In this document: in pieces, positions 1 to 64,000 of the stretch
Position numbering within the stretch: position 1 is the stretch's first letter
Layout: each line of letters starts with the position of its first letter
NCBI GenBank assembly: GCA_964489045.1
Contig: CAZAXI010000002.1
Span: forward strand, 21,375 to 85,374
Length of the DNA stretch: 64,000 bases
Direction of reading: 5' to 3'
Source: an uncultured Granulicella sp.
GTDB taxonomy: Bacteria > Acidobacteriota > Terriglobia > Terriglobales > Acidobacteriaceae
Notes under the pieces: model-generated
The model's database searches: none
What the model was told of the DNA's origin: nothing
Seen by the model: the letters and a program-made list of their open reading frames with translations, nothing else
Translations under genes and position numbers: made by a program

Positions 1-277
1 TCTGCAGCGTTCCATCGCGAGTGATGCCCGCATTGTTCACCAGGATCTCTATGGGGCCGACTTCCGCGACGATCTTCTTCAGCGCTTCGGTGCATTGCTC
101 GAAGTCGGATGCGTCGAACTTGTAAACTTTGATTCCGGTCTCGTTCGAAAACGCTTCGGCCGCCCGATCATTGCTGGTGTAGGTGGCGACCACTGTGCGT
201 CCTGCATTTTGCAACGCACGGCTGATCTCCGCCCCTATCCCTCGTGTACCCCCCGTAACCAATGCCACTCGTGCCAT
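1..277 (-). CDS. phaB: Acetoacetyl-CoA reductase (5' part; gene runs off the window)
   Basis: Not in the ORF track. Manual minus-strand translation from ATG at 277 (GGAGG RBS upstream) gives MARVALVTGGTRGIG...ILVNNAGITRDG, the typical PhaB/SDR N-terminus. Lies in a PHA gene cluster. Confidence 0.88.
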   Translation of the reverse strand, partial: MARVALVTGGTRGIGAEISRALQNAGRTVVATYTSNDRAAEAFSNETGIKVYKFDASDFEQCTEALKKIVAEVGPIEILVNNAGITRDGTLQ

Positions 278-379
278 CTGTAGACCTCCGTGCGCCTACC
301 TTCGATGCGCAGACATATTACTCTCGATATTCCGCAAAGATTAGCTGGAGCCCGACATAATTTGAGGCAATTTACAATA

Positions 380-414
380 TGCTGCACTGCGTATGCGGAG
401 TATGCTGCATTGCA
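380..414. promoter_or_regulatory. Two tandem candidate PhaR operators in the divergent phaB/SDR promoter region
   Basis: TGCTGCACTGCG (380-391) and TGCTGCATTGCA (403-414). The reverse complement of the second, TGCAATGCAGCA, is identical to the site between phaP and phaR. Confidence 0.7.
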
Positions 415-487
415 TATAATTCGAAGCCAGCAGCACCACCGCGAATTGCCGTTCCCGGCAACTGCGACAAGGGGGAATGTCGAAGAA

Positions 488-1387
488 ATGTCCATTACGC
501 TGGAAGACCGGACCGCACCTGTGAGTGGCAAGCCCGCCGTAGATGCCGATGCACCGCTGTCACCGTTTACACTTGAGGGCCGGACGGCCCTGGTTACCGG
601 CTCGGGCCGAGGCATTGGCCGGGCGATTGCGAAACGCCTGGCGGCGGCAGGCGCAAACGTCATGCTGAACGATATGGATGAAGCCCTGCTGGTGGAGGCG
701 GAAGCCGATCTTGGCCATGCCGGGCGGGTTGGCCACGTGACCGGAGATCTTACCGACCCGGCTACGCCGGAGGCGGTCGTGCAGGCAGTTTTGGGCGCCT
801 TTGGCGCCATCGACATCATCGTCAACAACGCCGGCTACAGTTGGGACAGCGTCATCCAGAAAACCACCGACGAGCAGTTCCAGGCCATGCTGGACATTCA
901 CTTGGTCACGCCGTTCCGGATTCTGCGCGCGGCCTCCGGGTACCTCCGGGAAGCAGCCAAGAGCGAGGCTGCGAATAACCGGCGCGTCATGCGCAAGGTC
1001 GTCAACATCACCTCCATCTCGGGGACCGACGGCAATCCCGGACAAGCTGGTTATTCCTCGGGAAAAGCCGGTGTCATCGGCCTGACAAAAACTCTGGCCA
1101 AGGAGTGGGGCCGCTACAACGTAAACGTCAACGCGGTCGGATTTGGCCTGATCGAGACCCGGCTGGTGCAATCCCTGGATGGCCCTGATGCCAACCTGCA
1201 CATGCACGGGCACGAAATCCGGCTTGGGGTCCAGCCAACCCTGCTGGAATCCTTGAAAAGTGTCTGCCCGCTGGGACGCCTGGGTACCCCGGACGAAGCC
1301 GCCGGAGCGGTCCTGTTCTTCTGCTCTCCGCTGTCGGACTACGTCACCGGAGAGGTGCTGATCTGCGGCGGAGGGATGCACTTCTAG
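488..1387 (+). CDS. SDR-family oxidoreductase (FabG/3-oxoacyl reductase-like)
   Basis: TGSGRGIG Rossmann motif, NNAG, YxxxK (YSSGK). Start placed at ATG 488; the ORF-track extension runs through the operator region. Confidence 0.88.
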   Translation: MSITLEDRTAPVSGKPAVDADAPLSPFTLEGRTALVTGSGRGIGRAIAKRLAAAGANVMLNDMDEALLVEAEADLGHAGRVGHVTGDLTDPATPEAVVQAVLGAFGAIDIIVNNAGYSWDSVIQKTTDEQFQAMLDIHLVTPFRILRAASGYLREAAKSEAANNRRVMRKVVNITSISGTDGNPGQAGYSSGKAGVIGLTKTLAKEWGRYNVNVNAVGFGLIETRLVQSLDGPDANLHMHGHEIRLGVQPTLLESLKSVCPLGRLGTPDEAAGAVLFFCSPLSDYVTGEVLICGGGMHF

Positions 1388-1668
1388 TCACTATCATCAA
1401 CCGCCAGCGAACCTGGAACACCACTCTGCCGGCCTGTCGCCGCCGCGGGGCGCGGAGTTCCGGCGGAATCTTCGCCCATAATCCGTCATTAAGATTAAAC
1501 GCTATTGTCGTGTGGATGACGAACTGTGTTATCGGTTTGGATTTATAGTGCAACTGCTCAGACTGCGGCATAAGTTGCAGGCTGAATTACTACTCGAAAC
1601 GCGCCCGCCCCACCAGCACGTCTCCAGTACGATCCGACCGGCACTTGGCTGAGCTGGGGAGGACGGAA

Positions 1669-2859
1669 ATGACAAACCCACAAGAAGTTGTGATTTTGAG
1701 TGCGGTGCGAACGGCGGTCGGCAAATTTGGCGGCGCTCTGAAGGACACCCCGCTCACGGAATTAGCAGCTACGGTGACACGCGAGGCTGTGAGGCGTTCC
1801 GGACTTGCTGCAACCGATGTCAACGCGGTTGTCTTCGGCAATGTGATTCACACTGAACTGAAGGATATGTATCTCGCGCGGGTCGCAGCATTGAACGGAG
1901 GTCTGCCGATTGAGACTTCGGCCATCACTGTCAACCGCCTTTGCGGCAGCGGCTTGTCGGCTATCCTGCTCGCGGCGATTGAGGTTGCTCATGGCGATGC
2001 AGTGGCTGCGGTAGGCGGCGGCGCAGAATCCATGAGCCGGGCGCCGTACTGGCTTCCCAGCATGCGCTGGGGTGCGCGCATGAACGACACCACGGTCCTG
2101 GACGCAATGGTTGGGGCGCTGACCGATCCATTTGAAGGAGTTCACATGGGCGTCACGGCTGAGCATGTCGCCCAGAAGTGGAGTATCACCCGGCAGGCTC
2201 AGGATGAGCTGGCGGTTGAGAGCCACAGGCGCGCGCTGGACGCGATCCAGAGCGGCAAGTTCACAGAACAGATTGTGCCCATCGAGATCAAGATAAAGGG
2301 CGGCACGACGCTGTTCGCCACCGACGAGTCGCCTCGACCCGATGCAACGCTCGAGAACCTCGCAAAGCTGAAGCCCGTCTTCGATAAGAATGGAACCGTA
2401 ACCGCCGGCAATTCCTCCAGCATCAATGACGGCGCGGCCGCTCTCGTTCTGATGGGACGTCAGGCGGCGGAGGAGCGCGGCTTGAAGCCTATGGCGAAGC
2501 TGGTGGACTACACCATTACCGGGGTGGAACCCGGATACATGGGCATCGGACCGATTCCAGCAGTGCGCAGTCTGCTCCAGCGGACCAGGCTTACGGTTGA
2601 ACAAATCGACGTTTTCGAAGTGAACGAAGCTTTCGCCGCGCAGGCCCTGGCCGTCGTAGGCGATCTGGGCTTCCCCGCTGCAAAGACCAATCCCAATGGG
2701 AGTGGAATTTCGCTGGGGCATCCGATCGGAGCGACCGGCGCGATTGTGACCGTAAAAGCGCTCCACGAGCTGCGCCGTATCAAGGGGCAATACGCCTTGG
2801 TAACCATGTGTATCGGTGGAGGCCAGGGGATTGCGGCAATCTTCGAGGCACTCTACTAG
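1669..2859 (+). CDS. phaA: Acetyl-CoA acetyltransferase (beta-ketothiolase, PhaA/BktB-like)
   Basis: NRLCGSG catalytic Cys, NEAFA, GHPIGATG and CIGGGQG motifs. GGAGG RBS before ATG 1669. Confidence 0.92.
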   Translation: MTNPQEVVILSAVRTAVGKFGGALKDTPLTELAATVTREAVRRSGLAATDVNAVVFGNVIHTELKDMYLARVAALNGGLPIETSAITVNRLCGSGLSAILLAAIEVAHGDAVAAVGGGAESMSRAPYWLPSMRWGARMNDTTVLDAMVGALTDPFEGVHMGVTAEHVAQKWSITRQAQDELAVESHRRALDAIQSGKFTEQIVPIEIKIKGGTTLFATDESPRPDATLENLAKLKPVFDKNGTVTAGNSSSINDGAAALVLMGRQAAEERGLKPMAKLVDYTITGVEPGYMGIGPIPAVRSLLQRTRLTVEQIDVFEVNEAFAAQALAVVGDLGFPAAKTNPNGSGISLGHPIGATGAIVTVKALHELRRIKGQYALVTMCIGGGQGIAAIFEALY

Positions 2860-2904
2860 AAGCTGCTTACGCCCGCGTTGTGCAACCCCAACCGCTGGCC
2901 GTAG

Positions 2905-3966
2905 CTAATCGGACCGGCTTGAGAGCCATCCTTCGATGTGTGGCCAGGTACGCTTTTCTGCGCCACTGCCGGCCATGATGCCGATGTGGCCTCCTTGTAC
3001 CCGGTAGACCTCTTTGTCACGGCTACCCACTCGGGCCAGCACGGTCTCCGATTGGCAGGGCGGCGTGATGTGGTCGCCCTCGGCAATCACGGTCAACAGG
3101 TTGGCCCGCAATCGGCTCAGGTCCACTTGCTCGCCGCGGATCACGAGTTCGCCCTTCATAAGGCGATCATTGCGATACAAATCCACGATGAGTTGGCGAA
3201 ACGCACCGCCGGCCATTGGGATATTGTCCCGGACCCAGGTGTTCATCGCATGCCAATTCTCAACCGCCTTGGGGTTCTCGAGATTGTCCCAAAGCTTCAG
3301 ATAGTTGGCGATATAGTTCTCGACAGGCTTCAATGCCTTGGCGCCGTAGTCGATCATCTCCGCCGGCATGTTGCCAAAAAGTTGGAGAACCTTGTCCAGG
3401 TCAAAGTACTTCTCATCGACCCAGCGGCCAAAGGTCAGGTGCTCCTTGTCGGAGAAGTCAAGCGGCGCAGTCAGCAGGATCAGATTCCGCAGACCATCGT
3501 CGGGTCTTAAAGCGGCGTAGATGGTCGTGAGAATGGCCCCAATGCACCATCCAAGAACACTCACTTCTTCAACCCCGGAGAGAGCCTTGATCTTGCGAAC
3601 AGCCCTGGGCATGTACTCGAGGGTATAGTCATCGAACTTGAGGTGACTGTCCTCCGGGCCCGGACAGCCCCAGTCCAGCAGATACACATCGAACCCGCGT
3701 TCCACAAGGTATTCAACGAAACTATGCCCCGGTCGCAGGTCAAGAATGTAGGGCCGGTTCATCAGCGCAAAAACCAGCAGCAGGGGGACCCGATGGCGGT
3801 CCTGCTGCGGGACAACCGGAATGTACCGGTAGAGTTTGGCCTTGTTCAGCGTCCACACCAATTCCTTCGGCGTCTGGGCGATCGGCGCCTTCGTGGTCAT
3901 CACCCTGGTGACCGTCTCCAGTCGCTCCTGAAGAGCAGTCAGCGGATCCGTTTCAGCCTGTGCCAT
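2905..3966 (-). CDS. phaC: Class III/IV-type PHA synthase catalytic subunit
   Basis: 353 aa. LMNRPYILDL, lipase-box variant GWCIG, catalytic D (AEGDHI) and H (GGHIG). Confidence 0.93.
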   Translation of the reverse strand: MAQAETDPLTALQERLETVTRVMTTKAPIAQTPKELVWTLNKAKLYRYIPVVPQQDRHRVPLLLVFALMNRPYILDLRPGHSFVEYLVERGFDVYLLDWGCPGPEDSHLKFDDYTLEYMPRAVRKIKALSGVEEVSVLGWCIGAILTTIYAALRPDDGLRNLILLTAPLDFSDKEHLTFGRWVDEKYFDLDKVLQLFGNMPAEMIDYGAKALKPVENYIANYLKLWDNLENPKAVENWHAMNTWVRDNIPMAGGAFRQLIVDLYRNDRLMKGELVIRGEQVDLSRLRANLLTVIAEGDHITPPCQSETVLARVGSRDKEVYRVQGGHIGIMAGSGAEKRTWPHIEGWLSSRSD

Positions 3967-3969
3967 GGT

Positions 3970-4458
3970 TTACTTCCTTTTTCTCGCATTGCCGCGCACG
4001 CCCTTGGCGGTCTTCGCCGCAACTCTCCCAGCCCGGCGCGCGGGCGTGCCTTTCGGTGCTGTCTTTGCGGCGGCCTTCGGTTGCTGGGCGATTGCCTCGG
4101 CACTCCCAGGTGCTTTCATGCCTGCAAGCGTCTTTTCCATTCGATCCAGCTTGGCGTCCAGATTGTCCAACTGCATTTCAATGTTTGTGAAGCGACCGGC
4201 CAGGCCGGCAAAATCTGCGCTCGTCGGCATATGGAACTGCTGCAGGGTTCGCAGAATGACCTGTTCTGCAGGATCCTTGAACGGGGCCGCGGCCTTCAGA
4301 TAGCTGTTCAGCGCGGCGCCAGACGCCTGCGCATAGCTTTCACTATTAACTTCCTCGACCAGATACTTGGACCAAGTCTCCAGGTAGGCATCTCGCAATT
4401 CGTGCATTTTCTCGGCAAGATTCTGCTGATTGGTGGCTTTCGGCTCTGCGTCGCTCAT
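3970..4458 (-). CDS. phaE: Small PHA synthase partner subunit (PhaE-like) with Ala/Lys/Arg-rich tail
   Basis: Ends 3 bp upstream of phaC. MPT...LAGRFTNIEMQLDNLDAKLDRME coiled coil resembles PhaE/class IV partner C-termini. Confidence 0.72.
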   Translation of the reverse strand: MSDAEPKATNQQNLAEKMHELRDAYLETWSKYLVEEVNSESYAQASGAALNSYLKAAAPFKDPAEQVILRTLQQFHMPTSADFAGLAGRFTNIEMQLDNLDAKLDRMEKTLAGMKAPGSAEAIAQQPKAAAKTAPKGTPARRAGRVAAKTAKGVRGNARKRK

Positions 4459-4499
4459 CGATCGTCCTCCAACGAATGCCTAAGAGCCTACACCCAAAG

Positions 4500-4548
4500 G
4501 CAGCCGCGAAGCAGGGGCCACGTACAGTGGTTCCCAGCTCCGGGCTGC
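4500..4548 (-). other. Long intergenic hairpin between phasin and phaE
   Basis: Minus strand GCAGCC-CGGAGCT-GGGAACCAC-TGTAC-GTGGCCCCT-GCTTCGC-GGCTGC pairs through most of its length. Confidence 0.55.
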
Positions 4549-4591
4549 ATTCAAGCATGTACCAGCCAAATCAAAGCGTTGACACGTTGGT

Positions 4592-5161
4592 TCAGGCAGT
4601 CCGCTTCAAGGCGATGTTCAGGATTTCCTTCTGCGTCTCGACCAGAGAATCGAGGCCGCGCTGAATCGAATCCGCCGCAGTTTCGATGGGGGTTCCGGCG
4701 ACGCCGGACTGCTTCCTGAAGGTGTCAAAAGCCGCCTTCGTCTGTGCCGCGGAGAAATCAATCGCGTTCTTCTGGGTTGCGGCAGCTCGCTCGACCGTGT
4801 CCCGGACAATCGTCTTTACCGCGGCGTTCGCGTCCGAAATAGAACCGACTCGTTCACTGGCAAGCCCTGCCAGTGTCTGGCTCTGCTCCAGGGCCAGGTC
4901 GATTGCTCCTTTTTGCATGTCGACGAATTGCCCAAACATGCTCCCAGCCAGGTCGAGAACGCTGGGTACCGGGGTGCCGGGGGTTACCTGTGCAATCTTC
5001 TTCCAGGCTCCAATCAGGTCGGCGTTCTGTTGTGCCGCGCTATCCAGGGCCTTCTTCTGTGCCGCGGCGATGCGTTCGATGCTCTTGGTGTACAACGTCG
5101 AAATCGTCTCCACGACCTCTGTCTGCTTGTCTTGCGGGCTAGTGACTTTACGGGTTGCCAT
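4592..5161 (-). CDS. phaP: Phasin-like PHA granule protein
   Basis: 189-aa Ala/Gln/Thr-rich, probably helical protein. Divergent from phaR with a TGC palindrome upstream. AGGAGG RBS before ATG 5161. Confidence 0.7.
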   Translation of the reverse strand: MATRKVTSPQDKQTEVVETISTLYTKSIERIAAAQKKALDSAAQQNADLIGAWKKIAQVTPGTPVPSVLDLAGSMFGQFVDMQKGAIDLALEQSQTLAGLASERVGSISDANAAVKTIVRDTVERAAATQKNAIDFSAAQTKAAFDTFRKQSGVAGTPIETAADSIQRGLDSLVETQKEILNIALKRTA

Positions 5162-5196
5162 GTCATTCCTCCTTAGGAATAGTCTGCTGCATTTAT

Positions 5197-5211
5197 TGCT
5201 GCAATGCAGCA
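5197..5211. promoter_or_regulatory. Palindromic candidate PhaR operator
   Basis: Perfect 7-1-7 palindrome TGCTGCA-A-TGCAGCA between phaP and phaR. Confidence 0.78.
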
Positions 5212-5265
5212 TATAGATAGCATACGCCACCCCGGAATCTTGTCAAGGGGTAAGATGAATTTGTT

Positions 5266-5838
5266 ATGGCTAAAGCCGTTCTCATCAAGAAGTACGAAAA
5301 CCGGCGCCTTTACGACACCACCAACAGCCGATATGTGAACCTCGACGAAGTATCCCAAATGCTGCAGCGCGGCGAAGATGTGCGGGTTGTCGATGCCGCG
5401 ACCGGCGAAGACATCACGCGTCTGATTTTGACCCAGATTATCGTAGAAGACGCCAAAACATCGGATTCCAACTTCCCCCTTGATGTTCTGCGTCAGATGG
5501 TGATTGCGTCGGGCAAGGTGGGCCAGGAGGGCACCCTCAAATACATGAAGGCAATCCTCGATTTTTATCAGGACACTTATCGCGCCATCGCCCCACCCAT
5601 GAATCCGTTTGAGTTCATGTCTGCACAGGCCGCCGAGCGTCGCGGCAGCGCTGAGCGGTCTGACCCGGCGGCGACAGACCGTGCTGCCGAAAACTCCCGC
5701 ACCCAACCTGCAGGGGGGACCGATGCTGAAGAAGTGATGGAAATGAAGCGGCGCCTCGCAGAACTCGAAGAAGTCGTCTCCCGCATGGCCCCCAAACGGA
5801 CTCCGCGCAAGAAAAAGGGCAGCCCTGGCGTGAAATGA
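5266..5838 (+). CDS. phaR: PHA synthesis repressor PhaR
   Basis: IKKYENRRLYDT...YVNL...VVDAATGEDITRLILTQII DNA-binding domain signature. Confidence 0.93.
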   Translation: MAKAVLIKKYENRRLYDTTNSRYVNLDEVSQMLQRGEDVRVVDAATGEDITRLILTQIIVEDAKTSDSNFPLDVLRQMVIASGKVGQEGTLKYMKAILDFYQDTYRAIAPPMNPFEFMSAQAAERRGSAERSDPAATDRAAENSRTQPAGGTDAEEVMEMKRRLAELEEVVSRMAPKRTPRKKKGSPGVK

Positions 5839-5932
5839 GGAACGAAGCTAAGGCTTCCGGTTCCATCGTTTACCACAACGCTGCCAGCCCCAAATGGAAG
5901 CAGCGGCATAGCGTCTAAATTATTGATTTATT

Positions 5933-6007
5933 TGGTGTCCCCAACGGGATTCGAACCCGTATTACCGCCGTGAAAGGGCGATGTCCTAACCATTGAACGA
6001 TGGGGAC
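5933..6007 (-). tRNA. tRNA-Glu (anticodon TTC)
   Basis: GTCCCCATCGTTCAATGGTTAGGACATCGCCCTTTCACGGCGGTAATACGGGTTCGAATCCCGTTGGGGACACCA forms a cloverleaf with encoded CCA. Confidence 0.97.
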
Positions 6008-6242
6008 CGGAGCCGTTCTTGGGACCGTGGATGCGCTCTGGCCAAGTCTCCACGCTATCAACTTCAGGCACGCGAGTCAAAATGCGCTTCGCCTAATAAG
6101 TACGCGAAATCCACGGCAGGGTTGCGCGTAGGATGATTCGCAAGGCGACAAGTCCGGTCGTACCACCGCTGGGCGAATCTCGCTCGCCGGGAACGACGGC
6201 TGTCTCACCTTCGACTTCCAGATCTGCAAAGGCACTCGCACC

Positions 6243-6872
6243 ATGACCCCTCAAAAACCCGGCCGCGCTGAAGTCGGCCGCATCGAAGTCATCACCGGTC
6301 CCATGTTCTCCGGCAAGAGCGAGGAACTGATCCGCCGCCTGAAGCGCGCGCGCATCGCCCGCCAGCAGGTGGCCTGCTTCAAGCCCGACATCGATCTGCG
6401 CTACCACCGCACCGCCATCGCCTCGCACAGCGCGCAGACCCATGAGGCGGTGACGGTTGCGAACGTCGCCCATCTGCGTGACGCGCTCTATCCGCAGCTC
6501 GAGGAGGTTGAGGTGGTCGGCATTGACGAGGGACAGTTCTTCGACCAGGCGATCGTGCAGCTCACCGGAGAACTGGTGCACATGGGCAAGCGCATCGTCA
6601 TCGCCGGCCTGGACACCACCTTCACCGGCGATCCGTTTGGCCCGATTCCGGCGCTGATGGCCATCGCGGACGAGGTGACCAAGCTCTCGGCCGTGTGCAT
6701 GGTTTGCGGCGCGCCGGCCATCCACACGCAGCGGCTGGGCGCCAGCCGCGAACTGGTCGTCGTGGGCGCTGCCGGAATTTACGAAGCCCGCTGCCGCGCC
6801 TGCTTCCGCCCCTACCTGGATGCGCCCGAGAGCGAGCAGATGGAACTGCCCGAAGCGCAGATGGCGCGATAA
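6243..6872 (+). CDS. tdk: Thymidine kinase
   Basis: GPMFSGKS P-loop, IDEGQF, AGLD, and Zn-binding CxxC...YEARCRAC. Confidence 0.95.
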   Translation: MTPQKPGRAEVGRIEVITGPMFSGKSEELIRRLKRARIARQQVACFKPDIDLRYHRTAIASHSAQTHEAVTVANVAHLRDALYPQLEEVEVVGIDEGQFFDQAIVQLTGELVHMGKRIVIAGLDTTFTGDPFGPIPALMAIADEVTKLSAVCMVCGAPAIHTQRLGASRELVVVGAAGIYEARCRACFRPYLDAPESEQMELPEAQMAR

Positions 6873-6937
6873 GGCGTCGCGCGTTGGCGCTGCCTGCGTC
6901 AGTGCCGGGCATAATTACATCGTGATACGATGTAATT

Positions 6938-7462
6938 ATGCGTCTCGCGCAACCAACCTCGTCGCAAATTGCCCTGCTGCGGGCGCTGGCGGAGTTCCGC
7001 TACCAGCTTCGCAGCTTCCTCCAATTCAGCGAGCAGGTGGCGCAGGAGCATGATTTGCGTCCTCGCCAGCACCAGCTCCTATTGCAGATCGCGGGCCTTC
7101 CTGAAGGCCGCTCAGCCACCATCAACTTCCTGGCGGGACGCCTGGGCCTGCGCCAGAACAGCGTGGTCGAACTGGCCGACCGCTCGGTGGCCCAGGGATT
7201 GGTCCGGCGCGTCGAGGACGCCGAAGATCGCCGCCGCACCGTTCTTTCCGTTACCGCCAAAGGGATGGGCCTGCTGCACGCCTTGTCGGCGGGCCACGCG
7301 CGCGAACTGGACGAGTTCGCGCCGCAACTGGCCCGCGCGCTGAACCAAATCAAGACGGCGCGAACGGCGCGGCACAACGGCGGATTGGCTCTTGCCGCGA
7401 GCGCAGTACCCAATTCCAGCTTGCCGGCGTCAGATGGAAAGAAGCTGCGGAGGCGGCGTTGA
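6938..7462 (+). CDS. MarR-family transcriptional regulator
   Basis: Winged helix ending in GLVRRVEDAEDRRRTVLSVTAKG. Overlaps the ClC start. Confidence 0.85.
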   Translation: MRLAQPTSSQIALLRALAEFRYQLRSFLQFSEQVAQEHDLRPRQHQLLLQIAGLPEGRSATINFLAGRLGLRQNSVVELADRSVAQGLVRRVEDAEDRRRTVLSVTAKGMGLLHALSAGHARELDEFAPQLARALNQIKTARTARHNGGLALAASAVPNSSLPASDGKKLRRRR

Positions 7463-9069
7463 ACTCTCAGTCCTCGGTACTGCGTGACTTCACGGTGGAC
7501 CGCCGCGTCTGGCTGCTCTCCGTGGTTGCCGTCGCGATTGGCGCGGGCGCGGCCGTGCTTGCGGTGGTGCTGTTGAAGGCCATCGCTTTCGCCACCAATC
7601 TCTTTTACTACCATCGCCTCAGCCTGGCGCCGGTCTCGCCTGCGGGCAGCCCGCTGGGAATCTGGATGGTGCTGGCGCCCATCGTTGGCGGCGTAATCGT
7701 TGGCCTGATCGCGCGCTTCGGTTCGGACAAGATCCGCGGCCACGGCATTCCCGAAGCGATCGAAGCGATCCTGCTGAACGGCGCGCGGGTCGACCCCATC
7801 ATCGCCGTGCTGAAGCCGATCTCGGCGGCGATCTCCATCGGCTCGGGCGGACCGTTCGGCGCGGAGGGCCCCATCATCATGACCGGCGGCGCGTTCGGCT
7901 CGCTGGTGGCGCAGTGGATGCACCTGACCGATGCGGAGCGCACCACGCTGCTGGTCGCCGGCGCCGCAGCCGGCATGTCGGCGACGTTTGCCGCGCCACT
8001 GGCGGCGATCCTGCTGGCGGTGGAACTGCTGCTGTTCGAGTGGCGGCCCCGCAGCCTGGTCCCGGTTGCGTTCGCCAGCATCACGGCGGAGATTGTGCGC
8101 ACCCTCTGGCTCGGCTCCGGCCCCCTGTTCGCCATGCCCGATATGCCGTACCGGCAGTCCGCGCTGGTCGCGGTTGCGGCGCTCGTGCTTGGACTGGTGG
8201 TGGGGGTTGCCGCAGCCGGGCTGAGCCGGATGATGTATGGCTTCGAAGATATGTTCGAGCGGCTGCCGGTGCACTGGATGTGGTGGCCGGCGATCGGTGG
8301 AATCGGCATCGGCGTTGGCGGCCTGATCTTTCCGCGCGGGTTGGGCGTGGGTTACGACAACATCGCGGAACTGCTGCGCGGCAACGCTCCTCTGGGGTTG
8401 CTGGTGGGCCTGGTGCTGGCCAAGTCACTGATGTGGGCATTCTCACTCGGCTCGGGAACCTCCGGCGGCGTGCTGGCGCCGCTGCTGATGATTGGCGGAG
8501 CGATTGGCGTGCTGGCCGCGCACGCCGCGCATCTGAGTGCTTCTGACCAGGCGCTGTGGGCCGCCGTTGGCATGGGAGCGATGCTCTCCGGCTCGCTCGG
8601 CGTGCCGCTTACGGCCATTGTCTTCTGCCTGGAGATCACGCATTGCCTGCCCGCGCTGCTACCCGTGATGCTGGGCTGCGTGGCTGCGTACGCGATGACC
8701 TCGCTGATCATGCCGCGCTCGATCCTGACCGAGAAACTGAGCCGCCGCGGAACCCACCTCACGCGCGAGTACGGCACCGATCCGCTGGAGACGGTCAGCC
8801 TGGTGGAGGTGATGGCGGAGCTTGGCCAGACAAAGTGCGCCGGGCAAGTGCCCGAGTCGCCGCTGCCGGAGGTGTACGCCTTCGCCGACGAGACGTCCCG
8901 CGCGGCAGTGGACAAGATGGCAATTTCGGGCCTGATGTCGCTGCTGGTGATCGACCGCGACACCATGACGATCTGCGGGACGGTGCTTCTGCGCGACCTG
9001 CTGCTGGGCCGGCGCAAGCTGGTGAAGCGCGAACAGGAGCGGGAGCGCGTGTTCACGGCGTGGCGCTAG
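7459..9069 (+). CDS. ClC-family chloride channel/H+ antiporter with degenerate C-terminal CBS region
   Basis: GHGIPE, GGPFGAEGP and SGGVLAP motifs; many TM helices. Confidence 0.9.
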   Translation: MNSQSSVLRDFTVDRRVWLLSVVAVAIGAGAAVLAVVLLKAIAFATNLFYYHRLSLAPVSPAGSPLGIWMVLAPIVGGVIVGLIARFGSDKIRGHGIPEAIEAILLNGARVDPIIAVLKPISAAISIGSGGPFGAEGPIIMTGGAFGSLVAQWMHLTDAERTTLLVAGAAAGMSATFAAPLAAILLAVELLLFEWRPRSLVPVAFASITAEIVRTLWLGSGPLFAMPDMPYRQSALVAVAALVLGLVVGVAAAGLSRMMYGFEDMFERLPVHWMWWPAIGGIGIGVGGLIFPRGLGVGYDNIAELLRGNAPLGLLVGLVLAKSLMWAFSLGSGTSGGVLAPLLMIGGAIGVLAAHAAHLSASDQALWAAVGMGAMLSGSLGVPLTAIVFCLEITHCLPALLPVMLGCVAAYAMTSLIMPRSILTEKLSRRGTHLTREYGTDPLETVSLVEVMAELGQTKCAGQVPESPLPEVYAFADETSRAAVDKMAISGLMSLLVIDRDTMTICGTVLLRDLLLGRRKLVKREQERERVFTAWR

Positions 9070-9128
9070 CTCACGGTCAAACTCCTGCGCTATGCTAAGG
9101 GGCACGTACCTTCTGAAGGAGGATCGCC

Positions 9129-9692
9129 ATGCGCCTTATGCGTTCTGTTCTCGCCGTCTCCGTCCTCTCGCTCGTTGCCTTCACCGTATTTGTGCTCGCG
9201 ATCGAAGCCGGCCGCGCGCATGCGCAATCCAGGAGCGGCACCCTGGTCGTTCCCATCAAGACGTCCAGCGGCGATGACGCCGGAACCGCCTCCTTCAAGG
9301 AGAGCAAGGACGGCAAGGAACTAACCATCAGCGTGAAGCTGAAGAACCTGCCGTTCGGCGAGCACGCGGTACACATCCACGCAAATCCCGTGTGCGATGC
9401 GCCCGACTTCAAGGGCGCCGGCGGGCACTTCAATCCCGAGAGCAAGCAGCACGGCATGGACAACCCGATGGGTCACCACGCCGGAGACATGCCGAAGAAC
9501 ATCTCCATCGGCGAAGACCACACCGGCGAGATCAGCTACAAGGTGGACTACTTGACGCTGGCGGCGGGCGCGCCGAATTCAGTTCTCGGCCACTCGATTA
9601 TGGTGCATGAGAAGGCCGACGATATGAAGACCGATCCGACCGGCAACGCGGGCAATCGCATTGCCTGTGGCGTGATTCCCGCAGCCCAGTAA
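9129..9692 (+). CDS. sodC: Periplasmic Cu/Zn superoxide dismutase
   Basis: Signal peptide, HAVHIH, GGHFNP, HHAGD, HEKADD, GNRIACG. Confidence 0.92.
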   Translation: MRLMRSVLAVSVLSLVAFTVFVLAIEAGRAHAQSRSGTLVVPIKTSSGDDAGTASFKESKDGKELTISVKLKNLPFGEHAVHIHANPVCDAPDFKGAGGHFNPESKQHGMDNPMGHHAGDMPKNISIGEDHTGEISYKVDYLTLAAGAPNSVLGHSIMVHEKADDMKTDPTGNAGNRIACGVIPAAQ

Positions 9693-9871
9693 AGGGTTGC
9701 AGGTTGACAGTTGCAGGCTTTGTTTGTCGCAGCGGGTGGCTGTGATAAGACGCGCCGTTGCGTCCGTGGCGCGGGCCTATAATCGCGGCGAATTCAGAAA
9801 CACAAGTAACGGAGACCTTTGCGATTCTGGCCCACGAACGCCAGGAGCAGGCGGAATTCTGCAATGCAGAT

Positions 9872-9899
9872 TGAACGCCGGGGTTCCGGGCTGCGACTT
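9872..9899 (+). promoter_or_regulatory. Candidate ECF-type autoregulatory promoter (TGAAC-N17-CGAC)
   Basis: Lies ~20 bp upstream of the ECF sigma start and matches the GAAC/CG(T/A)C pattern of ECF promoters. Confidence 0.45.
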
Positions 9900-9918
9900 A
9901 AGCAGTGAACGGACCGAT

Positions 9919-10476
9919 ATGGAGAATGAGGACCGAGCACGGTACGAGTGGCTGGCGCTGCGCTGTCAGGCGGGCGATCCGGGGGCTTTTGAGGACCTCG
10001 TCGCCGTGATGGAACGGCCGCTGCTCTACTACGCCACCAGTCTGACCGGCAATAAGGACGACGGGCTCGACGTGTTGCAGGATGTGTGGATTCGCGTCCT
10101 GCGCCGCATCGGGGAGTTGCGCGAGCCGGCCGCGCTGCGGGCGTGGCTCTATCGGATCACGCATGGAGTTGCGGTGGACCGAATACGCCGCAGCCGCACG
10201 CGCGAGCGCGCCGAAGAGGATCAGTACGCGGAGTTCGATGAGTCCGAGGAGCCGTCGTTTGCAGAGGAGGATGCAGCCGCGATCCACGCGGCGCTGGGCG
10301 AGATCGGGCTAAAGCATCGCGAGGTGCTGGTGCTGCATTTTCTTCAGGATTTATCGATGGCCGACATCGGGCAGATCGTAGGGTGCTCCGAAGGCACCGT
10401 GCGGTCGCGGATTTTCTATGGGAAGAAAGCAATGAAGGAGATTTTGGAGAGAGGTGGTTATGGAAAAGCAAAATGA
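9919..10476 (+). CDS. ECF RNA polymerase sigma factor
   Basis: Region 2 (DVLQDVWIRV...AWLYRI) and region 4 (HREVLVLHFLQDLS...SEGTVRSRI). Confidence 0.92.
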   Translation: MENEDRARYEWLALRCQAGDPGAFEDLVAVMERPLLYYATSLTGNKDDGLDVLQDVWIRVLRRIGELREPAALRAWLYRITHGVAVDRIRRSRTRERAEEDQYAEFDESEEPSFAEEDAAAIHAALGEIGLKHREVLVLHFLQDLSMADIGQIVGCSEGTVRSRIFYGKKAMKEILERGGYGKAK

Positions 10477-10849
10477 CAACATTCGCGAGCGTTTGCTGGC
10501 GCGGATGCCGCAGCCCGAGAATCTTGCGGCCTACCGGGAAGAAACGGCGTCACTGTTGGCGAAACACGAGAAAGCGCTGTTCTGGGAGAAGATGCCGTCC
10601 ACAGTGCTTGCCGTGAGTGCAGTCGCTATTCTGATTGCCAACTGGATCTGGGCGCATAAGATCGATGCGGTTGTGAGCCAGACAATGTGGTTCGGGATAG
10701 GCCTCTTGATGTTTGCAAGTATCCTTTCAGGCCTTAGGTACCTGATCTATCGCAGCAAGGTCGACCTGCTGAAGGAAGTGAAGCAGGTGCAGTTGCAGGT
10801 GCTGGAGCTGCAGGCGTCGCTGGAGAAGAACGGCAATGCGCGGGGCTGA
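10460..10849 (+). CDS. Two-TM membrane protein, probable anti-sigma partner
   Basis: Overlaps the ECF gene end. Two hydrophobic helices and a C-terminal LKEVKQVQLQVLEL coil. Confidence 0.6.
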   Translation: MEKQNDNIRERLLARMPQPENLAAYREETASLLAKHEKALFWEKMPSTVLAVSAVAILIANWIWAHKIDAVVSQTMWFGIGLLMFASILSGLRYLIYRSKVDLLKEVKQVQLQVLELQASLEKNGNARG

Positions 10850-10882
10850 AATTCGCGCGGTCACGAGGGCTGAAAAAACATG

Positions 10883-10915
10883 TTGACTCTGGAAAGTGTA
10901 TGTTGTATACATACA
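10883..10915 (+). promoter_or_regulatory. Sigma70 promoter overlapped by a YtrA/GntR-type operator
   Basis: TTGACT-17bp-TATACA, with inverted repeat TGTATGT-N5-ACATACA (10897-10915) covering the -10. Confidence 0.65.
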
Positions 10916-10936
10916 GCAGACAGAGGAGATTGGGCG

Positions 10937-11323
10937 ATGTTTCTAACGCTGCATGAGAACGACAAACGGCCGATCTACCAGCAGATTACGGATGGGATCA
11001 AAGCCTTGATCGCCGGCGGCGGCCTGCGCGAGGGCATGACGCTGCCTTCGGTGCGGCAGGTGGCGGGCGATCTGGGCGTGAATCTGAATACGGTCGCGGT
11101 CGCGTACCGGCAGTTGCAGGACGAGGGTTTTGTGACGGTGCGGCATGGGGCGGGCGCGGTGATCTCGTCGCTGAGCGCGCGGCCGGTGGAGCGGGCTGAG
11201 CTTTACAAACCGCTGCAAACGGCGCTGACCCAGTTGGTCCTAAGTGGACTGACAGGCCGCGAGATTGTGGAGACTGTGCGGGAGCAGCTTGCACAGTTAC
11301 AACAGAAAGGGGGCACTCGATGA
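10937..11323 (+). CDS. GntR-family (YtrA subfamily) regulator
   Basis: PIYQQI...LPSVRQVAGDLGVNLNTVAVAYRQLQDEG with a short C-terminal domain. Confidence 0.9.
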   Translation: MFLTLHENDKRPIYQQITDGIKALIAGGGLREGMTLPSVRQVAGDLGVNLNTVAVAYRQLQDEGFVTVRHGAGAVISSLSARPVERAELYKPLQTALTQLVLSGLTGREIVETVREQLAQLQQKGGTR

Positions 11324-12303
11324 GTGCACCAAACGTAGTGGGAGTCTATGTCTTCATCATTTGCGTGATCGTGCCGGTGCTTGTCTATGCGCTGGTGAAG
11401 CAGCTCTGGAATCTGCCGCTGCAGAACGGGCCGGGCTACTTCTTTGGCGTCGAGGTTCCGGCGGGATTCTACGAAGGGCCGGGACGAAGCTGGATGGCGG
11501 GCTTCCACGCGATGGTGGTGGCGCTCTACGGTGTGCTTGCGGTGGGGCTGGGGGCGATCGTCGCGACGCGGCGGTGGGAGATGACTCCAGTGTGGGCCGG
11601 GGGCTTTGCGCTGGTGTTCGTGCCCGTGATGTTCGGCTTCCAGGCGTGGACGCGGCACAAGCTGGCGGTCAATCCGCCGGTGCGCCCGGTGGCTCTGGCG
11701 CTGGAGTCGCGGCGGCTGAGCGACTATATCTCGTGGCCGGCGGAGGCGCTGGCGGTGGCGCTGGTCGCGCTGAGCTGGTGGTTGCTGCTGCGTTACCCTG
11801 GACGGCATTTCGATTGGCTGACCCCTATGCAGCTTACGTGGGTGGCGCTGGGGACGATTCCGGGCAAGATGGCGATGGTAAAGATGAGCTGGCCGCTGCC
11901 GGCGGAGCGAACTGAAGAGCACTTCCAGCTTCAGGACGTTTCGAGGCGCTTCTGGATCCGTTTGTCCGGAATCTTATTTGAGTGGTTCATGGTGATCGTC
12001 CTGCTGGGCGTAGCGCTGCTGCATGCAGCAGCCGCGGTCCACCATCCGCCGCAGGCGTGGCGCTGGCTGGCGCAGGCTTCGATGTTCGCGGTGTGGGGAT
12101 ACGGCATGGTCGTGATGTTCCGCGGGATGCAGGAGATGAAAGCGATGGGCCGCGATCTGCGCCCGGCGGGAAGCTGGAAGACGCCGTTCGGGCGCGCGTC
12201 GTGTTTCGGGACTGGCCGGGCGTTTCTGATCTGGTTTGCGGTCTGGTTCGGCGGCATTCTGGCTTTCATCGTGTATTCGATTTGCAAGCACGGTCTTAGA
12301 TGA
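11320..12303 (+). CDS. Polytopic membrane protein co-transcribed with the YtrA-type regulator
   Basis: ATGA overlap with gntR, ~8 hydrophobic segments, YFFGVEVP motif. Confidence 0.7.
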   Translation: MSAPNVVGVYVFIICVIVPVLVYALVKQLWNLPLQNGPGYFFGVEVPAGFYEGPGRSWMAGFHAMVVALYGVLAVGLGAIVATRRWEMTPVWAGGFALVFVPVMFGFQAWTRHKLAVNPPVRPVALALESRRLSDYISWPAEALAVALVALSWWLLLRYPGRHFDWLTPMQLTWVALGTIPGKMAMVKMSWPLPAERTEEHFQLQDVSRRFWIRLSGILFEWFMVIVLLGVALLHAAAAVHHPPQAWRWLAQASMFAVWGYGMVVMFRGMQEMKAMGRDLRPAGSWKTPFGRASCFGTGRAFLIWFAVWFGGILAFIVYSICKHGLR

Positions 12304-12343
12304 GGCCCGGACCTATCTCACTAGCAGGAACGGGCAAGGGCGC

Positions 12344-12376
12344 AATACGGGGATTCTTCGCTGCGCTCAGAATGGC
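12344..12376. repeat. REP-like palindromic element (copy 1)
   Basis: AATACGGGGATTCTTCGCTGCGCTCAGAATGGC. Shares AATACGG..ATTCT and CAGAATG.C flanks with 21588-21630. Confidence 0.55.
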
Positions 12377-12405
12377 AGGGATCGAGGCATAGGATGGGGA
12401 GTGTC

Positions 12406-13485
12406 ATGGAAAAACCTCTAGGGCGAAAACTGAGTGTTGGCGTACTGTTTGCCGCGACGGCATGGATGGTCCCGAGCGCGCCGGTTGCGTTTGGACAGGC
12501 GGCTGCGGCACCGCAGACCGCACCTGGCGCGCAAGCCGCAGCGGCTCCGCAAGCGCCCGCGGCGAAGCTGGAGTTCGATGTGGCGACGGTGCGGCCATCG
12601 GCGCCGCTGGATGTGCAGAAGCTGACGGCTGACATGCAGGCCGGCAAGATGCCGAACTTCGGCGTCCACATCAACGGATCGCGGGCCGAGTACAACTACA
12701 CGACAATGAAAACCCTGATCGCCAGCGCATTCAAGGTGAAGGAGTATCAGGTTACCGGGCCGGCGTGGCTGGCGACCGACCACTTCGATGTAGTGGCCAA
12801 GATGCCCGACGGGTCAACCAAGGACGACGCGCCGGCGATGCTGCGGTCGCTGCTGGCGGACCGCTTCAAGCTGGCAGCGCACAAGGAGACGAAGGAGCAT
12901 CCGGTGCTGGCGCTGGTGGTGGGCAAGGGCGGTCCGAAGATGAAGGAGTCTCCGGGAGACGCTGCGCCCATCGACCCGGATTCGCCGCTGAAGTCGGGCG
13001 AGATACAGATGGACACCCCGGATGGGCCGGCGCGCATGACCATTGACATGAAGAACGGCGGCGCGACCATCAACATGGGCACCAAGGGGACAGTCACCTA
13101 CAGCATGGACCCGCAGAGCATGATGATGCGTATTGTTTCCAGCAAGACCACCATGGCGGCGCTGGCCGACACCCTGACCCAGATGATGACGGCGATGGGC
13201 GGCGGCAGCGGGCGCGAGGTCCTGGACATGACCGAGTTGAAGGGAAATTACGAGGTGGCACTGGAGTTCTCGCTGGCAGACATGATGGCGGCGGCGCGCA
13301 CGCAGGGTGTGGACGTGCCGGGCGCGCCTGCGGGCGGAGCAGCGGCGGCAGAGGCATCCGATCCAGGCGGCGGGACGAGCGTATCGGCTTCCGTGGAGAA
13401 ACTCGGCCTGAAGCTGGAATCGCGCAAGGCCCCGGTGGAGCAGGTCGTGGTCGACAGCGTGGAGAAGACGCCCACGGAAAACTGA
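12406..13485 (+). CDS. Secreted TIGR03435/DUF3738-like acidobacterial protein
   Basis: Signal peptide, FDVATVRPS, GPAWL..DHFDVVAK, LLADRFKL..H.E, LGLKLESRKAPVE..VVD..EK.PTEN. Confidence 0.85.
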   Translation: MEKPLGRKLSVGVLFAATAWMVPSAPVAFGQAAAAPQTAPGAQAAAAPQAPAAKLEFDVATVRPSAPLDVQKLTADMQAGKMPNFGVHINGSRAEYNYTTMKTLIASAFKVKEYQVTGPAWLATDHFDVVAKMPDGSTKDDAPAMLRSLLADRFKLAAHKETKEHPVLALVVGKGGPKMKESPGDAAPIDPDSPLKSGEIQMDTPDGPARMTIDMKNGGATINMGTKGTVTYSMDPQSMMMRIVSSKTTMAALADTLTQMMTAMGGGSGREVLDMTELKGNYEVALEFSLADMMAAARTQGVDVPGAPAGGAAAAEASDPGGGTSVSASVEKLGLKLESRKAPVEQVVVDSVEKTPTEN

Positions 13486-13489
13486 GAAA

Positions 13490-13584
13490 GACAGTTCTCA
13501 GTTCTTAGTTGGCAGTTGAAGGCGGTGTCGATCGCGGGCTCCCGTCCCAGAATGATCACTGCCAACTGACAACTGAGAACTGTC
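13490..13584. repeat. 27-bp imperfect inverted repeat built from heptamer units
   Basis: GACAGTTCTCAGTTCTTAGTTGGCAGT (13490-13516) vs ACTGCCAACTGACAACTGAGAACTGTC (13558-13584): 2 mismatches, 41-nt loop. Confidence 0.85.
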
Positions 13585-13596
13585 AACTGTCCTATT

Positions 13597-13622
13597 GGAA
13601 CCAACCATGATGCCCCTGCGTA
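13597..13622 (+). promoter_or_regulatory. ECF promoter GGAAC-N17-CGTA
   Basis: Canonical SigE/SigW-type elements ending 9 nt before ATG 13632. Confidence 0.65.
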
Positions 13623-13631
13623 TAGTGCCGC

Positions 13632-14465
13632 ATGGGTGTTCTGCACATGGCGATGCCGGCGGCGGGGATCATGCCCCGCACCCCGAAGGCGAAGCGCGGC
13701 GCGGCGATTCGTATGGCCGGACGGGATGCAGTGGTTCAAGAGGCAGGCCATGTGGTTCCGCGAAGCGGTACACTTCTGCAAACGGCCCACCCCACCCCGC
13801 ACCCTCCTGTGAGGGATTTGGAACGGCCAAGGTATGAGGCAACTTTGCAGCGCACGCCCGAACAGGAAGCCGCGCAGGAGGCACTTGGCAGGCTGGTCCG
13901 CCAGTGCATGGCGGGCGATCAGCAGGCCTGGCAGCAGCTGGTCGTCTCGCAACACCGGCGCATCTATGCCATCTGCTACCGGTTTACGGGATCGTCCGCG
14001 GACGCCGAGGACCTGACCCAGGACGTCTTCCTCAAGCTCTACCGCAATCTGGCCAGCTTCGACACCCACAAGGGCAGCTTCCAGACGTGGATCACCACGC
14101 TGGCGCGCAACCTGCTGGTGGACCACTTCCGCCGCACGCGCGCCGACCGCGCCACCGACTCGCTGGACGCCACCTTCACAGCCGACGGCGACGGTGCTAC
14201 GCTGGGCGACCGGCTGGCTGACCCGCGTCCGTCGCAGGAGAGTCACGCGTCGGGGCTGGAGCTGAAGGCGCGGATCCAGCAGGCGCTGGCGCAGCTTTCG
14301 CCGGAACTGCGCGAGGCGGTGGTCTTCCGCGATCTGGAAGACATGGATTACAAAGAGATTGCGCAGGTCCTGCGCATCCCGGAGGGGACGGTGAAGAGCC
14401 GGATCAGCCGGGGCCGCGGGGAACTTGCAAGGCTTTTGCAACGTATAGAAGGGCAGGTGGTTTAG
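13632..14465 (+). CDS. ECF sigma factor (SigE/SigW-like); start uncertain
   Basis: DAEDLTQDVFLKLY, FQTWITTLARN, YKEIAQVLRIPEGTVKSRISRGR. Confidence 0.92.
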   Translation: MGVLHMAMPAAGIMPRTPKAKRGAAIRMAGRDAVVQEAGHVVPRSGTLLQTAHPTPHPPVRDLERPRYEATLQRTPEQEAAQEALGRLVRQCMAGDQQAWQQLVVSQHRRIYAICYRFTGSSADAEDLTQDVFLKLYRNLASFDTHKGSFQTWITTLARNLLVDHFRRTRADRATDSLDATFTADGDGATLGDRLADPRPSQESHASGLELKARIQQALAQLSPELREAVVFRDLEDMDYKEIAQVLRIPEGTVKSRISRGRGELARLLQRIEGQVV

Positions 14466-15473
14466 GTGACAGACAGCAGACAATTCCGCAACCCGAAGGT
14501 TTTACAGTTCGGGGACAAGACCGGAGGCGACCGGTCTGGCGACAGCGGGCACTGTGCGCAGTGTGAGGCGATGCTGGCCGACGCGCTGGACGGCACACTC
14601 TCGGCCGCCGACCAGGAAGTCTTTGACGGGCACATGGCCGAATGCGGGCCATGCAGCCAGTTGCTGGCGGACGCGCGACGGGGTGCGGCTTTTCTGGAGA
14701 TGCTGCGGAAGCCCGCGCCGGAGCCTCCGGCCGCACTGCTGGAGCGCATTCTGGCGCAAACCAGCGGACAGGCCGGTCTGGCCGTCCCGGGTGCGATCCC
14801 AATACCCGCGCAGCCGTCCGGACAATACGGCATCGCGGCGCTGGTTCCGGCCCAGGCGGTCGCCGGAGCGGTGTATGGCAACGTGATTCCGTTCCCGCGG
14901 CGCGTGGCTACAGCTTTCCGGACCAGTTCGTTCGGCCAGATCATGCTGCAGCCGCGCCTGGCCATGACCGCGGCGATGGCGTTCTTTTCCATCGCGCTGA
15001 CCATGAACCTTACCGGCGTGCATCTGCAGGACCTGCGCGCCAGCGACCTGAAACCGAGCAGTCTGAAGCGCGACATTACCAGCGCCAACGCCAGTGTGGT
15101 CCGCTACTACGAAGGGCTGCGCATGGTCTATGTGTTGGAGTCGCGGGTGCACGATCTGGAGAGCGCCCAGGACTTCGACGCGACTCAGCCGGTTGGCCCG
15201 AGCGCACCCGCCAATACCAGTCAGGCTCCTTCGGCCCAGCCCGGCCCGCCTCAGCAACCCGACCCGCAGAAGGCCGCGCCGCAGCCTCGAAATGACCAGC
15301 CTGGCAGTAACCAGCCCGGTGGCGGTTCGCCTGGGCGCAAGCAGATTGCTCCGAGCCCGTACCTGAGCCGCCGCGAGGACCTGAGGCAGACCCGCCGTCT
15401 CCTGGTGGCGGAAGAGAGCGCCGGGAACCCGGGCCGTACGGCGCCTGCACGCATAGAAAGGACACTGGTATGA
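14466..15473 (+). CDS. Zinc-binding anti-sigma factor (zf-HC2) with TM helix
   Basis: HMAECGPC (HxxxCxxC), one TM segment, Pro-rich C-terminus. Directly follows the sigma gene. Confidence 0.85.
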   Translation: MTDSRQFRNPKVLQFGDKTGGDRSGDSGHCAQCEAMLADALDGTLSAADQEVFDGHMAECGPCSQLLADARRGAAFLEMLRKPAPEPPAALLERILAQTSGQAGLAVPGAIPIPAQPSGQYGIAALVPAQAVAGAVYGNVIPFPRRVATAFRTSSFGQIMLQPRLAMTAAMAFFSIALTMNLTGVHLQDLRASDLKPSSLKRDITSANASVVRYYEGLRMVYVLESRVHDLESAQDFDATQPVGPSAPANTSQAPSAQPGPPQQPDPQKAAPQPRNDQPGSNQPGGGSPGRKQIAPSPYLSRREDLRQTRRLLVAEESAGNPGRTAPARIERTLV

Positions 15474-16726
15474 ACTGCGCCAATCATCCCGATCATGAGC
15501 GCGCTGCCTTCTGCCAGCACTGCGGAAAGCCGCTTTGCACCGAATGCGTTCGCAACGTGGGAACCTCCGTCTTCTGCGAACCCTGCCTGGCCGCCCGCGT
15601 GGCGGGCACTGTGCCGCCGGCTGGTTACGGCTACCCCGGCGCACACGGTTATCCGCCCGCCGGAGCGCCTGCCGGGCCACCTTCCACGCCGGGTGAACCC
15701 CATCCAGGGCTTGCCGCGTTGCTTGGCTTCATCCCCGGCGTCGGCGCGATGTACAACGAGCAGTATGCCAAGGGCATCGTGCATCTGATCGTGTTTGCGA
15801 TCTTGATCATGCTGGCCGACGAGAACGGGATCTTCGGGCTTTTCATTGCGGGCTGGATTTGCTACATGGCGATCGAGGCGTACCACACCGCGCGCGCCCG
15901 CCGCGACGGAACGCCGCTGCCCAATCCATTCGGGCTGAACGACCTGTCCGAGCGGCTCGGCTTCGGCAGGGCGTGGCCCAGCGGCGTACCGCAGCCGCCT
16001 CAACCCGGCGCGGCGCCAACCCCTGGCACCCCAACGCAGGGCCCCGGCGCACCCGATCCCAATGCGCCGCCGGCGAATCCATACACACCACCCTACAGCT
16101 ACAACTACAGCTACAGCTACGTACCGCCGACTGCGCAGTGGGCCGTGCCGCCGGACGCAAGCGCGTATGGTGTGCCTCCAACCCCGCCGGTGCCGCCGAT
16201 TCCGCCTACGCCCCAGTATCCGGATCCGAATCTGCCTTTCTACCACCGCTTCCCGTCGGCGGCGATCTGGCTGATTGCGCTCGGCGCGTTGTTTCTGATC
16301 GGGAACATCCCTGTCTTTCATATGATTCGCGGCCGGCTGCTGGTTCCCGTCCTGCTGATCGCCATCGGCGTGTGGCTGTTCGTTCGCAGGATGATTTCGA
16401 CTGGCCAGGGTTTCGAGAGCGATGGCACCGCCTACTATTCCTGGCGTCTGCGGCGTGCGCTCAACGGCTCCTTCTGGTGGGTGTTCATCGGCATCATCTG
16501 GCTGCTGCATGCGTTGCGTATCCTGTCGCTCGCGCATAGCTGGCCGCTGTTCCTGATTGTCGGCGGCGTCATGATGTTCGTGGGGCGCGCGGTGTACCCC
16601 GGCGGCTACGGCTACATGCCTCCTCCCGGAGCAACCGCGCCGCCTGCAGCGCCGGCGACCACCACGGATCTCGCTCCGGTTGAGCCCCAGGCACAGCCGG
16701 GCAGCAGCGACCAGGAAGGACGGTAA
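15470..16726 (+). CDS. B-box zinc finger membrane protein with LiaF/DUF5668-like TM modules
   Basis: CANHPD...CQHCGKPLCTEC...CEPC, GFIPGVGAMYN, SWPLFLI. Confidence 0.8.
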   Translation: MNCANHPDHERAAFCQHCGKPLCTECVRNVGTSVFCEPCLAARVAGTVPPAGYGYPGAHGYPPAGAPAGPPSTPGEPHPGLAALLGFIPGVGAMYNEQYAKGIVHLIVFAILIMLADENGIFGLFIAGWICYMAIEAYHTARARRDGTPLPNPFGLNDLSERLGFGRAWPSGVPQPPQPGAAPTPGTPTQGPGAPDPNAPPANPYTPPYSYNYSYSYVPPTAQWAVPPDASAYGVPPTPPVPPIPPTPQYPDPNLPFYHRFPSAAIWLIALGALFLIGNIPVFHMIRGRLLVPVLLIAIGVWLFVRRMISTGQGFESDGTAYYSWRLRRALNGSFWWVFIGIIWLLHALRILSLAHSWPLFLIVGGVMMFVGRAVYPGGYGYMPPPGATAPPAAPATTTDLAPVEPQAQPGSSDQEGR

Positions 16727-16729
16727 GTC

Positions 16730-18403
16730 ATGGCCAGCTATCCTCCTCCTCCAGGTGTTCCGCCCGTACTGCCTCCCACACCTCCGCCCGGATACGATCC
16801 CCGCGAGCAACGGCGTTTCTTCCGCGAGCAGGCTCGCGCCCAGCGCGCCGCGTGGCGTGCGCAGCGGGACGAGATGCGCTACCGGATGCGCTCGATGCGC
16901 CGGCGCTCCGTGCTTGGACCCATTCTGTTGATTGCGATCGGCGTCGTCTTTCTGCTGATCGAGACCGGCCACATAGACCACAGCCGTTTCTGGGAGTGGT
17001 ATGGGCACTGGTGGCCGCTGGTGCTGGTCTGCGCAGGCGCAGTAGTGCTGGCCGAGTGGGCGCTTGATCAGGCTGCGATGCGCGACCCGCAACATCCGGT
17101 GTACCGCCGTTCCGTCGGCAGCGGCGTTGTCTTTCTGCTGGTGATCTTCGCGTTCATAGGCCTGATCGCCAATCACAACCTCGGGTTTCCTTCCGGCTAC
17201 AGCAAACTGTTTCCCGGCTTCCACTTTGACCAGAATTCCTTCGATGAGCTGTTCGGCGACAAGCATGAGTCGGACCAGTTGCTCGACGTGGCGCTGCCGG
17301 CCGGCGGCTCACTCACCGTAGACAACCCGCGCGGCGACGTCACCATCAGCGGCACCAGCGATGACGGGCGAATCCACATCGCGCTGCACAAGCAGATCTA
17401 TGCGCGTTCGGACGCGGAGGCGGATTCCAAAGCCCAGCAGCTCAGCCCGGCTATCACCACGGAAGGCAATGCCGTCTCTATCAAGATGCCGGCGCTCGAC
17501 GGCGCGCGCGGCGACCTGATGATTACCGTGCCGGCTGCCGCGGCCACCACGATCAATGCCAACCGCGGCGACATCCACGTGGCCTCCATCAAGGCGCCGG
17601 TCACCACCACCGCCAACCATGGCGACATCGATCTCTCCGCTATTACCGGCGCGGCCACCGTACACATCAATAACGGGGGCTCGTCCATCAGCGCGCACAG
17701 CATCGACGGCGGCCTTTCCATCCAGGGCCACGCCGAAGATGTAACGCTGTCGGATATTATCGGGTCCGTCACCGTTACCGGAGAGTACTTCGGGACGACG
17801 CATGTGGAACACATCGCCGGCTCGTTCCATTTCCACACCAGCCGCACCGACTTTCAACTGGCGCGGCTGGATGGCGAACTGGAGATCAGCCCCGACATGA
17901 ACCTCTCAGCGGACCAGGCAATGGGCCCTGTGGTGCTGACCACACGCGACCGCAACATCACACTGGATCGCGTGGCCGGCGACATCTCGGTGACCAACCA
18001 CGACGGATCGATCAACGTGACCGCTGCGCCTGCGCTGGGCAACATTACGCTGGAAGACCGTGACGGTTCGATCCACACGACGCTCCCGGAACAGGCGAAC
18101 TTCTCGATGCAGGCGAGCACCAGCGACGGAAACATCGACACCGACTTCGCGTTGACGACGCGAAGCAGCGACAACGGGCGCACGCTAACCGGCTCGGTCG
18201 GCTCCGGCGGACCGATGGTGCACCTGACGACCACGGACGGCGACATCAGCGTGCACAAGGGCGATGTGCAGCCGCTGCCGCCGACGCCTCCGGCACCGCC
18301 GAAGATCACACTGACTCCGCCGGCTGCGCCCAAAGCGCCCAAGGCACCGAAAGCTCCCTCTGCCGCGAAGGCCCCAGCCGCGCCGGCTGCTCCTTCCAAC
18401 TAA
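16730..18403 (+). CDS. Membrane-anchored DUF4097 (adhesin-like beta-solenoid) protein with LiaF-like N-terminal TMs
   Basis: GPILLIAIGVVFLL and WWPLVLV TM segments, followed by repeated T.nGdI.v units. Confidence 0.82.
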   Translation: MASYPPPPGVPPVLPPTPPPGYDPREQRRFFREQARAQRAAWRAQRDEMRYRMRSMRRRSVLGPILLIAIGVVFLLIETGHIDHSRFWEWYGHWWPLVLVCAGAVVLAEWALDQAAMRDPQHPVYRRSVGSGVVFLLVIFAFIGLIANHNLGFPSGYSKLFPGFHFDQNSFDELFGDKHESDQLLDVALPAGGSLTVDNPRGDVTISGTSDDGRIHIALHKQIYARSDAEADSKAQQLSPAITTEGNAVSIKMPALDGARGDLMITVPAAAATTINANRGDIHVASIKAPVTTTANHGDIDLSAITGAATVHINNGGSSISAHSIDGGLSIQGHAEDVTLSDIIGSVTVTGEYFGTTHVEHIAGSFHFHTSRTDFQLARLDGELEISPDMNLSADQAMGPVVLTTRDRNITLDRVAGDISVTNHDGSINVTAAPALGNITLEDRDGSIHTTLPEQANFSMQASTSDGNIDTDFALTTRSSDNGRTLTGSVGSGGPMVHLTTTDGDISVHKGDVQPLPPTPPAPPKITLTPPAAPKAPKAPKAPSAAKAPAAPAAPSN

Positions 18404-18431
18404 GAGCGAAACGAGCCAACTAAGAAAGCGC

Positions 18432-18472
18432 AACGCGGCGCGGGATGAGAAGGTCATCCCGCGCCACGTTTT
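18432..18472 (+). terminator. Intrinsic terminator after the ECF operon
   Basis: AACGCGGCGCGGGATGA-GAAGG-TCATCCCGCGCCACGTTTT stem-loop between convergent genes. Confidence 0.75.
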
Positions 18473-18496
18473 GTCGATTGCAGTCGAGTGCGGCGA

Positions 18497-18784
18497 CTAC
18501 TTCAGGGTCTTGACGAAGGCTGCCAGCGCGGCTGCCTGGTCGGCGGTGACCGTGCTCATCGGCTTGATGTGCGGGGCCTTGGGCTCGCCGCCCTTGGTGA
18601 GCACGTCGACGACCTTGGCCGAGCCGGCGATCGCGGGAGCCATGGGCGGCTTGCCCTGACCTTGGTCACCGTGGCACATGGCGCACTTGGTCTTGAACAG
18701 CGTGGCGCCGTCCTGCGCGAGGGCAGGAATGCCGGCCAGCATGGAGATGGATGCTACGACTGTAGTTGCGATGCGGAGTTTCAT
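18497..18784 (-). CDS. Small periplasmic monoheme cytochrome c
   Basis: Signal peptide (ALA-Q), single CAMCH motif, GGAAAGAGG-like RBS. Confidence 0.88.
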   Translation of the reverse strand: MKLRIATTVVASISMLAGIPALAQDGATLFKTKCAMCHGDQGQGKPPMAPAIAGSAKVVDVLTKGGEPKAPHIKPMSTVTADQAAALAAFVKTLK

Positions 18785-18830
18785 GGGTGTTCCTCTTTCC
18801 TGGAATGGGTGAAGCTTTGCTGCTCGGTTG

Positions 18831-20819
18831 CTACTCCTGTGGCGGCCTGGCTTCCGGCTTAGCCGCAATGTCGTGCGCTGCGGTTGGGTTGGATTCCGCG
18901 AGGGTTTCGGTGTCCAGCTCGTGCTCTTCCTGGTAGTGCTCGGCGGACATGGAGCCGTCGCGCCACGCCCAGTTCATGGGATAGACATCGGGATCGAAGA
19001 ATACCTGGTAGAAGTGCCAGACCAGGATCGCCAGCGTGGCCAGGATGGCTTCGTAGAAGTGGACGGCAGTGGCGGCGTCGATCCACCAGCGGGCGAGCAG
19101 ATTGCCGACAGCGATCTTGGCCCACAGCATGATGCCGGTGACGGCCATCAGCGCGGTGCCCCAAACCAGCGCCCAGTACTCGGCCTTCTCGGCGTAGTTG
19201 AAGCGGCCGTATTTCGGCTTCTCGGCGCGGAAGCCGGTGTAGTAGAGCATCGTGCCGAATGCGTCCGTTACATCCTTCCACGTTGGGAAGAGGTCGCGGA
19301 TGAGGCGGCGGCCGTCGCTGGTAAGCGCGACATAGAAGACGTGGTAGACGCCATCGGCGATCAGCAGGACTCCGGCGACGCGGTGGATGATGCTGCGCCA
19401 GTGTTCGGAGAGACCGAGCAGCGACGCAAACCAGGAATCGGGATACTTGAGTGCGAAGCCGGTGACCACCAGGACGAAGAAGCTGGTGAGCAGAATCAGG
19501 TGCTGCCAGCGCTGATTCCTGGTCATGCGGACGACGGTGTGCGCCAGCGCGCGGCGGCGGGCGATGAGCTTGGCGCGCCAGAGGATGACGTTGTGCAGGA
19601 ACATCCCGCCGATGACGAGCAGGATGAGGGGGATGTAGAACCAGCGGATCCAGCGCACCGCGACAGTGCCCTTGTCGGTCGAGCGACCGCTGTCGACATC
19701 CACGTGGACCTTGTTGAGGGTGAACTTCTGAGTGACGCCTTTGTGGCACTGGCCGCAGGTGACGTCGAGGTTGGCGGGGTTGATGGTGGAACGCGGATCG
19801 CTCGACGGCAGGATGTTGTGGACGCCGTGGCAACTGGAGCAGTTGGCGACCACCACTGAGCCGCCCTGCGAGGCCAGGCCATGGTAGCTGTCGTTGTAGG
19901 TGGAGACGCGGTTGCCGATGACGCCGAACTCCTGGGTAAGGCGCACGCCCTGGTGACAGCCGGCGCAGGTGTCGCGCGAGAGGTTCTGGCTGGAGACCGT
20001 GGAGTTGGGATCGGAGGGCGCCTTGATGGTGTGGATGCCGTGGCAGTCGGTGCAGACCGGCGCGAGCGAGTTGCCGCGCGCGATGGCCTGGCCGTGAATG
20101 CTCTGGGCGAAGACGGCCTGCACTCCGGCGTGGCACTTGCCGCAGGTGGTGGGGACGTTGAACTTGTTGATCAGCGACCGGGCGGCGTTGGCGGGCAGGA
20201 TCGAGTGTGCGCCGTGGCAGTCGGTGCAGACGGCGGCCTGCTGCGAGCCGTTCTCGACGGCGCGGCCATGGACGCTTTGCTGGTAGCTGACGAAGGGCTG
20301 GTTGCTGTTGCCGGTCGACTCCATCAGGAATTTCTGGCCGTGGCAGGCGCCGCAGGTGGCGGGAATGTTGGAGTGATAGACGGTCGACTTTGGATCGGTG
20401 GCAGGCAGGATGGTGTGCGCGTCGCCGTGGCAATCGGTGCAGGTGGCGGGAACAGAGCCGTCGGGCTTGCGCGCGGTGGCGTGGTAGCTGCGCGCGTAGG
20501 CGGCCTGCGCGTCGGCGTGGCACTGGGCGCAGGTGATCTTTGCGGGTGTTTGCGCGTGCGGCGAGGACTTGACGTCCTTGTGGCAGTCCACGCAGGCCAG
20601 GCCGCTCGATCCATGGATGGAGGCCTTTAGCTTGCCGGCGTCGATTGCCGGGTTGGTGTGCGTGCCGTCGGCGGACGGCATGGCGTCGGCGTGGCACGCG
20701 AGGCACTCCGCGTCCTTGGGTTTGGGCTGTGCCGGAGCGGCGCCGGGCTGGATGGCGTTGATGCTGCAGAGCAGGGTTGCGATGATGCTCAGCGCGCAGG
20801 ATTTCCCCGCAATTCTCAT
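18831..20819 (-). CDS. Multiheme cytochrome c fused to a cytochrome b membrane domain (CbcL-like)
   Basis: Signal peptide and 11 CxxCH motifs, then RWQH, IIHRVAG, RFNYAEKAEYW and VHFYEAILA..WHFY diheme-b helices. Confidence 0.9.
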   Translation of the reverse strand: MRIAGKSCALSIIATLLCSINAIQPGAAPAQPKPKDAECLACHADAMPSADGTHTNPAIDAGKLKASIHGSSGLACVDCHKDVKSSPHAQTPAKITCAQCHADAQAAYARSYHATARKPDGSVPATCTDCHGDAHTILPATDPKSTVYHSNIPATCGACHGQKFLMESTGNSNQPFVSYQQSVHGRAVENGSQQAAVCTDCHGAHSILPANAARSLINKFNVPTTCGKCHAGVQAVFAQSIHGQAIARGNSLAPVCTDCHGIHTIKAPSDPNSTVSSQNLSRDTCAGCHQGVRLTQEFGVIGNRVSTYNDSYHGLASQGGSVVVANCSSCHGVHNILPSSDPRSTINPANLDVTCGQCHKGVTQKFTLNKVHVDVDSGRSTDKGTVAVRWIRWFYIPLILLVIGGMFLHNVILWRAKLIARRRALAHTVVRMTRNQRWQHLILLTSFFVLVVTGFALKYPDSWFASLLGLSEHWRSIIHRVAGVLLIADGVYHVFYVALTSDGRRLIRDLFPTWKDVTDAFGTMLYYTGFRAEKPKYGRFNYAEKAEYWALVWGTALMAVTGIMLWAKIAVGNLLARWWIDAATAVHFYEAILATLAILVWHFYQVFFDPDVYPMNWAWRDGSMSAEHYQEEHELDTETLAESNPTAAHDIAAKPEARPPQE

Positions 20820-20853
20820 ACTGACGAGTACACGCCGGGTAGCAACGGGTTGC

Positions 20854-20869
20854 GGTGATTGCTATCACA
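20854..20869 (-). promoter_or_regulatory. CRP/FNR-family binding site candidate
   Basis: Minus strand TGTGA-TAGCAA-TCACC (9/10 match to TGTGA-N6-TCACA), centred ~42 bp upstream of the cytochrome ATG. Confidence 0.55.
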
Positions 20870-20989
20870 GGTGACGCGCCCAGTTCTCCGCTGCGAGTGT
20901 GACGCGCAGGATTCCCCTGGGGATCGGCGGGTGCCGGGCTTGCGAGTACTGTGCTATGCTGCTCGGCACGATTCGCGGGAGGTGGCGCC

Positions 20990-21265
20990 ATGCCGAAGTT
21001 CGTGATCGAACGGAATGTTCCGGGTGCGGGGGAACTGACTGTGGAGCAGTTGCAGGCGATCGCCCAGAAGTCTTGCTCGGCGATCCGCAAGATCGGGCCG
21101 CACCTGCAGTGGGTGCAGTCCTTCGTGACGGACGAGAAGATCTATTGCATCTATATCTCCCCGGACGAGGCGACGATCCGCGAGCATGCGAAGCTGGGAG
21201 GGTTCCCGGCAGACTCGGTGAAGGTGGTGCGGATGGTGATCGATCCGACCACGCAGGAGGTTTGA
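20990..21265 (+). CDS. DUF4242-family small protein (SCO4226-like)
   Basis: MPKFVIER...WVQSFVTDEKIYCIY.SPDE..IREHA..GGFPAD. GGAGG RBS. Confidence 0.82.
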   Translation: MPKFVIERNVPGAGELTVEQLQAIAQKSCSAIRKIGPHLQWVQSFVTDEKIYCIYISPDEATIREHAKLGGFPADSVKVVRMVIDPTTQEV

Positions 21266-21275
21266 GGAAAGGGCA

Positions 21276-21428
21276 CCCCCGGGGGGGTATAGCTAAGTGC
21301 TTTGTTTTGAAATTCGTGTCTGCAAAAATAAGAAAACACGCTAGTTACAGGCAAAAATAAGAAAACAAGGTACTTGCTGGCTACGGGCTAGGCGGCTTAA
21401 GTGTGAAACCCCGGCGGGTGGCCGGGGA
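21276..21428. repeat. AT-rich intergenic element with direct and inverted motif copies
   Basis: GCAAAAATAAGAAAACA at 21322 and 21351, an inverted AAAACA-N4-ACTT at ~21295-21308, a CCCCCGGGGG palindrome and a CCCCGGC/GCCGGGG hairpin. Confidence 0.65.
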
Positions 21429-21587
21429 GATGTGTTTCCTTATTCTTACTTACTTCTTAAGTATAGCAGGTTGACCATAACTCATCTGCATCGACTTTTC
21501 GTAGTGTTTTGTTTGAGATAGGCCGTTTGGGGACTTGACAAGGAAAAAGGCTGGCGTTTTCGTGGGTCGGGAAGCCAAGTTGAAGAA

Positions 21588-21630
21588 AATACGGATATTC
21601 TGGACTCGATGAGACTGAGTCCAGAATGAC
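21588..21630. repeat. REP-like palindromic element (copy 2)
   Basis: Perfect 11-bp stem ATTCTGGACTC-N9-GAGTCCAGAAT. Flanks shared with 12344-12376. Confidence 0.6.
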
Positions 21631-21694
21631 GACCCTGGGGCAGGGACGTGGGGCCTTGGGAGGATGCTGGGGTGGAGGACAAGAGCGCTTGGGG

Positions 21695-21796
21695 CTATTT
21701 AGGGCGGCGCAGCCACGCAATGAGCCTGTCTATGGCAACGAGGATGGCGATCACGGCGCACATCGCCAAGACGAAATGGAGAGCGGCGCCTACCAT
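21695..21796 (-). CDS. Candidate 33-aa single-TM small protein
   Basis: MVGAALHFVLAMCAVIAILVAIDRLIAWLRRPK*. TGnTATAAA lies just upstream of the ATG. Below the ORF-track cutoff. Confidence 0.4.
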   Translation of the reverse strand: MVGAALHFVLAMCAVIAILVAIDRLIAWLRRPK

Positions 21797-21926
21797 CCGT
21801 CTTTATAACATCCTTATGTGGGTCAGCGCACATAGGCCCATGGTGGCGCGCCGGCAACAGGCGTGATTGCGGTCACAAATGGACTCTGGCCAGGGGCGGG
21901 AAAATGCTAAAAGGAGAGCCTTGCCC

Positions 21927-23135
21927 ATGCTTGCCACCCATAACTCTGCCGTTCGTGCGATTGACATTGCGATCACATTCGTCGGCCGGGAGGAGCAGCG
22001 GCTGCGTGCGATCATCGAGTCGGATGCGTTTTCGGGCGACGAGAAGTTCCAGGCCCTGCGCGACCTGGCCTATCTGTCGGGGGTGGTGGTCCGGGAGCTA
22101 GCCGATATGGCGGAGCCGGACGGGACGACCGAGAAGATGGCGGACTTGATGGCGAAGGTTGAGCCAGCCGCTGCGCAGGCTTCGAAGCGGCCGGCGCAAA
22201 AGAGCAGCAGTGGAGCGCGCACCGGAGTAAACGCGGCGTCGTTTCATCAGGACGTGTGCGACAACCTCTCCGAGGGGGTGTACTTCGTCGATAAAACGCG
22301 GAAGATCACCTACTGGAATCGCGGCGCGCGGAATCTGAGCGGTTTCCAGCGCGATGAAGCGATCGGAAGGCATTGCTACGACAACTTCCTGCAGCACGTG
22401 GACGCGGAGGGCAAGGCCCTCTGCCATCACGGCTGTCCGCTGGCGGCGACGCTGAAGGACGGCCAGGCCCGGGAGGCTGAAGTTTTCCTCCATCACAAGG
22501 ACGGTCACAGGGTCCCGGTTGCGGTGCGGGTGTCGCCGGTGACGGACAACTCGGGCAAGCTGATTGGCGCGGTCGAGGTGTTCAGCAATATCGCCGGGCA
22601 GAAGGAGCTGGAGCGGCGCGCGAAGGAGCTGGAGGCGCTTGCGTACCGCGATTTGCTGACGGGGCTGTCGAGCCGCCGCCACATCGAGCTGAAGCTGCGC
22701 CAGGCGCTGGAAGAAGTGCGGGAGTTTGGCAGAAAAGCCGGGGTGCTGCTGCTGGACATCGACGGCTTCAAGCGAGTGAACGACCGGCATGGCCATCCCG
22801 CCGGCGATGTCGTGCTGAAGAACGTGGGCGAGAGGCTGACCGAGGTGCTGCGGCCGGGCGATGCGGCGGGGCGTTGGGGCGGCGAGGAGTTTTTGCTGGT
22901 TGCGCTGGATGTGAATCTGCCGGAGTTGGAAGAGATTGCAGAGAGATGCCGGGGTGCGATCGCGTCCTGCCGGATTCCAGTGGAAGGAGACCGGGTGAAC
23001 GTAACCGCGTCGGTGGGAGCTGCGCTGCTGAAGCAGGGCGACTCGGCCGAGGCGGCGGTGAAGCGGGCGGATGAGCTGCTGTATGTGGCGAAGTGCCAGG
23101 GTGGAGATGCGGTGAGGGTGCGGGTGGAAGTGTGA
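21927..23135 (+). CDS. PAS-GGDEF diguanylate cyclase
   Basis: PAS domain, DLLTGL, DIDGFKRVNDRHGH..GD, RPGD I-site, GGEEF. AAGGAG RBS before 21927. Confidence 0.92.
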   Translation: MLATHNSAVRAIDIAITFVGREEQRLRAIIESDAFSGDEKFQALRDLAYLSGVVVRELADMAEPDGTTEKMADLMAKVEPAAAQASKRPAQKSSSGARTGVNAASFHQDVCDNLSEGVYFVDKTRKITYWNRGARNLSGFQRDEAIGRHCYDNFLQHVDAEGKALCHHGCPLAATLKDGQAREAEVFLHHKDGHRVPVAVRVSPVTDNSGKLIGAVEVFSNIAGQKELERRAKELEALAYRDLLTGLSSRRHIELKLRQALEEVREFGRKAGVLLLDIDGFKRVNDRHGHPAGDVVLKNVGERLTEVLRPGDAAGRWGGEEFLLVALDVNLPELEEIAERCRGAIASCRIPVEGDRVNVTASVGAALLKQGDSAEAAVKRADELLYVAKCQGGDAVRVRVEV

Positions 23136-23221
23136 GTGTGGGGGGCGGGGTTCGTGGGCCTACGACAGCGAAAAGGTGCGCCAGGTCACGTGTGCTGTGG
23201 ACTGCGGGAGGTTCCCCGATC

Positions 23222-23689
23222 ATGGAGAAGAAGAAGCTGATAATTGTCGGAACCACTCACGAGCAGCAAAAGGCGTCTGACGCAGGTTCGATCCTAGATA
23301 AGAAACTTCGGCACTATGTTAGGCGATATGGTGTTTCCGTTGTTATTGAAGAATGGAAATTCGAAGACGACAAGACGGTTGGCAAGCTCCTAGCTGACAG
23401 TCTCTCTATCGCATGGTGCAATGCAGGAACGCCACTGGAGGAGCAGTTCGAGACCTATGACCCATACCCGATTTGGTTGGACGATGGTTCGTGCGAGCCG
23501 GAGCGGCCCTACGGCCCTATCGAGGCTCAAGTAAGAAGGGAAGCCTACATGATCGATAAGATTAATTCGGCGATGAATGATCACGCAGTCGGAGTATTTG
23601 TGTGTGGCATGGGGCACATGCACTCTGTCTCAGAAAAGCTTCATCAGGGCGGCTATGAGGTGGAAGGGTTTAGCTGCTTGGACCGCTAG
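23222..23689 (+). CDS. Hypothetical protein, TraB/GumN/Tiki-like motif pattern
   Basis: IIVGTTH...VVIEE...FVCGMGH. More AT-rich than its flanks. Confidence 0.55.
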   Translation: MEKKKLIIVGTTHEQQKASDAGSILDKKLRHYVRRYGVSVVIEEWKFEDDKTVGKLLADSLSIAWCNAGTPLEEQFETYDPYPIWLDDGSCEPERPYGPIEAQVRREAYMIDKINSAMNDHAVGVFVCGMGHMHSVSEKLHQGGYEVEGFSCLDR

Positions 23690-23722
23690 GCCCGAAACGG
23701 GAGAAGTTAGGTGTGGCGAGTC

Positions 23723-24397
23723 TTAAGGAGTCCCCGTTGGAAACCACTTGTGCTTTTCAATTTGGTACTTCAAAGCCTTGTACGCGCGCCCAGTAAGGTT
23801 GGCTCTGTTCGTCGCCAGGAACTTCGGGAGGTAATCCGAATAGCACAGGCTGGCGTCCCAAATCTGTCCGTTCTTAGTAGCGATCTCGGCGAAGTCGCGC
23901 GCTTGGTTCTTGGAAAACCTATCAAAATAGGGTGCGAGGGGTTCGATCACTGCCTCTGCGGCGCGAAACGAATTTGCATCGCGTCGTACTTGGCCCAACA
24001 GAGCATCGATTGCGGCCGCCGGAAACTTGGTTCCGATTGCATCAAGAAGGATTTCGGCATCGATGCCGGTTTCGGCAATCTTATGACTCTGGATATGGGA
24101 GATGAATCCGTATGGAACAGTTCCATCGAGTGATAGCGGAATTATTAGAACCGCACCCCGGTTAACACTGATGCCTGTCTCTTGGTCGCACCACTTGGAT
24201 TTACTGAATTCCTTGCTAAGCAGAGGAATAAATATGTCACACTCTTCAAGTTCTTGTAAGATACGGTTCTTCCATTCCTCGGACACACGTAGGTCGTTGT
24301 GGGCCAGGAAGGACTTGATTTGGAACTTTTCCAGAGCGGCTTTTACCGCTGCTCCGTGCTTCTTATCTTTCGTTGAGTAACTTATGAATGCTTTCAA
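23723..24397 (-). CDS. TIR-domain protein (TIR_2) with helical C-terminal domain
   Basis: TTG start, AFISYS, FLAH, FIPLLSKEFSKSKWCDQE (catalytic-position Glu), IIPL. Confidence 0.88.
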   Translation of the reverse strand: MKAFISYSTKDKKHGAAVKAALEKFQIKSFLAHNDLRVSEEWKNRILQELEECDIFIPLLSKEFSKSKWCDQETGISVNRGAVLIIPLSLDGTVPYGFISHIQSHKIAETGIDAEILLDAIGTKFPAAAIDALLGQVRRDANSFRAAEAVIEPLAPYFDRFSKNQARDFAEIATKNGQIWDASLCYSDYLPKFLATNRANLTGRAYKALKYQIEKHKWFPTGTP

Positions 24398-24435
24398 ACC
24401 TTCGATACCTCAGGGATCGACTCCTGCCGGGCCCT

Positions 24436-24501
24436 CTACTCCTTAATGGAGGTGCCGAGGGCGCGCATTTTGCGGTAGAGGTGGGAGCGTTGCAGGCCGA
24501 G
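24436..24501 (-). repeat. Diverged direct copy of the last 22 codons of ntrX
   Basis: 59/66 nt identical to 28352-28417. Encodes LGLQRSHLYRKMRALGTSIKE* vs LGLERSHLYRKMKALGISIKE*. Confidence 0.92.
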
Positions 24502-24712
24502 CTTTCTTCGTGCCTGGGCGACGCTTGCCGGAGACTCGGCCGGAGTGGCGCTTGTCCCTGGCGAGGACCTGCGCGTAGATGGGTTTGGTCCAGTCGATGT
24601 CATGGGGCAAGGGAAGTTTGCCCTTCAGCGAACCGTAGCCCTCGATCAGTACACTCGGATCGGGCTCAAGAGCCTTGGTTCGCTTGACAGTGACTTTTGC
24701 GGCGGCTGGCAT
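24443..24712 (-). CDS. Small orphan antitoxin-like protein (possibly a remnant)
   Basis: GYGSLKGKLPLPHDIDWTKP resembles antitoxin C-terminal GxLKGK...DF..P motifs. GAAGGGAG RBS. The tail reads out of frame through the ntrX copy. Confidence 0.45.
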   Translation of the reverse strand: MPAAAKVTVKRTKALEPDPSVLIEGYGSLKGKLPLPHDIDWTKPIYAQVLARDKRHSGRVSGKRRPGTKKARPATLPPLPQNARPRHLH

Positions 24713-24787
24713 CGCGGACTCCCTTCTGCATTATGGCACTGATTGACGAAGGGGCAAGAAGTTCCTTTGGGGTGGGTGGTGCGAAGG

Positions 24788-24810
24788 CCACATCTCAGAG
24801 GCGAGATGTG
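24788..24810. repeat. REP-like hairpin CACATCTC-AGAGGC-GAGATGTG
   Basis: Perfect 8-bp stem just downstream of the TPR-GT stop codon. Confidence 0.5.
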
Positions 24811-24820
24811 CGGCACTCGG

Positions 24821-27800
24821 CTATTGCGCTATGCGGGGGATGTCGATGTGGTCGGGTGGGAGGGCGGCGTGGTAGCGGTCGTAGATGGCGGTGTAGGCGG
24901 CTTCGAGGTGGAGGGTGAAGGCTGGGGTGTCGAAGAGGGGAGCGGTGAGGCGGCTTTGCTGGAGGCGACGGCGGAGGGATTGAAGGCGCGCGGGCGAGTG
25001 TGCGAGCGCGACGGCGCGTTGCTCGTAGTCGGATTCGGTGGTGGCGATCAGTTGGATGAGGTCTGACTCGGGGAGGGCCATGGCGCGGAGCAGGCTGGCG
25101 GCGACGCGGCCGGCGAAGGTTTCGCCGCTGCGGGTGAGCAAGGGCAGGCCGGTCCAGAGGGCGTCGCTGGCGGTGGTGTGGGCGTTGTAGGGGAGGGTGT
25201 CGAGGAAGAGATCGGCGAGCGCGTGGCGGGCGAGGTGCTCGGGCAGGGGGAGTGGGCGGGCGAAGATGAGGCGCTCGGGAGCGATGTTGCGGCGGGCAGC
25301 TTCGGCGCGCAGGTTGGCGATGGTGGCGGGGTTTTCTTCGAGCAGCCACAGCACGCTCGCGTCGACGCGCGCCATGATGCGCATCCAGAGGTCGAAGACG
25401 GCGGGAGTGATTTTGTAGGCGTTATTGAAGCAGCAGAAGACGAACGCGGCGTCGGGAATCCCCTCTTCAGCGCGCGAGCGGGGAGCAGCGGAGATGAGGC
25501 GGCGCCGGTCGTTAGGCTGATAGCTGTCGGGCAGGCGAACGATTTTTTCGGTGTAGTGGCCGCGGCTGGAGTCGGGGATGATGGTGGGATCGGCGATGAG
25601 GTAGTCGATGGTATCGGCGGCCATGGTCCCGGGATAGCCGAGGTAGTTGACCTGGATGGGTGCGGCGCGGTAACTGAAGATGCCGGCGCGATGGTCGCGG
25701 GTGAAGCCTTTCAGGTCGACGGCGATGTCGACTTCGAGGGAGCGGCTGAGCTCGGCGATTTGGCGATCGGGCAGGTTGCGGACGTCGAGAAATCGGTCCA
25801 TTGCGGAGGAGACGCGCCGGCTCATCTGGTCGGCGCGGTCGGGGCCGAAGGAGAAGCCGAGGATTTCGAAGCGGGTGCGGTCGTGGCGCTCGAAGAGCTC
25901 GGCCATCAGATAGCTGGTGGCGTGGTTGTAGAAGTCGGCGGAGAAGTAGCCAATGCGAATGCGGTCGCGCCGGGGCCGGCGTGGGATGGCGGCCAGGGCG
26001 GTGTGGGCAGGATGCTGGTCGAGGGTGTAGATCTCGGCGGCGCGTTTTTGCACGGCGGGCGATTCGCTGAAGGCGAGGGTGGCGAAGGGGATGGCGGCTT
26101 TTTCGCCGTGGCCTATGGCGGCTTCGATCTGGCGGAGGTCGGCTGCGTCGTCCTGCCAGTCGCAGAGCGCACGCTTGGTGAAGAGGCGCAGGCCAGGGAG
26201 GTATTTGTAGCTGGGGTCGAGCTGGAGGGCGTGGTTTAGGCTCTCGAGGGCGGACGGATATTGCTTGAGCGCCATCAGGACGTCGCCGCGGTTGCGATGG
26301 GCGTCGGCGTAGTCCGGCTGGAGAGCGATGGCGCGGTCGTAGCTTTCGAGTGCGGCCTCGTATTGGAACAGAGAATGCAGAACGCTGCCGCGATTGTTGT
26401 GGGCTTCGGCGCGATTGGGATTCAGGCGTATGGCTTGGTCGTGACTCTCGATGGCGGTGAGCAGCGGCGGTGGGTCGGTGAGCGCCTGATGCCATGCGTC
26501 GGCAACGGAGTTCCAGTCGAAGGTAGAGCGGGCCCACGCGCGCATGGAGTCGCGGGCGGATTCGGCGGGCGGGTTGCGCAGGAGATCGACGGCGGCACGG
26601 ACGAATTGGGCTTTCTGTTCCGGGTCCGTCATGGCGACGTGAAGCAGCCCGGGCTGGAGCCAGTTGTCCTTGGTTTTGGTGGAGTGGATAAAGACCCCGC
26701 CGTGGCCGGATTTTTCACCAAGTGCGGCGAAGTCGGTAGTAATGGGGATGGCGCCGGCGGCCATGGCTTTCGAGAGGGAGATGCAGTCGATTTCGGCCAT
26801 CTCGGATGGGTAGGCGAAGATGTTGGCGCGGAGGTAGAGACGGGCCACGTCGGAGTGGCTGATGCGACCGAGCTCTGCAACGCCGAGCTGGTGCATGCGG
26901 GTCTGCAGGGCGGTCTTCCATTGCATCATGGTGGGGTTCGAGGCGTGGAAGGTGTCCCACACATCCCAGCCGTAGGCCCACTCGGCTTTGGCGCCTGGGA
27001 CCTGCAGCTTGATCTGCTCGAAGCAGTCGAGGAAGGCTTCGAGGCTGCGATCGGCGGACGAGGTGTTGATGAGGAGCAGCGGATCGCGGGGAGCGGCCGG
27101 CTCGAAGAGCTGCGCGTCGATGCCGTTGGGGACGATGGCGAACTTGTCGTCGGGGATGGCGGGGAAGAGGGAGCGGTGGAAGCGGGACTTAACGAAGATC
27201 TTGTGGATGCGCGCGAGGTTGGCGGGCGGGAGGTCGGCGTCGGAGAAGACGTCGTGAAGGTCGAGGATGACTTTGCCGGAGTTGATGTTGTAGTCGGCGA
27301 GATGGGGATAGCGCCAGAGGATGGTGACGTCCTGCCGGTCGCGGTAGTTCCACAGCCAGTAGGGCTTCCAGGTGACGCCGTCATAGATCTGTTCGTGCTC
27401 GCCGCATTTGGCGTAGACGGTGACATTCCAGCCGCGGTGGTGGAGCAGGCGGGAGAGCCAGAGGATGGCCTCCTCGGAGCCTCCGATGCCGGTTGCGTTG
27501 ACAGAGCCGGGGTTCCAGGTTTCGGTGGCGGGTCCGCAATAGAAGACGAGATCGCGGCCGCTGGAGGCGTGCTTGGAGAAGTTTTCGTCGGCCAGGTTGA
27601 GGGCCTGCAGCGCATTGCCGCGGTTGGTGTAGGCGTCGGCAAAATCGGGTCGAAGTTGGATGGCGCGGTCGTAGCTGGCGACCGCCTGCCGATATTGCTT
27701 GAGGCCCTGGAGAGCGCTGCCGCGGTTGTTGAGAGCTTCGGGATAGTCGGGGCGAAGTGCAAGGGCGCGATCGCAGCTCTCAAGCGCGGCCTGATACTGC

Positions 27801-28336
27801 CCGAGGGAGTAGAGCGCGTTGCCGCGGTTGGAGTGGGCTTCGGCGTAGTTGGGGTTGAGGGCGATGGCGCGGTCGTGGCTCTCGAGTGCGGCGGAGAACT
27901 GTTTGAGCGTGTGCAGCGCGCTGCCGCGGTTGTGCCAGGCTTCCGCGTGGCGGAGATTCAGGCGGATGGCGCGGTCGTAGCTCTCGACGGCCGCGTGGTG
28001 CTGCCCCAGCATGAAGAGCGCATTGGCGCGGTTGACGTGGAACTCGGCGTTGTTGGGATCGGATGCGATGGCGCGGTCGATCAGTTCGAGCGCGGCCGAC
28101 GGCTGTCCGGTCTGGCAGGCGATGACGCCGAGCAGATGCAGCGCAATGGGGTGGCTGGGGTTGGATTCGAGGACCTGGCGATAGAGAGCTTCGGCCTGGG
28201 GAAGTTGGCCGGCCTGATGGCGAGCGATGGCCTGCTGGAGGAGCGCGTCGATCGGGGAAGGCGCGGGGGTTGCAGGCGGGGGATTTGCCGGACGGTGCTG
28301 GGGATGGCGTGAGGGTTTGCCGGGTTTTTTCTTCAT
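24821..28336 (-). CDS. TPR protein with an internal GT4-like domain and a C-terminal GT41 (OGT/SPINDLY-like) domain
   Basis: ~7 TPRs, then GIGGSEEA...VPNGID...YPSEMAEIDCISLSKAMAAG (GT-B), 3 further TPRs, then RIGYFSADF.NH, APIQVNYLGYPGT, FNNAYKITP and DTLPYNAHTTASDALWTGLP. Confidence 0.9.
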   Translation of the reverse strand: MKKKPGKPSRHPQHRPANPPPATPAPSPIDALLQQAIARHQAGQLPQAEALYRQVLESNPSHPIALHLLGVIACQTGQPSAALELIDRAIASDPNNAEFHVNRANALFMLGQHHAAVESYDRAIRLNLRHAEAWHNRGSALHTLKQFSAALESHDRAIALNPNYAEAHSNRGNALYSLGQYQAALESCDRALALRPDYPEALNNRGSALQGLKQYRQAVASYDRAIQLRPDFADAYTNRGNALQALNLADENFSKHASSGRDLVFYCGPATETWNPGSVNATGIGGSEEAILWLSRLLHHRGWNVTVYAKCGEHEQIYDGVTWKPYWLWNYRDRQDVTILWRYPHLADYNINSGKVILDLHDVFSDADLPPANLARIHKIFVKSRFHRSLFPAIPDDKFAIVPNGIDAQLFEPAAPRDPLLLINTSSADRSLEAFLDCFEQIKLQVPGAKAEWAYGWDVWDTFHASNPTMMQWKTALQTRMHQLGVAELGRISHSDVARLYLRANIFAYPSEMAEIDCISLSKAMAAGAIPITTDFAALGEKSGHGGVFIHSTKTKDNWLQPGLLHVAMTDPEQKAQFVRAAVDLLRNPPAESARDSMRAWARSTFDWNSVADAWHQALTDPPPLLTAIESHDQAIRLNPNRAEAHNNRGSVLHSLFQYEAALESYDRAIALQPDYADAHRNRGDVLMALKQYPSALESLNHALQLDPSYKYLPGLRLFTKRALCDWQDDAADLRQIEAAIGHGEKAAIPFATLAFSESPAVQKRAAEIYTLDQHPAHTALAAIPRRPRRDRIRIGYFSADFYNHATSYLMAELFERHDRTRFEILGFSFGPDRADQMSRRVSSAMDRFLDVRNLPDRQIAELSRSLEVDIAVDLKGFTRDHRAGIFSYRAAPIQVNYLGYPGTMAADTIDYLIADPTIIPDSSRGHYTEKIVRLPDSYQPNDRRRLISAAPRSRAEEGIPDAAFVFCCFNNAYKITPAVFDLWMRIMARVDASVLWLLEENPATIANLRAEAARRNIAPERLIFARPLPLPEHLARHALADLFLDTLPYNAHTTASDALWTGLPLLTRSGETFAGRVAASLLRAMALPESDLIQLIATTESDYEQRAVALAHSPARLQSLRRRLQQSRLTAPLFDTPAFTLHLEAAYTAIYDRYHAALPPDHIDIPRIAQ

Positions 28337-28351
28337 GCGGGTGGGGGTGGC

Positions 28352-29728
28352 CTACTCCTTGATGGAGATGCCGAGGGCCTTCATTTTGCGGTAGAGGTGG
28401 GAGCGTTCGAGGCCGAGAGCTTCGGCGGTGCGGGAGACATTGCCGTGGCACTCGTCGAGTTTTTTCAAGATATAGTCGCGTTCGTAGGCATCGCGGGCTT
28501 CCTGCAGCGTGGAGAAGTCTTCGCGGACGCCGGAGGATTTGGCGGCTTCGCGGGCGACCAGGGCAGGCAGGTGCTTGCGTTCGATGCGCTGCGACTTGGG
28601 ATTGAGGATGAGTACGCGCTCGACCAGATTGCGCAGCTCGCGGACGTTGCCGGGCCAGTTGTAGTGGCGGAGAGCGTCGAGAGCGTCGGGATGCATTTCG
28701 ACGTGAGGACGGCCGTACTGGGTACCGAACTCCTGCAGGAATTCCTTGACCAGGAGGGGAATGTCTTCCTTGCGGTCGCGCAGCGGCGGGACGAAGAAGG
28801 GGATGACGTTGAGGCGGTAGAAGAGGTCTTCGCGGAAGTTGCCGCGGGCGATCTCCTCTTCGAGGTCCTTGTTGGTGGCGGCGATGACGCGGACGTCGAC
28901 GTGGATGGGTTGAGTAGCGCCGACGGGAAGAAAGCGCTGCTCATCCAATGCCCGCAAGACTCTCGCTTGCGTCTTCAAGCTCATGTCGCCGACTTCGTCG
29001 AGGAAGAGGGTGCCGCCGTCGGCGCGTTCGAACGTCCCGCGCTTTTCGGCGGGCGTGCCGGGCGCCATGCCGGTGATGGCGCCACGGCGGTAGCCGAAGA
29101 GTTCGGTTTCGATGTGGTCCTCGGGGATGGCGGCGCAGTTGAGCTCGACGAAGACGCGGTCCTTGCGGAGGGATTCGGCGTGCATGGCGCGGCCGATGAG
29201 TTCCTTGCCGGTGCCGGACTCGCCATAGATAAGGACGCGGCCGTTCGTGGGGGCCATCAGCTTGATCTGCTGGCGGAGGGCCTTCATGGGGACCGAGTTG
29301 CCGGTGACGCAACTGCGGAAGCTGAGCTGGCGGGCAAATTCTCTATTGTCCTCGCGGAGCTGGCGGGTGTTGATGGCGTTCTTGAGGACGATGAGGGTGC
29401 GGTCGAGCGAGAGCGGCTTCTCCAGGAAGTCATACGCGCCGAGCTTGGTGGCGCGCACCGCCGCTTCGATGGTCCCGTGGCCGGAGATGATGATGACCTC
29501 GGGCAGATGCGCCGAGTCCATGTGGCGAATGTCGGCGAGGGCGTCGAGGCCGTCGCGGTCGGGGAGCCAGATGTCGAGCAGGACGACGTCGTAGATGGCG
29601 TCGGCGAGCAGGGTGAGGGCCTCGTGCGCAGTGGCGGCGGTGGCCACGGCGTAACCCTCCTCGGTGAGGATGGATTCGAGGGAGTCGCGGATTTCAGCTT
29701 CGTCGTCGACGATCAGAACGTGGTTCAT
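28352..29728 (-). CDS. ntrX: NtrX-like response regulator (REC-AAA+-HTH)
   Basis: LLDIWLP receiver, GESGTGKE, FLDEV, FREDLFYRLNV, WPGNVREL, and a Fis HTH ending LERSHLYRKMK. GAFTGA loop altered. Confidence 0.85.
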   Translation of the reverse strand: MNHVLIVDDEAEIRDSLESILTEEGYAVATAATAHEALTLLADAIYDVVLLDIWLPDRDGLDALADIRHMDSAHLPEVIIISGHGTIEAAVRATKLGAYDFLEKPLSLDRTLIVLKNAINTRQLREDNREFARQLSFRSCVTGNSVPMKALRQQIKLMAPTNGRVLIYGESGTGKELIGRAMHAESLRKDRVFVELNCAAIPEDHIETELFGYRRGAITGMAPGTPAEKRGTFERADGGTLFLDEVGDMSLKTQARVLRALDEQRFLPVGATQPIHVDVRVIAATNKDLEEEIARGNFREDLFYRLNVIPFFVPPLRDRKEDIPLLVKEFLQEFGTQYGRPHVEMHPDALDALRHYNWPGNVRELRNLVERVLILNPKSQRIERKHLPALVAREAAKSSGVREDFSTLQEARDAYERDYILKKLDECHGNVSRTAEALGLERSHLYRKMKALGISIKE

Positions 29729-29844
29729 AGGGGCAGTTGCTAGTTGAGTTGTTAGTTGATGGCGCGTGGAGGTTATTGGTTCACGTGATTATGGTACTCG
29801 GCATCGGCATGGGTGCACCCCCCGGGATGTGGGCTTCAGGTCGC

Positions 29845-30240
29845 CTACAGAAGCCTTGTTTCGTATTTCTGCTTGGCGAGGAGCGCAACCGCTTTCTTGT
29901 CGAAGGAGACGAACGTCTCTGCACCGAGCCAGTGTCCCTCATAGGCAATGATCCCGTCTGCAAAATCGCCACCGGCATTCAAGACTGCGAGCCCAGCCTC
30001 GACTGCCGGCCGATTGAGACTAACACTTTCCGTATCGGCCAACGCTCGGATGGCGGCTGCGATGTCCTCCCGATCGAATTCGTATAACCGGCGCAGTACC
30101 CAGACAAACTCGCACAAGCAAGGAATCGTTACCGCGATGATCTCGGCGCTCTTCAGAATCTTGTCTGCGGCCGCCGCCTGTTTTTCGTCGTCACGCACGA
30201 CAGCTCGAATGAGCACATTGGTATCTACAGTAATCTTCAT
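29845..30240 (-). CDS. vapC: PIN-domain toxin (VapC-like)
   Basis: VDTNVLIR, CEFVWVL, GDFADGII, SFDKK. ATGA overlap with the upstream antitoxin. Confidence 0.88.
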   Translation of the reverse strand: MKITVDTNVLIRAVVRDDEKQAAAADKILKSAEIIAVTIPCLCEFVWVLRRLYEFDREDIAAAIRALADTESVSLNRPAVEAGLAVLNAGGDFADGIIAYEGHWLGAETFVSFDKKAVALLAKQKYETRLL

Positions 30241-30488
30241 TTCTTTCCTGCCCAGCCCTCTTCCGCTGCCTGGTTGATCTGGTCGATGGTGGCGGTCTTC
30301 TTGGTCCGACCCGCGAGCAGACCCAGGAAGGCATTTATCTTCATGGATGGCCGAGGCGCTTTCAGAACTCCGCGTCCTCCGGGGATCAACTCGAGTTCAA
30401 TTTTTTCTCCCGGTTGAATACCAAGGTGGCGCAGGACTTCTTTGCGAAATGTGACCTGTCCCCGGGAAGTGACTGTAAGTGTTTTCAT
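30237..30488 (-). CDS. AbrB/MazE-type antitoxin
   Basis: TVTSRGQVTFRKEVLRHLGIQPGEKIE swapped-hairpin motif. Confidence 0.88.
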   Translation of the reverse strand: MKTLTVTSRGQVTFRKEVLRHLGIQPGEKIELELIPGGRGVLKAPRPSMKINAFLGLLAGRTKKTATIDQINQAAEEGWAGKK

Positions 30489-30562
30489 GGCAATAACCCT
30501 CTATCGACCGCCTAATCCATTGTAATGCAAATGTACCTTATTTCCAGCATCCGTCCAAGAAA

Positions 30563-30610
30563 CCTGAGGTTGGCGGCGGCTTTGGCTGGATCGAACTCGA
30601 AGCTCGGCAC
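30563..30610 (-). pseudogene. BrnT toxin 5' remnant
   Basis: From GTG the frame reads (M)PSFEFDPAKAAANLR and then loses similarity. Matches the BrnT N-terminal FEWDxxKxxxNxxKHG pattern. Confidence 0.55.
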
Positions 30611-30670
30611 TGGTATCGCCTTATTGGTGCGGATTGGGGCAGACGATGTGTTCATGGGTTGGCCGACGGC

Positions 30671-33112
30671 TCAAGTGCTGGTGGTTAGGCTGGGTGTGGT
30701 TGAGATGTCGTTGGTGGGTTCGGGGTCGGAGGTGGGGGCGGGGGGGAGTTCGATGATGAAGGTGGCGCCGGCGGGGGAGTTTTTTTCGGCGCGGATGGTG
30801 CCGCCGTGTTCCTGGACGATTTTGGCGGCGATGGCGAGGCCGAGGCCGGTGCCGCGCTGCTTGGTGGAGAAGTAGGGGAGGAAGAGGCGCTCGCGCATCT
30901 CGTCGGTGAGGCCGGAGCCGGTGTCGGATACGGTGAGCTCGACCATGCCGGAGGGGAGCAGCGCGGTGGTGACGCGGAGCTCGCGGAGAAGCGACTCGTG
31001 CATGGCTTCGGCGGCGTTGTCGATGAGGTTGCCGAGCGCGCGCTTCATGGCTTCGGGGTCGGCGAGCACGAGTGGGAGATCGGGCGCGAGGCGCTTGGTG
31101 AGGCGAATGTTTTGCAGGCGGCCGGCGAACAGGGCGAGCGAGTTCTCGACGATGGGGTTGAGCGCGGCAGGGCGCGGCTCGGCTGCCGGGAACTGCGCGA
31201 GTGCGGCGAACTGGTCGACCAACATCCTCATCGATTCGACGGAGGAAGAGATGACCTCGCTGGAGCGGCGGATGACGGCGACGGAGGGCGACTCGAGCTG
31301 GGCGGAGGTGAGGGTGACGCCGATACGGTCGATATGACGATGGATTTGTTCGGCGCTGAGGGAGATGGGGGTGAGCGGATTCTTGATCTCGTGGGCGACG
31401 CGGCGGGCGACTTCTTTCCAGGCGGACTGCTTCTGCGCGCGCAGGAGCTCGGTGGCGTTTTCGAGGACGAGCACGTAGCCGTGGTGGATGCGGGCTGAAC
31501 CGGAGGCGGGACCGGAGCCGGTTTCCAGCAGCGCGACGGTGGCGAGCAGGTACATGGTGCCTCCGGCGCGCGTGCCGGTGCCGGGGATGGTCATCTCCAT
31601 CTCGCCCGAGGCAGAGCCCATGCGGTGGCTGCGGCGAAGCAGGTGGTGGATGGATTCGAGCGCTTCGGCGGGGAAGATTTTGTCGATGGAGGTGCCGATG
31701 AAGGGGGTCTGGCCGCCGGGGTCGAGCATCTCTGAGAGCGCGCGGTTGGCCAGGACGATGGAGCCACTGGGGTCGAGGGTGGCGACGCCGTTGGGGATGG
31801 TCTCCAGCATGGTTTCGAGTTCGCCGCGGCGGGCTTCCAAGGTAGCATTGGCGGCGGAGAGTTGCAGGTTGGAGGTATCGACGGCGCGGCGGCTGCCCTC
31901 AAGATCGGCGGCCATGTGGTTGAAGCTGCGGACCAGCCCGCCGAGCTCTTCGGTTGCGCTCTCGGCGACGCGGCAGGCGTAATCTCCCTGAGCGATGGCT
32001 TCCATGGCTTCGGCGAGCGATTCGACGGGCTTGGTGACCTGTTTGGAGAGATGCAGCGCGAGCCAACTGCAGGCGAACAACGCCAGCGAGGTCATCATGA
32101 GCAGGAGCAGCATGTAGAGCGTGCGCACCTCGCGGCGCTGCAGGTAAGCCTTGCGGTAGGCGTCGACGGCGCTCTGGAAACGGGTGACGGTGGCGGAAAG
32201 GCCGTAGGGCATGGGCAGGCCGACGACGACGGTGCCGCCCTGCTTGATGGCGGCGGTGCCGAGCGCGTAATCGGTGTCGCCGAGTGAGAAGATGGGCAGG
32301 TCGTTGCGCTGGGCGGCGGTGAGGATGGCGGCGTCGACGGACTGATCCATCACGCGATCGTCGCCGGGTTGGTGGCCGAGCGGCGCGGCGGGCGCGCTTT
32401 CGGTGTCGGCATCGCTGGAGGCCTGGTCGGGAAGCCAGGGCTTGACCTGGGCTGGTGCGCCGGTGAGCGGCGGCATGTGGAAGGTTGCGACCGGCTGGGC
32501 TTCGCGGTAGACAACCGCAAAGCCGTTCTGCAGCGTGATCTCGTGCTGATGTAGGACGCGGTCGATGGTGTCGGCGGGCGCTGCGGGCGGGAGGGGGTTG
32601 GGCGCGGGGGCGTTCGCGGCGCCGCTCCCGGTGGGGAGCAGCGAGGCCGCGATGGATTCGGCTTCGACGCGGGCGTTGGCCGAGGTGTACTGAGCGAGTT
32701 CGAGCGCGAGCCGGGTGGAGTCGTCGCGGATCTCATCGGGATTCTGCGAGAACCAGCGCTCGAGGGAGCGATTCATCAGGTCGTAGCTGAAAAGGAACAT
32801 GAAGACAATGGGGATGACCGAGACCAGCACCGCCCCCCAGAGCATGCGGGTGCGCAGGCGCGTGCCCATGACGCTGGAGCGCTGGTCGGCGTAGAGCTTG
32901 AGGACGTTGCGGACGAGCAGCACTAGGACCACGACGAAAAGGAGAAAGGCGACCGCGGAGAGGCCGGAGAAGACGACGATCTCGCCGGTGGTGGCGGGCG
33001 TGAGGAACTTCAGGTGGAAGGCATTCAGCGCGGTGAAGGTGCCAAGCAGCACGACCGCGATCGAGCCGAGGACGATGATGACGATCTTCCGCCGGCTCGC
33101 GCTGGTGTCCAT
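30671..33112 (-). CDS. ntrY: NtrY-like sensor histidine kinase (TM-HAMP-PAS-HisKA-HATPase)
   Basis: AWKEVARRVAHEIKNPLTPI H-box, NLIDNA, DTGSG, PYFSTK.RGTGLGLAI. Confidence 0.88.
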   Translation of the reverse strand: MDTSASRRKIVIIVLGSIAVVLLGTFTALNAFHLKFLTPATTGEIVVFSGLSAVAFLLFVVVLVLLVRNVLKLYADQRSSVMGTRLRTRMLWGAVLVSVIPIVFMFLFSYDLMNRSLERWFSQNPDEIRDDSTRLALELAQYTSANARVEAESIAASLLPTGSGAANAPAPNPLPPAAPADTIDRVLHQHEITLQNGFAVVYREAQPVATFHMPPLTGAPAQVKPWLPDQASSDADTESAPAAPLGHQPGDDRVMDQSVDAAILTAAQRNDLPIFSLGDTDYALGTAAIKQGGTVVVGLPMPYGLSATVTRFQSAVDAYRKAYLQRREVRTLYMLLLLMMTSLALFACSWLALHLSKQVTKPVESLAEAMEAIAQGDYACRVAESATEELGGLVRSFNHMAADLEGSRRAVDTSNLQLSAANATLEARRGELETMLETIPNGVATLDPSGSIVLANRALSEMLDPGGQTPFIGTSIDKIFPAEALESIHHLLRRSHRMGSASGEMEMTIPGTGTRAGGTMYLLATVALLETGSGPASGSARIHHGYVLVLENATELLRAQKQSAWKEVARRVAHEIKNPLTPISLSAEQIHRHIDRIGVTLTSAQLESPSVAVIRRSSEVISSSVESMRMLVDQFAALAQFPAAEPRPAALNPIVENSLALFAGRLQNIRLTKRLAPDLPLVLADPEAMKRALGNLIDNAAEAMHESLLRELRVTTALLPSGMVELTVSDTGSGLTDEMRERLFLPYFSTKQRGTGLGLAIAAKIVQEHGGTIRAEKNSPAGATFIIELPPAPTSDPEPTNDISTTPSLTTST

Positions 33113-33268
33113 CGAGACAACCCTCCGTCAGTGAGACGATTATAGGCGGAGGGGTCACTTCGTGACGCGTATTGGGCTTCGCGTGGTGCTCCCGATGGTC
33201 GCAATCGGAATCCTGTGCGACCGGCGGCGCGGAGGTGGGTTTGGGCCGGTGATTTATCATCGAAGTGC

Positions 33269-33358
33269 GGAAGAGTGGCCGAGTGGTTGATGGCTCCAGT
33301 CTTGAAAACTGGCGTACCTGCAAGGGTACCGGGGGTTCGAATCCCTCCTCTTCCGCCA
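33269..33358 (+). tRNA. tRNA-Ser (anticodon TGA)
   Basis: GGAAGAG acceptor stem, CCAGT-CTTGAAA-ACTGG anticodon arm, long variable arm, GTTCGAATC, GCCA end. Confidence 0.97.
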
Positions 33359-33423
33359 CTGCTCCAAAATCTGTGGGCTATGCGTCCATTTGAAATAGAG
33401 CAACCGCATTATTCTCTGATTGG

Positions 33424-34020
33424 TCAGCGGGGTCCGAGGCGGAAGGTGAATCCGGTGCTGATGCGCAGATCGTTCTGGAGGTTGTTCTGCGCGTTGGGAA
33501 CGTAGGAGTGCACCCAGTCCGCTTCGATGATGGTCCAGCCGAAGTGTGGGTAGAGGGTTGTGCTGACGCCGCCGCCAACGCTGAACGCTGCGCCTCTGAC
33601 GTTCTGCACCGCCGCGTAGCTGGAGAACTCCTGCGAACCGCCGCCGAGGACCTGGGCGTAGGGGACGTAGCGCTTGAGGAACGGGTGGAACCTGTAGCGC
33701 GGGCCGAAGAGATAGTTGAAGACGGTGATTGACTGGGTGGTGGCGCCAACAGTGTTGGCGTGCGCGGCCGCGAGGTCCGCGACGACACCAAAGCCGTGGG
33801 GCATATTGAAGACCGCCGAGCCATATCCGCCGAAGGCCGAGAAACAGCCGCACTGCGCGGGAGGCGCGTTGGCGAAAAGAGAAAAATACCCCCCGGTGAT
33901 CTCCAGCACCGGGGTCTGGCCGGGGTCAAGGCCAAACGGCTCCGGTGCGTGGGTTTGCGCGGAGACCATTGCCGAGAGTGCGAGGAAAGCGGTAAGCAGA
34001 ATTGTCTTGTCGAATCGCAT
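33424..34020 (-). CDS. Small outer-membrane beta-barrel protein with a CGC motif
   Basis: Signal peptide, alternating aromatic/Gly strands, YLFGPRY, C-terminal RISTGFTFR. Starts 10 bp after the giant gene. Confidence 0.8.
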   Translation of the reverse strand: MRFDKTILLTAFLALSAMVSAQTHAPEPFGLDPGQTPVLEITGGYFSLFANAPPAQCGCFSAFGGYGSAVFNMPHGFGVVADLAAAHANTVGATTQSITVFNYLFGPRYRFHPFLKRYVPYAQVLGGGSQEFSSYAAVQNVRGAAFSVGGGVSTTLYPHFGWTIIEADWVHSYVPNAQNNLQNDLRISTGFTFRLGPR

Positions 34021-34030
34021 CTGTCTTCTC

Positions 34031-37000
34031 CTACTGCACAGTCAGGCTGACGGTGGTGGTTTCCTGGAGCGAGCCACTGGTTCCGACGACAGTGACCGTA
34101 TAGGTCTGGGGAGCGGGACCAAAGTAGCCTCCGCCGCATCCGCTGATTGCCAGGGCGGGAAGAATGGCAAGCACGGCCAGGCCGAGGAGCATCCAGCGTT
34201 GAGTGGAGCGGCGGAGCCGGCGGCCGGCGGCGAGTCCCAGCAGCGGTAGACCGGCAAGCACGGCGAGCAAGGGCACAGGATTCTGCCGATGCGGCTCAGG
34301 AGTAGCCAGGCGGGCCAGGCCGGTGGACGTCTGGATGGACATCACGCTGGGTGCGCCTGCGCTTCCAGGGGTTACCGCGGGCGGTTGGAACGAGACCTGC
34401 GCGCCCGCGGGAAGGCCGGTGGCCGAGAGCGTGACCAGGTTGTTGAAGCTTCCTCCAAGCGGCACGATGTTGAGGTTGTACTGGGCCACCGCGCCCGGCT
34501 GGATGCTGGCAGCCGGCGTCGAAGAGTTGACGGCGTAGATTCCGGCGCTTCCCGTGCCGGTGAGCGTGGCCGATTGCGGCGAGCCGGCGGCGTTGTCGGC
34601 GACTGAGATCGCAGCGGTGAGGCTGGCTGCCGAGGCCGGGGTGAACGTGACCGTGATGGTGCAGGTCGCTCCCACGGCTAGCGAACTACCGCAGTTATTG
34701 GTCTCGCCGAAGCTGCTGGCGTTGGCGCCGGTGACGGAGATGCTGGTGATGGTCAGAGCGGTGTTGCCGGGATTGGACAGGGTCAGGGGTAGCGTCGACG
34801 AAGTATTGATGGTGGTGCTGGGGAAGGCGAGCGGGTTGGGGGTGAGTACGGCTTGAGGAACCAGCGGCGCAGTCCCGGTGCCGGTGAGGGTGGCCGACTG
34901 CGGCGAGCCGGTGGCGTTATCGGCGACTGAGATCGCAGCGGTGAGGCTGGCTGCCGAGGCCGGGGTGAACGTGACCGTGATGGTGCAGGTCGCTCCCGCG
35001 GCTAGCGAGCTACCGCAGTTATTGGTCTCGCCGAAGCTGCTGGCATTCGTGCCCGTCACTGAGATGCTGGTGATGGTGAGGGCTGCGGTTCCGGGATTCG
35101 ACAGCGTCATGGGCAAGGCTGTCGCCGGAGTGCCGACCAGCGTGTTGGGGAAGGCGAGCGGGTTGGGGCTGAGCACGGCTTGAGGCGCAGTTCCGGTGCC
35201 GGTGAGGGTGGCTGACTGCGGTGAGCCGGTGGCGTTATCGGCAACCGAGATCGCAGCGCTGAGGCTGCCTGCGGATGCGGGCGTAAAGGTGACGGTGATG
35301 GTGCAGGTTGCGCTCGCGGCCAACGAAGAGCCGCAGTTATTGGTTTCGCCGAAGCTGCTGGCATTGGTACCGGTGACAGCAATGCTAGTAATGGTGAGGG
35401 CTGCGGTGCCGGGGTTCGACAGGGTGATGGGCAATGCGGTCGCCGCGGTGCCCACTCGCGTGCTTGGGAAGGCCAGTGGATTGGGGGCGAGCATAGCCTG
35501 CGGCTGAGTCCCGGTGCCGGTGACGGTGGCTGACTGCGGCGAACCGGTCGCGTTGTCGGCAACCGAGATCGCAGCCGTGAGACCGCCGGTCGACCCGGGC
35601 GTGAACGTGACTGTGATCGTGCAGTTCGCCCCCGCGGCAAGCGAGCTGCCGCAGTTGTTCGCCTGCCCAAAGCTACTGGCGTTAGTCCCCGTCACCGAGA
35701 TGCCGGTAATGGTGAGGGCAGCAGTGCCAGGGTTCGACAGCGTCATGGGCAGCGCCGTCGCCGCTGTGCCGACCAGCGTGCTGGGGAAGGGCAGCGGGTT
35801 GGGGCTCAGCACAGCCTGCGGGGCAGTTCCAGTGCCCGTGATCACGGCAGACTGCGGCGAGCCGGTCGCGTTATCCGCAACCGAGATGGCAGCAGTAAGG
35901 CTGCCCGTGGACCCCGGAGTAAACGCGACGGTGATGGTGCAGGTTGCTCCCGCGGCTAGCGAACCACCGCAGTTATTCGACTGCCCAAAGCTGCTGGCAT
36001 TGGTGCCCGTCACCGAAATGCTGGTGATGGTCAACGCGGCGTTGCCGGGATTGGACAGCGTCATCGGCATGGTTGATGCCGGAGTGCCGACCAACGTGCC
36101 GGGGAATGCCAGTGGATTGGGGCTGAGCACAGCCTGAGGCGCAGCCGCCGGGATACCCGTTCCGCTGAGTGTGATCGTGACCGGCGCGGGCGCGGCGCCT
36201 CCGCCTGAGCTAGAGTAGGGGACGGTCGCGGTGACGTTGTTGTAGCTCTGCGCTAAGGTAGGCGTGAAGGTAACGCTGAGGTTGCAGCTTGCGCCGACGG
36301 CGATGCCTGTGGTGCAGGTGCCGAGCCCAACGGAGTAGACGGAGTTGCCGGAAACGGGAGTGCCGAAGGTGGCGGTGTAGAGGTCGCCGTTGTTGGTGAG
36401 GGTGATGGTCTGGGCGGCGCTGGTGGTGTTCACGATCTGATTGGGGAAGGTCAGAGAGGGTGACGGGGGAGTTACGTACACGCCGTAGGCGAATGCCGTG
36501 AGCGCGATTGTCTGGGTTGTGCTGGTGGTGTTCAGCGAGTTGCTGGTGACGGTGATGCTGCCGCTGAAGACGCCGGCGTGGGCCGGCGTCACCACGACGG
36601 CGATCTGGCAGAGTGCTCCAGGCGCGACCGTGCCGCCGTTGCTGCAGTTAGTGCCGGTTGGCGCGGTCTGGATGCTGAACGGATTGCCGGTGATGGCGAT
36701 GTTCGAGATGGTCAGGGTCTGGTTGCCGCCGTTGTAGATGGTGGCGATCTGCTGCGGGCTTGCCGTGCCCAGCGCCTGAGACTGTTCTCCGAACGCGATC
36801 AGCCCTTGCGTCCGGTCCACCTTGTCGAGGTTGGTGTAGTTGCCGACGTAGACGGTGCCATCGGGAGCTATCGACATTCCGAGCGGCGATGCGGTGGAAT
36901 CGAGGTATGCCAAGGCGGTCGAGTAGCTGGATGCAGCCAATTCGGCAACTCCGCCGAGGGTATAGCGGGTTGCATATACGGTGTCTGCGGGGTCGACCCC

Positions 37001-40000
37001 AATGCCTTCGCCCGCACCGACGGTATTGATCTGGGACTGGACTCCACCTGAGGTGATCTCATTGATTTCGTAGCCGCCGACGAAGAGATTCTCATTGCTG
37101 TCGACGATGAGGTTGGACGCCTGGGTGTTGGCCGGAGTGATGAGGGTGGTTGCTGCTGTGCCCGTGCCAACGATGGGAACCGTATAGACGTGTACGTAGT
37201 CAGTCTCGTAGATATTGCCGGTGTTGCCTACGCCGAGCGATTGGATGTAGGTGTTCGGAACGGGGAAGGGCACGGAGCCCTGGATGGCCTGGACGGTGTC
37301 GTAGGTCTTGGTCGGGCCATTGTAGGTCTGGTCGGCGATATAGAGAACGCCGGCGCCATCAATGCCGATACCGCGCGGGGAGTTCAGCCCCGTGACTGGG
37401 AGGGTGCCAACTACTCCGGCTCTGGTGACGGTGTAGATGGTGTTGGAGTTATCACCCAGAATGTAGACGGTCCCATTCTCGTCGACGATGGAGGTGTAGA
37501 GGTAGTTGGCATTGTTGAGAATTGGATTGGTGATTACGCCGGGCTGCACCATCGAGAACGGCCCCTGACCGATGCCATAGATCAGCAGCGTCGCCAGGCG
37601 CGTGGTTCCGCTCATCAGGAAGATGGCGTCCCTGCGGCCGCCGGGATACTGGGGCTGGAAGGTGACCGGGACCGAGCAGGTCTCGCTGCCCACCGCGCCA
37701 GTACAACTTACGGCCCCGATGCTGTAGCTCAGGCCGTAGTGCAGCGTGGCCGTGGGCGTAAACCCGGCGCCGTAGCCATTCATCTGGAAGGTCGCGGTGA
37801 GTGTCTGCGCCGACGCCAGCGGGATGCCTACCGGAGCGGGGTTGAAGACCAGCGGCGACGGAGCCACCACGTTGGCGGCAAGCCCGGTCCCGGTGAGCGT
37901 AATCGACTGTGGCGAGTTGCCGGCGTTGTCGGACACGGTGAGGCTGGCGGTGTTCGCGCCGGTGGCGGTTGGCGTGAAGTTGAGCGAGATATTGCAACTG
38001 GCGCCGGCCGCCAGCGTCGTTCCGCAAGCACTGCTGTTCAAGCCGAACGCGTTTGCATTGGTCCCGGTGACCGAGATGGAGATACTCGACAAGGTCGCGT
38101 TGCCGGTGTTCATCAGCACCGCAATCATGGAGGACGCGCTGGTGGTATTGATGGTCTGATTCCCGAAGGCAACCGGCGAAGGCGTGAGCGAGACCACGGG
38201 CGCAGGAATGGAGACACCGGTGCCGGCAAGTTTGATGGTCTGCGCCGCGAGCGTGCCGTTGCTGTTGACCGCGATCGCGCCGGTGTATGCGATCGCCGAG
38301 GTTGGGGTAAAGGTGACGGTAAGGGTGCAGGTCGCACCCGATGCAAGCGAGGTGAGACCCACGCAGGTGCCGCCGGTAACGGCAAACGCTCCCGTCGCCG
38401 TATAGGTCGTCTGCGAAAGCGTTAGCGTCGCGTTGCCGGTGTTCTCGAACGTGACCGTTTGCGGTGAGCTGGTGTTGCCAACATTCACGCTGCCGAACTG
38501 CAGATAGCCGGCCGGCCCCGAAGACATCACCGCGTCCGTCGAGAGGTTGTAGCCGTAATCCGGAATGATCAGATCGCCGTTGCTGTCCATAGCCGGAATA
38601 CCGATCCCGCCGATCTGGGCTGCGGTCGCCTCGCCGCCGGTGCTACCGGAGCCGCTACCGGCGACGGTGGTGATGTTGCCATTTACAGCCACCTTCCGCA
38701 CGGCATCAAAGCCCGGGGGATTGCCATTCGAATCCGACGCGATGAAGATGTCGCCGGCCAGGTCGACGGCGACTGCCGTGGCGTAGATCTCGGCGTTGGT
38801 CGCGGCTGCGCCATCGCCCATATCGCCCGCGGTGCCATTGCCTGCGACCGTGGTAATCATCCCCGTCGATACGGTGATCTTGCGGATGCGGTTGTTGTTG
38901 GTGTCCGCGATGTAGACGTTGCCGGCTGTATCAGTGGCAACGGCGCTCGGGAAGTTCACCTCGGCGGTGTTCGCAGCGATGTTGTCGCCGTTGTAGCCAG
39001 GTGTGCCCGAGCCGCTGGTGCCGAGTACGCCGGCGACAATAGTGGTCGCCCCAGAGGAGGCGGCAACCTTCAGGACAAGCGACGAATTGGTGCACGCAAT
39101 ATACAGGTTGTTCGATGAATCGAAGGCAATGCCTTCCGGTCCTGGGATGACCGTGTTGGGCGCGTTGGCGCCGGTGAAGAAGCCGTTGCCGGTCCCGGCA
39201 TAGGTGGTGATAACGCCGGTGGACGGCACCACCTTGCGGATGCGGAAGTTGCCGTTATCGGCGATATAGACGTTGTTTGAAGAATCGATCGCGATCCCAA
39301 TCGGGTTGCTCAGATGAGCCAAGGTGGCTTGCCCGTTGTCTCCGCTAAAACTGCCGGGGCCGTAACCGGGGACGCCGGCGAACGCCGTGATGTTGCCGTT
39401 AACGTCGAATTTGCGAACGTAATTTGCTCCGGAATCGACCACGTAGATATTTCCCAGGGAATCCTGGGCGACGGCGGCGGGCGAGTCGAAGGTGGCTAAC
39501 AGCGCTGATCCGCCATCTCCCGTGCCATTCACGGTCCCCGAGCCCGTTCCCGCGATTACGTTCAACTGCGACGGAGTGAACTGAAGCTGAGCTACCTGCG
39601 AGCTTTGTGTGACGACCACAGTTCGCTGCACCTGCGGCGCGGCGGAGTAGCTGGAGTTTCCGGCCTGGTTGGCGTCGATAACGAAGGTACCGGCGCTGGT
39701 GACCGTCAGCGTGCTGCCGGTAATGCTGCCGGTGCCGGTGCTAGTGCCGTCGATGGTGAAGACGACCGGGTTGCCGGATGCGCCTCCAGTGGCGACCAGA
39801 GGAATGGTCAGTCCCGAGGAGTAGGTCACCGGAGTTGTGGGTTGGGTGAAGCTGATGGTCTGCGGGGTCAGCGAAGCGATGCCTGTTCCGGTGAGCAAAA
39901 AACTCTGCGTAGCGTCATTCGAGTTTTCATACGGAATATCCTCGACCACGTAGAGATTATCGTCGGTGAATGTAAGCTGGCCGGACAGTGCGCCACTCGT

Positions 40001-42511
40001 CTGGGGAGCGAAGCTGATCAACACGCTGCATACACCGCTAACTGGAATGACGCCCGGGTTGCTGGCGGTTTGGGGGATGTTGGGACAGGCGTTTGTGGCG
40101 CCGGTCGCCCAGGTCCAATTCGCACTGATCGCGGGATTGATTCCTGAGGGGGATGGGATTTCCAGCGTGAGCGGCGCATTCCCTTTGTTTTCGACAAAGT
40201 AGGTGTAGGGGTCGGGAGCGCTTTGGCCGACGTTGGTGGTGCCGAGCCAGCTCCAGGAGGACGGAGTGTTGAAATCGAATCGATAGACAACTGTTCCGTC
40301 GGAGGCAAAGACATTCCCGTTCCCGTCGAGTCCCAGACCAAAGCTTGAACTGAAACCGCCCCAATTGCTGATGATTGTGGGCGAAGAGGGGATGACACCG
40401 TTGACGGCCTGGATTTCGACAAGGCCCTCAGTGCCATCCGATTCCCAAACGTTGCCCGCCGCATCGACTGCCAGTTCTTCCGGACTGGCCAGACCGCAAT
40501 AGACCCTGTTGATTGTCGGCGATGCGGGAACTTGGCCTGAAAACGCCGGGATCTCATACAGGCAGGTGTCAGTGCTGTTTCTGGGTGTGAAAAAGATGTC
40601 GCCGTTCTGATCAACGGCCAGAGCGCCGGGATTGGTGCTGGTTTCGATGGAGCGAATTGTGGGCGAGCTGGGAATCGAGCCGCCAACGGCAACGATCTCG
40701 TGGAGGCCCCCGGAATCGCCCACAAAGACATCGCCCAGACCGTCGATGGCGGTTGCACTGGGAGTCACCCATCCCGAACCGAGCGCGACGATCGTGGGCG
40801 AGGCAGGGATGACGCCGCCAATGGCCTCGGCCTCGAGGATCCGGCTGGAGCCGGCGTCATTCCAAATCAGGTCGCCGGCTCCGTCGATGGCGATGGAGCT
40901 GGGAAGGTTGGCCGGCGCGACCGTCTTCTGAGTCTGATAGGAAGGGGCGACCAGCTCGATGATTGCGTCGCCGGCCTGGTCGGCGATAAAGATATCGTGG
41001 TTCCTGTCGACAGCGACACCCTCGGGCTTCGTAAGGCCCGCGCCCAAAGTCAGACCCGAGGTACCAATGGAACTGACGCTCCCGTAATACGTGCTGTTCG
41101 CGCTATAGTAGGCGGCGAAGTTGACCATGGGCCCCACACCCACGCCGAGCAGGGGTGCGGTAGCGATGGGCGCACCGCCGCTGGTGCTGTACAGTTGCAC
41201 CGCTCCCATCCGGGCACCGGGGTAGAGGGGCGTCAACTTGACGATGACAATGCAGGTGTCGGCGTTCGTGCCGTTGCCGTAGACATAACTCGTGCCGTTG
41301 GTGGTGCAGGTACCGGTGAGGTTATCTTTGAAGTCCTGGCTAGTGGCGCCTTGCGTATAGACGGCGGGCGCTGCGATGGTGCCTTGAGTTGGGAAGCCAA
41401 ACAGGAGGAATTGATACGGGTCCTGTGCGGATGTTTGGTTCGCCTCGGAACCTGCGCCGGTAGTCAACTGGCCGAAGAGTGCTGCCTGCGCCAGCTCGTT
41501 GACCTCGTCACCGCCGGTGAAGAAGACGTTATTGTGAGCATCGATAGCAATACTGCCGACATTCTGGGTATTGCCGACATTGTCGCTGCTTTCGAAGGTG
41601 ATGATTTGGGGGTTGCTGGGAACGCTGCCGCCCGAAGCCAGCATCTCCTTGAGCTCAGAATTCCCATTGTCCGCGACAAAGACATCGCCCTGTGAGTCGA
41701 CGGCCACGCCATAGGGTTTGCTGAATCCACTGCCGAGAACCTTGATGGTTGGATTGCTGGCGGGGATCGATCCGCCAACGGCAATCATTTCCTCGATTTC
41801 GCTGTTGTTCGTGTCCGCGACAAAGACGTCACCGCTCGCATCGACCCACACGCCTCTGGGATTGGAGAAATCGTACCAGGCAACGGCGGTGGGATTCGCG
41901 GGGATCGATCCGCCCACGGCCTCCAGCTCAATGACTCCGTCGTTATTGCCTTCTGTAACCCAAAGATTGCCCCTGCTGTCAAAGGCCAGCCCCCAGGGCT
42001 CGTCTGCCCCGGTCGAGATGGTGATGGTATTGATTGTGGGCGACGCGGGGATGGTACCGTTCACGGCGACGATTTCAAAGACTTTGCCGTTTTGGGTCGC
42101 ATCGGCCACAAAGACGTCGCCTACTGCGTCTACGGCGATGCCGGTTGGAAGGCCGAAGGTGCCGGAGGGCACATTCACTTGCTGCCCGGACGATTCGAGC
42201 GGAACGACTCCGTTCACCGCTGGAAACTCGATAAGTCCGTTAAACTCAGTCGTCACCCATAGATTTCCCTGAGCGTCGACGGCGGTCCCGAATGCAGAGG
42301 AGGTGCTGCTGCCAACCCACCGTTGTTCGCCCATGAAAACGGCCGACTGGGCATGAGCGATCAGCGCCGTGCCCAGGCCGAGGAATACCAGCAAGGCTCT
42401 GAGCAGCCAATTGCCGCGGCGGCGAAGCGCGCCCCGTGCGCGGACCTCGCGTATCGCGAGGGCTTCTTTGCACCGGTTGGTGTGCCCAACATGGAGAGCT
42501 TGGCCTGTCAT
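34031..42511 (-). CDS. Giant secreted surface protein: several NHL-type beta-propellers, ~10 Ig-like (choice-of-anchor D/ASH-like) domains, C-terminal TM hairpin with lipobox
   Basis: GGAAGGAG RBS before ATG 42511, signal peptide (AHA-Q), P.GiAvD..GnvfvAD repeats, Cys-paired Ig repeats, and RRLRR...LAISGCGGG near the end. Confidence 0.9.
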   Translation of the reverse strand: MTGQALHVGHTNRCKEALAIREVRARGALRRRGNWLLRALLVFLGLGTALIAHAQSAVFMGEQRWVGSSTSSAFGTAVDAQGNLWVTTEFNGLIEFPAVNGVVPLESSGQQVNVPSGTFGLPTGIAVDAVGDVFVADATQNGKVFEIVAVNGTIPASPTINTITISTGADEPWGLAFDSRGNLWVTEGNNDGVIELEAVGGSIPANPTAVAWYDFSNPRGVWVDASGDVFVADTNNSEIEEMIAVGGSIPASNPTIKVLGSGFSKPYGVAVDSQGDVFVADNGNSELKEMLASGGSVPSNPQIITFESSDNVGNTQNVGSIAIDAHNNVFFTGGDEVNELAQAALFGQLTTGAGSEANQTSAQDPYQFLLFGFPTQGTIAAPAVYTQGATSQDFKDNLTGTCTTNGTSYVYGNGTNADTCIVIVKLTPLYPGARMGAVQLYSTSGGAPIATAPLLGVGVGPMVNFAAYYSANSTYYGSVSSIGTSGLTLGAGLTKPEGVAVDRNHDIFIADQAGDAIIELVAPSYQTQKTVAPANLPSSIAIDGAGDLIWNDAGSSRILEAEAIGGVIPASPTIVALGSGWVTPSATAIDGLGDVFVGDSGGLHEIVAVGGSIPSSPTIRSIETSTNPGALAVDQNGDIFFTPRNSTDTCLYEIPAFSGQVPASPTINRVYCGLASPEELAVDAAGNVWESDGTEGLVEIQAVNGVIPSSPTIISNWGGFSSSFGLGLDGNGNVFASDGTVVYRFDFNTPSSWSWLGTTNVGQSAPDPYTYFVENKGNAPLTLEIPSPSGINPAISANWTWATGATNACPNIPQTASNPGVIPVSGVCSVLISFAPQTSGALSGQLTFTDDNLYVVEDIPYENSNDATQSFLLTGTGIASLTPQTISFTQPTTPVTYSSGLTIPLVATGGASGNPVVFTIDGTSTGTGSITGSTLTVTSAGTFVIDANQAGNSSYSAAPQVQRTVVVTQSSQVAQLQFTPSQLNVIAGTGSGTVNGTGDGGSALLATFDSPAAVAQDSLGNIYVVDSGANYVRKFDVNGNITAFAGVPGYGPGSFSGDNGQATLAHLSNPIGIAIDSSNNVYIADNGNFRIRKVVPSTGVITTYAGTGNGFFTGANAPNTVIPGPEGIAFDSSNNLYIACTNSSLVLKVAASSGATTIVAGVLGTSGSGTPGYNGDNIAANTAEVNFPSAVATDTAGNVYIADTNNNRIRKITVSTGMITTVAGNGTAGDMGDGAAATNAEIYATAVAVDLAGDIFIASDSNGNPPGFDAVRKVAVNGNITTVAGSGSGSTGGEATAAQIGGIGIPAMDSNGDLIIPDYGYNLSTDAVMSSGPAGYLQFGSVNVGNTSSPQTVTFENTGNATLTLSQTTYTATGAFAVTGGTCVGLTSLASGATCTLTVTFTPTSAIAYTGAIAVNSNGTLAAQTIKLAGTGVSIPAPVVSLTPSPVAFGNQTINTTSASSMIAVLMNTGNATLSSISISVTGTNANAFGLNSSACGTTLAAGASCNISLNFTPTATGANTASLTVSDNAGNSPQSITLTGTGLAANVVAPSPLVFNPAPVGIPLASAQTLTATFQMNGYGAGFTPTATLHYGLSYSIGAVSCTGAVGSETCSVPVTFQPQYPGGRRDAIFLMSGTTRLATLLIYGIGQGPFSMVQPGVITNPILNNANYLYTSIVDENGTVYILGDNSNTIYTVTRAGVVGTLPVTGLNSPRGIGIDGAGVLYIADQTYNGPTKTYDTVQAIQGSVPFPVPNTYIQSLGVGNTGNIYETDYVHVYTVPIVGTGTAATTLITPANTQASNLIVDSNENLFVGGYEINEITSGGVQSQINTVGAGEGIGVDPADTVYATRYTLGGVAELAASSYSTALAYLDSTASPLGMSIAPDGTVYVGNYTNLDKVDRTQGLIAFGEQSQALGTASPQQIATIYNGGNQTLTISNIAITGNPFSIQTAPTGTNCSNGGTVAPGALCQIAVVVTPAHAGVFSGSITVTSNSLNTTSTTQTIALTAFAYGVYVTPPSPSLTFPNQIVNTTSAAQTITLTNNGDLYTATFGTPVSGNSVYSVGLGTCTTGIAVGASCNLSVTFTPTLAQSYNNVTATVPYSSSGGGAAPAPVTITLSGTGIPAAAPQAVLSPNPLAFPGTLVGTPASTMPMTLSNPGNAALTITSISVTGTNASSFGQSNNCGGSLAAGATCTITVAFTPGSTGSLTAAISVADNATGSPQSAVITGTGTAPQAVLSPNPLPFPSTLVGTAATALPMTLSNPGTAALTITGISVTGTNASSFGQANNCGSSLAAGANCTITVTFTPGSTGGLTAAISVADNATGSPQSATVTGTGTQPQAMLAPNPLAFPSTRVGTAATALPITLSNPGTAALTITSIAVTGTNASSFGETNNCGSSLAASATCTITVTFTPASAGSLSAAISVADNATGSPQSATLTGTGTAPQAVLSPNPLAFPNTLVGTPATALPMTLSNPGTAALTITSISVTGTNASSFGETNNCGSSLAAGATCTITVTFTPASAASLTAAISVADNATGSPQSATLTGTGTAPLVPQAVLTPNPLAFPSTTINTSSTLPLTLSNPGNTALTITSISVTGANASSFGETNNCGSSLAVGATCTITVTFTPASAASLTAAISVADNAAGSPQSATLTGTGSAGIYAVNSSTPAASIQPGAVAQYNLNIVPLGGSFNNLVTLSATGLPAGAQVSFQPPAVTPGSAGAPSVMSIQTSTGLARLATPEPHRQNPVPLLAVLAGLPLLGLAAGRRLRRSTQRWMLLGLAVLAILPALAISGCGGGYFGPAPQTYTVTVVGTSGSLQETTTVSLTVQ
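34551..36139 (-). repeat. Five tandem ~318-bp intragenic Ig-domain repeats
   Basis: The unit PQAVLSPNPLAFP...NCGSSLAAGATCTITVTFTP...SPQSATLTGTG recurs five times with high DNA similarity. Confidence 0.92.
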
Positions 42512-43010
42512 AGCAACTCCTTCCTGTACCCCTCTTGAGCGCTTCAGAACGAACAAATCCGTCCTGCAGGGAATCTGCGAACTCATGCGGCGCACGACCG
42601 CCGCAGCAGCTGGGGAGGGTGGAGAGAATCTCCTGCTATTTCAATTGCAAATGATGGCCCGGAATATTTGTGACAGGTTTAACTCGACAGGCGTCGGCAA
42701 TGCGTGAAGCAGTCAGAGGAACCGAACGGACCGCTATCTCATACCCTGAAACACGCCACCGATTCCAAAGACTATACACCAGAGCAGTTATGCCTAAACA
42801 GTGGCTCTGAAAATGCTTTGTTGACGATGGGGCTTTACCGCGAAATGAGGAACAAGCCTTCGATCTGGATTGTGCCCCACCTGGACAACTGAGGGCCGTA
42901 CCGCATCAGTGCCGCCAACCTTGAACGATAGGCTACAAGCCCTGTTGCTTTCCTCAACGGCCAGCCGCCAGCGCGGGACTTGTCTGGAAAGACGATGGGT
43001 CATCTGAGCG

Positions 43011-44495
43011 TCATCTCAAGGGAGGATCGACTGGGTTGTACTTTTTTGCCAGCTCTGTCGTCGATACCACGTCCGCTGCCGGCGGATTGACCGCCTTCTC
43101 CACCTCCACTCCGAAGACGTAGCTGGGCCCGAACATGTTGCCGGTAAAGATCACCATCTTGTTGTCCGGCGTAAAGCGCACGTTGGGCTCTTCGTGGTAG
43201 TTGTGGTGCGACATGTTCACCAGGTGTTCGGTGTGGAATACGCCCGGCTGCCAGAAGTCCGGCGAGTTGACCGCAAGGGAATCACCCCGGATCAACTGCG
43301 GACGGAAGAGTTCGATCCAGTCGCAATCCCTGGCAGTTGGTCCCTGGCCGGGGAAGGTGCCGTCGCCGGTGAAGAGCGAGAGGTCCTTGGTGACGTTCAC
43401 ATGAATGGAGCCGTCGTCACGCCCGGTGTGATAGGCGAAGCGCTGACCGGTCTTCACGTTGTAGCCGGCGACGAAGTTGGAGTCGGCGTTGCGGGGATAG
43501 GCCCACTGGTACCAGATGGTTTCGCCGTCGGGGCCCCAGAACTCGTGGCCCCAGATCTCCATGTACATGGTGCGTTTGTGGATCAGCGTGTTATGGGTGC
43601 CGTCGGTGTGGATCATCCAGATGCGGTCGACATCCTGCCATATGCCCTCGTGGCAGTACATCAGCAGGCTGGGATCGGTGGGCGAGAACAACAGGTGGTT
43701 CACCCAGTCGGTGGAGTGGAGTAGCGGCTTGACGTCGCCGGGCTTCTCGCCATTCGGCCCCGGCTCCAGACGGAGCGTGAACAGCACGAGGGGAAGTTTT
43801 GCAGCGAGGCGCGCGACCATCATCGCGCTTTTGTTGGGGGGCTGATAGTGCGGCCCCTGAGCTGCGCTGCCAACGCGGTTGTCCGGATTCCCGGCCGCCC
43901 CGGGCGCTGCGCCCGCAGGCTGCGCGGGCAGGTTGGAGCCATATTGCCTCCCCGTATCGTCCCCTTCGACGTAGGTTCCGGCGATCAGCGTTTCGTCCGC
44001 ATTCACGCTGACAACCGACCAGCCGGAGGTGTTGGGTGGATGAGGCACCACCGCCAGTTTGCGCACGGCGCCAGTGTTGGTGTCAGCCTTGTAAACTGAG
44101 GTGACCTTGTTGGCATCCGTGGAAGTGTAGAAGACGCTGTTGGTCCTGTGGCCCGCAACCAGAATATGGACGACTCCGGGGTCGCGGCCACTCGCGGGGG
44201 TGCCGTCGGGCTGCTTCGGGTTGGCGACCAGGAGTTTGGTGGCGCGCGTGGCCAGATCCAGCACGTGAATGCCGTCCGGCGCGGAGTAGATCATCTGCTT
44301 CTCATCCGGCGTATAGCCGTTGATGTTGAAGTAGAAGGCGCCGGAGTTGGGCTCATCGCTCAGCCGCCACACCCGATGCCCGGTGTCCTTGTCCACCCAG
44401 GTCCTCGGCGGCATGGGGTCGCCCGGTTTGGTCTGCGCGATGCAGGCGAGCGGAAGCAGGATGACGGCGAGTGCAGCGGCTGGGTTGGGGCGCAT
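43011..44495 (-). CDS. Secreted oligogalacturonate lyase-family (PL22/Ogl-like) beta-propeller
   Basis: WVD..TGHRV.RL, WVNHLLFSP.DP..LMYCHEG.W, GHEFW, H.NV, EPNVRFTPD. Signal peptide present. Confidence 0.85.
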   Translation of the reverse strand: MRPNPAAALAVILLPLACIAQTKPGDPMPPRTWVDKDTGHRVWRLSDEPNSGAFYFNINGYTPDEKQMIYSAPDGIHVLDLATRATKLLVANPKQPDGTPASGRDPGVVHILVAGHRTNSVFYTSTDANKVTSVYKADTNTGAVRKLAVVPHPPNTSGWSVVSVNADETLIAGTYVEGDDTGRQYGSNLPAQPAGAAPGAAGNPDNRVGSAAQGPHYQPPNKSAMMVARLAAKLPLVLFTLRLEPGPNGEKPGDVKPLLHSTDWVNHLLFSPTDPSLLMYCHEGIWQDVDRIWMIHTDGTHNTLIHKRTMYMEIWGHEFWGPDGETIWYQWAYPRNADSNFVAGYNVKTGQRFAYHTGRDDGSIHVNVTKDLSLFTGDGTFPGQGPTARDCDWIELFRPQLIRGDSLAVNSPDFWQPGVFHTEHLVNMSHHNYHEEPNVRFTPDNKMVIFTGNMFGPSYVFGVEVEKAVNPPAADVVSTTELAKKYNPVDPPLR

Positions 44496-44714
44496 AGAAA
44501 CCTCTCCTTCGAATGGCGCGCCGGGATGAAAGACGCGACCGGTTGGATCAACGAATTCTCCAGGCACAATCGACAGCGCCGTCGCACAAATTGCACAAGA
44601 GTTATACACCGTTGAGCATTCGATGGGAAAATGTCAATCAGTACTAAAGCTGGCCGAGTGCCAGTTTGCAACTCTGAATAGACTGTCCAAAGTCTGCGTG
44701 CATTGAAAGGCGTG

Positions 44715-45290
44715 ATGAGAATCTTGATCGGGAAAAGTCGAGCTGTCCCGGTTCTCCTGGCTGCATCGCTGGCCATCATTGCACCTTGCGCTTTGGGACA
44801 GAATTCGACGAATCCTACGAGTCAACTAGAGGACGCTCATAAACAATACCTGGCCCTCTCGCTAGGAAACGGGCTCGAGCGAGGGTCAAACCAGAAAACC
44901 CTGAATCGCTACGGGGTCCCTTTCCTCGACGGAGCGCTGCCTCTCCAACCGGGCGGCACCGCTGAGGTGAGTGTCGGAGGCCGGGTGGGCCGCATCTTCC
45001 TGCTGGGGATGACGGATGTCAACGTGCCTACCACTACGGCGGCGGACCTTCAAGATGAGTCACTCCATCCCGGGTCGGGTGGAAGAAACTATCCCCCCTA
45101 TGGCTGGGCCGATCCGCGGGATTCTTCCTACCGCTTTTTTGTCGGCGAAGAACTCGCGCGAATTCGCCTGAACTATGCTGACGGCGCCACGCAGGTCTTC
45201 CCTCTTCTTCTGGGCGAAGGCGTCTGGTGGGGCCGCCCGTTCTACGACTTTCAGGAGCCCTTTCCCACGCATGCCGAATACAAGAAATAA
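44715..45290 (+). pseudogene. Secreted protein, probably a truncated N-terminal fragment of a larger carbohydrate-active protein
   Basis: Signal peptide plus a beta-sandwich-like segment (RIFLLGM...IRLNYADG...PLLLG). Stops abruptly 5 bp from the convergent gene's stop. Confidence 0.45.
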
Positions 45291-45295
45291 ACAAG

Positions 45296-47863
45296 CTAGC
45301 GATTCGACTTGCCCGGATACGAAATCTCAAATTCACTGTACACGTTACTATTTCCAACCGTGACGCCACCCGACCAGAAGGCGCCCGCTCCGCCAAATGA
45401 GTTTGGCGTAATGGTTCCTTCCAGCGACAGCGTTTCGCCATCTGTTGTGTTGGAGCCTTTGACGGTGAGCCTGGTTCCAACGACTGAAAGAGTGATGGTC
45501 GTGTTCGGCTTGAATACACCAGTAAAATCTTGCTGGTCGTTCAAGGGACGACCGACGCCGTCCTCGATCCTGTAAAGCTGGAACATGCACTTCCCGGTGG
45601 ACTGGATGGTCCTCCAGAAGCGCAGCGAGTAGCCGTTTCTGGTGCGCGGATCGTACTTGATGAAGATGTCGGCCCGCTCCATACGGGGGGTGTCGTCGGG
45701 CGATCCGGCAAGGGCAAAGCCCTGCCCGGCGTTCTTATCCGGCGACATCACCACCTTGACCGTCATGTCTCCGGTGGGTTCGTCCCGGTCGTAGATAAGC
45801 GCTGCATAAGGGTTCGCCACGCGCACGCCGTTAACGGTGGCAGGCTGCTCCGCCGGTGGGCTGGTCGAGCCAATGCCTCCGCGAGGCGCCGTTCCAGCAA
45901 GCCCGCTGATGCGCAGGCCGTAGCCGTTGACCAGGTTGTCTCCGGTGACCGGGGTCCAGGTGCCGATGATGGTCCACTCGCCGTTCTCGATGGTGGAGTT
46001 TTCCGTCGGCACAAAGTTGCGGAAGTTGGGATCGATCGTGGTCGAAGTCACGTTGGCGGCGACGATCGGCTTGCTCGCGGTGGCCACGACTTCCGGGCCG
46101 GCGTCGCTGATGTTGTGCTTGGGCTGGATGCTGACGCGGAGAACCTTGCCTACATCGCCGGCGGTAAGCGTGTAAGTACGCAGCGGCAGGTCGCCACGGC
46201 TTACGGCAACTGTGCGCGGACTTGCGCAGGTGGCGTCGTCGCACTGATACCAGGTAATCAGCGACTGGTCTTCACGGCCGCCCAGGTCCAGGGTGTAGTG
46301 CACCGCGACCTTGCCGTTAAAGGGCGCCGCCACCACTGGTCTGCTGGTGAACTTGGGCGGATCGATAAACGCCGGCTCGACGTTGACGGGGACCATGACC
46401 GAATAGCCGTCGGCGGCCTTCGCCTTGACGACGACCCACTCGGCGCGGCTGGTGTGGTTGTTGCCGGTGATGGTAACTGTGTTGCCCGTTGTCGAGCTGA
46501 GGTTGACCAGGTTGGAGGGCGTGGACCATGTGATGGTCGCATTCGCGCGTGCGGGGAATGGAGTAACGGTCATTGCCGCGCCGGTTGCACCGGTGCGCAC
46601 CGTAGGCGACACGATGCGGCTGAAGAAGGGACCTCCACCGGACCTGCCTGCGGCAGGCGCGGTACCGGCGATGATGGACATTTTGAAGACATCGCTGCCG
46701 TTGCTCTGGTACTGCGCGCGAACATTGGCCGGGTCCCAGTCGTCGACGGGACCGTTGGGGAGAGCGGCGCGCAGCAGGTTCCACGGGTTGAAGGCCTTCG
46801 CTTCCTCGTCGCTGAGTTCGCGTGAGAGGTGGTAGGTGGGAGGGCCGGCCTGGCTGTCCCGGATGCGCACCGGTTTGCCGCTCGGATCTTTCAGGCGATA
46901 GGTGAGTGAGTAGTAATTCTGGTGCGCGGCCGCATCTGCTATCCACGCCGCCCTGGCTGGCAGCACACAATCGATCAGCGTGTCGGGATTGCCGAAACTC
47001 TTCTCCGTATTGCCCTCACTGGTGTAGAACACCATGCCTTTCGAGGCCTTGAATACGGTGTTGATGAAGGTAAGTCCCTGAGAGGCCAAGCCGCCACTGC
47101 CGGTTGGGAAGTAAGCCTCGGAGTTCTTGAACACCGCTACCGGCCCACCACCGAAGACAATCAAGTCTTCGGTCCCCTCGACGAAGACGTTGGTGAAGTA
47201 GGCCCGCGTGGTCGAAATCACGGTTGTGTCCAGCCGGCCTAGAAACGCGACGTGGGAGTAAACATGCTTGTCGCCCGACATCTCGATGACCACACCCTGG
47301 GTGATGACAGGCGAGCGCATCTTGAGGTTCTTGGAGGGGTCGCCGGGATATTCGTAGTCGAGATTGCAGTAGTCGACCACGCTGAGGTTCATCATGGTGA
47401 ATCCGGTGGCGTTGATGACCAATATGAAACCGTCGTTCGTTGCCCCCTCCTTCATGCCGCGGTTGTCGGCGAGCACGACCTTGCGGCGGTCGTCAGTCAG
47501 GCCGAGGAGGGTGATGTAGTTTTTGGTGATCTGCATGCTGTAGGGCGCGGATTCGGCCGCGTGCAGAAAATAGACGTCGGGCTTGATGCCAATCACGGTC
47601 GGCTTCCCGGGCGTGCCGGCCGGAGCCGCGGCATACGCTGCCTGCAACGTCCTAAACTTTTTGTCGGCCGGGTCGTCTTGCGAAAGGCTGCTGTCCACGA
47701 GGTAGTCGTAGGCGTAGTTGGCGGTGTCGAACTTCACGCCGGTGTAGCCGTTGAACGGAGCGCCGTCACGCAGATTGTCCTGCGCATGGGCGAGCGGCGA
47801 GAAAGTCGTCGCGGTCACTAACAGAATCCCAGCAACTTCCAATATCCACGAGCGCAGCTTCAT
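45296..47863 (-). CDS. Secreted pectin methylesterase-like (pectin-lyase fold) multidomain protein
   Basis: FRTLQAA, IGIKPDVY, ITLLG, FLGRLDT, FVEGTEDLI pattern of CE8-like beta-helices, followed by Ig-like and lectin-like domains. Confidence 0.65.
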   Translation of the reverse strand: MKLRSWILEVAGILLVTATTFSPLAHAQDNLRDGAPFNGYTGVKFDTANYAYDYLVDSSLSQDDPADKKFRTLQAAYAAAPAGTPGKPTVIGIKPDVYFLHAAESAPYSMQITKNYITLLGLTDDRRKVVLADNRGMKEGATNDGFILVINATGFTMMNLSVVDYCNLDYEYPGDPSKNLKMRSPVITQGVVIEMSGDKHVYSHVAFLGRLDTTVISTTRAYFTNVFVEGTEDLIVFGGGPVAVFKNSEAYFPTGSGGLASQGLTFINTVFKASKGMVFYTSEGNTEKSFGNPDTLIDCVLPARAAWIADAAAHQNYYSLTYRLKDPSGKPVRIRDSQAGPPTYHLSRELSDEEAKAFNPWNLLRAALPNGPVDDWDPANVRAQYQSNGSDVFKMSIIAGTAPAAGRSGGGPFFSRIVSPTVRTGATGAAMTVTPFPARANATITWSTPSNLVNLSSTTGNTVTITGNNHTSRAEWVVVKAKAADGYSVMVPVNVEPAFIDPPKFTSRPVVAAPFNGKVAVHYTLDLGGREDQSLITWYQCDDATCASPRTVAVSRGDLPLRTYTLTAGDVGKVLRVSIQPKHNISDAGPEVVATASKPIVAANVTSTTIDPNFRNFVPTENSTIENGEWTIIGTWTPVTGDNLVNGYGLRISGLAGTAPRGGIGSTSPPAEQPATVNGVRVANPYAALIYDRDEPTGDMTVKVVMSPDKNAGQGFALAGSPDDTPRMERADIFIKYDPRTRNGYSLRFWRTIQSTGKCMFQLYRIEDGVGRPLNDQQDFTGVFKPNTTITLSVVGTRLTVKGSNTTDGETLSLEGTITPNSFGGAGAFWSGGVTVGNSNVYSEFEISYPGKSNR

Positions 47864-48037
47864 GATCTCTCCTATCACCCAGAGAATTGGGCCTGATCGC
47901 TTCGGCACGGATTCGCATGAATTCTACCGCCCCGAGAGGCTTTGTAAGACCACCGCCGCAGTTTCTGCCGAAAAACGTCGCAATCGCGTTCTGTGCTGGG
48001 TTCAACCGCGCCATCGGGAGTCTTGCTTGTCGATTTT

Positions 48038-48180
48038 TCAGGGCACACCTTGCTTCTCTACTGTGCGTTTCTTCGATTGGATCATCTGAGCACTCAATGC
48101 GCTCAGAAGAGCTAGTCCGACGGAGACCCAGATCGCGTCGCGATATCCGGAAACCACTGCGCCCCGAGCACTGCGCGCCG
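48038..48180 (-). pseudogene. Possible C-terminal remnant of an MFS (DHA2-like) transporter
   Basis: AVVSGYRDAIWVSVGLALLSALSA resembles the last TM helix of DHA2 transporters. No upstream gene body. Confidence 0.3.
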
Positions 48181-48298
48181 CCAGCTCCTCACACGGAGAT
48201 TTGATGGGCATCATCATTCGCCGTTCAGTTCTGACGGCACCCAGCATCCAAAGAATGCAGCCGGCGCTTGAGTCGCATGAAGTGCAAGCGAATGTTCC

Positions 48299-51277
48299 TT
48301 AGTTGGTTTGCGGCGTGAGCAGGAGGAGCCACTCGCGGGTGTCGGGCTTGGTGAGGGAGGTTTCGGCGGCGCCGGAGACGGAGATCGCGTCGTGAGCTGT
48401 GCCGGTGCGCGGGTCGAACCACATGGCTTTGTAGGTTTTTGCGGGGAGTGCGGCGGCCAAGGTGATGTCGCCGCCGGAGAGTGAGTAGATAAGTACGGGT
48501 TCTGCCGCGCCGCCGGCGAGCACCCAGGTGCGTTCGGGATTGGCGACCCAGCCGTCGACGGGGTTCATCTTCATCAGGTCATCGGCGAGATAGTCGTGGA
48601 CGAACTTATCGATGATGGGGTCCTGGTTAGCGCCTCCAATGCGCGCGCCGGGACCACCGCCTCCGCGCAGCGAGGACTGGGCCGCGCCGCCGCCCATCAA
48701 AATGGGTAGCGGGCCAGCTCCGCTCTCCATGGGGACGAAGGCGATGTTGGGATAGCGGTCGCGGTACTCGCGGACCTGCTTGTAGACAAGCTCAGGAGTG
48801 GTGCCCGGCGGGGTGTCCTGGTATCCGGAGAACTTGGCTTCGATCTGTGCGCGGAAGGCCTGGTTGATCCCGGCTGGCGGGGCCCACAGGGTGCCGTCAG
48901 GCATGTAGGTCCAGTAGCGCATGTCGACAACGGAGATCTGTTTGGAGCGGACGGGGTCGGCCAGGATTGCATCGGTCGTGTTCTTGCCTGTGGTGAGGGC
49001 GACCCTTACGGTGCGGTGATGGGCTTTCTCCCACTCGGCGATGGTGTCCTGGAAGAACTGCTCGAAGGCGAGGGGGCCGGCGAACTGGTAGGCCGCGCCG
49101 AAGATAACGTTGGGCTGGTCGCCGAGCTCGTCGAGCACATGGAGGATATAGTCGTGATGGAGCTTGCGGAGCGGAGCGTTTTCGACATTGAAAAACTCGT
49201 TGCCGACGTCGAGCTTGGTGCCGCCAGGATGGTACGGCGGAGGCTCGGGCATGCCGGTGTCGTTGACGCTGTTGGCGGTGCGCCAGGGGAAGTCGGCGTA
49301 GTGGGGGCCGATCTCGAGAACATTGTGGTCGTTGTAGAGATCGAAGTAGACGACGAAGCCTTGCTCTGCGGCTAGTTTCGCGAACTCGCGATGGCGCTCG
49401 AAGTACCAGGGGTTGTAGCGGGAGACGTCCCACTTGCTGAGGCCGTCGTAGCCCACGCCCTGGCCGCTGCGGGCCCAGGGGAGTTCGAAGAACGGGGCCC
49501 AGACATTGCCGTCGGGCTCCGGGGCGATGAAGTGGGCGTCGCGGCGGTGATCGTACCAGAGGCCGGGATTGACCTGGATGAAGACGGCGTTGCGCTGCTT
49601 CATCCGGGCCGCAAATTCGTTGAGGTCTTCGGTGAGGCCGGGGGCAGTCTGACCGGGCATGAAGCGGGTGATGCTGGATTGGGTGAGCTGCGCGGCGACG
49701 AAGGGCGAAGTGCTGCCCTTCCACCAGGCTTCGCCCTGGTTTTCACCCCATATGGCCTTACCATCCTCGACAAAGCGCCCGTTGACGATGCTGATGGGGT
49801 GGATGGCGGGCGTGGGCGGCACGTTGTGGGCGACCGCGTCAGTGAAGGCGGGCGGGTTCTTGTCGTCGAACACAGGGTTGGCGTCGAGCGCTTCGAGCTG
49901 CAGGTTGCGGGCTGCCAGTTGACTCTTGAAGAGCGGCTGGGCATTGTTGACGACGAAGTTGGGGGCCTGCTCCGGGCCTTTGGCTTCGAGCGCCTGCGCC
50001 CTCGAATTCCAGATCAGCGAGTTCGCCGCAGTCCAGCCTGCGCCCTGGGCGCGGGTCTGGTCGAGGATCATCTGGATCTTTGAGGCGGGTACGCGGACGT
50101 TCTCATAGAGGACGCCGGAGGCCCAGCCTTCAAACGGGCCGCTGGGTTCGAGCGAGTTGGTGGCTTCGTCGTCGAGGAAGACGTTTGGGCCGGATGCGAC
50201 CAGGCCGGTGGCGAAGTCGTTCATGCCTGAGTCGCTGTGGCAGCGGTAGACGAGGGTCTGCTGACCGTAGACGACGAATGACTGGCGGCGGTATCCGCCG
50301 GGCTCGGAGACCGGAGCCTCGCTGCGCGAGTCGATGACGGTGACGCGGCGAGCGCGATGGCCGACAAAGACGGCGGAATCGGCGAAGTGACGCGCGGTGA
50401 CGTTGCGGACCCACGCGTCCTGGACGCGGTCGAGCTCAATCGCGATCCAGGAGTGGTCTTCATCCTTGGGATACTTCGCGTCGTACGCGCTCGAGAGCGT
50501 GAGCTCGTCGATGCCGATCTTTTCCGGCACAGGGTTCGACTGGATGATGGCTACGGTGCCACCACCGTATTGCTTTTCCAGCGCGGTGGTGATCGGGGCG
50601 TCGACCTCGATCTGGCCGGTCGCTGGATCGATCGCGGTAATCGTGCGGTCCCAGAGCAGGTCGTGCGACCCGGGCGCCCAGTCCAGGCGGGCGTTGGCGA
50701 ACGTGCCGGGAAGGCCGGTCATGCCCAGGGACTTGATCCACGCTGCCGTGCTGGGGCGGCGAAGCAGGACATGCTGTCCGACGGAGAGGCCAACGGTGCT
50801 GGCCAGCTTGAAGGTTCGCGCGCCTACGGGAGCATCATCGGTGATGGTGACCGGAGCGCCGATGGAAGGATCGGCTTCACCGCCGGCTTCGATGAGGGTG
50901 CGACGGCTGATGCCATCCGCGACGATAGTAGTTGTGGAAGGACCGGAGCCGCGCAGGACGACTCCGCTCGCGCGAATCTGCAAATGCCCGCCCACGTGGT
51001 AGGTTCCGGTGCGCAGCAGAATCGCGCCGCGAAATCCATCGGCCTGGAGCGGCAGCGCCGAGACGTGGTCGATGGCGTTCTGCAGGAGAATCGTATCGTC
51101 CTTGCCGGTGGGGCGGACGGAGATCACCGCCTTGACTGCGGGCAGCGGCTTGCCGGCCTCGTAGCCTGCGACGGAGAAGTCGATGGGCACGGGGCTTTGC
51201 GGTGTTTGCGCGAAAGCGGCGAAACTGCCCGCGAGAGCGAGCGCGATGACGGCAATTGCGGTCTTCGTAGAGTTCAT
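48299..51277 (-). CDS. Secreted pectate-lyase-superfamily beta-helix protein with DUF6298-like and C-terminal collagen-binding-like domains
   Basis: DFSVAGY, DDT..LQNAID, GAILL..G.Y, SGVVLRGSG, PWARSGQG...DGLSKWD, WFDPRTG. Confidence 0.72.
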   Translation of the reverse strand: MNSTKTAIAVIALALAGSFAAFAQTPQSPVPIDFSVAGYEAGKPLPAVKAVISVRPTGKDDTILLQNAIDHVSALPLQADGFRGAILLRTGTYHVGGHLQIRASGVVLRGSGPSTTTIVADGISRRTLIEAGGEADPSIGAPVTITDDAPVGARTFKLASTVGLSVGQHVLLRRPSTAAWIKSLGMTGLPGTFANARLDWAPGSHDLLWDRTITAIDPATGQIEVDAPITTALEKQYGGGTVAIIQSNPVPEKIGIDELTLSSAYDAKYPKDEDHSWIAIELDRVQDAWVRNVTARHFADSAVFVGHRARRVTVIDSRSEAPVSEPGGYRRQSFVVYGQQTLVYRCHSDSGMNDFATGLVASGPNVFLDDEATNSLEPSGPFEGWASGVLYENVRVPASKIQMILDQTRAQGAGWTAANSLIWNSRAQALEAKGPEQAPNFVVNNAQPLFKSQLAARNLQLEALDANPVFDDKNPPAFTDAVAHNVPPTPAIHPISIVNGRFVEDGKAIWGENQGEAWWKGSTSPFVAAQLTQSSITRFMPGQTAPGLTEDLNEFAARMKQRNAVFIQVNPGLWYDHRRDAHFIAPEPDGNVWAPFFELPWARSGQGVGYDGLSKWDVSRYNPWYFERHREFAKLAAEQGFVVYFDLYNDHNVLEIGPHYADFPWRTANSVNDTGMPEPPPYHPGGTKLDVGNEFFNVENAPLRKLHHDYILHVLDELGDQPNVIFGAAYQFAGPLAFEQFFQDTIAEWEKAHHRTVRVALTTGKNTTDAILADPVRSKQISVVDMRYWTYMPDGTLWAPPAGINQAFRAQIEAKFSGYQDTPPGTTPELVYKQVREYRDRYPNIAFVPMESGAGPLPILMGGGAAQSSLRGGGGPGARIGGANQDPIIDKFVHDYLADDLMKMNPVDGWVANPERTWVLAGGAAEPVLIYSLSGGDITLAAALPAKTYKAMWFDPRTGTAHDAISVSGAAETSLTKPDTREWLLLLTPQTN

Positions 51278-51308
51278 ATCAGCCGATCCGGTTCGATGAC
51301 GTCGGTTA

Positions 51309-52646
51309 TTACTGCGGGAAGGGAACGAACATATCCGCGCAGGAGTCGGGTTTGCCCTCCGAGGGCTTGCCGGTGATGGTGACATCGGTGGCAGGCGTGG
51401 GGAGTTGGATGTTGCTGCCGCCCGCGCCGTAGGTGATGTCCGCGTAGTCGAATTTGTAGGTGTAGGGCTTGGCCGCGTTGGCCGCGTCGGTTAGCCAGAC
51501 GCCGTCGAGGGTGATCTGCGCGCGGTGGTCGTGGTCGTAGCCGTCGAAGAGGATGGTGGGATCTCCGCCGCCGCCGGAGACGCGCACGTTGCGCAGGGTG
51601 ACATCGCGGAAGGTGGGCGGCGAGGGACCCTTGACCGGCCCGTTGGAGGCGTAGGCCATGGTGATGTCGATGGGGCGCTTGACCGCGTTGCGGATGCAGA
51701 TGTCGCTGTAGACCACGTCGTGCACCAGGCCGCCGCGCGTGCCCATGCTCTTGATGCGGATGCCGGAGTCGGGGCCGTCGAGCGAGAGATCGAAGACGCG
51801 CAGCTTGCTGACGCCGCCGTTGGTTTCGGAGCCGATGGACATGCCGTGGCCCCAGTAGAAGTGGTTGTGGCTGACCGTCATGTTGGTGAGCTCGCCTGGA
51901 CCGCCGCCCTTGATGGCAACGTTATCGTCGCCCGCGCGGATGTAGCTGTGCGTGATGGTGATGTTCTTCGAGCCTCTGCCGGGATCGATGCCGTCGGTGT
52001 TGGGGGACCCGCGCTGCTGCGTGTCGATTTTGACGCCCCAGACGGTGAAACCGTCGCCGCCGTTATAGACAACGTGGAAGTTGGGCGAATTCTTCAGCGT
52101 AATGCGATACAGCGTGAAGTTGTCCGCGTGGTTGCAGACGATGAGGCGGGAGAGCGGTCCGCCGGCGTGGTCCCATGCGCTGATGGTCTTGCCGACATAC
52201 TTCTCGCCGCCGCGGCCGTCGATGACGCCGTCCCCCATCACTCCGGCGCCGGAGACGTCGGTGACGCTGATGAGGGGTGGCCCGAGTAGAGACTGGTCAA
52301 GGGTCTGGAAGAGGGTAGCGCCTTTGTCGACCACCAGGGTGATGCCCTCGCGAAGCTGCAGCGGGCCGCTCAAGAACGCATTTGCGTTGTTATGCACCTC
52401 GAGCGCGACAGCCTTGCCTTTGGCGCACGAGTCGATCGCCTTCTGGATGCGGCCGGTGTCGAGTTTGGACTCGTCGGCCGGGGCGAGGGTGTTGAAATTG
52501 CCATCGAAAACCGAGGTAAGGTGCGCATCGAGCGTCGCGCAGAAGGGCGGAATCTTCGGCTCGGTGACGTTGCGCGTGTCCTGCGCCAAGGCGGTGGAAC
52601 AGAGCGCAGTCGCGAAAACAATGACGGACGACAATAACCGGTTCAT
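51309..52646 (-). CDS. GH28 polygalacturonase
   Basis: All four GH28 motifs present: NTDG, GDD, GHG, RIK. Signal peptide. Confidence 0.93.
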   Translation of the reverse strand: MNRLLSSVIVFATALCSTALAQDTRNVTEPKIPPFCATLDAHLTSVFDGNFNTLAPADESKLDTGRIQKAIDSCAKGKAVALEVHNNANAFLSGPLQLREGITLVVDKGATLFQTLDQSLLGPPLISVTDVSGAGVMGDGVIDGRGGEKYVGKTISAWDHAGGPLSRLIVCNHADNFTLYRITLKNSPNFHVVYNGGDGFTVWGVKIDTQQRGSPNTDGIDPGRGSKNITITHSYIRAGDDNVAIKGGGPGELTNMTVSHNHFYWGHGMSIGSETNGGVSKLRVFDLSLDGPDSGIRIKSMGTRGGLVHDVVYSDICIRNAVKRPIDITMAYASNGPVKGPSPPTFRDVTLRNVRVSGGGGDPTILFDGYDHDHRAQITLDGVWLTDAANAAKPYTYKFDYADITYGAGGSNIQLPTPATDVTITGKPSEGKPDSCADMFVPFPQ

Positions 52647-52835
52647 GGAGACTCCTTCGGCTTAACTTCGCTTGCTTCTTTGGATTCCAGTGACCTGCTC
52701 CGCGAGGAAGCGGGAGGTCTCAACCGGAATCTCCTTTGTCATCCCTGGTTCGCTCGAATTATAGTTTTTTCAACCCTTCACTGTATTGAATGAGTGCCCG
52801 GCGCGTTCCCTGCTGACCGTGTAGCCAAAGAGAGC

Positions 52836-54173
52836 TCAGCGATTGACCATCTTTGCCGGCACCAGCGAAAAGATCAGAATTGCCGACGCCAGCATGCATC
52901 CGGAGACCATATACAAACCCGAGTTCAACGTGCCCGTATGCATTTCGAGATAGCCGACAATCGCGGGCGAGAAAAACCCGGCGAGATTGCCCGTGCAATT
53001 GACCAGCGCGATGCCCGCCGCCGCGGCTGTGCCCCCCAGGAACGAGGTTGGCAATGCCCAGAACATCGGCACCGCCGTCACCACACCGACCGTCGCCATC
53101 GTTAGGCCAATCATCGCAATCATGGTGCTGCTGCCGGCCTGAGTACACAAGATAAAGCCGAGCGCCGCAACTATGTTCGGAACGATCACGTGCCAGCGGC
53201 GTTCCCGCATCCTATCGGCGTGGTGGCCGGCAAGGACCATGGCAATCAACCCGAGGGCATAGGGCACGGTGGTCAGCAATCCAATGTCGAAAGTGTCCTT
53301 GACGCCGGTCTGGCGGATAATCGTCGGCTGCCAGAAACCGACCGCGTACGATCCCATCACGATGCCGAATAAAATCGCACTCATCAGCCATACTCGCGGG
53401 CTCGTGAACACGGCTGCGACGGTGTGGAGAGTCTTCCTATCCGCCTCCTCATTGATCTCCGCAGCCACCAAGCCCTTTTCTTCCTGCGAAAGCCATTTCG
53501 CATTAGTCACCCGGTTGTCGAGATGGACGAGGATGATGATGCCGAAAACAACCGCGGGCACGGCTTCAAGAATGAAGAGCCACTGCCACCCGGCAACATG
53601 CCGGCTTTCGGCAAAATAATGCAGAATATAGCCCGAGATCGGACCACCGACGATGCCCGAGATCGGGCTGGCAGCCATTAGTATTGCCACCATCTTCGCG
53701 CGCCGGTGCGATGGAAACCAGTAGGTGAGATACAGAATCATGCCAGGGAAGAATCCCGACTCCGCAACCCCCAGCAAGAACCGCATCGCATAGAACTGTC
53801 CTGGTGTGTGCACCAGCGATGTACAACCTGAAATGATCCCCCACGTTACCATCACGCGGCAGATCCAGAGGCGCGCGCCCACCTTGTGCAGAATAAGGTT
53901 GCTGGGGACCTCGAACAGAAAATATCCCAGAAAGAAAACACCCGCGCCGAAGCCGTAGATACTTTCGCTGAACCTCAGGTCGCTCAGCATTTGCAGCTTG
54001 GCAAAGCCCACATTCACCCGGTCGATGTATGCACCGACGTAGCAGGCCAGCAGGATCGGCATGATTCGCCACGCGATCTTGCGATAGAGCGAATCGCACG
54101 CATCCGCCGGGAACGAATTGGTCGCGGCGTAATCTGTTGGTGACAATGTTCCACCCCCGCGGGAGCGATACAT
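52836..54173 (-). CDS. MFS transporter, anion:cation symporter family (TtuB-like)
   Basis: YIDRVNVGFAKL, FEVPSN, RFLLGVAESGFFPG..LYLTYWFP, GWQWLFILE. Confidence 0.9.
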   Translation of the reverse strand: MYRSRGGGTLSPTDYAATNSFPADACDSLYRKIAWRIMPILLACYVGAYIDRVNVGFAKLQMLSDLRFSESIYGFGAGVFFLGYFLFEVPSNLILHKVGARLWICRVMVTWGIISGCTSLVHTPGQFYAMRFLLGVAESGFFPGMILYLTYWFPSHRRAKMVAILMAASPISGIVGGPISGYILHYFAESRHVAGWQWLFILEAVPAVVFGIIILVHLDNRVTNAKWLSQEEKGLVAAEINEEADRKTLHTVAAVFTSPRVWLMSAILFGIVMGSYAVGFWQPTIIRQTGVKDTFDIGLLTTVPYALGLIAMVLAGHHADRMRERRWHVIVPNIVAALGFILCTQAGSSTMIAMIGLTMATVGVVTAVPMFWALPTSFLGGTAAAAGIALVNCTGNLAGFFSPAIVGYLEMHTGTLNSGLYMVSGCMLASAILIFSLVPAKMVNR

Positions 54174-54205
54174 TCCTGTCAGACCATTTCCCGGCGAAGC
54201 AGACC

Positions 54206-55327
54206 CTACCGCCAGGCATCCCCGGTGAAACGTGCAATCGCCTTCTCGTCGAAGCGGTAACCGAGGCCCGGTTCGCTTGACAGCGCGAGGCCACCATCCC
54301 GAACCTCCAATTGGCGGTCGATGATCTCGCGGAAATTGAACACCTTGCTATCGGGGAAGAACTCGACAAACTGGCCGTTGGGGCAGGCTGCCACCAGTTG
54401 CGCATGCAAATCGTGGAACCAGTGCGGGCAGACGGTTACGCCATAGCAATCGGCCAGTGCGGCGATACGCCGGAATTCGGTAACGCCGCCGCAGACCGCG
54501 GCATCCGGCTGCAGGATCGCCGCTGCCTTTTTGTCGAGCAGTTCCTTGAATCGCCAACGCCCGGCTTCGATTTCGCCGGTTGCGACAGGAATGGTGATTG
54601 CCGCCGCCAGCTTTGCGTGGTTGTCGATCTGGTCGGGACTAAACGGCTCCTCAATCCAATAAGGATCGTAGGGCGCAAAGCGTTCCATGTAGCGCAAGGC
54701 AGTGGGCACATCGAACCAGGCATTGTTCGCATCGAGCATCAGCAGCACATCGGGTCCGATCGCCTTTCGTGCTGCAGCGATTCTTGCCTCCTCAGATCTC
54801 ACGTCGCCGCGTCCGACCTTCATTTTGACGGCGTTCAGACCGAGGGCCACATAGCTCGCCATCTCTTCACCCAGCATCTCGGGCGTTTTTCCTTCGAGGT
54901 AATAGCCGCCACTTCCGTAAGCCGGGACCGTATCCGCGTAAGCTGCGCCGAGATACTTATAAAGAGGAAGATTCGCCGCCCTGGAGTTCCGGTCCCATAG
55001 TGCCGTGTCGAGAATGCTGAGCGCCCGCATCACGGAGCCCACGCGGCCATGCAGCAACACTTGCTGATACAGCTCTTTCCAAAGCAACTCGGTCGCGGTC
55101 GGGTCAGCGCCGATCAGCATGGGCGCCAACAGTTCGCGAACCGCCGTCGTCACTACGTTTCCGCCCGAATGCCCGGCATAGCAATGACCGATGCCCTCGA
55201 TTCCGTCATCGGTTCGGATCCTCACCAGCGTGTAATCACGACCCGTCACCAGGCGGCGGGCAAAAGCCGTTGCCTGCTTCAGCGGAATGTGTACCGTGCG
55301 CGCTTCGACCAAAACAACTTTGGCCAT
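54206..55327 (-). CDS. Mandelate racemase/muconate lactonizing enzyme family protein
   Basis: KMKVG, LMLDANN, WIEEP, VATGE, LQPD, CPH enolase-superfamily motifs. Confidence 0.9.
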   Translation of the reverse strand: MAKVVLVEARTVHIPLKQATAFARRLVTGRDYTLVRIRTDDGIEGIGHCYAGHSGGNVVTTAVRELLAPMLIGADPTATELLWKELYQQVLLHGRVGSVMRALSILDTALWDRNSRAANLPLYKYLGAAYADTVPAYGSGGYYLEGKTPEMLGEEMASYVALGLNAVKMKVGRGDVRSEEARIAAARKAIGPDVLLMLDANNAWFDVPTALRYMERFAPYDPYWIEEPFSPDQIDNHAKLAAAITIPVATGEIEAGRWRFKELLDKKAAAILQPDAAVCGGVTEFRRIAALADCYGVTVCPHWFHDLHAQLVAACPNGQFVEFFPDSKVFNFREIIDRQLEVRDGGLALSSEPGLGYRFDEKAIARFTGDAWR

Positions 55328-55526
55328 TCTCTTTCCTCCCGATCGACGTGCAGCCATGCAAGTGTAAATGATCGAACTTGCTGGTGGACCTGGCCGGGGT
55401 GGAAACAGCCGTCTCTCCGACACTCGCAACCTGGGAGGTCTGACCGGGGACACACCACCTGCCGGTCGTGGAAATTGAATCCCTGCAAAGTAACTCCCTG
55501 CTCCGTTCTGCCAAGGGCAGACACGG

Positions 55527-55901
55527 CTAAGGCCGCTGCATTTCCCGTTCGCGGAGCCAGATGAAGATTACCGGGGTCACGATCAAAACGTGGACGAGCG
55601 AGCTGAGCATGCCTCCGAGGACTGGGGCGGCGAGTGGTCGCATGAACTCCGCGCCGGTACGTGTGGACCACATCAGCGGCAACAGGCCCGCGACTACCGT
55701 TGCCACGGTCATCACCTTGGGGCGAAGACGCAGCAGAGCGCCTTCCATGACCGCCGCGTGCAGGCCCTCGCGCGTTAGGTGGCCGTCGATAGCTGTTCGC
55801 CGCGCGACTGCTTCTTTCAAGTAGATAACCATCACGACGCCGGTCTGCACGGCGGTTCCGAAGAGTGCGATGAAGCCAACCCACACGGCGACGGAGAAGT
55901 T
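55527..55901 (-). pseudogene. C-terminal remnant of a CusA/CzcA heavy-metal RND pump
   Basis: [15 protein letters not shown]...[10 protein letters not shown]...[11 protein letters not shown]. Only the last ~120 aa are present. Confidence 0.85.
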
Positions 55902-56030
55902 CAGGCAACAGCGTGTCGCGATAGAGCTTCACGCGCCTCTGCGCCGGCTGCACCGCAATCTGCGTGAACGGTGTCACAGGTCGCGTGTGAGCAGCAACGG
56001 CTCACTGCAAGGAAGCCGCTTCCAGTCAAG

Positions 56031-58046
56031 TCACGTTGTGGAACTGGCAGGAGCCGAGTCAGGTTTGCCGGTCGCGGAGCCGGCAGCGTCAGGGCCCGGG
56101 GAGCTGGTGTCGAGCTTATCCATCAGCATGGTCCCGAGGCTTTCGAGAACACCTTGATTGCTCCCACCGCCAACCACAAGGATCTTCGGCATGAAAGATG
56201 TATTGCCCACCGCGAGTGCCTTGATGGCATTCACGAGGGCTGTGGGTCCCTTGCCCAGCGCTTCAACCTGTCTCTGATAAGCTTCGGCGTTGGCCAATCC
56301 TACCGCACGAACTTCGGCTCCCCGGGCGGTGCCGGTGCGCTCGATGTAGGTGGCCTCGCCTTGCGCTTCCTTCATTCTGGCTTCGGCCCGGTTGGTCTGG
56401 ATGTCCACTCCGACCTTCGACTTTGCCAGGTCGACCTGCATGTCGGCAGTGCCGCGAGCCTTCTCCGTCTCGACGCGCTGGTCCTGGGCCTGTCGCTGCA
56501 TCTTGAATGTTTCCACTTCCTGATGCGCGACCTCTCGCTGAGTCAGAACCGTGACCAGTTGTTCGGGGTAGACAACATCCTGGATATAAACTCCCCTGGT
56601 CTCGATCTCGTACTCGGCAAGTTTTCCCTGGATGTAGGCGAAGGCTTGTTCCTGGACGCTCTGGCGCGTCTGGATAAACGTAATCGCTTCCATGCCGCCG
56701 ATCTTGTCGCGAAAGAGGTTGCCAACCGCAGCCTGGAGAACCTCGTTCACCAGGTTCTCCATGGAGCCGACCATGGAAATGACGCGCGGCGCCTTGGTAT
56801 CCGGCACATGAATCAGCACCTGCAGATCGATGCTGAACACGAAACCCTCATTGCTCTTGGCAATAATGGGCTCAAGCCGGGCATCCAGCCCATGGGCTCC
56901 GGTGACATCCCTCGCCCAATCGAGCTTGAGAATTGCCGTGAGCACGAGCTTGGCATCGTAGATGCGGGGATTGATCGGGTACTTCCCGGTCCGCAACGCT
57001 TCCTGCCAGATGCCCTGATGACCGGGACGGACCAGGCTGCCGAATTTGAATCCTGAGCCGGATGTGTCCTGGGTGGGCAATCCTACGTAGGCTTTGATTA
57101 CCGCGACCTGCCCCTGTTCCACCACCAGCATCGGCACTTGTTCCACGCGAACCAGGAATGGGTTGAGGTTGTACGCGCCATATAGCAGCGGATCGTGCTG
57201 GAGGCCAATCTTTCCACCCGCCTCCAGGAACTTCTGGAAATCCTGATAGTTGTTGTGCTGATCGTTCTTGCTCCCGAGGATCAACGCCATAAGCTGGAAA
57301 TCCGTGACCCCATCCTGCCGTTCGAACTCGAGGACATCGCTGAATCCGCCGAGGCGGCTGGCGATCGCGCCTGCGGGCAAGGGTTCGCCGTCCAAGGTGG
57401 TGACCACTCCGATCATGTCCAGGACCTTGCCGCCCTGGCCGGCTGGCATGGGCGCGATGCGCGTGACATCCAACTGCCAGGGTTCCAGGCCGAAGGCCAT
57501 GTAGCTCAGAGTCTTGCTGACGGCGAGCCTGCGGTACTCGTCGGACACCGGGACGCCGAAGACTTGCGGCTTGGTGATGACCAGGAAAGCCACGGGGTGG
57601 ATCGGCGCCAATGTGCCGGGAGAAAGAACCGGCCGCTGAACACCCTTCTCTCCGCCCTTCTCGACGAACGCGCGAAAGTCGGTGAAGTTACCGAAAGCCG
57701 AATCGTACCTGCCTGACTTCGCACCGATGGGCGTGGGCTTGCCGACCTGCGCGATAACGACGCCAATCTGCCCGGCCGGTACCTGCACCCACGGGTGTTT
57801 GGTGACCGCGTAAAGCGCCAGGAACTTGAAGCGGATCCCGGGCATAAGCAGTTCGGCCTGATAGCCGGCTTCTCCCGCAAAGGCTACGGGGTTGTTGCCG
57901 GGCAGCTTCTTGCCAAACCTTTTTCGTACCAGTCCGATTTGGGTGGGGCCAATGCTATAGAACGACCAGAAGACGACGACAATCAAGACCAACGCCAACA
58001 CGACCAACAAAACACCCATCAAACCACCACTTTCCGGCACCTGCAT
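56031..58046 (-). CDS. SPFH/flotillin-like membrane protein; start 58046 or 58019
   Basis: N-terminal TM, repeated VPAGQIGVV/GEKGVQ...L.PG units, SPFH core and EA/Q-rich coiled coil. Confidence 0.85.
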   Translation of the reverse strand: MQVPESGGLMGVLLVVLALVLIVVVFWSFYSIGPTQIGLVRKRFGKKLPGNNPVAFAGEAGYQAELLMPGIRFKFLALYAVTKHPWVQVPAGQIGVVIAQVGKPTPIGAKSGRYDSAFGNFTDFRAFVEKGGEKGVQRPVLSPGTLAPIHPVAFLVITKPQVFGVPVSDEYRRLAVSKTLSYMAFGLEPWQLDVTRIAPMPAGQGGKVLDMIGVVTTLDGEPLPAGAIASRLGGFSDVLEFERQDGVTDFQLMALILGSKNDQHNNYQDFQKFLEAGGKIGLQHDPLLYGAYNLNPFLVRVEQVPMLVVEQGQVAVIKAYVGLPTQDTSGSGFKFGSLVRPGHQGIWQEALRTGKYPINPRIYDAKLVLTAILKLDWARDVTGAHGLDARLEPIIAKSNEGFVFSIDLQVLIHVPDTKAPRVISMVGSMENLVNEVLQAAVGNLFRDKIGGMEAITFIQTRQSVQEQAFAYIQGKLAEYEIETRGVYIQDVVYPEQLVTVLTQREVAHQEVETFKMQRQAQDQRVETEKARGTADMQVDLAKSKVGVDIQTNRAEARMKEAQGEATYIERTGTARGAEVRAVGLANAEAYQRQVEALGKGPTALVNAIKALAVGNTSFMPKILVVGGGSNQGVLESLGTMLMDKLDTSSPGPDAAGSATGKPDSAPASSTT

Positions 58047-58287
58047 CTCCTCAGCGCTGAGTCGCTTGAATTGTACCCCTCCCTGTGGCGTGGCAAGATC
58101 CGTGCTGAGTTTCCAGCCGACAAATCGGATGGTTCTCCCCATTGGCCAAAATGGAGCCACACCCGTTTTCGCGAGTTTTTCCCGTGTTTTACCCGGTTAC
58201 CAGGGAAATGTAGCCAGGGAGCAATTCGCTACCGACTGCATGCACCGCCATACAGTCTCAGATTCTCTATTTCCGCCATCCAATCTC

Positions 58288-58746
58288 TCACTGCGTCGGT
58301 GCTGACTGTGCCGGCGCTACCGGCTTTCTAACGCGCCTTCGGACAGCGGGTCCGCTGCCCACGGAGCCGCTCTGCGCAAATGCAGGCGGAGCTGTTATCG
58401 CCGCGATCACCGGCAGTAGTGCCGCGGCCGCCAGACCGATCTTTCCAATCATCTCCCTCCGCGACGGGCCCACCATGCCGCCTTCCAGCAGACCCCTCTC
58501 TTGCAGCTCTTCGAGCGTCAGCAGAACCAGCTCTTCGCTCACCGCAGACCCCAATTCCTTCGTCGCACAAGCTGCAATCTCTCCCACTGTGTTCCGGCCA
58601 TCGCACAACTGCCAGATGCACGCCGAGCTGGGGTTCAGGCACCATGCTCGATGAGTACGTTCGTCATAGATAAGAGTCTCCGCTTCGACTTCCCGGAGGG
58701 TGATGCAATCATCCTGAAGCTTGCGAGGCTGCAACGTCGATGTCAT
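58288..58746 (-). CDS. PqqD/RRE domain fused to a twin-arginine-like signal and a short peptide
   Basis: ETLIYD...AWCLNPSSACIWQLCDG..TV.EI...LEELQERGLL (PqqD fold), then SRREMIGKIGLAAAALLPVIAAITAPPAFA-QSGSVGSG. Confidence 0.85.
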   Translation of the reverse strand: MTSTLQPRKLQDDCITLREVEAETLIYDERTHRAWCLNPSSACIWQLCDGRNTVGEIAACATKELGSAVSEELVLLTLEELQERGLLEGGMVGPSRREMIGKIGLAAAALLPVIAAITAPPAFAQSGSVGSGPAVRRRVRKPVAPAQSAPTQ

Positions 58747-58844
58747 TCCTGCCCCCTCCCTTGTTGCCGTTTAATCTCGGTTTCGCTTGCGACTCCCGTC
58801 GCTTCCTTCGCGGCCCAGGTCCAGCAGGGTTTCGATTCCTGGTC

Positions 58845-59696
58845 TCATACCGGCCGACCTGCTGTGGCCAGTGCGGCCAGCAGAGAGCGAGCCGCAACCG
58901 TCGCTTCACCCCGCTGCGATCTCCACGCCCTGGCATGACGCATCGTCGCAGAAAGCGTGGCGAGAGTGCGGCCCGGTGTTCGTTGCACCGGGGTGCTGTG
59001 CAGCAGCAACTCCAGCACAGCCCGCCCCGGCGTCACCGCTTCGGGAGCCCATCGCGCATGCTCGGCAAACTCCGCAAAGACAACCATCGAAACGCGAAGC
59101 GGCCCCGTTCCTGCTCGGCCGTCAAGCTGCTTCAGCGGAAGCGGAACCTGGTCCGGTGCACCCGGCCGCCGCATCCGGATGTCCCGCGTGAACGGATGCA
59201 CCCTCCCTTCCGAATCGAGCAGGGCGAACTCATCGGAGTAGTACGTCGCGCCGGCGCGCACCAGTTCCGCCACCAGCGTCGACTTGCCCGCGTGGCTCGC
59301 CCCGGGCAGCAGCAACGCGCGATGTTCCCATGCGACCACGCCCGCGTGAAGAAACACATACTCTGGCGCATGCTCCGCCACATAAATCATCATGTGGCCT
59401 CCCAGCAGGATCAACGCATGGTCCAGCGTTGCGGCATTCTCCAACAGTTTTTCGTTGGCAAACAGCTCATAGCCTGACTTCCTCTGAGCGCGGCACAGCG
59501 CAAACCTTCGCGCATCGGCCGGCAATCTGTCGCTCGGCACTGAGCCATGCGGCGCGTGTTTCTTCATCAGATCGAGCAGAGCGCGGCTCTCCGCGACGAG
59601 CCGGAAGGGGACGCCGTGCGAGATCAAGCCGGCGCCATGCTCTCCGCGAACAGAGCAAGCGAATCGAATTGCACCATGTTGACTCTGGCTCTGCAT
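58845..59696 (-). CDS. HprK-related P-loop kinase
   Basis: FLHAGVV, GASHAGKST Walker A, YYSDE. Lacks the N-terminal domain of canonical HPrK/P. Confidence 0.82.
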   Translation of the reverse strand: MQSQSQHGAIRFACSVRGEHGAGLISHGVPFRLVAESRALLDLMKKHAPHGSVPSDRLPADARRFALCRAQRKSGYELFANEKLLENAATLDHALILLGGHMMIYVAEHAPEYVFLHAGVVAWEHRALLLPGASHAGKSTLVAELVRAGATYYSDEFALLDSEGRVHPFTRDIRMRRPGAPDQVPLPLKQLDGRAGTGPLRVSMVVFAEFAEHARWAPEAVTPGRAVLELLLHSTPVQRTPGRTLATLSATMRHARAWRSQRGEATVAARSLLAALATAGRPV

Positions 59697-59741
59697 CAGG
59701 GTCGCCTGCTTCCTCGCTCTCTGCTTTCGTTCTTGCGTCTC

Positions 59742-61592
59742 TTACGGCTGTGCAGGCAGTCCGAGCACCGGCGTCTTCACCGAGCCTGCAGCACCAATCA
59801 ACTCCGTAACCGTATTGCCGTAGGCATTGCTGATCCACACGTTCCCGCTGGCATCGACCCCCAGGCCAAACGGACCATAGAGCGACGCATCGAGCCCATA
59901 GCCCGCCGCCGGAGAAATTGCCTGCAGCGTCGCTCCGTTAAGCTCGCTCACGGTATTGGCCCGGTAATTCGTTGTCCAGACATTCCCGCTGCCATCCGCC
60001 AGGATACTCATCGGCGTATGGACGCCGCCGGCGGCTGTCTTGCCGATGACGCTGCCACTGGAGCCGAGCTTGACCACGCTCGATGCTTCGTAATCGGCCA
60101 CCCACACATTACCCGACGCGTCGAACGCAATTCCCGCCGGCACAGCGCAGCAGGGGTAGCTGCTGGCGACGCCCGCCTGCGTGACCATCGCGACTCCGCC
60201 CTGGTAGGCAAACCATCCGTTCTGATTTCCATCAATGGCAACCGCCGTGGTGAAAGGCAGGGCGCCGGAAGCGTAGCCGGATGAACTGGAGATGGCCGTT
60301 CCATCGCTCGCCAGCAAAGTCGCCGCGGCGTTGGCGTAATCGGCCACCCAAATCTTGCCGCCGGACGTGGCCGCCACCGCTACCGGATAGTAGATTCCGC
60401 CGCCGCTGTAGCCCGAACCGGAAAGATCTGCGCCAGAACTGCTCAACTGGGTCACACTTCCTGTGCTGTTACCGTTCTCGTTGGTAATCCACACGGAGTC
60501 CTGACCATCGATCGCAATTCCAAACGACTCCTGCAGGCCCGTTGCCGCAAACCCATTCGCCGAAACCGGTGTTCCCGTGTTTGAGAATTCCGAGGCCACC
60601 CCCCCAAAGTAGTTCGCGACCCACACGTTGCCTGCGGAATCGATCGCAAGGGAGCCCGGAAGATTCAATCCGCCGCACCCCTGCAAGCAGTTCCCGAAGG
60701 TGGCCGAGAGCGTCCAGTCGTGAGGCGCAGTGCCCAGCACCGGCGTAAACGGGCTCGGTGCAGCGGTCGCAAATACTTGAGCCGGGTTGGCGCCGGGATT
60801 GCGAATAACACTGAGCGCCGCGTCCAGCGTATCGGCGGGTGCGCCACTCGACCCCGTCGCGGCGCTGAACAACTTCGCGCACGCCGTGCTGCTTACTGGC
60901 TGGTTGCAGGTCCACAGCGCGGCGGCCAGCGTGTTGAGCTTGGCCGTTTCCAACTTAGTGTTCGGGGGCAATCCCGGCCCCGGTGCGGTTCCCTTGCTGG
61001 TGTCCGCCAGGTTCGCTGCGGTCAGAAAAGCATTGCGCAATCCGGTCGCGTTGGTTGCGCTCGCGCCAATCGCCGCATCCGTTCCGATGAACTGTGCCAG
61101 CGCCCATGCCGCCGCCGCAGTAGTCACTTCGTTCATCACGACCGTGGTGGAACTGCTGACGCTCCCGCAATCGCCCAGCGCCGCCATCATCACGAGCGCC
61201 TGGTTGGCTCCGCCCGAAGCCGGACTCGCGTCTCCGCCGCGCCCTACCAGGTATACCTGCGTCGCGCTGCTGCCACATTGAAAAGCAGGGATAGAGAACT
61301 CTCCCGAAACATTCGTCGTCACGGTCTGCGTTCCCAGCAGGTTAGTCGCGCCCACCCCGGGCCCCGTGCTACCCGCCGCATAGAACGCAATCGCGGCTCC
61401 GCTCACCGGGTTTGACCCGCTCTCCATCACCCCGGTAAATTCCGCCGTCGGCGGCGGATTGGAATCTGTTCCTGTCATAGCCCCGGCTCCTCCGCATCCG
61501 GTGAAAAAACTCGCCGCGCTTACGGCAAGACACTGCGCAAGCAGCCAATATTGTTGTCGCCCCGTGTCGCGTTGAATCTGCGTGCGATTCAT
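59742..61592 (-). CDS. NHL-repeat lipoprotein
   Basis: Lipobox FTGC and repeated P..lAiD..GNvWv.N units. Confidence 0.85.
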   Translation of the reverse strand: MNRTQIQRDTGRQQYWLLAQCLAVSAASFFTGCGGAGAMTGTDSNPPPTAEFTGVMESGSNPVSGAAIAFYAAGSTGPGVGATNLLGTQTVTTNVSGEFSIPAFQCGSSATQVYLVGRGGDASPASGGANQALVMMAALGDCGSVSSSTTVVMNEVTTAAAAWALAQFIGTDAAIGASATNATGLRNAFLTAANLADTSKGTAPGPGLPPNTKLETAKLNTLAAALWTCNQPVSSTACAKLFSAATGSSGAPADTLDAALSVIRNPGANPAQVFATAAPSPFTPVLGTAPHDWTLSATFGNCLQGCGGLNLPGSLAIDSAGNVWVANYFGGVASEFSNTGTPVSANGFAATGLQESFGIAIDGQDSVWITNENGNSTGSVTQLSSSGADLSGSGYSGGGIYYPVAVAATSGGKIWVADYANAAATLLASDGTAISSSSGYASGALPFTTAVAIDGNQNGWFAYQGGVAMVTQAGVASSYPCCAVPAGIAFDASGNVWVADYEASSVVKLGSSGSVIGKTAAGGVHTPMSILADGSGNVWTTNYRANTVSELNGATLQAISPAAGYGLDASLYGPFGLGVDASGNVWISNAYGNTVTELIGAAGSVKTPVLGLPAQP

Positions 61593-61607
61593 CGCTTGCT
61601 CCCCGTC

Positions 61608-62978
61608 TCACTGACAGTTAACGCAGTTGGCATTCGCGCTGCCGTTGATCGCAATGCCCGCGGGCGACGCAATACCCGCCCCCGTGAAGGGCGATCCGGC
61701 CACTGTTCCTCCCGTGCTGGTAAACGCGCTCACGCTGTTGGCGCCGCTATTCACTACCCAGATCACCCCGCTTGGGTCGATCGCAATTCCTGTGGGCAGA
61801 TTGAGCCCATTGCCGGTGAGCGACGTGCCTGTAATCGCCCCGCTGGAGTTCAACTTGTAGACGTCATAGACGCCACTATTCGAGGTGGTTACCCACGCAT
61901 TTCCGCTCAGGTCAATCGCAACTCCTGCCGGCGTTCCCCCGAGTGTCGTCCCCGAAGGCAGCTTCGGATTCCCCAGATTGTCGAAGAGCGAAACCGCCTG
62001 GCTGCCGCTGTTGCCCACCCAGATGTTGCCGGAGAGATCGGCAGCAATCGTCGTCGGATGGCTCAGGCCGCCTCCAGTGTAGTTGATCGCCACCGTCCAG
62101 GCATTTGGCGCCATGCCAAGTTGCGGCATGAATGCCGCAGTGCCTGCGGCTACGGCTTGCAACTGCGACACGCTCCGCGCCGGATTCTGTGCGATGTTCA
62201 TCAGCGCGGTGATCGTGTCGGTCGGAAACGTCGTGCCTGCCGCGTTCGGAGTCAACTCGAAGAGAGAGCCGCAGCTTGTCGATCCGACACCCGCTGTGCC
62301 GCCCGTCGAGTTGATGCACGCTTCGACCACATCGGCCAGCGTGTTCAGCGTAGCCGTCGGCAGGGTCGCGCCCGACGGAAGATTGCCGGGGAATGTGCCG
62401 TTCGACGTATTCACAACCTCGCTCGATGCTGCAAAGGCAAGTTGCAGTCCAGTGGCGTTGGTCGACGACGCGCCGATATTCAAATAGCTCGTCGTGTTGC
62501 CGGCCATGAACGGGGCCAGCGCCCACACCGCTGCCACCGTTGTTAGTTCGTTCATGTGGATATGCGTATTTGAGTTCAGGTTGCCGCAGCTTCCCAGTGC
62601 CACCATCATGGCCAGGTTCGGGTTGTCTGCCCCTCCCGTATCTCCCGCAATCGGATCCCCGCCTGTGCCCACCAGATAAACCTGCGTGCTTGCGGTCGGG
62701 CAACTATAGGAGGGAAACGTGAATTGGCCACCAGAATTCGTAGTGATCGGTGTTCCAAATAGCGGGGTTGCCGCCGAGCCATAACCATTGCCCTCTGCTG
62801 CATAGAGCTGCAGCGACATGCCGGTCACAGGTTGCTGGCCGCCGAACGCTTCCCCATGCGGGCCCGTTGCCAGCGCGAGGGGATTCTGAATCGCGCTTGA
62901 ATTTGTTGCGCACCCCGCCAGCGCGATGGCGCCCGCCGTCGCCAGGATGGCTGCCGCATTGATCCACCATCGCTTCAT
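61608..62978 (-). CDS. NHL-repeat lipoprotein (paralog of 59742-61592)
   Basis: Lipobox LAGC, shared QVYLVG.GGD, MNE.TT.AA.WALA.F and LNTLA motifs, NHL repeats. Confidence 0.85.
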   Translation of the reverse strand: MKRWWINAAAILATAGAIALAGCATNSSAIQNPLALATGPHGEAFGGQQPVTGMSLQLYAAEGNGYGSAATPLFGTPITTNSGGQFTFPSYSCPTASTQVYLVGTGGDPIAGDTGGADNPNLAMMVALGSCGNLNSNTHIHMNELTTVAAVWALAPFMAGNTTSYLNIGASSTNATGLQLAFAASSEVVNTSNGTFPGNLPSGATLPTATLNTLADVVEACINSTGGTAGVGSTSCGSLFELTPNAAGTTFPTDTITALMNIAQNPARSVSQLQAVAAGTAAFMPQLGMAPNAWTVAINYTGGGLSHPTTIAADLSGNIWVGNSGSQAVSLFDNLGNPKLPSGTTLGGTPAGVAIDLSGNAWVTTSNSGVYDVYKLNSSGAITGTSLTGNGLNLPTGIAIDPSGVIWVVNSGANSVSAFTSTGGTVAGSPFTGAGIASPAGIAINGSANANCVNCQ

Positions 62979-64000
62979 GGTTTTGCTCCGGTCGTTTTGT
63001 TGGCTGCTGCGGTTGCCAGCGGGGCGGCCGGCGCAGCGGCGCCCAGGATCCTGGTCACACTGCTACCGCCCTGGTTCGCAATCCACACGCTTCCGCCCAA
63101 ATCAATCGCGATCCCGCTCGGCGTCGACAGCGAAGAATCCGTGAAGCCGTTCGACGGAGAAAGCGCGGTACCGTCGTTGGCGAAGAGGCTGAAGGTCGCG
63201 TTATTGGCGTTCGTCACCCATATCTGGCTGCTGCCGTCGATGGCAACGCCCGCAGGCGTGCCGAGGCCGCCATTCGGTTCGACCGGGCTCAACTGCGTGC
63301 CCACCTGATTCGACTCGCCAAGCTGCACATACCCCGTCCCGACCGACCACAGGTTGCCGCCGCTGTCGACGCCGACTCCGAGGTTGGCGCCCGCGAACGC
63401 GCTCGAAGATAGAGCGGTGCCGTCTCCCGTCAGCTCGCTCAGGCTGCCACCGTTGTTGACGATCCATACCGTCTCTCCAGCCACCGTAAGCGTGCTCGTC
63501 GGCGCCGCCGCCGCGTATGCCGGATTGATCGGGCTAAACGACGCCGTGATCGTATACTTGCCGGGCGCAAGACCTGACGTCCCGGACGTGACGTTGATCG
63601 CCGATCCGCCGCCGGTGGGTGTCGCGCTGTAGGTGAAGTTCCCGATCGCCCCCGGAGTGGTCGTCGCGTTCAGCACCCCCGCGCCCGCATCTCCAGTCAC
63701 AATCTCTGCCGCCGGGGTCCAGTTGATCGTAGGTGTGGTCGTGCCCGTGCCCGCGGCCGTCACCGCAAACGTGTCGTACCCGAACACGGCACACCCGTTC
63801 CAGTCGGCGGGATAGTTCTCCACATAGACATCGAACGTGCCGGCCGTTGTAACCAGACTGCTGGGCACCGTCACCTGCAGTTCGTTCGAGTTCATATACG
63901 TGACCGGGCTGATGAAGATGCCATTGACATAGACAAACGAACCGGAACTGAAGCCCGTTCCTGTCAGGGTGAGCGGGAATGAGGACGATCCGGCGGCCAC
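62975..64000 (-). CDS. IPT/TIG- and NHL-repeat surface protein (3' part; start outside window)
   Basis: LTLTGTGF...V.VNG...LQVTVP IPT-like domain, NHL repeats. Its stop overlaps the next ATG (ATGA). Confidence 0.8.
   Translation of the reverse strand: MAAGSSSFPLTLTGTGFSSGSFVYVNGIFISPVTYMNSNELQVTVPSSLVTTAGTFDVYVENYPADWNGCAVFGYDTFAVTAAGTGTTTPTINWTPAAEIVTGDAGAGVLNATTTPGAIGNFTYSATPTGGGSAINVTSGTSGLAPGKYTITASFSPINPAYAAAAPTSTLTVAGETVWIVNNGGSLSELTGDGTALSSSAFAGANLGVGVDSGGNLWSVGTGYVQLGESNQVGTQLSPVEPNGGLGTPAGVAIDGSSQIWVTNANNATFSLFANDGTALSPSNGFTDSSLSTPSGIAIDLGGSVWIANQGGSSVTRILGAAAPAAPLATAAANKTTGAKP

Follow-up and report, generated by a model that had tools for sequence, protein, structure and literature searches.

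The last 66 nt of ntrX in the genome under study (G000; 5.34 Mb) recur downstream as an orphan tail with the stop codon preserved, and this copy is probably a recombination scar, formed when two versions of the gene slot behind ntrX were merged, rather than the end of a mobile element. All positions refer to the window, i.e., the whole stretch of 64,000 nt that was analysed.

The orphan tail and the genes around it

The NtrX-like sigma-54 response regulator (458 aa; 28352..29728, minus strand) carries the Pfam domains Response_reg, Sigma54_activat and HTH_8, its best NCBIfam match being NF051870 (NtrX; 483 bits, under the cut-off of 600). Its coding tail (28352..28417, minus strand) agrees at 64 of 66 positions with the ntrX end of the sister genome G139. 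The orphan tail, of the KMRALG type (24436..24501, minus strand), has the same orientation, lies 3916 nt from the coding one and agrees with it at 59 of 66 positions (longest exact run, 26 nt), which bears out the preliminary description. It is the sole such match in the genome (E 2e-18; runner-up, E 0.17), and an ntrX-tail profile recognized two genome sites only (E 3.5e-10 for the copy, 0.64 for the next). Derivation from a paralog with a Fis-type HTH, raised earlier as a possible objection, was rejected: the paralog tails reach 45-68% at the protein level, with no match in DNA, and the copy is the tail of an ntrX ortholog.

Contigs from three public runs bridge the joints of the copy and are identical to the window, so that an assembly artefact, the other objection raised, is unlikely: run X3 gave contigs at 23655-24482 and 24462-24898, both with 0 differences, a contig of X8 (24353-24533, 0 differences) spans the whole copy, and one of X9 (24428-24878) is identical across the antitoxin joint. 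No flag marks any of the three runs as the source sample, but a single sampling campaign may have produced them all. The RNA run X10 also yielded identical contigs over the TIR gene, the copy and the antitoxin, which are not taken as a sign of expression.

Between the two tails lie a gene combining TPR, GT1-like and GT41 glycosyltransferase regions (TPR-GT, 1171 aa; 24821..28336, minus strand), host-like in composition (GC 0.656, GC3 0.84), and a palindromic repeat (24774..24821) with about 20 matches in the genome, which appears to be REP-like. The TPR-GT gene had been placed there correctly; the small antitoxin-like (VapB-like) ORF (89 aa; 24443..24712, minus strand) is not confined to this interval as had been thought, since it continues across the orphan tail in another frame, truncated close to the end expected for its family and joined to the copy. 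On the far side of the copy, a TIR_2-domain gene (224 aa; 23723..24397, minus strand; PF13676, E 7e-16) starts after 38 nt, within the 40 bp originally reported, and is followed by a 155-aa ORF (23222..23689, plus strand) with a weak TraB/GumN match under the cut-off; both are low in GC (0.495 and 0.509, respectively). The variable stretch is bordered by a convergent PAS-GGDEF gene (21867..23135, plus strand; 91% to G139).

The TIR gene gave weak ThsB-type matches (E 4e-6). Thoeris is defined by a ThsB-type TIR protein and a nearby ThsA effector; no ThsA-like partner was found beside the TIR gene, and the two other slot proteins scanned had no Thoeris match, which places the slot outside that system. 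TIR homologs are present in five of the 217 genomes of the genus, with no ntrX tail near them at the loci scanned (three of the four others in the genus and three of six from GTDB).

The joint between the antitoxin-like ORF and the orphan tail was located by protein alignment, antitoxin homology ending exactly at the first bases of the tail copy. Database homologs are 53-82 aa long, three of the five closest full-coverage ones terminate in RPDVAA, and homology in G000 stops at the RP of this end. The bases at the joint, CTCGGCCT, possibly plus G (8-9 nt; 24493..24501, minus strand; from sequence and protein alignment), translate to A-R-P when read as antitoxin and to L-G-L when read as ntrX, an overlap that would represent microhomology, as judged from protein conservation rather than from donor DNA. 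In G083 and G001, a PIN-type gene comes after the antitoxin homolog; in G083, where the homolog is distant, the pair lies directly behind ntrX. No PIN toxin follows the antitoxin-like ORF in G000.

The slot behind ntrX in related genomes

Three genes group G000 with G139 as its sister (support 100/100), and the ntrX, ntrY, GGDEF and cytochrome flanks can be aligned with relatives, so that a homologous anchor is present on one side. In G139, the TPR-GT gene stands right behind the same ntrX end (93.6%), as it does behind ntrX in G087 (81%), and positions 23136-24824, comprising the REP-like element, the antitoxin, the tail copy, the TIR gene and the small 155-aa ORF, are missing. As the TPR-GT gene is common to G139 but the tail copy, TIR gene and small ORF are not, an incoming 3.9-kb cargo becomes doubtful, and the cassette of that size proposed in the preliminary description is not supported as a clean one; the stacked array proposed with it was overstated, G000 having a single extra tail and no locus with three tails having been found. 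The variability of cargo expected on aligning relatives did appear: grouping on the first 800 nt of the slot split 72 loci into 37 clusters.

The orphan tail agrees with the ntrX ends of G173 and G125 at 61 of 66 positions (59 for G000, 58 for G139). KMRALG-type ends are found in G173, G125 and G087, a trio without a supported clade. The ntrX gene of G000 is itself a patchwork: its body contains patches of lineage-specific changes, e.g., at gene nt 741-822, with 17 of 35 variable sites, a value reached in 0 of 100 shuffles. Dating by 4-fold divergence from G139 was tried and rejected (0.118 for TPR-GT, 0.126 for GGDEF, 0.195 for the other ORFs pooled); since single ORFs ranged from 0.10 to 0.33 and the list included some overlapping shadow ORFs, divergence was not used for the order of events.

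Copies of the ntrX tail are rare, being present in three of the 217 genus genomes (G000, G013 and G206) as two independent events. At least two tail matches were detected in 26 of the 217; 24 of these (all except G000 and G108) were re-queried, and adjacent direct copies were found in G013 and G206 only. Cargo separated by ntrX-end copies, looked for in relatives as suggested earlier, was found in these two of the genomes re-queried. The copy in G206 begins at about -86, vs. -66 in G000, and is joined to a decayed remnant (about 130 nt) of the 3' end of era, lying inverted; era is located downstream of ntrX at 35 of 83 loci. This joint has an imperfect microhomology of about 20 nt at the DNA level (score 115, no shuffle exceeding 35), and G013 has the same era/ntrX joint. 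In both genomes, the distal tail retains the flank that neighbours show directly after ntrX, so displacement of an old end, as proposed earlier, does happen at ntrX.

In G155, a stretch of 16 kb is duplicated in inverted orientation, which is probably an assembly error, and a weak degenerate match in G018 (E 2.6e-4) was kept outside the count. Among 400 family genomes, the 104 multi-match genomes re-queried, chosen by eye with G242 left out, had no adjacent ntrX-tail copy. Eight family genomes had a second strong match on another contig; in the four fetched (G484, G248, G505, and G551) these are contig overlaps or parallel ntrX pieces, and the matches in G362, G291, G585, and G628 fall outside this set. 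Copies under about 20 codons may escape the 35-aa tail query, and the unpublished genomes G009, G108, G109, G242, and G265 count in denominators only. In metagenomes, the antitoxin query gave 0 confirmed cases among 599 stretches, and the tail pattern was found at two loci, neither duplicated. None of the literature titles retrieved by a search whose scope did not include the name ntrX dealt with ntrX-tail duplication or the orphan-tail pattern in Acidobacteriota.

Orphan tails at other genes

The genome-wide scan for duplicated gene termini suggested previously was carried out on G000 for two-copy direct repeats (30-200 nt in length, at least 85% alike, spaced by 0.2-25 kb). Seven of the 15 repeats consist of the 3' end of a protein gene and an orphan copy downstream, so that six genes besides ntrX have such a tail. 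The seven genes are unrelated, the copies are 35-113 nt long and 87-100% alike, and no border motif common to the seven loci was seen by eye. The anchors are ordinary genes, including those for a response regulator, a glycosyltransferase, a rhodanese and a dihydroorotase-like protein.

At the six non-ntrX loci, accessory genes, in many cases toxin-antitoxin pairs, take up the 0.5-1 kb before the orphan tail. The cargo genes on the proximal side appear intact, and the orphan copy follows their stop codon at only about 4-60 nt; random breakage would be expected to leave less tidy borders, so that this counts against the proposed scar and calls for selection or a cassette-like step. The distal copy has the more G139-like end or flank at five of the six. 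For the C55 case, the exact empty site is present in G139, and for C161, the antitoxin-PIN pair also stands behind that gene in G036 and G125, where the stretch compared showed no second tail, which indicates that donors exist.

By itself, the ntrX scar is rare and has little bearing on ntrX biology; its value is that of a readable natural case of capture by anchor plus microhomology, in which two joints have been resolved and a sister genome is available as a near match. More weight attaches to the wider pattern: seven of 15 short local repeats being orphan gene tails by accessory genes, it provides a simple signature for counting the gain of defence and toxin-antitoxin genes free of mobile enzymes, applicable to uncultured soil and peat bacteria.

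Routes to the orphan tail

In homology-facilitated illegitimate recombination, the illegitimate joint forms at a short microhomology. Applied to ntrX, this would have merged one slot version of the order ntrX, TPR-GT, REP, antitoxin and (toxin) with another of the order ntrX, TIR, small ORF and GGDEF. DNA of a relative would pair by normal homology on one side, and the other side would join at the 8-9 nt common to the antitoxin 3' end and the ntrX point 66 nt before the stop codon; both cargo sets would be retained, a spare tail left and the toxin lost. DNA uptake, RecA pairing and the chemistry of the joint are presumed here. Both comEC and dprA are present in G000; of 14 control genomes, 10 have comEC as well, and its presence does not demonstrate competence. 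The truncation of the antitoxin at bases fitting both genes and the absence of its PIN partner count for a scar, as do the second joint of this kind in G206 and G013, the near-absence of recombinase matches at ntrX loci, the orphan tails at six other genes, the empty site for C55, the donor-type alleles for C161, and the patchwork ntrX with KMRALG-type ends outside a supported clade; the failure to find a donor in which this TIR gene stands right behind an ntrX end counts against it. On balance, we lean towards the tail, the TIR gene and the ORF having arrived last; that the tail is a displaced older end is a serious prospect, at somewhat under even chances.

For T6SS effector-immunity loci and Rhs loci, passages of PMC5361080 and PMC2884548 describe sequential displacement of 3' ends together with homology-facilitated illegitimate recombination; there, similarly, foreign DNA is joined illegitimately on the side opposite to a conserved upstream anchor, an orphan 3' end stands downstream and integrase is uninvolved. 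Compared with what these passages describe, G000 differs in that its anchors are ordinary genes, the cargo is unrelated to anchor function, each locus has one extra tail instead of long arrays, and the order is not always newest-first.

It is rather unlikely that the tail reflects integrase-free circular cassettes, in which a unit of gene tail plus cargo spreads among relatives, the circle forming once at a microhomology or popping out between existing tails and re-entering their genomes through one crossover at that gene's end. The complete-looking proximal cargo ending near the orphan copy at the six other loci and the exact empty site for C55 would suit such a route. So would the near-identity of the cargo in G013 and G206 (7 differences in 619 nt, vs. 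51 in 1310 nt of the ntrX body; p 5e-4), combined with different cargo past the distal tail; however, the two genomes are homologous through the joint and for about 40 nt into the distal flank, as a single inherited event would leave them. Moreover, no circle or excised joint was among the 15 joints displayed out of 159, in contigs, which drop rare variants; the ntrX tails have just 26 exact nt in common, and the product would be indistinguishable from that of a linear two-crossover event. Unconventional circularizable structures, as presented in parts of PMC7843796, have cargo between long near-identical direct repeats and circles shown by PCR. Cargo between direct repeats with no role in transposition is common to both, but the repeats in G000 are 35-113 nt long and 87-100% alike (66 nt and 89% at ntrX), and long near-identical direct repeats are absent at ntrX. 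A peat/wetland lineage (likely Acidobacteriota) with genome-wide integrase-free capture, in which relatives exchange tail-plus-cargo circles by DNA uptake, has a similarly low probability. If the circle route were true, short tails would be landing pads, almost any gene end would be a potential cassette site, and the travelling units would be toxin-antitoxin pairs, TIR genes and surface proteins, of one or two genes.

A decayed site-specific element at the ntrX 3' end (CIME-type accretion) is an improbable source of the tail. On this view, the ntrX 3' end would have received an integrase-bearing element that pushed the old tail aside, and a microhomology deletion would later have removed part of the right att site along with integrase and toxin; the same scar could result if an insertion made by an integrase, once larger, had later suffered an internal deletion. 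Tandem accretion at gene 3' ends is documented in sections of PMC5704250, the distal copy is the original end in G013 and G206 and the more G139-like one at five of the six other loci, and G000 has 12 tyrosine and three serine recombinase matches elsewhere. Nevertheless, the ntrX locus of G000 has no integrase, as first reported, and contig C2 has no tyrosine recombinase. Profiles built from the 10 + 3 recombinase sequences of G000 itself, which distant families may escape, matched one of 83 ntrX-downstream loci (68 of them with at least 8 kb of downstream sequence), a tyrosine match about 16 kb off; serine matches were at 0 of 83. The left borders of the two events differ (-66 and about -86) and both joints lie inside genes, which argues against a fixed att site. 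With the 35-aa query, the 217 genomes of the genus and 400 of the family yielded no larger tail-flanked island, and seven unrelated target genes would require several integrases. The CIMEs and ICE-IME accretion portrayed in the sections of PMC5704250 likewise have integrase-less cargo flanked by a copy of the target-gene end; G000 differs from that portrayal in its microhomology joints within genes, with no common crossover point or cognate integrase at ntrX. An integron integrase and repeated attC palindromes are features of integron cassette arrays; no repeated border was found between the cargo genes.

Internal tandem duplication, by unequal crossing-over in one lineage followed by the gain of different cargo, is very doubtful: an unequal crossover would also yield the era-ntrX joint of G206, but the three-base CGC codon of the copy is found in other lineages and not in ntrX of G000 or G139, and the cargo on the two sides is unrelated. 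Finally, an assembly artefact or chance similarity is hardly credible as the cause of the repeat and has been largely refuted, since, although the genome is fragmented (425 contigs, 4.7% contamination), the copy matches at the E-value given above, seven sites distinguish the two tails, and the contigs of X3, X8, and X9 cross the joints without differences.

The duplicated end of ntrX and its neighbors

A second copy of the final 66 nt of the ntrX-like gene (28352-28417, minus strand) lies on the same strand at 24436-24501, 3916 nt downstream, with 59 of 66 positions matching and the stop codon included, as the preliminary description had reported; this is the sole such copy found in a genome-wide search. 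An assembly error, which that description named as a possible source of the repeat, is unlikely, since identical contigs in three public metagenome runs (X3, X8, and X9) span the joints; the runs containing the stretch are metagenomes from wetland and peat. The tail copy is real and best explained as a recombination scar, an instance of an already known kind of 3'-end displacement.

Downstream of ntrX lie, in order, a 1171-aa TPR/GT1/GT41 glycosyltransferase gene (TPR-GT) with host-like GC content (0.656), a REP-like repeat with about 20 matches in the genome, an 89-aa ORF, the tail copy, a TIR_2 gene, and two convergent genes encoding a 155-aa and a PAS-GGDEF protein. The TIR_2 gene and the small 155-aa ORF are AT-rich (GC 0.50-0.51); one of the closest TIR homologs comes from an Acidobacteriaceae genome, and the source genome itself probably belongs to Acidobacteriota. 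In loci L075 (G237) and L076 (G097) TIR gene homologs adjoin one or two more TIR-like genes, which suggests small TIR clusters.

Database homologs of the 89-aa ORF are 53-82 aa long; of the five nearest with full coverage, three terminate in RPDVAA. Homology of the ORF to this family ends at the RP of the motif. The first eight bases of the copy encode this RP, and read as L-G-L in the frame of ntrX; the ORF continues past the joint through the copy in a frame differing from that of ntrX. In G083 and G001 a PIN-type gene comes after a more remote homolog of the ORF, the pair being located directly behind ntrX in G083. Since homology ends within the first bases of the copy and a PIN partner is present in these relatives, the 89-aa ORF reads as a truncated antitoxin that a microhomology joins to the ntrX tail, and its toxin is absent; we infer the microhomology from protein conservation. 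In G083 the antitoxin-PIN pair (L113/L073; G083:C4:31563-32410) is intact between ntrX and era, and its antitoxin family had no match in Pfam and NCBIfam.

Variation around ntrX among relatives

G139, the sister genome in trees of ntrX, ntrY, and the cytochrome gene farther downstream (support 100/100), has in common with the source genome the ntrX end (64/66), TPR-GT (93.6%), and GGDEF (91%), and carries about 700 bp of different DNA instead of 23136-24824. TPR-GT is also found behind ntrX in G087 (81%). The ntrX ends nearest to the orphan tail are those of G173 and G125 (61/66); they share with it a CGC codon missing from the ntrX end of both the source genome and G139. Cargo behind ntrX, whose variation among relatives was proposed earlier as a check, is highly variable rather than one fixed arrangement, forming 37 clusters among 72 loci (clustered on the first 800 nt).

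Lineage-specific changes in ntrX number 70 in the source genome vs. 31 in G139 and are patchily grouped; the tract that scores best takes in 17 of 35 variable sites, which none of 100 shuffles reached. This clustering points to repeated recombination within the gene. A dense patch of mostly silent lineage-specific changes at ntrX nt 741-822 (window ~28900-29000), with 16-25 differences per 82 nt from each of the relatives compared, resembles a short tract brought in by recombination with foreign DNA. An AbrB/MazE-like antitoxin and PIN toxin pair (29845-30488) lies between ntrY and ntrX; since this gap spans ~2.8 kb in G139 vs. ~0.9 kb in the source genome, the operon itself contains another variable slot. 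A predicted surface protein of 2854 aa with five ~318-nt tandem repeats (34031-42595) was unaligned to the G139 stretch compared.

Orphan gene ends elsewhere in the genome

Searching the genome for direct repeats present in two copies (30-200 nt, at least 85% identity, 0.2-25 kb apart) yielded 15 pairs. The genome-wide search for duplicated gene termini, suggested in the preliminary description, gave seven protein gene 3' ends with an orphan downstream, ntrX among them; five were classed by script (binomial 8e-6, with the chance rate set at a generous 2%), and those on contigs C55 and C102 were added on inspection. The cleanest example is C55:18705-19435 (L165), where a RelB/ParE pair lies between two identical 35-nt copies of the end of a small gene, about 2 kb from comEC, and G139 has the exact empty site. 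The other tails lie past small accessory genes (C161:5020-5848, C32:19281-20324, C90:2998-4041, C102:5819-6450, and C302:2379-3368). Cargo includes RelB/ParE, antitoxin-PIN, ParD/ParE, and RelE-type pairs, TIGR03435/DUF3738 genes, and one presumably PEP-CTERM-like gene. G139 is without cargo at C161, C90, and C102, keeps the proximal cargo of C302, and has a remnant of that of C32. The distal copy or flank is more G139-like at C55, C161, C302, C32, and C102, and the proximal one at C90 and ntrX. Both comEC and dprA are present, which, being common among genomes, is no proof of competence.

At C102 the proximal end makes the C-terminus of a dihydroorotase-like protein longer than in G139. Among the remaining eight pairs are a tRNA-like fragment, the duplicated start of a gene, and a duplicated flank beyond a stop codon. 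At C316:1235-1834, 57 nt near the start of a gene, which we take to be HrcA-like, recur upstream, and a small lipoprotein-like gene separates the two copies, a 5'-end mirror of the orphan-tail pattern. At the end of one contig a tRNA-like fragment occurs twice, 6 kb apart (C143:5902-11964), a post-stop flank is duplicated around a 562-aa gene (C18:5573-7689), and a gene-tail copy lies upstream of its own gene (C33:25333-27452).

Origin of the tail copy

Adjacent direct ntrX-tail copies occur in three of 217 genus genomes (the source genome, G013, and G206), representing two independent events; none was identified among 400 sampled family genomes (35-aa query; four second matches, on other contigs, unchecked). 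The copy in G013 and G206 begins about 86 nt before the ntrX stop. In G206 an inverted and decayed piece of the era 3' end stands before it, the joint being an imperfect microhomology of ~20 nt. Since this fragment adjoins the copy and era is downstream of ntrX at 35/83 loci, the structure is ntrX-cargo-era' + 'ntrX-cargo-era, a tandem of two slot versions. The distal tail in G013 and G206 is the older end, as its flank is the one directly after ntrX in G193 and G023. In L079 (G155:C10:110000-129900) a 16-kb inverted self-duplication (91%) with ntrX inside is probably an assembly error.

The most economical explanation is a pair of crossovers between resident DNA and that of a relative: one would be homologous, the other would occur at microhomology close to the gene end, and two slot alleles would be merged, leaving a spare tail. 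The scar fits homology-facilitated illegitimate recombination, which PMC2884548 summarizes and PMC5361080 proposes as the route of sequential displacement; we consider this origin fairly probable. A circular tail-plus-cargo unit would leave an identical final structure and agrees with the neat cargo borders of the other loci, but no circle was seen among the 15 of 159 joints listed, and we regard it as unlikely. An integrase-made element, decayed and trimmed by later deletions (cf. PMC5704250), is quite improbable, as both fixed borders and linked recombinases fail: recombinase profiles matched at one of 83 ntrX-downstream loci, ~16 kb off.

As to the order of events, we lean slightly toward late arrival of the tail with the TIR gene: the proximal end and TPR-GT are shared with G139, the orphan tail belongs to a type found in another lineage, and the TIR gene is AT-rich. 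The earlier claim that incoming DNA displaced an older ntrX end is left slightly behind; its direction is the one seen in G013/G206 and in five of the six further loci, and the divergence of TPR-GT from G139 is a little below average (0.118 vs. 0.195), near the low end among ORFs.

Follow-up and report, generated by a model that had tools for sequence, protein, structure and literature searches.

The window (the whole 64,000-nucleotide stretch of DNA analysed) carries on its minus strand a gene for a giant exported protein of 2826 amino acids (34031..42511; ORF and domain searches) and, beginning 10 bp past its stop codon, an ORF for a small outer-membrane beta-barrel (33424..34020). The giant ORF starts with ATG, immediately preceded on its 5' side by a GGAG ribosome-site-like stretch, and in its product an extended basic region comes first, followed by a hydrophobic stretch and AHA|Q, which we read as a predicted Sec/SPase I signal peptide with a long basic n-region and a putative cleavage site (residues 1-54; 42350..42511, minus strand, as are all features below), in agreement with the Sec-type signal noted in an earlier, sequence-only reading of this DNA. 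The protein comprises NHL beta-propellers, 11 choice-of-anchor D (ASH/HYDIN-like) Ig domains and a lipo-invert tail; no enzyme family of NCBIfam scored above its cut-off, and Pfam contributes propeller- and Ig-type models only. Judging by this domain content, the protein may be called an adhesin.

The tail consists of hydrophobic helix 1 (residues 2746-2763; 34223..34276), a predicted stop-transfer segment that is Pro/Gly-rich in the family, a basic loop RRLRRSTQR (34196..34222), predicted to be cytoplasmic and to form the n-region of an internal signal, hydrophobic helix 2 (residues 2773-2788) with the lipobox ISGC (together 34136..34195), a tether CGGGYFG (34118..34138), which carries a barrel-associated G-[FY] motif, and two closing beta-strands; the layout claimed by the sequence-only reading (helix, basic stretch, helix, ISGC-GGG, two strands) is thus present. 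The Cys (codon 34136-34138) is residue 2792 of 2826, with 34 residues beyond it, and ISGC fits the strict lipobox [LVI][ASTVI][GAS]C. The tail had also been taken as undescribed, which is not the case because it is catalogued in NCBIfam as NF058595 ('lipo-invert putative C-terminal anchoring domain', invert_tail): the last 179 residues scored 71.8 bits (cut-off 37; 73.3 bits on re-scoring) and matched model positions 2-113 of 113 up to the final residue of the protein; the family was not listed for the whole 2826-residue protein. The tail is a member of this family, whose model begins where the split Ig part ends and whose name and one-line description, on which the comparison is based, mention no strand complementation, barrel or G-[FY] motif. 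No published description of the lipo-invert tail, of NF058595 or of the system as a whole was found in searches of titles and opening lines of abstracts that covered subscription journals thinly, and the main text of the myxosortase preprint (10.1101/2023.06.07.544157) does not mention Acidobacter, invert or lipoprotein.

The last Ig domain is split into an N-terminal part (residues 2656-2730; 34322..34546) and the last two beta-strands (34034..34105), both assigned by an AlphaFold model, a fold search and a homologue. In the model of the tail, pLDDT reaches 91-97 in the block of residues 11-80 and 95-98 in the last two strands, and model residues 6-175 align with one Ig domain of 1EUT (404-502; Z 12.2, rmsd 2.1, 97 aligned residues, VIA-align), while a hairpin-free profile matches an uninterrupted 93-residue domain in the homologous C171 protein (E 1.2e-11). 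At the level of the modelled structure and its intact homologue, this shows that the final two strands are part of the Ig domain before them, which is interrupted by the two-helix hairpin, and supports the earlier suggestion that they complete it.

The genome contains 28 matches to NF058595 (25 above the cut-off) and 27 closed ORFs that bear the tail. The Cys on which the earlier proposal turned is conserved in all 27 and forms the sole invariant column among 26 aligned paralogues, in which mean column identity is 27%. All 25 genomes sampled from the family have the tail, with between 3 and at least 14 matches apiece (scoring stopped at 14), and its carriers include giant proteins as well as some enzyme-like proteins. 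Across 153 distinct tails the hydrophobic-basic-hydrophobic profile recurs, with at least two basic residues in the loop in every tail (153/153, median 5), a strict lipobox in 74, a relaxed form in 108, and [GAS]C in 153/153, a figure that is partly circular because the script favoured [GAS]C when picking the Cys. Pro occurs in helix 1 of 116 tails and in helix 2 of 20 (each of 153). Inspection of the tail consensus found no conserved Lys/Asp/Asn set hinting at an isopeptide bond, and a PDB sequence search with the tail profile returned weak matches, the best of which (signal region of the lipoprotein LpqE, E 0.046) serves as a lead only.

The downstream gene encodes an OmpA/NspA-like barrel of 198 amino acids with a signal peptide and eight strands (model pLDDT 89; fold search) and contains the stretch ANAPPAQCGCF, as had been reported for a barrel gene at this position. 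Its fold matches NspA/OmpA/OmpW at Z 17-19 (VIA-align), e.g., 1P4T (Z 18.9, rmsd 2.8, 152 aligned residues) and 3NB3 (Z 17.5). A Legionella T4SS porin heads the structural matches (Z 19.7); in the best 50 of these, no PDB title names a barrel-lipopeptide complex. A PDB sequence search with the barrel profile found nothing. The barrel itself has no Pfam match, 48 of 72 homologues match PF13505 at E<=0.01, and matches below the cut-off were obtained for TIGR04565 (weak, 35 of the 72) and for NF033755. A single-protein search for related loci returned four close Acidobacteriaceae loci and one weak match, and the ESM Atlas unnamed or generic Acidobacteriota clusters only. In three wetland metatranscriptomes (contigs only), one 505-nt contig bridges the gene junction (33674-34178), which proves neither transcription nor a single transcript.

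A barrel lies directly downstream of 4/27 tails in the genome and 15/129 tails in relatives; because so few tails adjoin one, it is not a general component of the tail, and the barrel as an obligatory partner of every tail was rejected. Seen from the barrel, the linkage is strong: among 60 assessable barrels of the subfamily (final cut 170 bits with profile A3, which itself includes 21 tail-linked barrels), 54 follow a lipobox gene, which encodes an internal tail in 40 cases and, in the other 14, an ordinary N-terminal lipoprotein of one of two unrelated domain families, and six top-scoring barrels have no lipobox partner. As a genetic linkage, the dedicated barrel partner first envisaged is supported for this subfamily but not for tails in general, most of which are barrel-less. 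Under the context-free profile A2, 16 barrels score at least 150 bits, of which 12 follow a tail and the other four follow N-terminal lipoproteins with the same motif, whereas below 130 bits a tail precedes 1/70 barrels. A 156-bit barrel (locus L254) follows a Pal-like lipoprotein without the motif.

The barrel partners are marked by G-[FY] within 8 residues past the Cys, present in 54/54 of them versus 4/135 barrel-less tails. The motif, noticed only after the tails had been grouped, was found by script in 20/21 linked tails (the 21st has it too, its Cys having been mis-picked) and in 4/135 unlinked ones; motif and barrel were paired in 11/11 cases of a hold-out set, and a motif-barrel prediction set in advance held at 16/20 loci. 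The tie between barrel and hairpin suggested earlier thus exists as a linkage, but it tracks the motif after the Cys, which N-terminal lipoproteins also carry, and not the hairpin itself. The counts are not independent, because linked tails cluster on the tree (four changes, at least two of them forced, in a quick tree of 115 columns). On the barrel tree, barrels with N-terminal lipoprotein partners form two separate groups amid those with tail partners. Among the residues that set linked barrels apart are N51, P54, C57, C59 and F60 in the region of loop 1 and N176 in loop 4; the CxC (Cys57, Cys59; 33844..33852), at loop 1 and the start of strand 2, is typical of partner-linked barrels and occurs in about 75-80% of them, and with roughly a quarter lacking it, CxC was rejected as their defining mark. 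That ordinary and internal-Cys partners share the same barrel and motif suggests that the internal Cys functions as that of a lipoprotein does and may be lipidated. The barrel likely reads a tether code after the Cys, presumably by binding it, and this barrel-motif result appears to be new.

We propose that Sec would export the large part of the protein until helix 1 stops transfer, and that the basic loop would stay in the cytoplasm and helix 2 re-export the Cys and the two strands, as general membrane topology suggests. Lgt would lipidate Cys2792 and LspA would cut before it, which we consider very likely; the genome has matches to one LspA, two Lgt-family and three rhomboid proteins. The predicted product, a 35-residue lipopeptide, would stay lodged in the Ig fold. 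The 2740-residue part would be freed by a second cut, within the Pro/Gly-rich helix 1 or ahead of it, for which a rhomboid is a candidate, and would then hang on the lipopeptide solely by strand complementation; this cut, needed for release from the inner membrane and absent from the earlier model, is the weakest step, and we lean only slightly towards it and the non-covalent attachment that follows. Under load, a junction of strands held together only by non-covalent contacts might prove weak. For the transfer of the complex to the outer membrane, and probably onward to the surface, we favour a general route over passage through the barrel, which with its eight strands is too narrow for folded domains. 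At its outer loops the barrel would bind Cys-x(0-6)-G-[FY] and, for a subset of the large proteins with a lipid anchor, act as a clamp for retention or reinforcement, a role that the observed linkage makes likely. The design would be that of a lipoprotein upside down, with the lipid at the C-terminal end and a free N-terminus projecting. For the model as a whole, i.e., an internal signal that yields a lipopeptide held in the Ig fold and docked by the barrel via G-[FY], we estimate a probability of about 0.5.

The hairpin might instead be a permanent inner-membrane anchor, with helix 1 uncut, the protein periplasmic and the lipopeptide just closing the last domain. In accordance with this, the uncharged run of helix 1 (median 18) is long enough for a membrane span, the region upstream of helix 1 showed no conserved cleavage motif among the tails, and no dedicated protease gene lies beside the tails examined (within 1.5 kb downstream). 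However, the outer-membrane barrel partner, common to ordinary lipoproteins, points to the outer membrane, Asp at +2, which in E. coli retains lipoproteins in the inner membrane, occurs in 0/153 tails, and proteins of 1000-4300 amino acids with Ig stalks and propellers would seem to resemble surface proteins, so that we regard a permanent anchor as unlikely. Such an anchor would allow lipidation of the Cys and even the LspA cut.

Rather improbable, too, is a barrel that goes beyond a clamp and serves as a threading or export partner: the same linkage data would fit, tethers linked to a barrel are short (mostly 33-41 residues beyond the Cys) and rich in Gly, and RcsF-OMP complexes provide a precedent (accessible text of PMC7857515), but the barrel is merely eight-stranded, most tails have none, the N-terminal lipoprotein partners have 900-1800 residues behind the tether, and in the case of CglB barrels were shown to be dispensable for export, according to the accessible text of PMC9946355. 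Common descent of a two-gene cassette whose products make no physical contact would agree with the clustering of linked tails and with the window pair and the C20 pair being near-copies (75% barrel identity), but is highly improbable, since the motif is kept in two unrelated N-terminal lipoprotein families adjoining the same barrels, is missing from the barrel-less tails L003-L006 nested among linked ones, and lies in an otherwise unconserved linker of variable length.

Compared with known systems, the proposed lipopeptide anchor resembles canonical Lgt/LspA lipoproteins in having a basic region, a hydrophobic helix, [GAS]-C and a Gly/Ser-rich tether, ordinary lipoproteins having the same barrel and motif as well; it differs in a signal placed 2770 residues into the protein, with a Sec signal and a stop-transfer helix ahead of it, and in a predicted product that is a 35-residue peptide carrying its passenger non-covalently. 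In MYXO-CTERM/myxosortase and other CTERM systems there is no lipobox: the invariant Cys is followed by one helix and a basic end and stays on the passenger, lipidation and then intramembrane cleavage being proposed (accessible text of PMC11980579); C-terminal sorting of many proteins per genome and the invariant Cys are common to both, whereas the present tail has a second helix, which the lipobox follows, and folded strands beyond the Cys. CTERM sorting-signal models gave no match to the tail at E<=1, and a CTERM signal (MYXO-, PEP- or GlyGly-CTERM) was rejected, a second helix and 35 residues following the basic cluster. The Myxococcus barrels GltA/B/H retain the surface lipoprotein adhesin CglB and are not its export pore, which resembles the clamp proposed here for an outer-membrane barrel, and the sub-cut-off TIGR04565 matches make homology no more than possible; they belong, however, to a gliding platform of several proteins whose lipoprotein is of the ordinary kind, and the accessible text mentions no tether code (PMC9946355).

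An autotransporter (type V) was rejected, a stop codon and a separate signal peptide lying between the genes and no autotransporter family being matched. Slam is a larger barrel with 14 strands and an N-terminal TPR region; the barrel here has 198 amino acids, eight strands and no extra domain, and Slam/type 11 secretion was likewise rejected. RcsF uses general OMPs through BamA, and RcsF-OMP and Slam/T11SS resemble the proposed pair as lipoprotein-barrel partnerships for surface exposure (accessible text of PMC7857515), but here the gene of an eight-stranded barrel adjoins that of its putative client. Incomplete folds that are filled by strand complementation are known from type V pili and chaperone-usher systems, the type V pili of Bacteroidota being built from a lipoprotein precursor by a second proteolysis and a donor strand from another subunit into a polymer (accessible text of PMC4789730); the model proposed here likewise has a lipoprotein precursor, a second proteolysis and strand complementation, but a single chain supplies the two halves, and nothing points to a polymer. 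A type V pilus was rejected: there is one gene, the strands complete their own domain in the model, and no pilin family matched.

Soils are rich in Acidobacteriota, whose envelope biology has received little study. We tentatively suggest, as a possibility that we rate below even odds, an uncharacterised surface-display pathway in Acidobacteriota, in which the housekeeping enzymes Lgt and LspA would process an internal signal, the resulting lipopeptide would recapture its own giant passenger by strand complementation, and paired eight-stranded barrels would read a short code after the lipid-Cys (G-[FY] in this barrel family, GGL-x-[IV]-x-GTP in a second one; Cys N-terminal or internal) and dock or export their clients. 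The predictions of the model are carried by few elements, i.e., one Cys, one two-residue motif and one small barrel. If the model is true, Lgt/LspA chemistry would extend to internal signals, a protein would be lipid-anchored by its C-terminus, and a sequence code together with a candidate receptor would be at hand for the retention of large lipoproteins at the surface of diderm bacteria.

The giant ORF (2826 aa; window 34031-42511 (-)) is followed by the barrel ORF (198 aa; window 33424-34020 (-)), which begins 10 bp past its stop, and both contain the motifs from which the sequence-only reading had derived an internal lipobox coupled to a beta-barrel. After a long Sec-type signal, the giant protein carries NHL propellers together with 11 choice-of-anchor D Ig domains; the Ig domains immediately before the tail, i.e., the C-terminal segment from a split Ig domain through a helical hairpin and the lipobox Cys to the last two strands, are near-identical tandem copies (window 34563-36190 (-)), which suggests a recent expansion of the stalk. 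Acidobacteriaceae MAGs hold close relatives of the giant-barrel pair. A tRNA-Ser gene (window 33269-33358 (+)) runs toward the barrel gene, whose stop is 65 bp away, and is a possible island boundary. Upstream of the giant gene, window 43011-55453 (-) holds a cluster that by eye looks suited to using pectin and uronates (ORFs resembling lyases, methylesterases and polygalacturonases, an MFS transporter and an enolase-family enzyme), and window 59742-64000 (-) three successive NHL/Vgb-like propeller ORFs, two with an N-terminal lipobox and the third leaving the window.

The tail is a real, family-wide and catalogued putative anchor. The last 106 residues of the giant protein match NCBIfam NF058595, titled 'lipo-invert putative C-terminal anchoring domain' (71.8 bits; cut-off 37), so the tail is not the undescribed system it had been taken for; a literature search, with most subscription journals outside its reach, found no paper for the names of NF058595. 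The genome under study (G000) has 28 matches, 25 of them exceeding the cut-off, and 27 are ends of closed ORFs, the remaining one being partial. In a survey of 301 genomes of the phylum, including the unpublished G023, each of the 25 further genomes from this family has a tail match, and among up to 14 candidates per genome only 32 of the 301 genomes pass the cut-off. Tail-bearing genes stand in tandem on contigs C13 (15457-24425 (-)) and C46 (9273-19648 (-)), proteins of 1140-1160 aa that by eye resemble TonB-dependent receptors come after the tails at C46:9273 and C35:10583, and the tail region is frameshifted in two relatives (L298:9400-10010 and L308:6700-7060), once before helix 1 and once just before the lipobox, by assembly error or inactivation.

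The terminal strands had been proposed to complete the preceding Ig domain, and an AlphaFold model of the last 175 residues (26-row alignment), a fold alignment and an intact homologue agree in predicting this. Residues 11-80 have a block pLDDT of 91-97, the two final strands 95-98 and the hairpin region 53-79, and model residues 6-175 align to single Ig domains (top, 1EUT 404-502; Z 12.2, rmsd 2.1, 97 residues). A profile of just the Ig part picked up a single unbroken 93-residue domain in the genome, in an ORF of contig C171 (E 1.2e-11), where the two strands come straight after with no hairpin between. Because the model aligns to one Ig domain and an intact domain exists, the hairpin is predicted to be an insertion into a loop of the Ig domain. 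The C171 protein (C171:5894-9142 (-)), a variant absent from the matches of the NF058595 search of the genome, has the intact copy ahead of a split one; its post-Cys segment is shorter, apparently with one strand, and the other strand seems placed before the hairpin.

The Cys sits 34-71 residues from the end in 27/27 tails of this genome, and its conservation, on which the lipobox proposal depended, is borne out by its being the sole invariant column across 26 aligned tails. Taken over this genome and its relatives, 153 distinct tails share a helix, a basic loop (median 5 Lys/Arg), a second helix and [GAS]-C, a count that is partly circular since the script favoured [GAS]C when choosing the Cys; 74 fit the strict lipobox and 108 a relaxed one, and Asp directly follows the Cys in none (0/153). 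Helix 1 is less hydrophobic than helix 2 and contains Pro in 116 of the 153 tails, versus 20 for helix 2; no motif upstream of helix 1 was found among them. The genome yields one match for LspA, two for the Lgt family, three for rhomboids and six for secretins, the second Lgt-family match (69.6 bits) lying within a 645-aa ORF (C139:4203-6140; locus L259).

A barrel lies directly downstream on the same strand of 4 of the 27 tails in this genome (of the 27, one has just 310 nt of contig remaining); two of the four barrels belong to the window barrel's subfamily and two to a second, distantly related family. The same holds for 15/129 loci in relatives, drawn from the best-scoring 150 of about 500 matches and including three with <450 nt of room and two weak matches from distant genomes. 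Since the genome has about 24 small-barrel ORFs, by estimate ~0.5% of its genes, barrels are enriched downstream of tails, though most tails have no adjoining barrel; the barrel is thus no obligatory partner of tails in general. With profile A2, made from barrel homologues with context ignored, 90 of the listed barrel loci were read: a tail precedes 12 of 16 barrels at >=150 bits, 1 of 4 at 130-150 bits (another has no room) and 1 of 70 below 130 bits, a set including L185 from the unpublished genome G302. The other 4 of the 16 come after large proteins whose lipobox is of the usual N-terminal kind. In a pooled count of 137 distinct barrels with profile A3, which contains 21 tail-linked barrels and is hence biased toward these, the 62 at >=170 bits comprise 40 after a tail (the script's 39 and L296), 14 after an N-terminal lipoprotein, 6 partnerless and 2 without room; a tail precedes 1/7 at 130-170 bits and 3/68 at 60-130 bits, where mostly 1.5 kb upstream was read, so N-terminal partners may escape.

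Linked tails share a motif in the tether, the residues right after the lipobox Cys (CGGGYFG, from Cys2792, in the giant protein). G-[FY] occurs within 8 residues past the Cys in 20 of 21 barrel-linked tails by script, and in the 21st with its Cys correctly placed; it occurs in 4/135 tails without a barrel, one of which, L127, has a linked tail of its own genome as its sister on the tree. All four N-terminal lipoproteins before A2 >=150-bit barrels carry it, and a crude scan found it in 8/165 lipobox-like ORFs in this genome. As the motif was noticed only after grouping, new data were used as a test: it was present in 11/11 new tails, two other families among them and some of them close orthologues, and a motif-bearing partner predicted in advance was borne out at 16 of 20 loci (7 of the 20 previously known to be tail-less), where 10 of the partners are N-terminal lipoproteins and 6 are tails (one of these tails carries a frameshift and has the motif in the altered frame); the other 4 loci had no partner. 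In the pooled set, 54/54 partners of barrels at >=170 bits have G-[FY], and at 130-170 bits one barrel follows a Pal-like lipoprotein lacking it. Longer tethers still with G-Y stand ahead of lower-scoring barrels (90-126 bits) at L055, L147 and L188, possibly a further subtype. Genes of the second barrel family, with an ALPT-like mature start, overlap the tail-gene stop codon (C46:13713-14354 and C3:637-1236 in this genome, L014 and L016; L110, L122, L144 and L119 elsewhere), and five of the six tails preceding them have GGL-x-[IV]-x-GTP after the Cys, which may be a second barrel-tether code and is a lead only, because these five make one clade.

The window barrel is modelled with 8 strands (pLDDT 89) in a fold resembling NspA, OmpA and OmpW (Z 17-19); PF13505 matches 48/72 barrel homologues, and some homologues bear an OmpA-like C-terminal extension, recognised by eye. 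Residues N51, P54, C57, C59, F60 and N176, conserved only in linked barrels, lie in or near loops 1 and 4, which point outward in the usual OmpA topology; R108 and R117 are likewise conserved only there.

Linked tails are clustered yet fall short of a single clade: a quick tree of 115 columns has 4 changes, of which at least 2 are forced. On the barrel tree, the N-terminal lipoprotein partners with the motif fall into two separate groups set among tail partners, and their domain families are unrelated (He_PIG repeats vs I-set Ig with an L-lectin-like domain), so that the partner type has switched at least twice with the motif retained. Because the motif stayed through these switches, our strongest argument, the internal Cys probably functions as a lipoprotein Cys and the barrel probably selects the tether. 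We give roughly even odds to the entire chain, in which the giant protein would be exported by Sec, the hairpin would insert into the membrane, the Cys would be lipidated before cleavage by LspA, a second cut would fall at helix 1, the passenger would be kept on the lipopeptide through strand complementation, and the product would be transferred to the outer membrane, where the tether would dock on the barrel. That the hairpin instead stays as a permanent inner-membrane anchor seems to us unlikely. As for the docking step of the favoured chain, folded domains cannot pass through an 8-stranded barrel, and for this reason a clamp is favoured over a pore. The same preference draws on the Glt barrels of Myxococcus, which retain the lipoprotein CglB and do not export it (PMC9946355). 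Threading by the barrel in the manner of RcsF (PMC7857515) is rather improbable, and a tail-barrel link through mere co-inheritance can be given little credence.

The tail belongs to NF058595 and, judged from its sequence, would work like an ordinary lipoprotein signal in a position that is not N-terminal. MYXO-CTERM lacks a lipobox and has the opposite topology (PMC11980579), and type V pilins donate strands between subunits (PMC4789730), unlike the tail. Neither the barrel subfamily nor its two client kinds nor the G-[FY] code was found among Pfam or NCBIfam names, or described in the literature searched, most subscription journals being outside its reach; the newly supported tail-barrel partnership is thus apparently new, the tail itself being catalogued. 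Other small barrels come right after N-terminal lipoproteins without G-[FY] (C43:21921-24371 and C34:10340-12520 in this genome), and the pairing of lipoprotein and barrel genes may be more widespread in the group. At L250-L252, L301-L304, L310 and L311, an N-terminal lipoprotein of ~1300-1850 aa (with He_PIG repeats in the one scanned) and then a barrel of the window subfamily form a conserved pair; the barrel is fused to an OmpA-like C-terminal extension in fully read cases, and the pair could serve as a cell-wall link for a surface lipoprotein.
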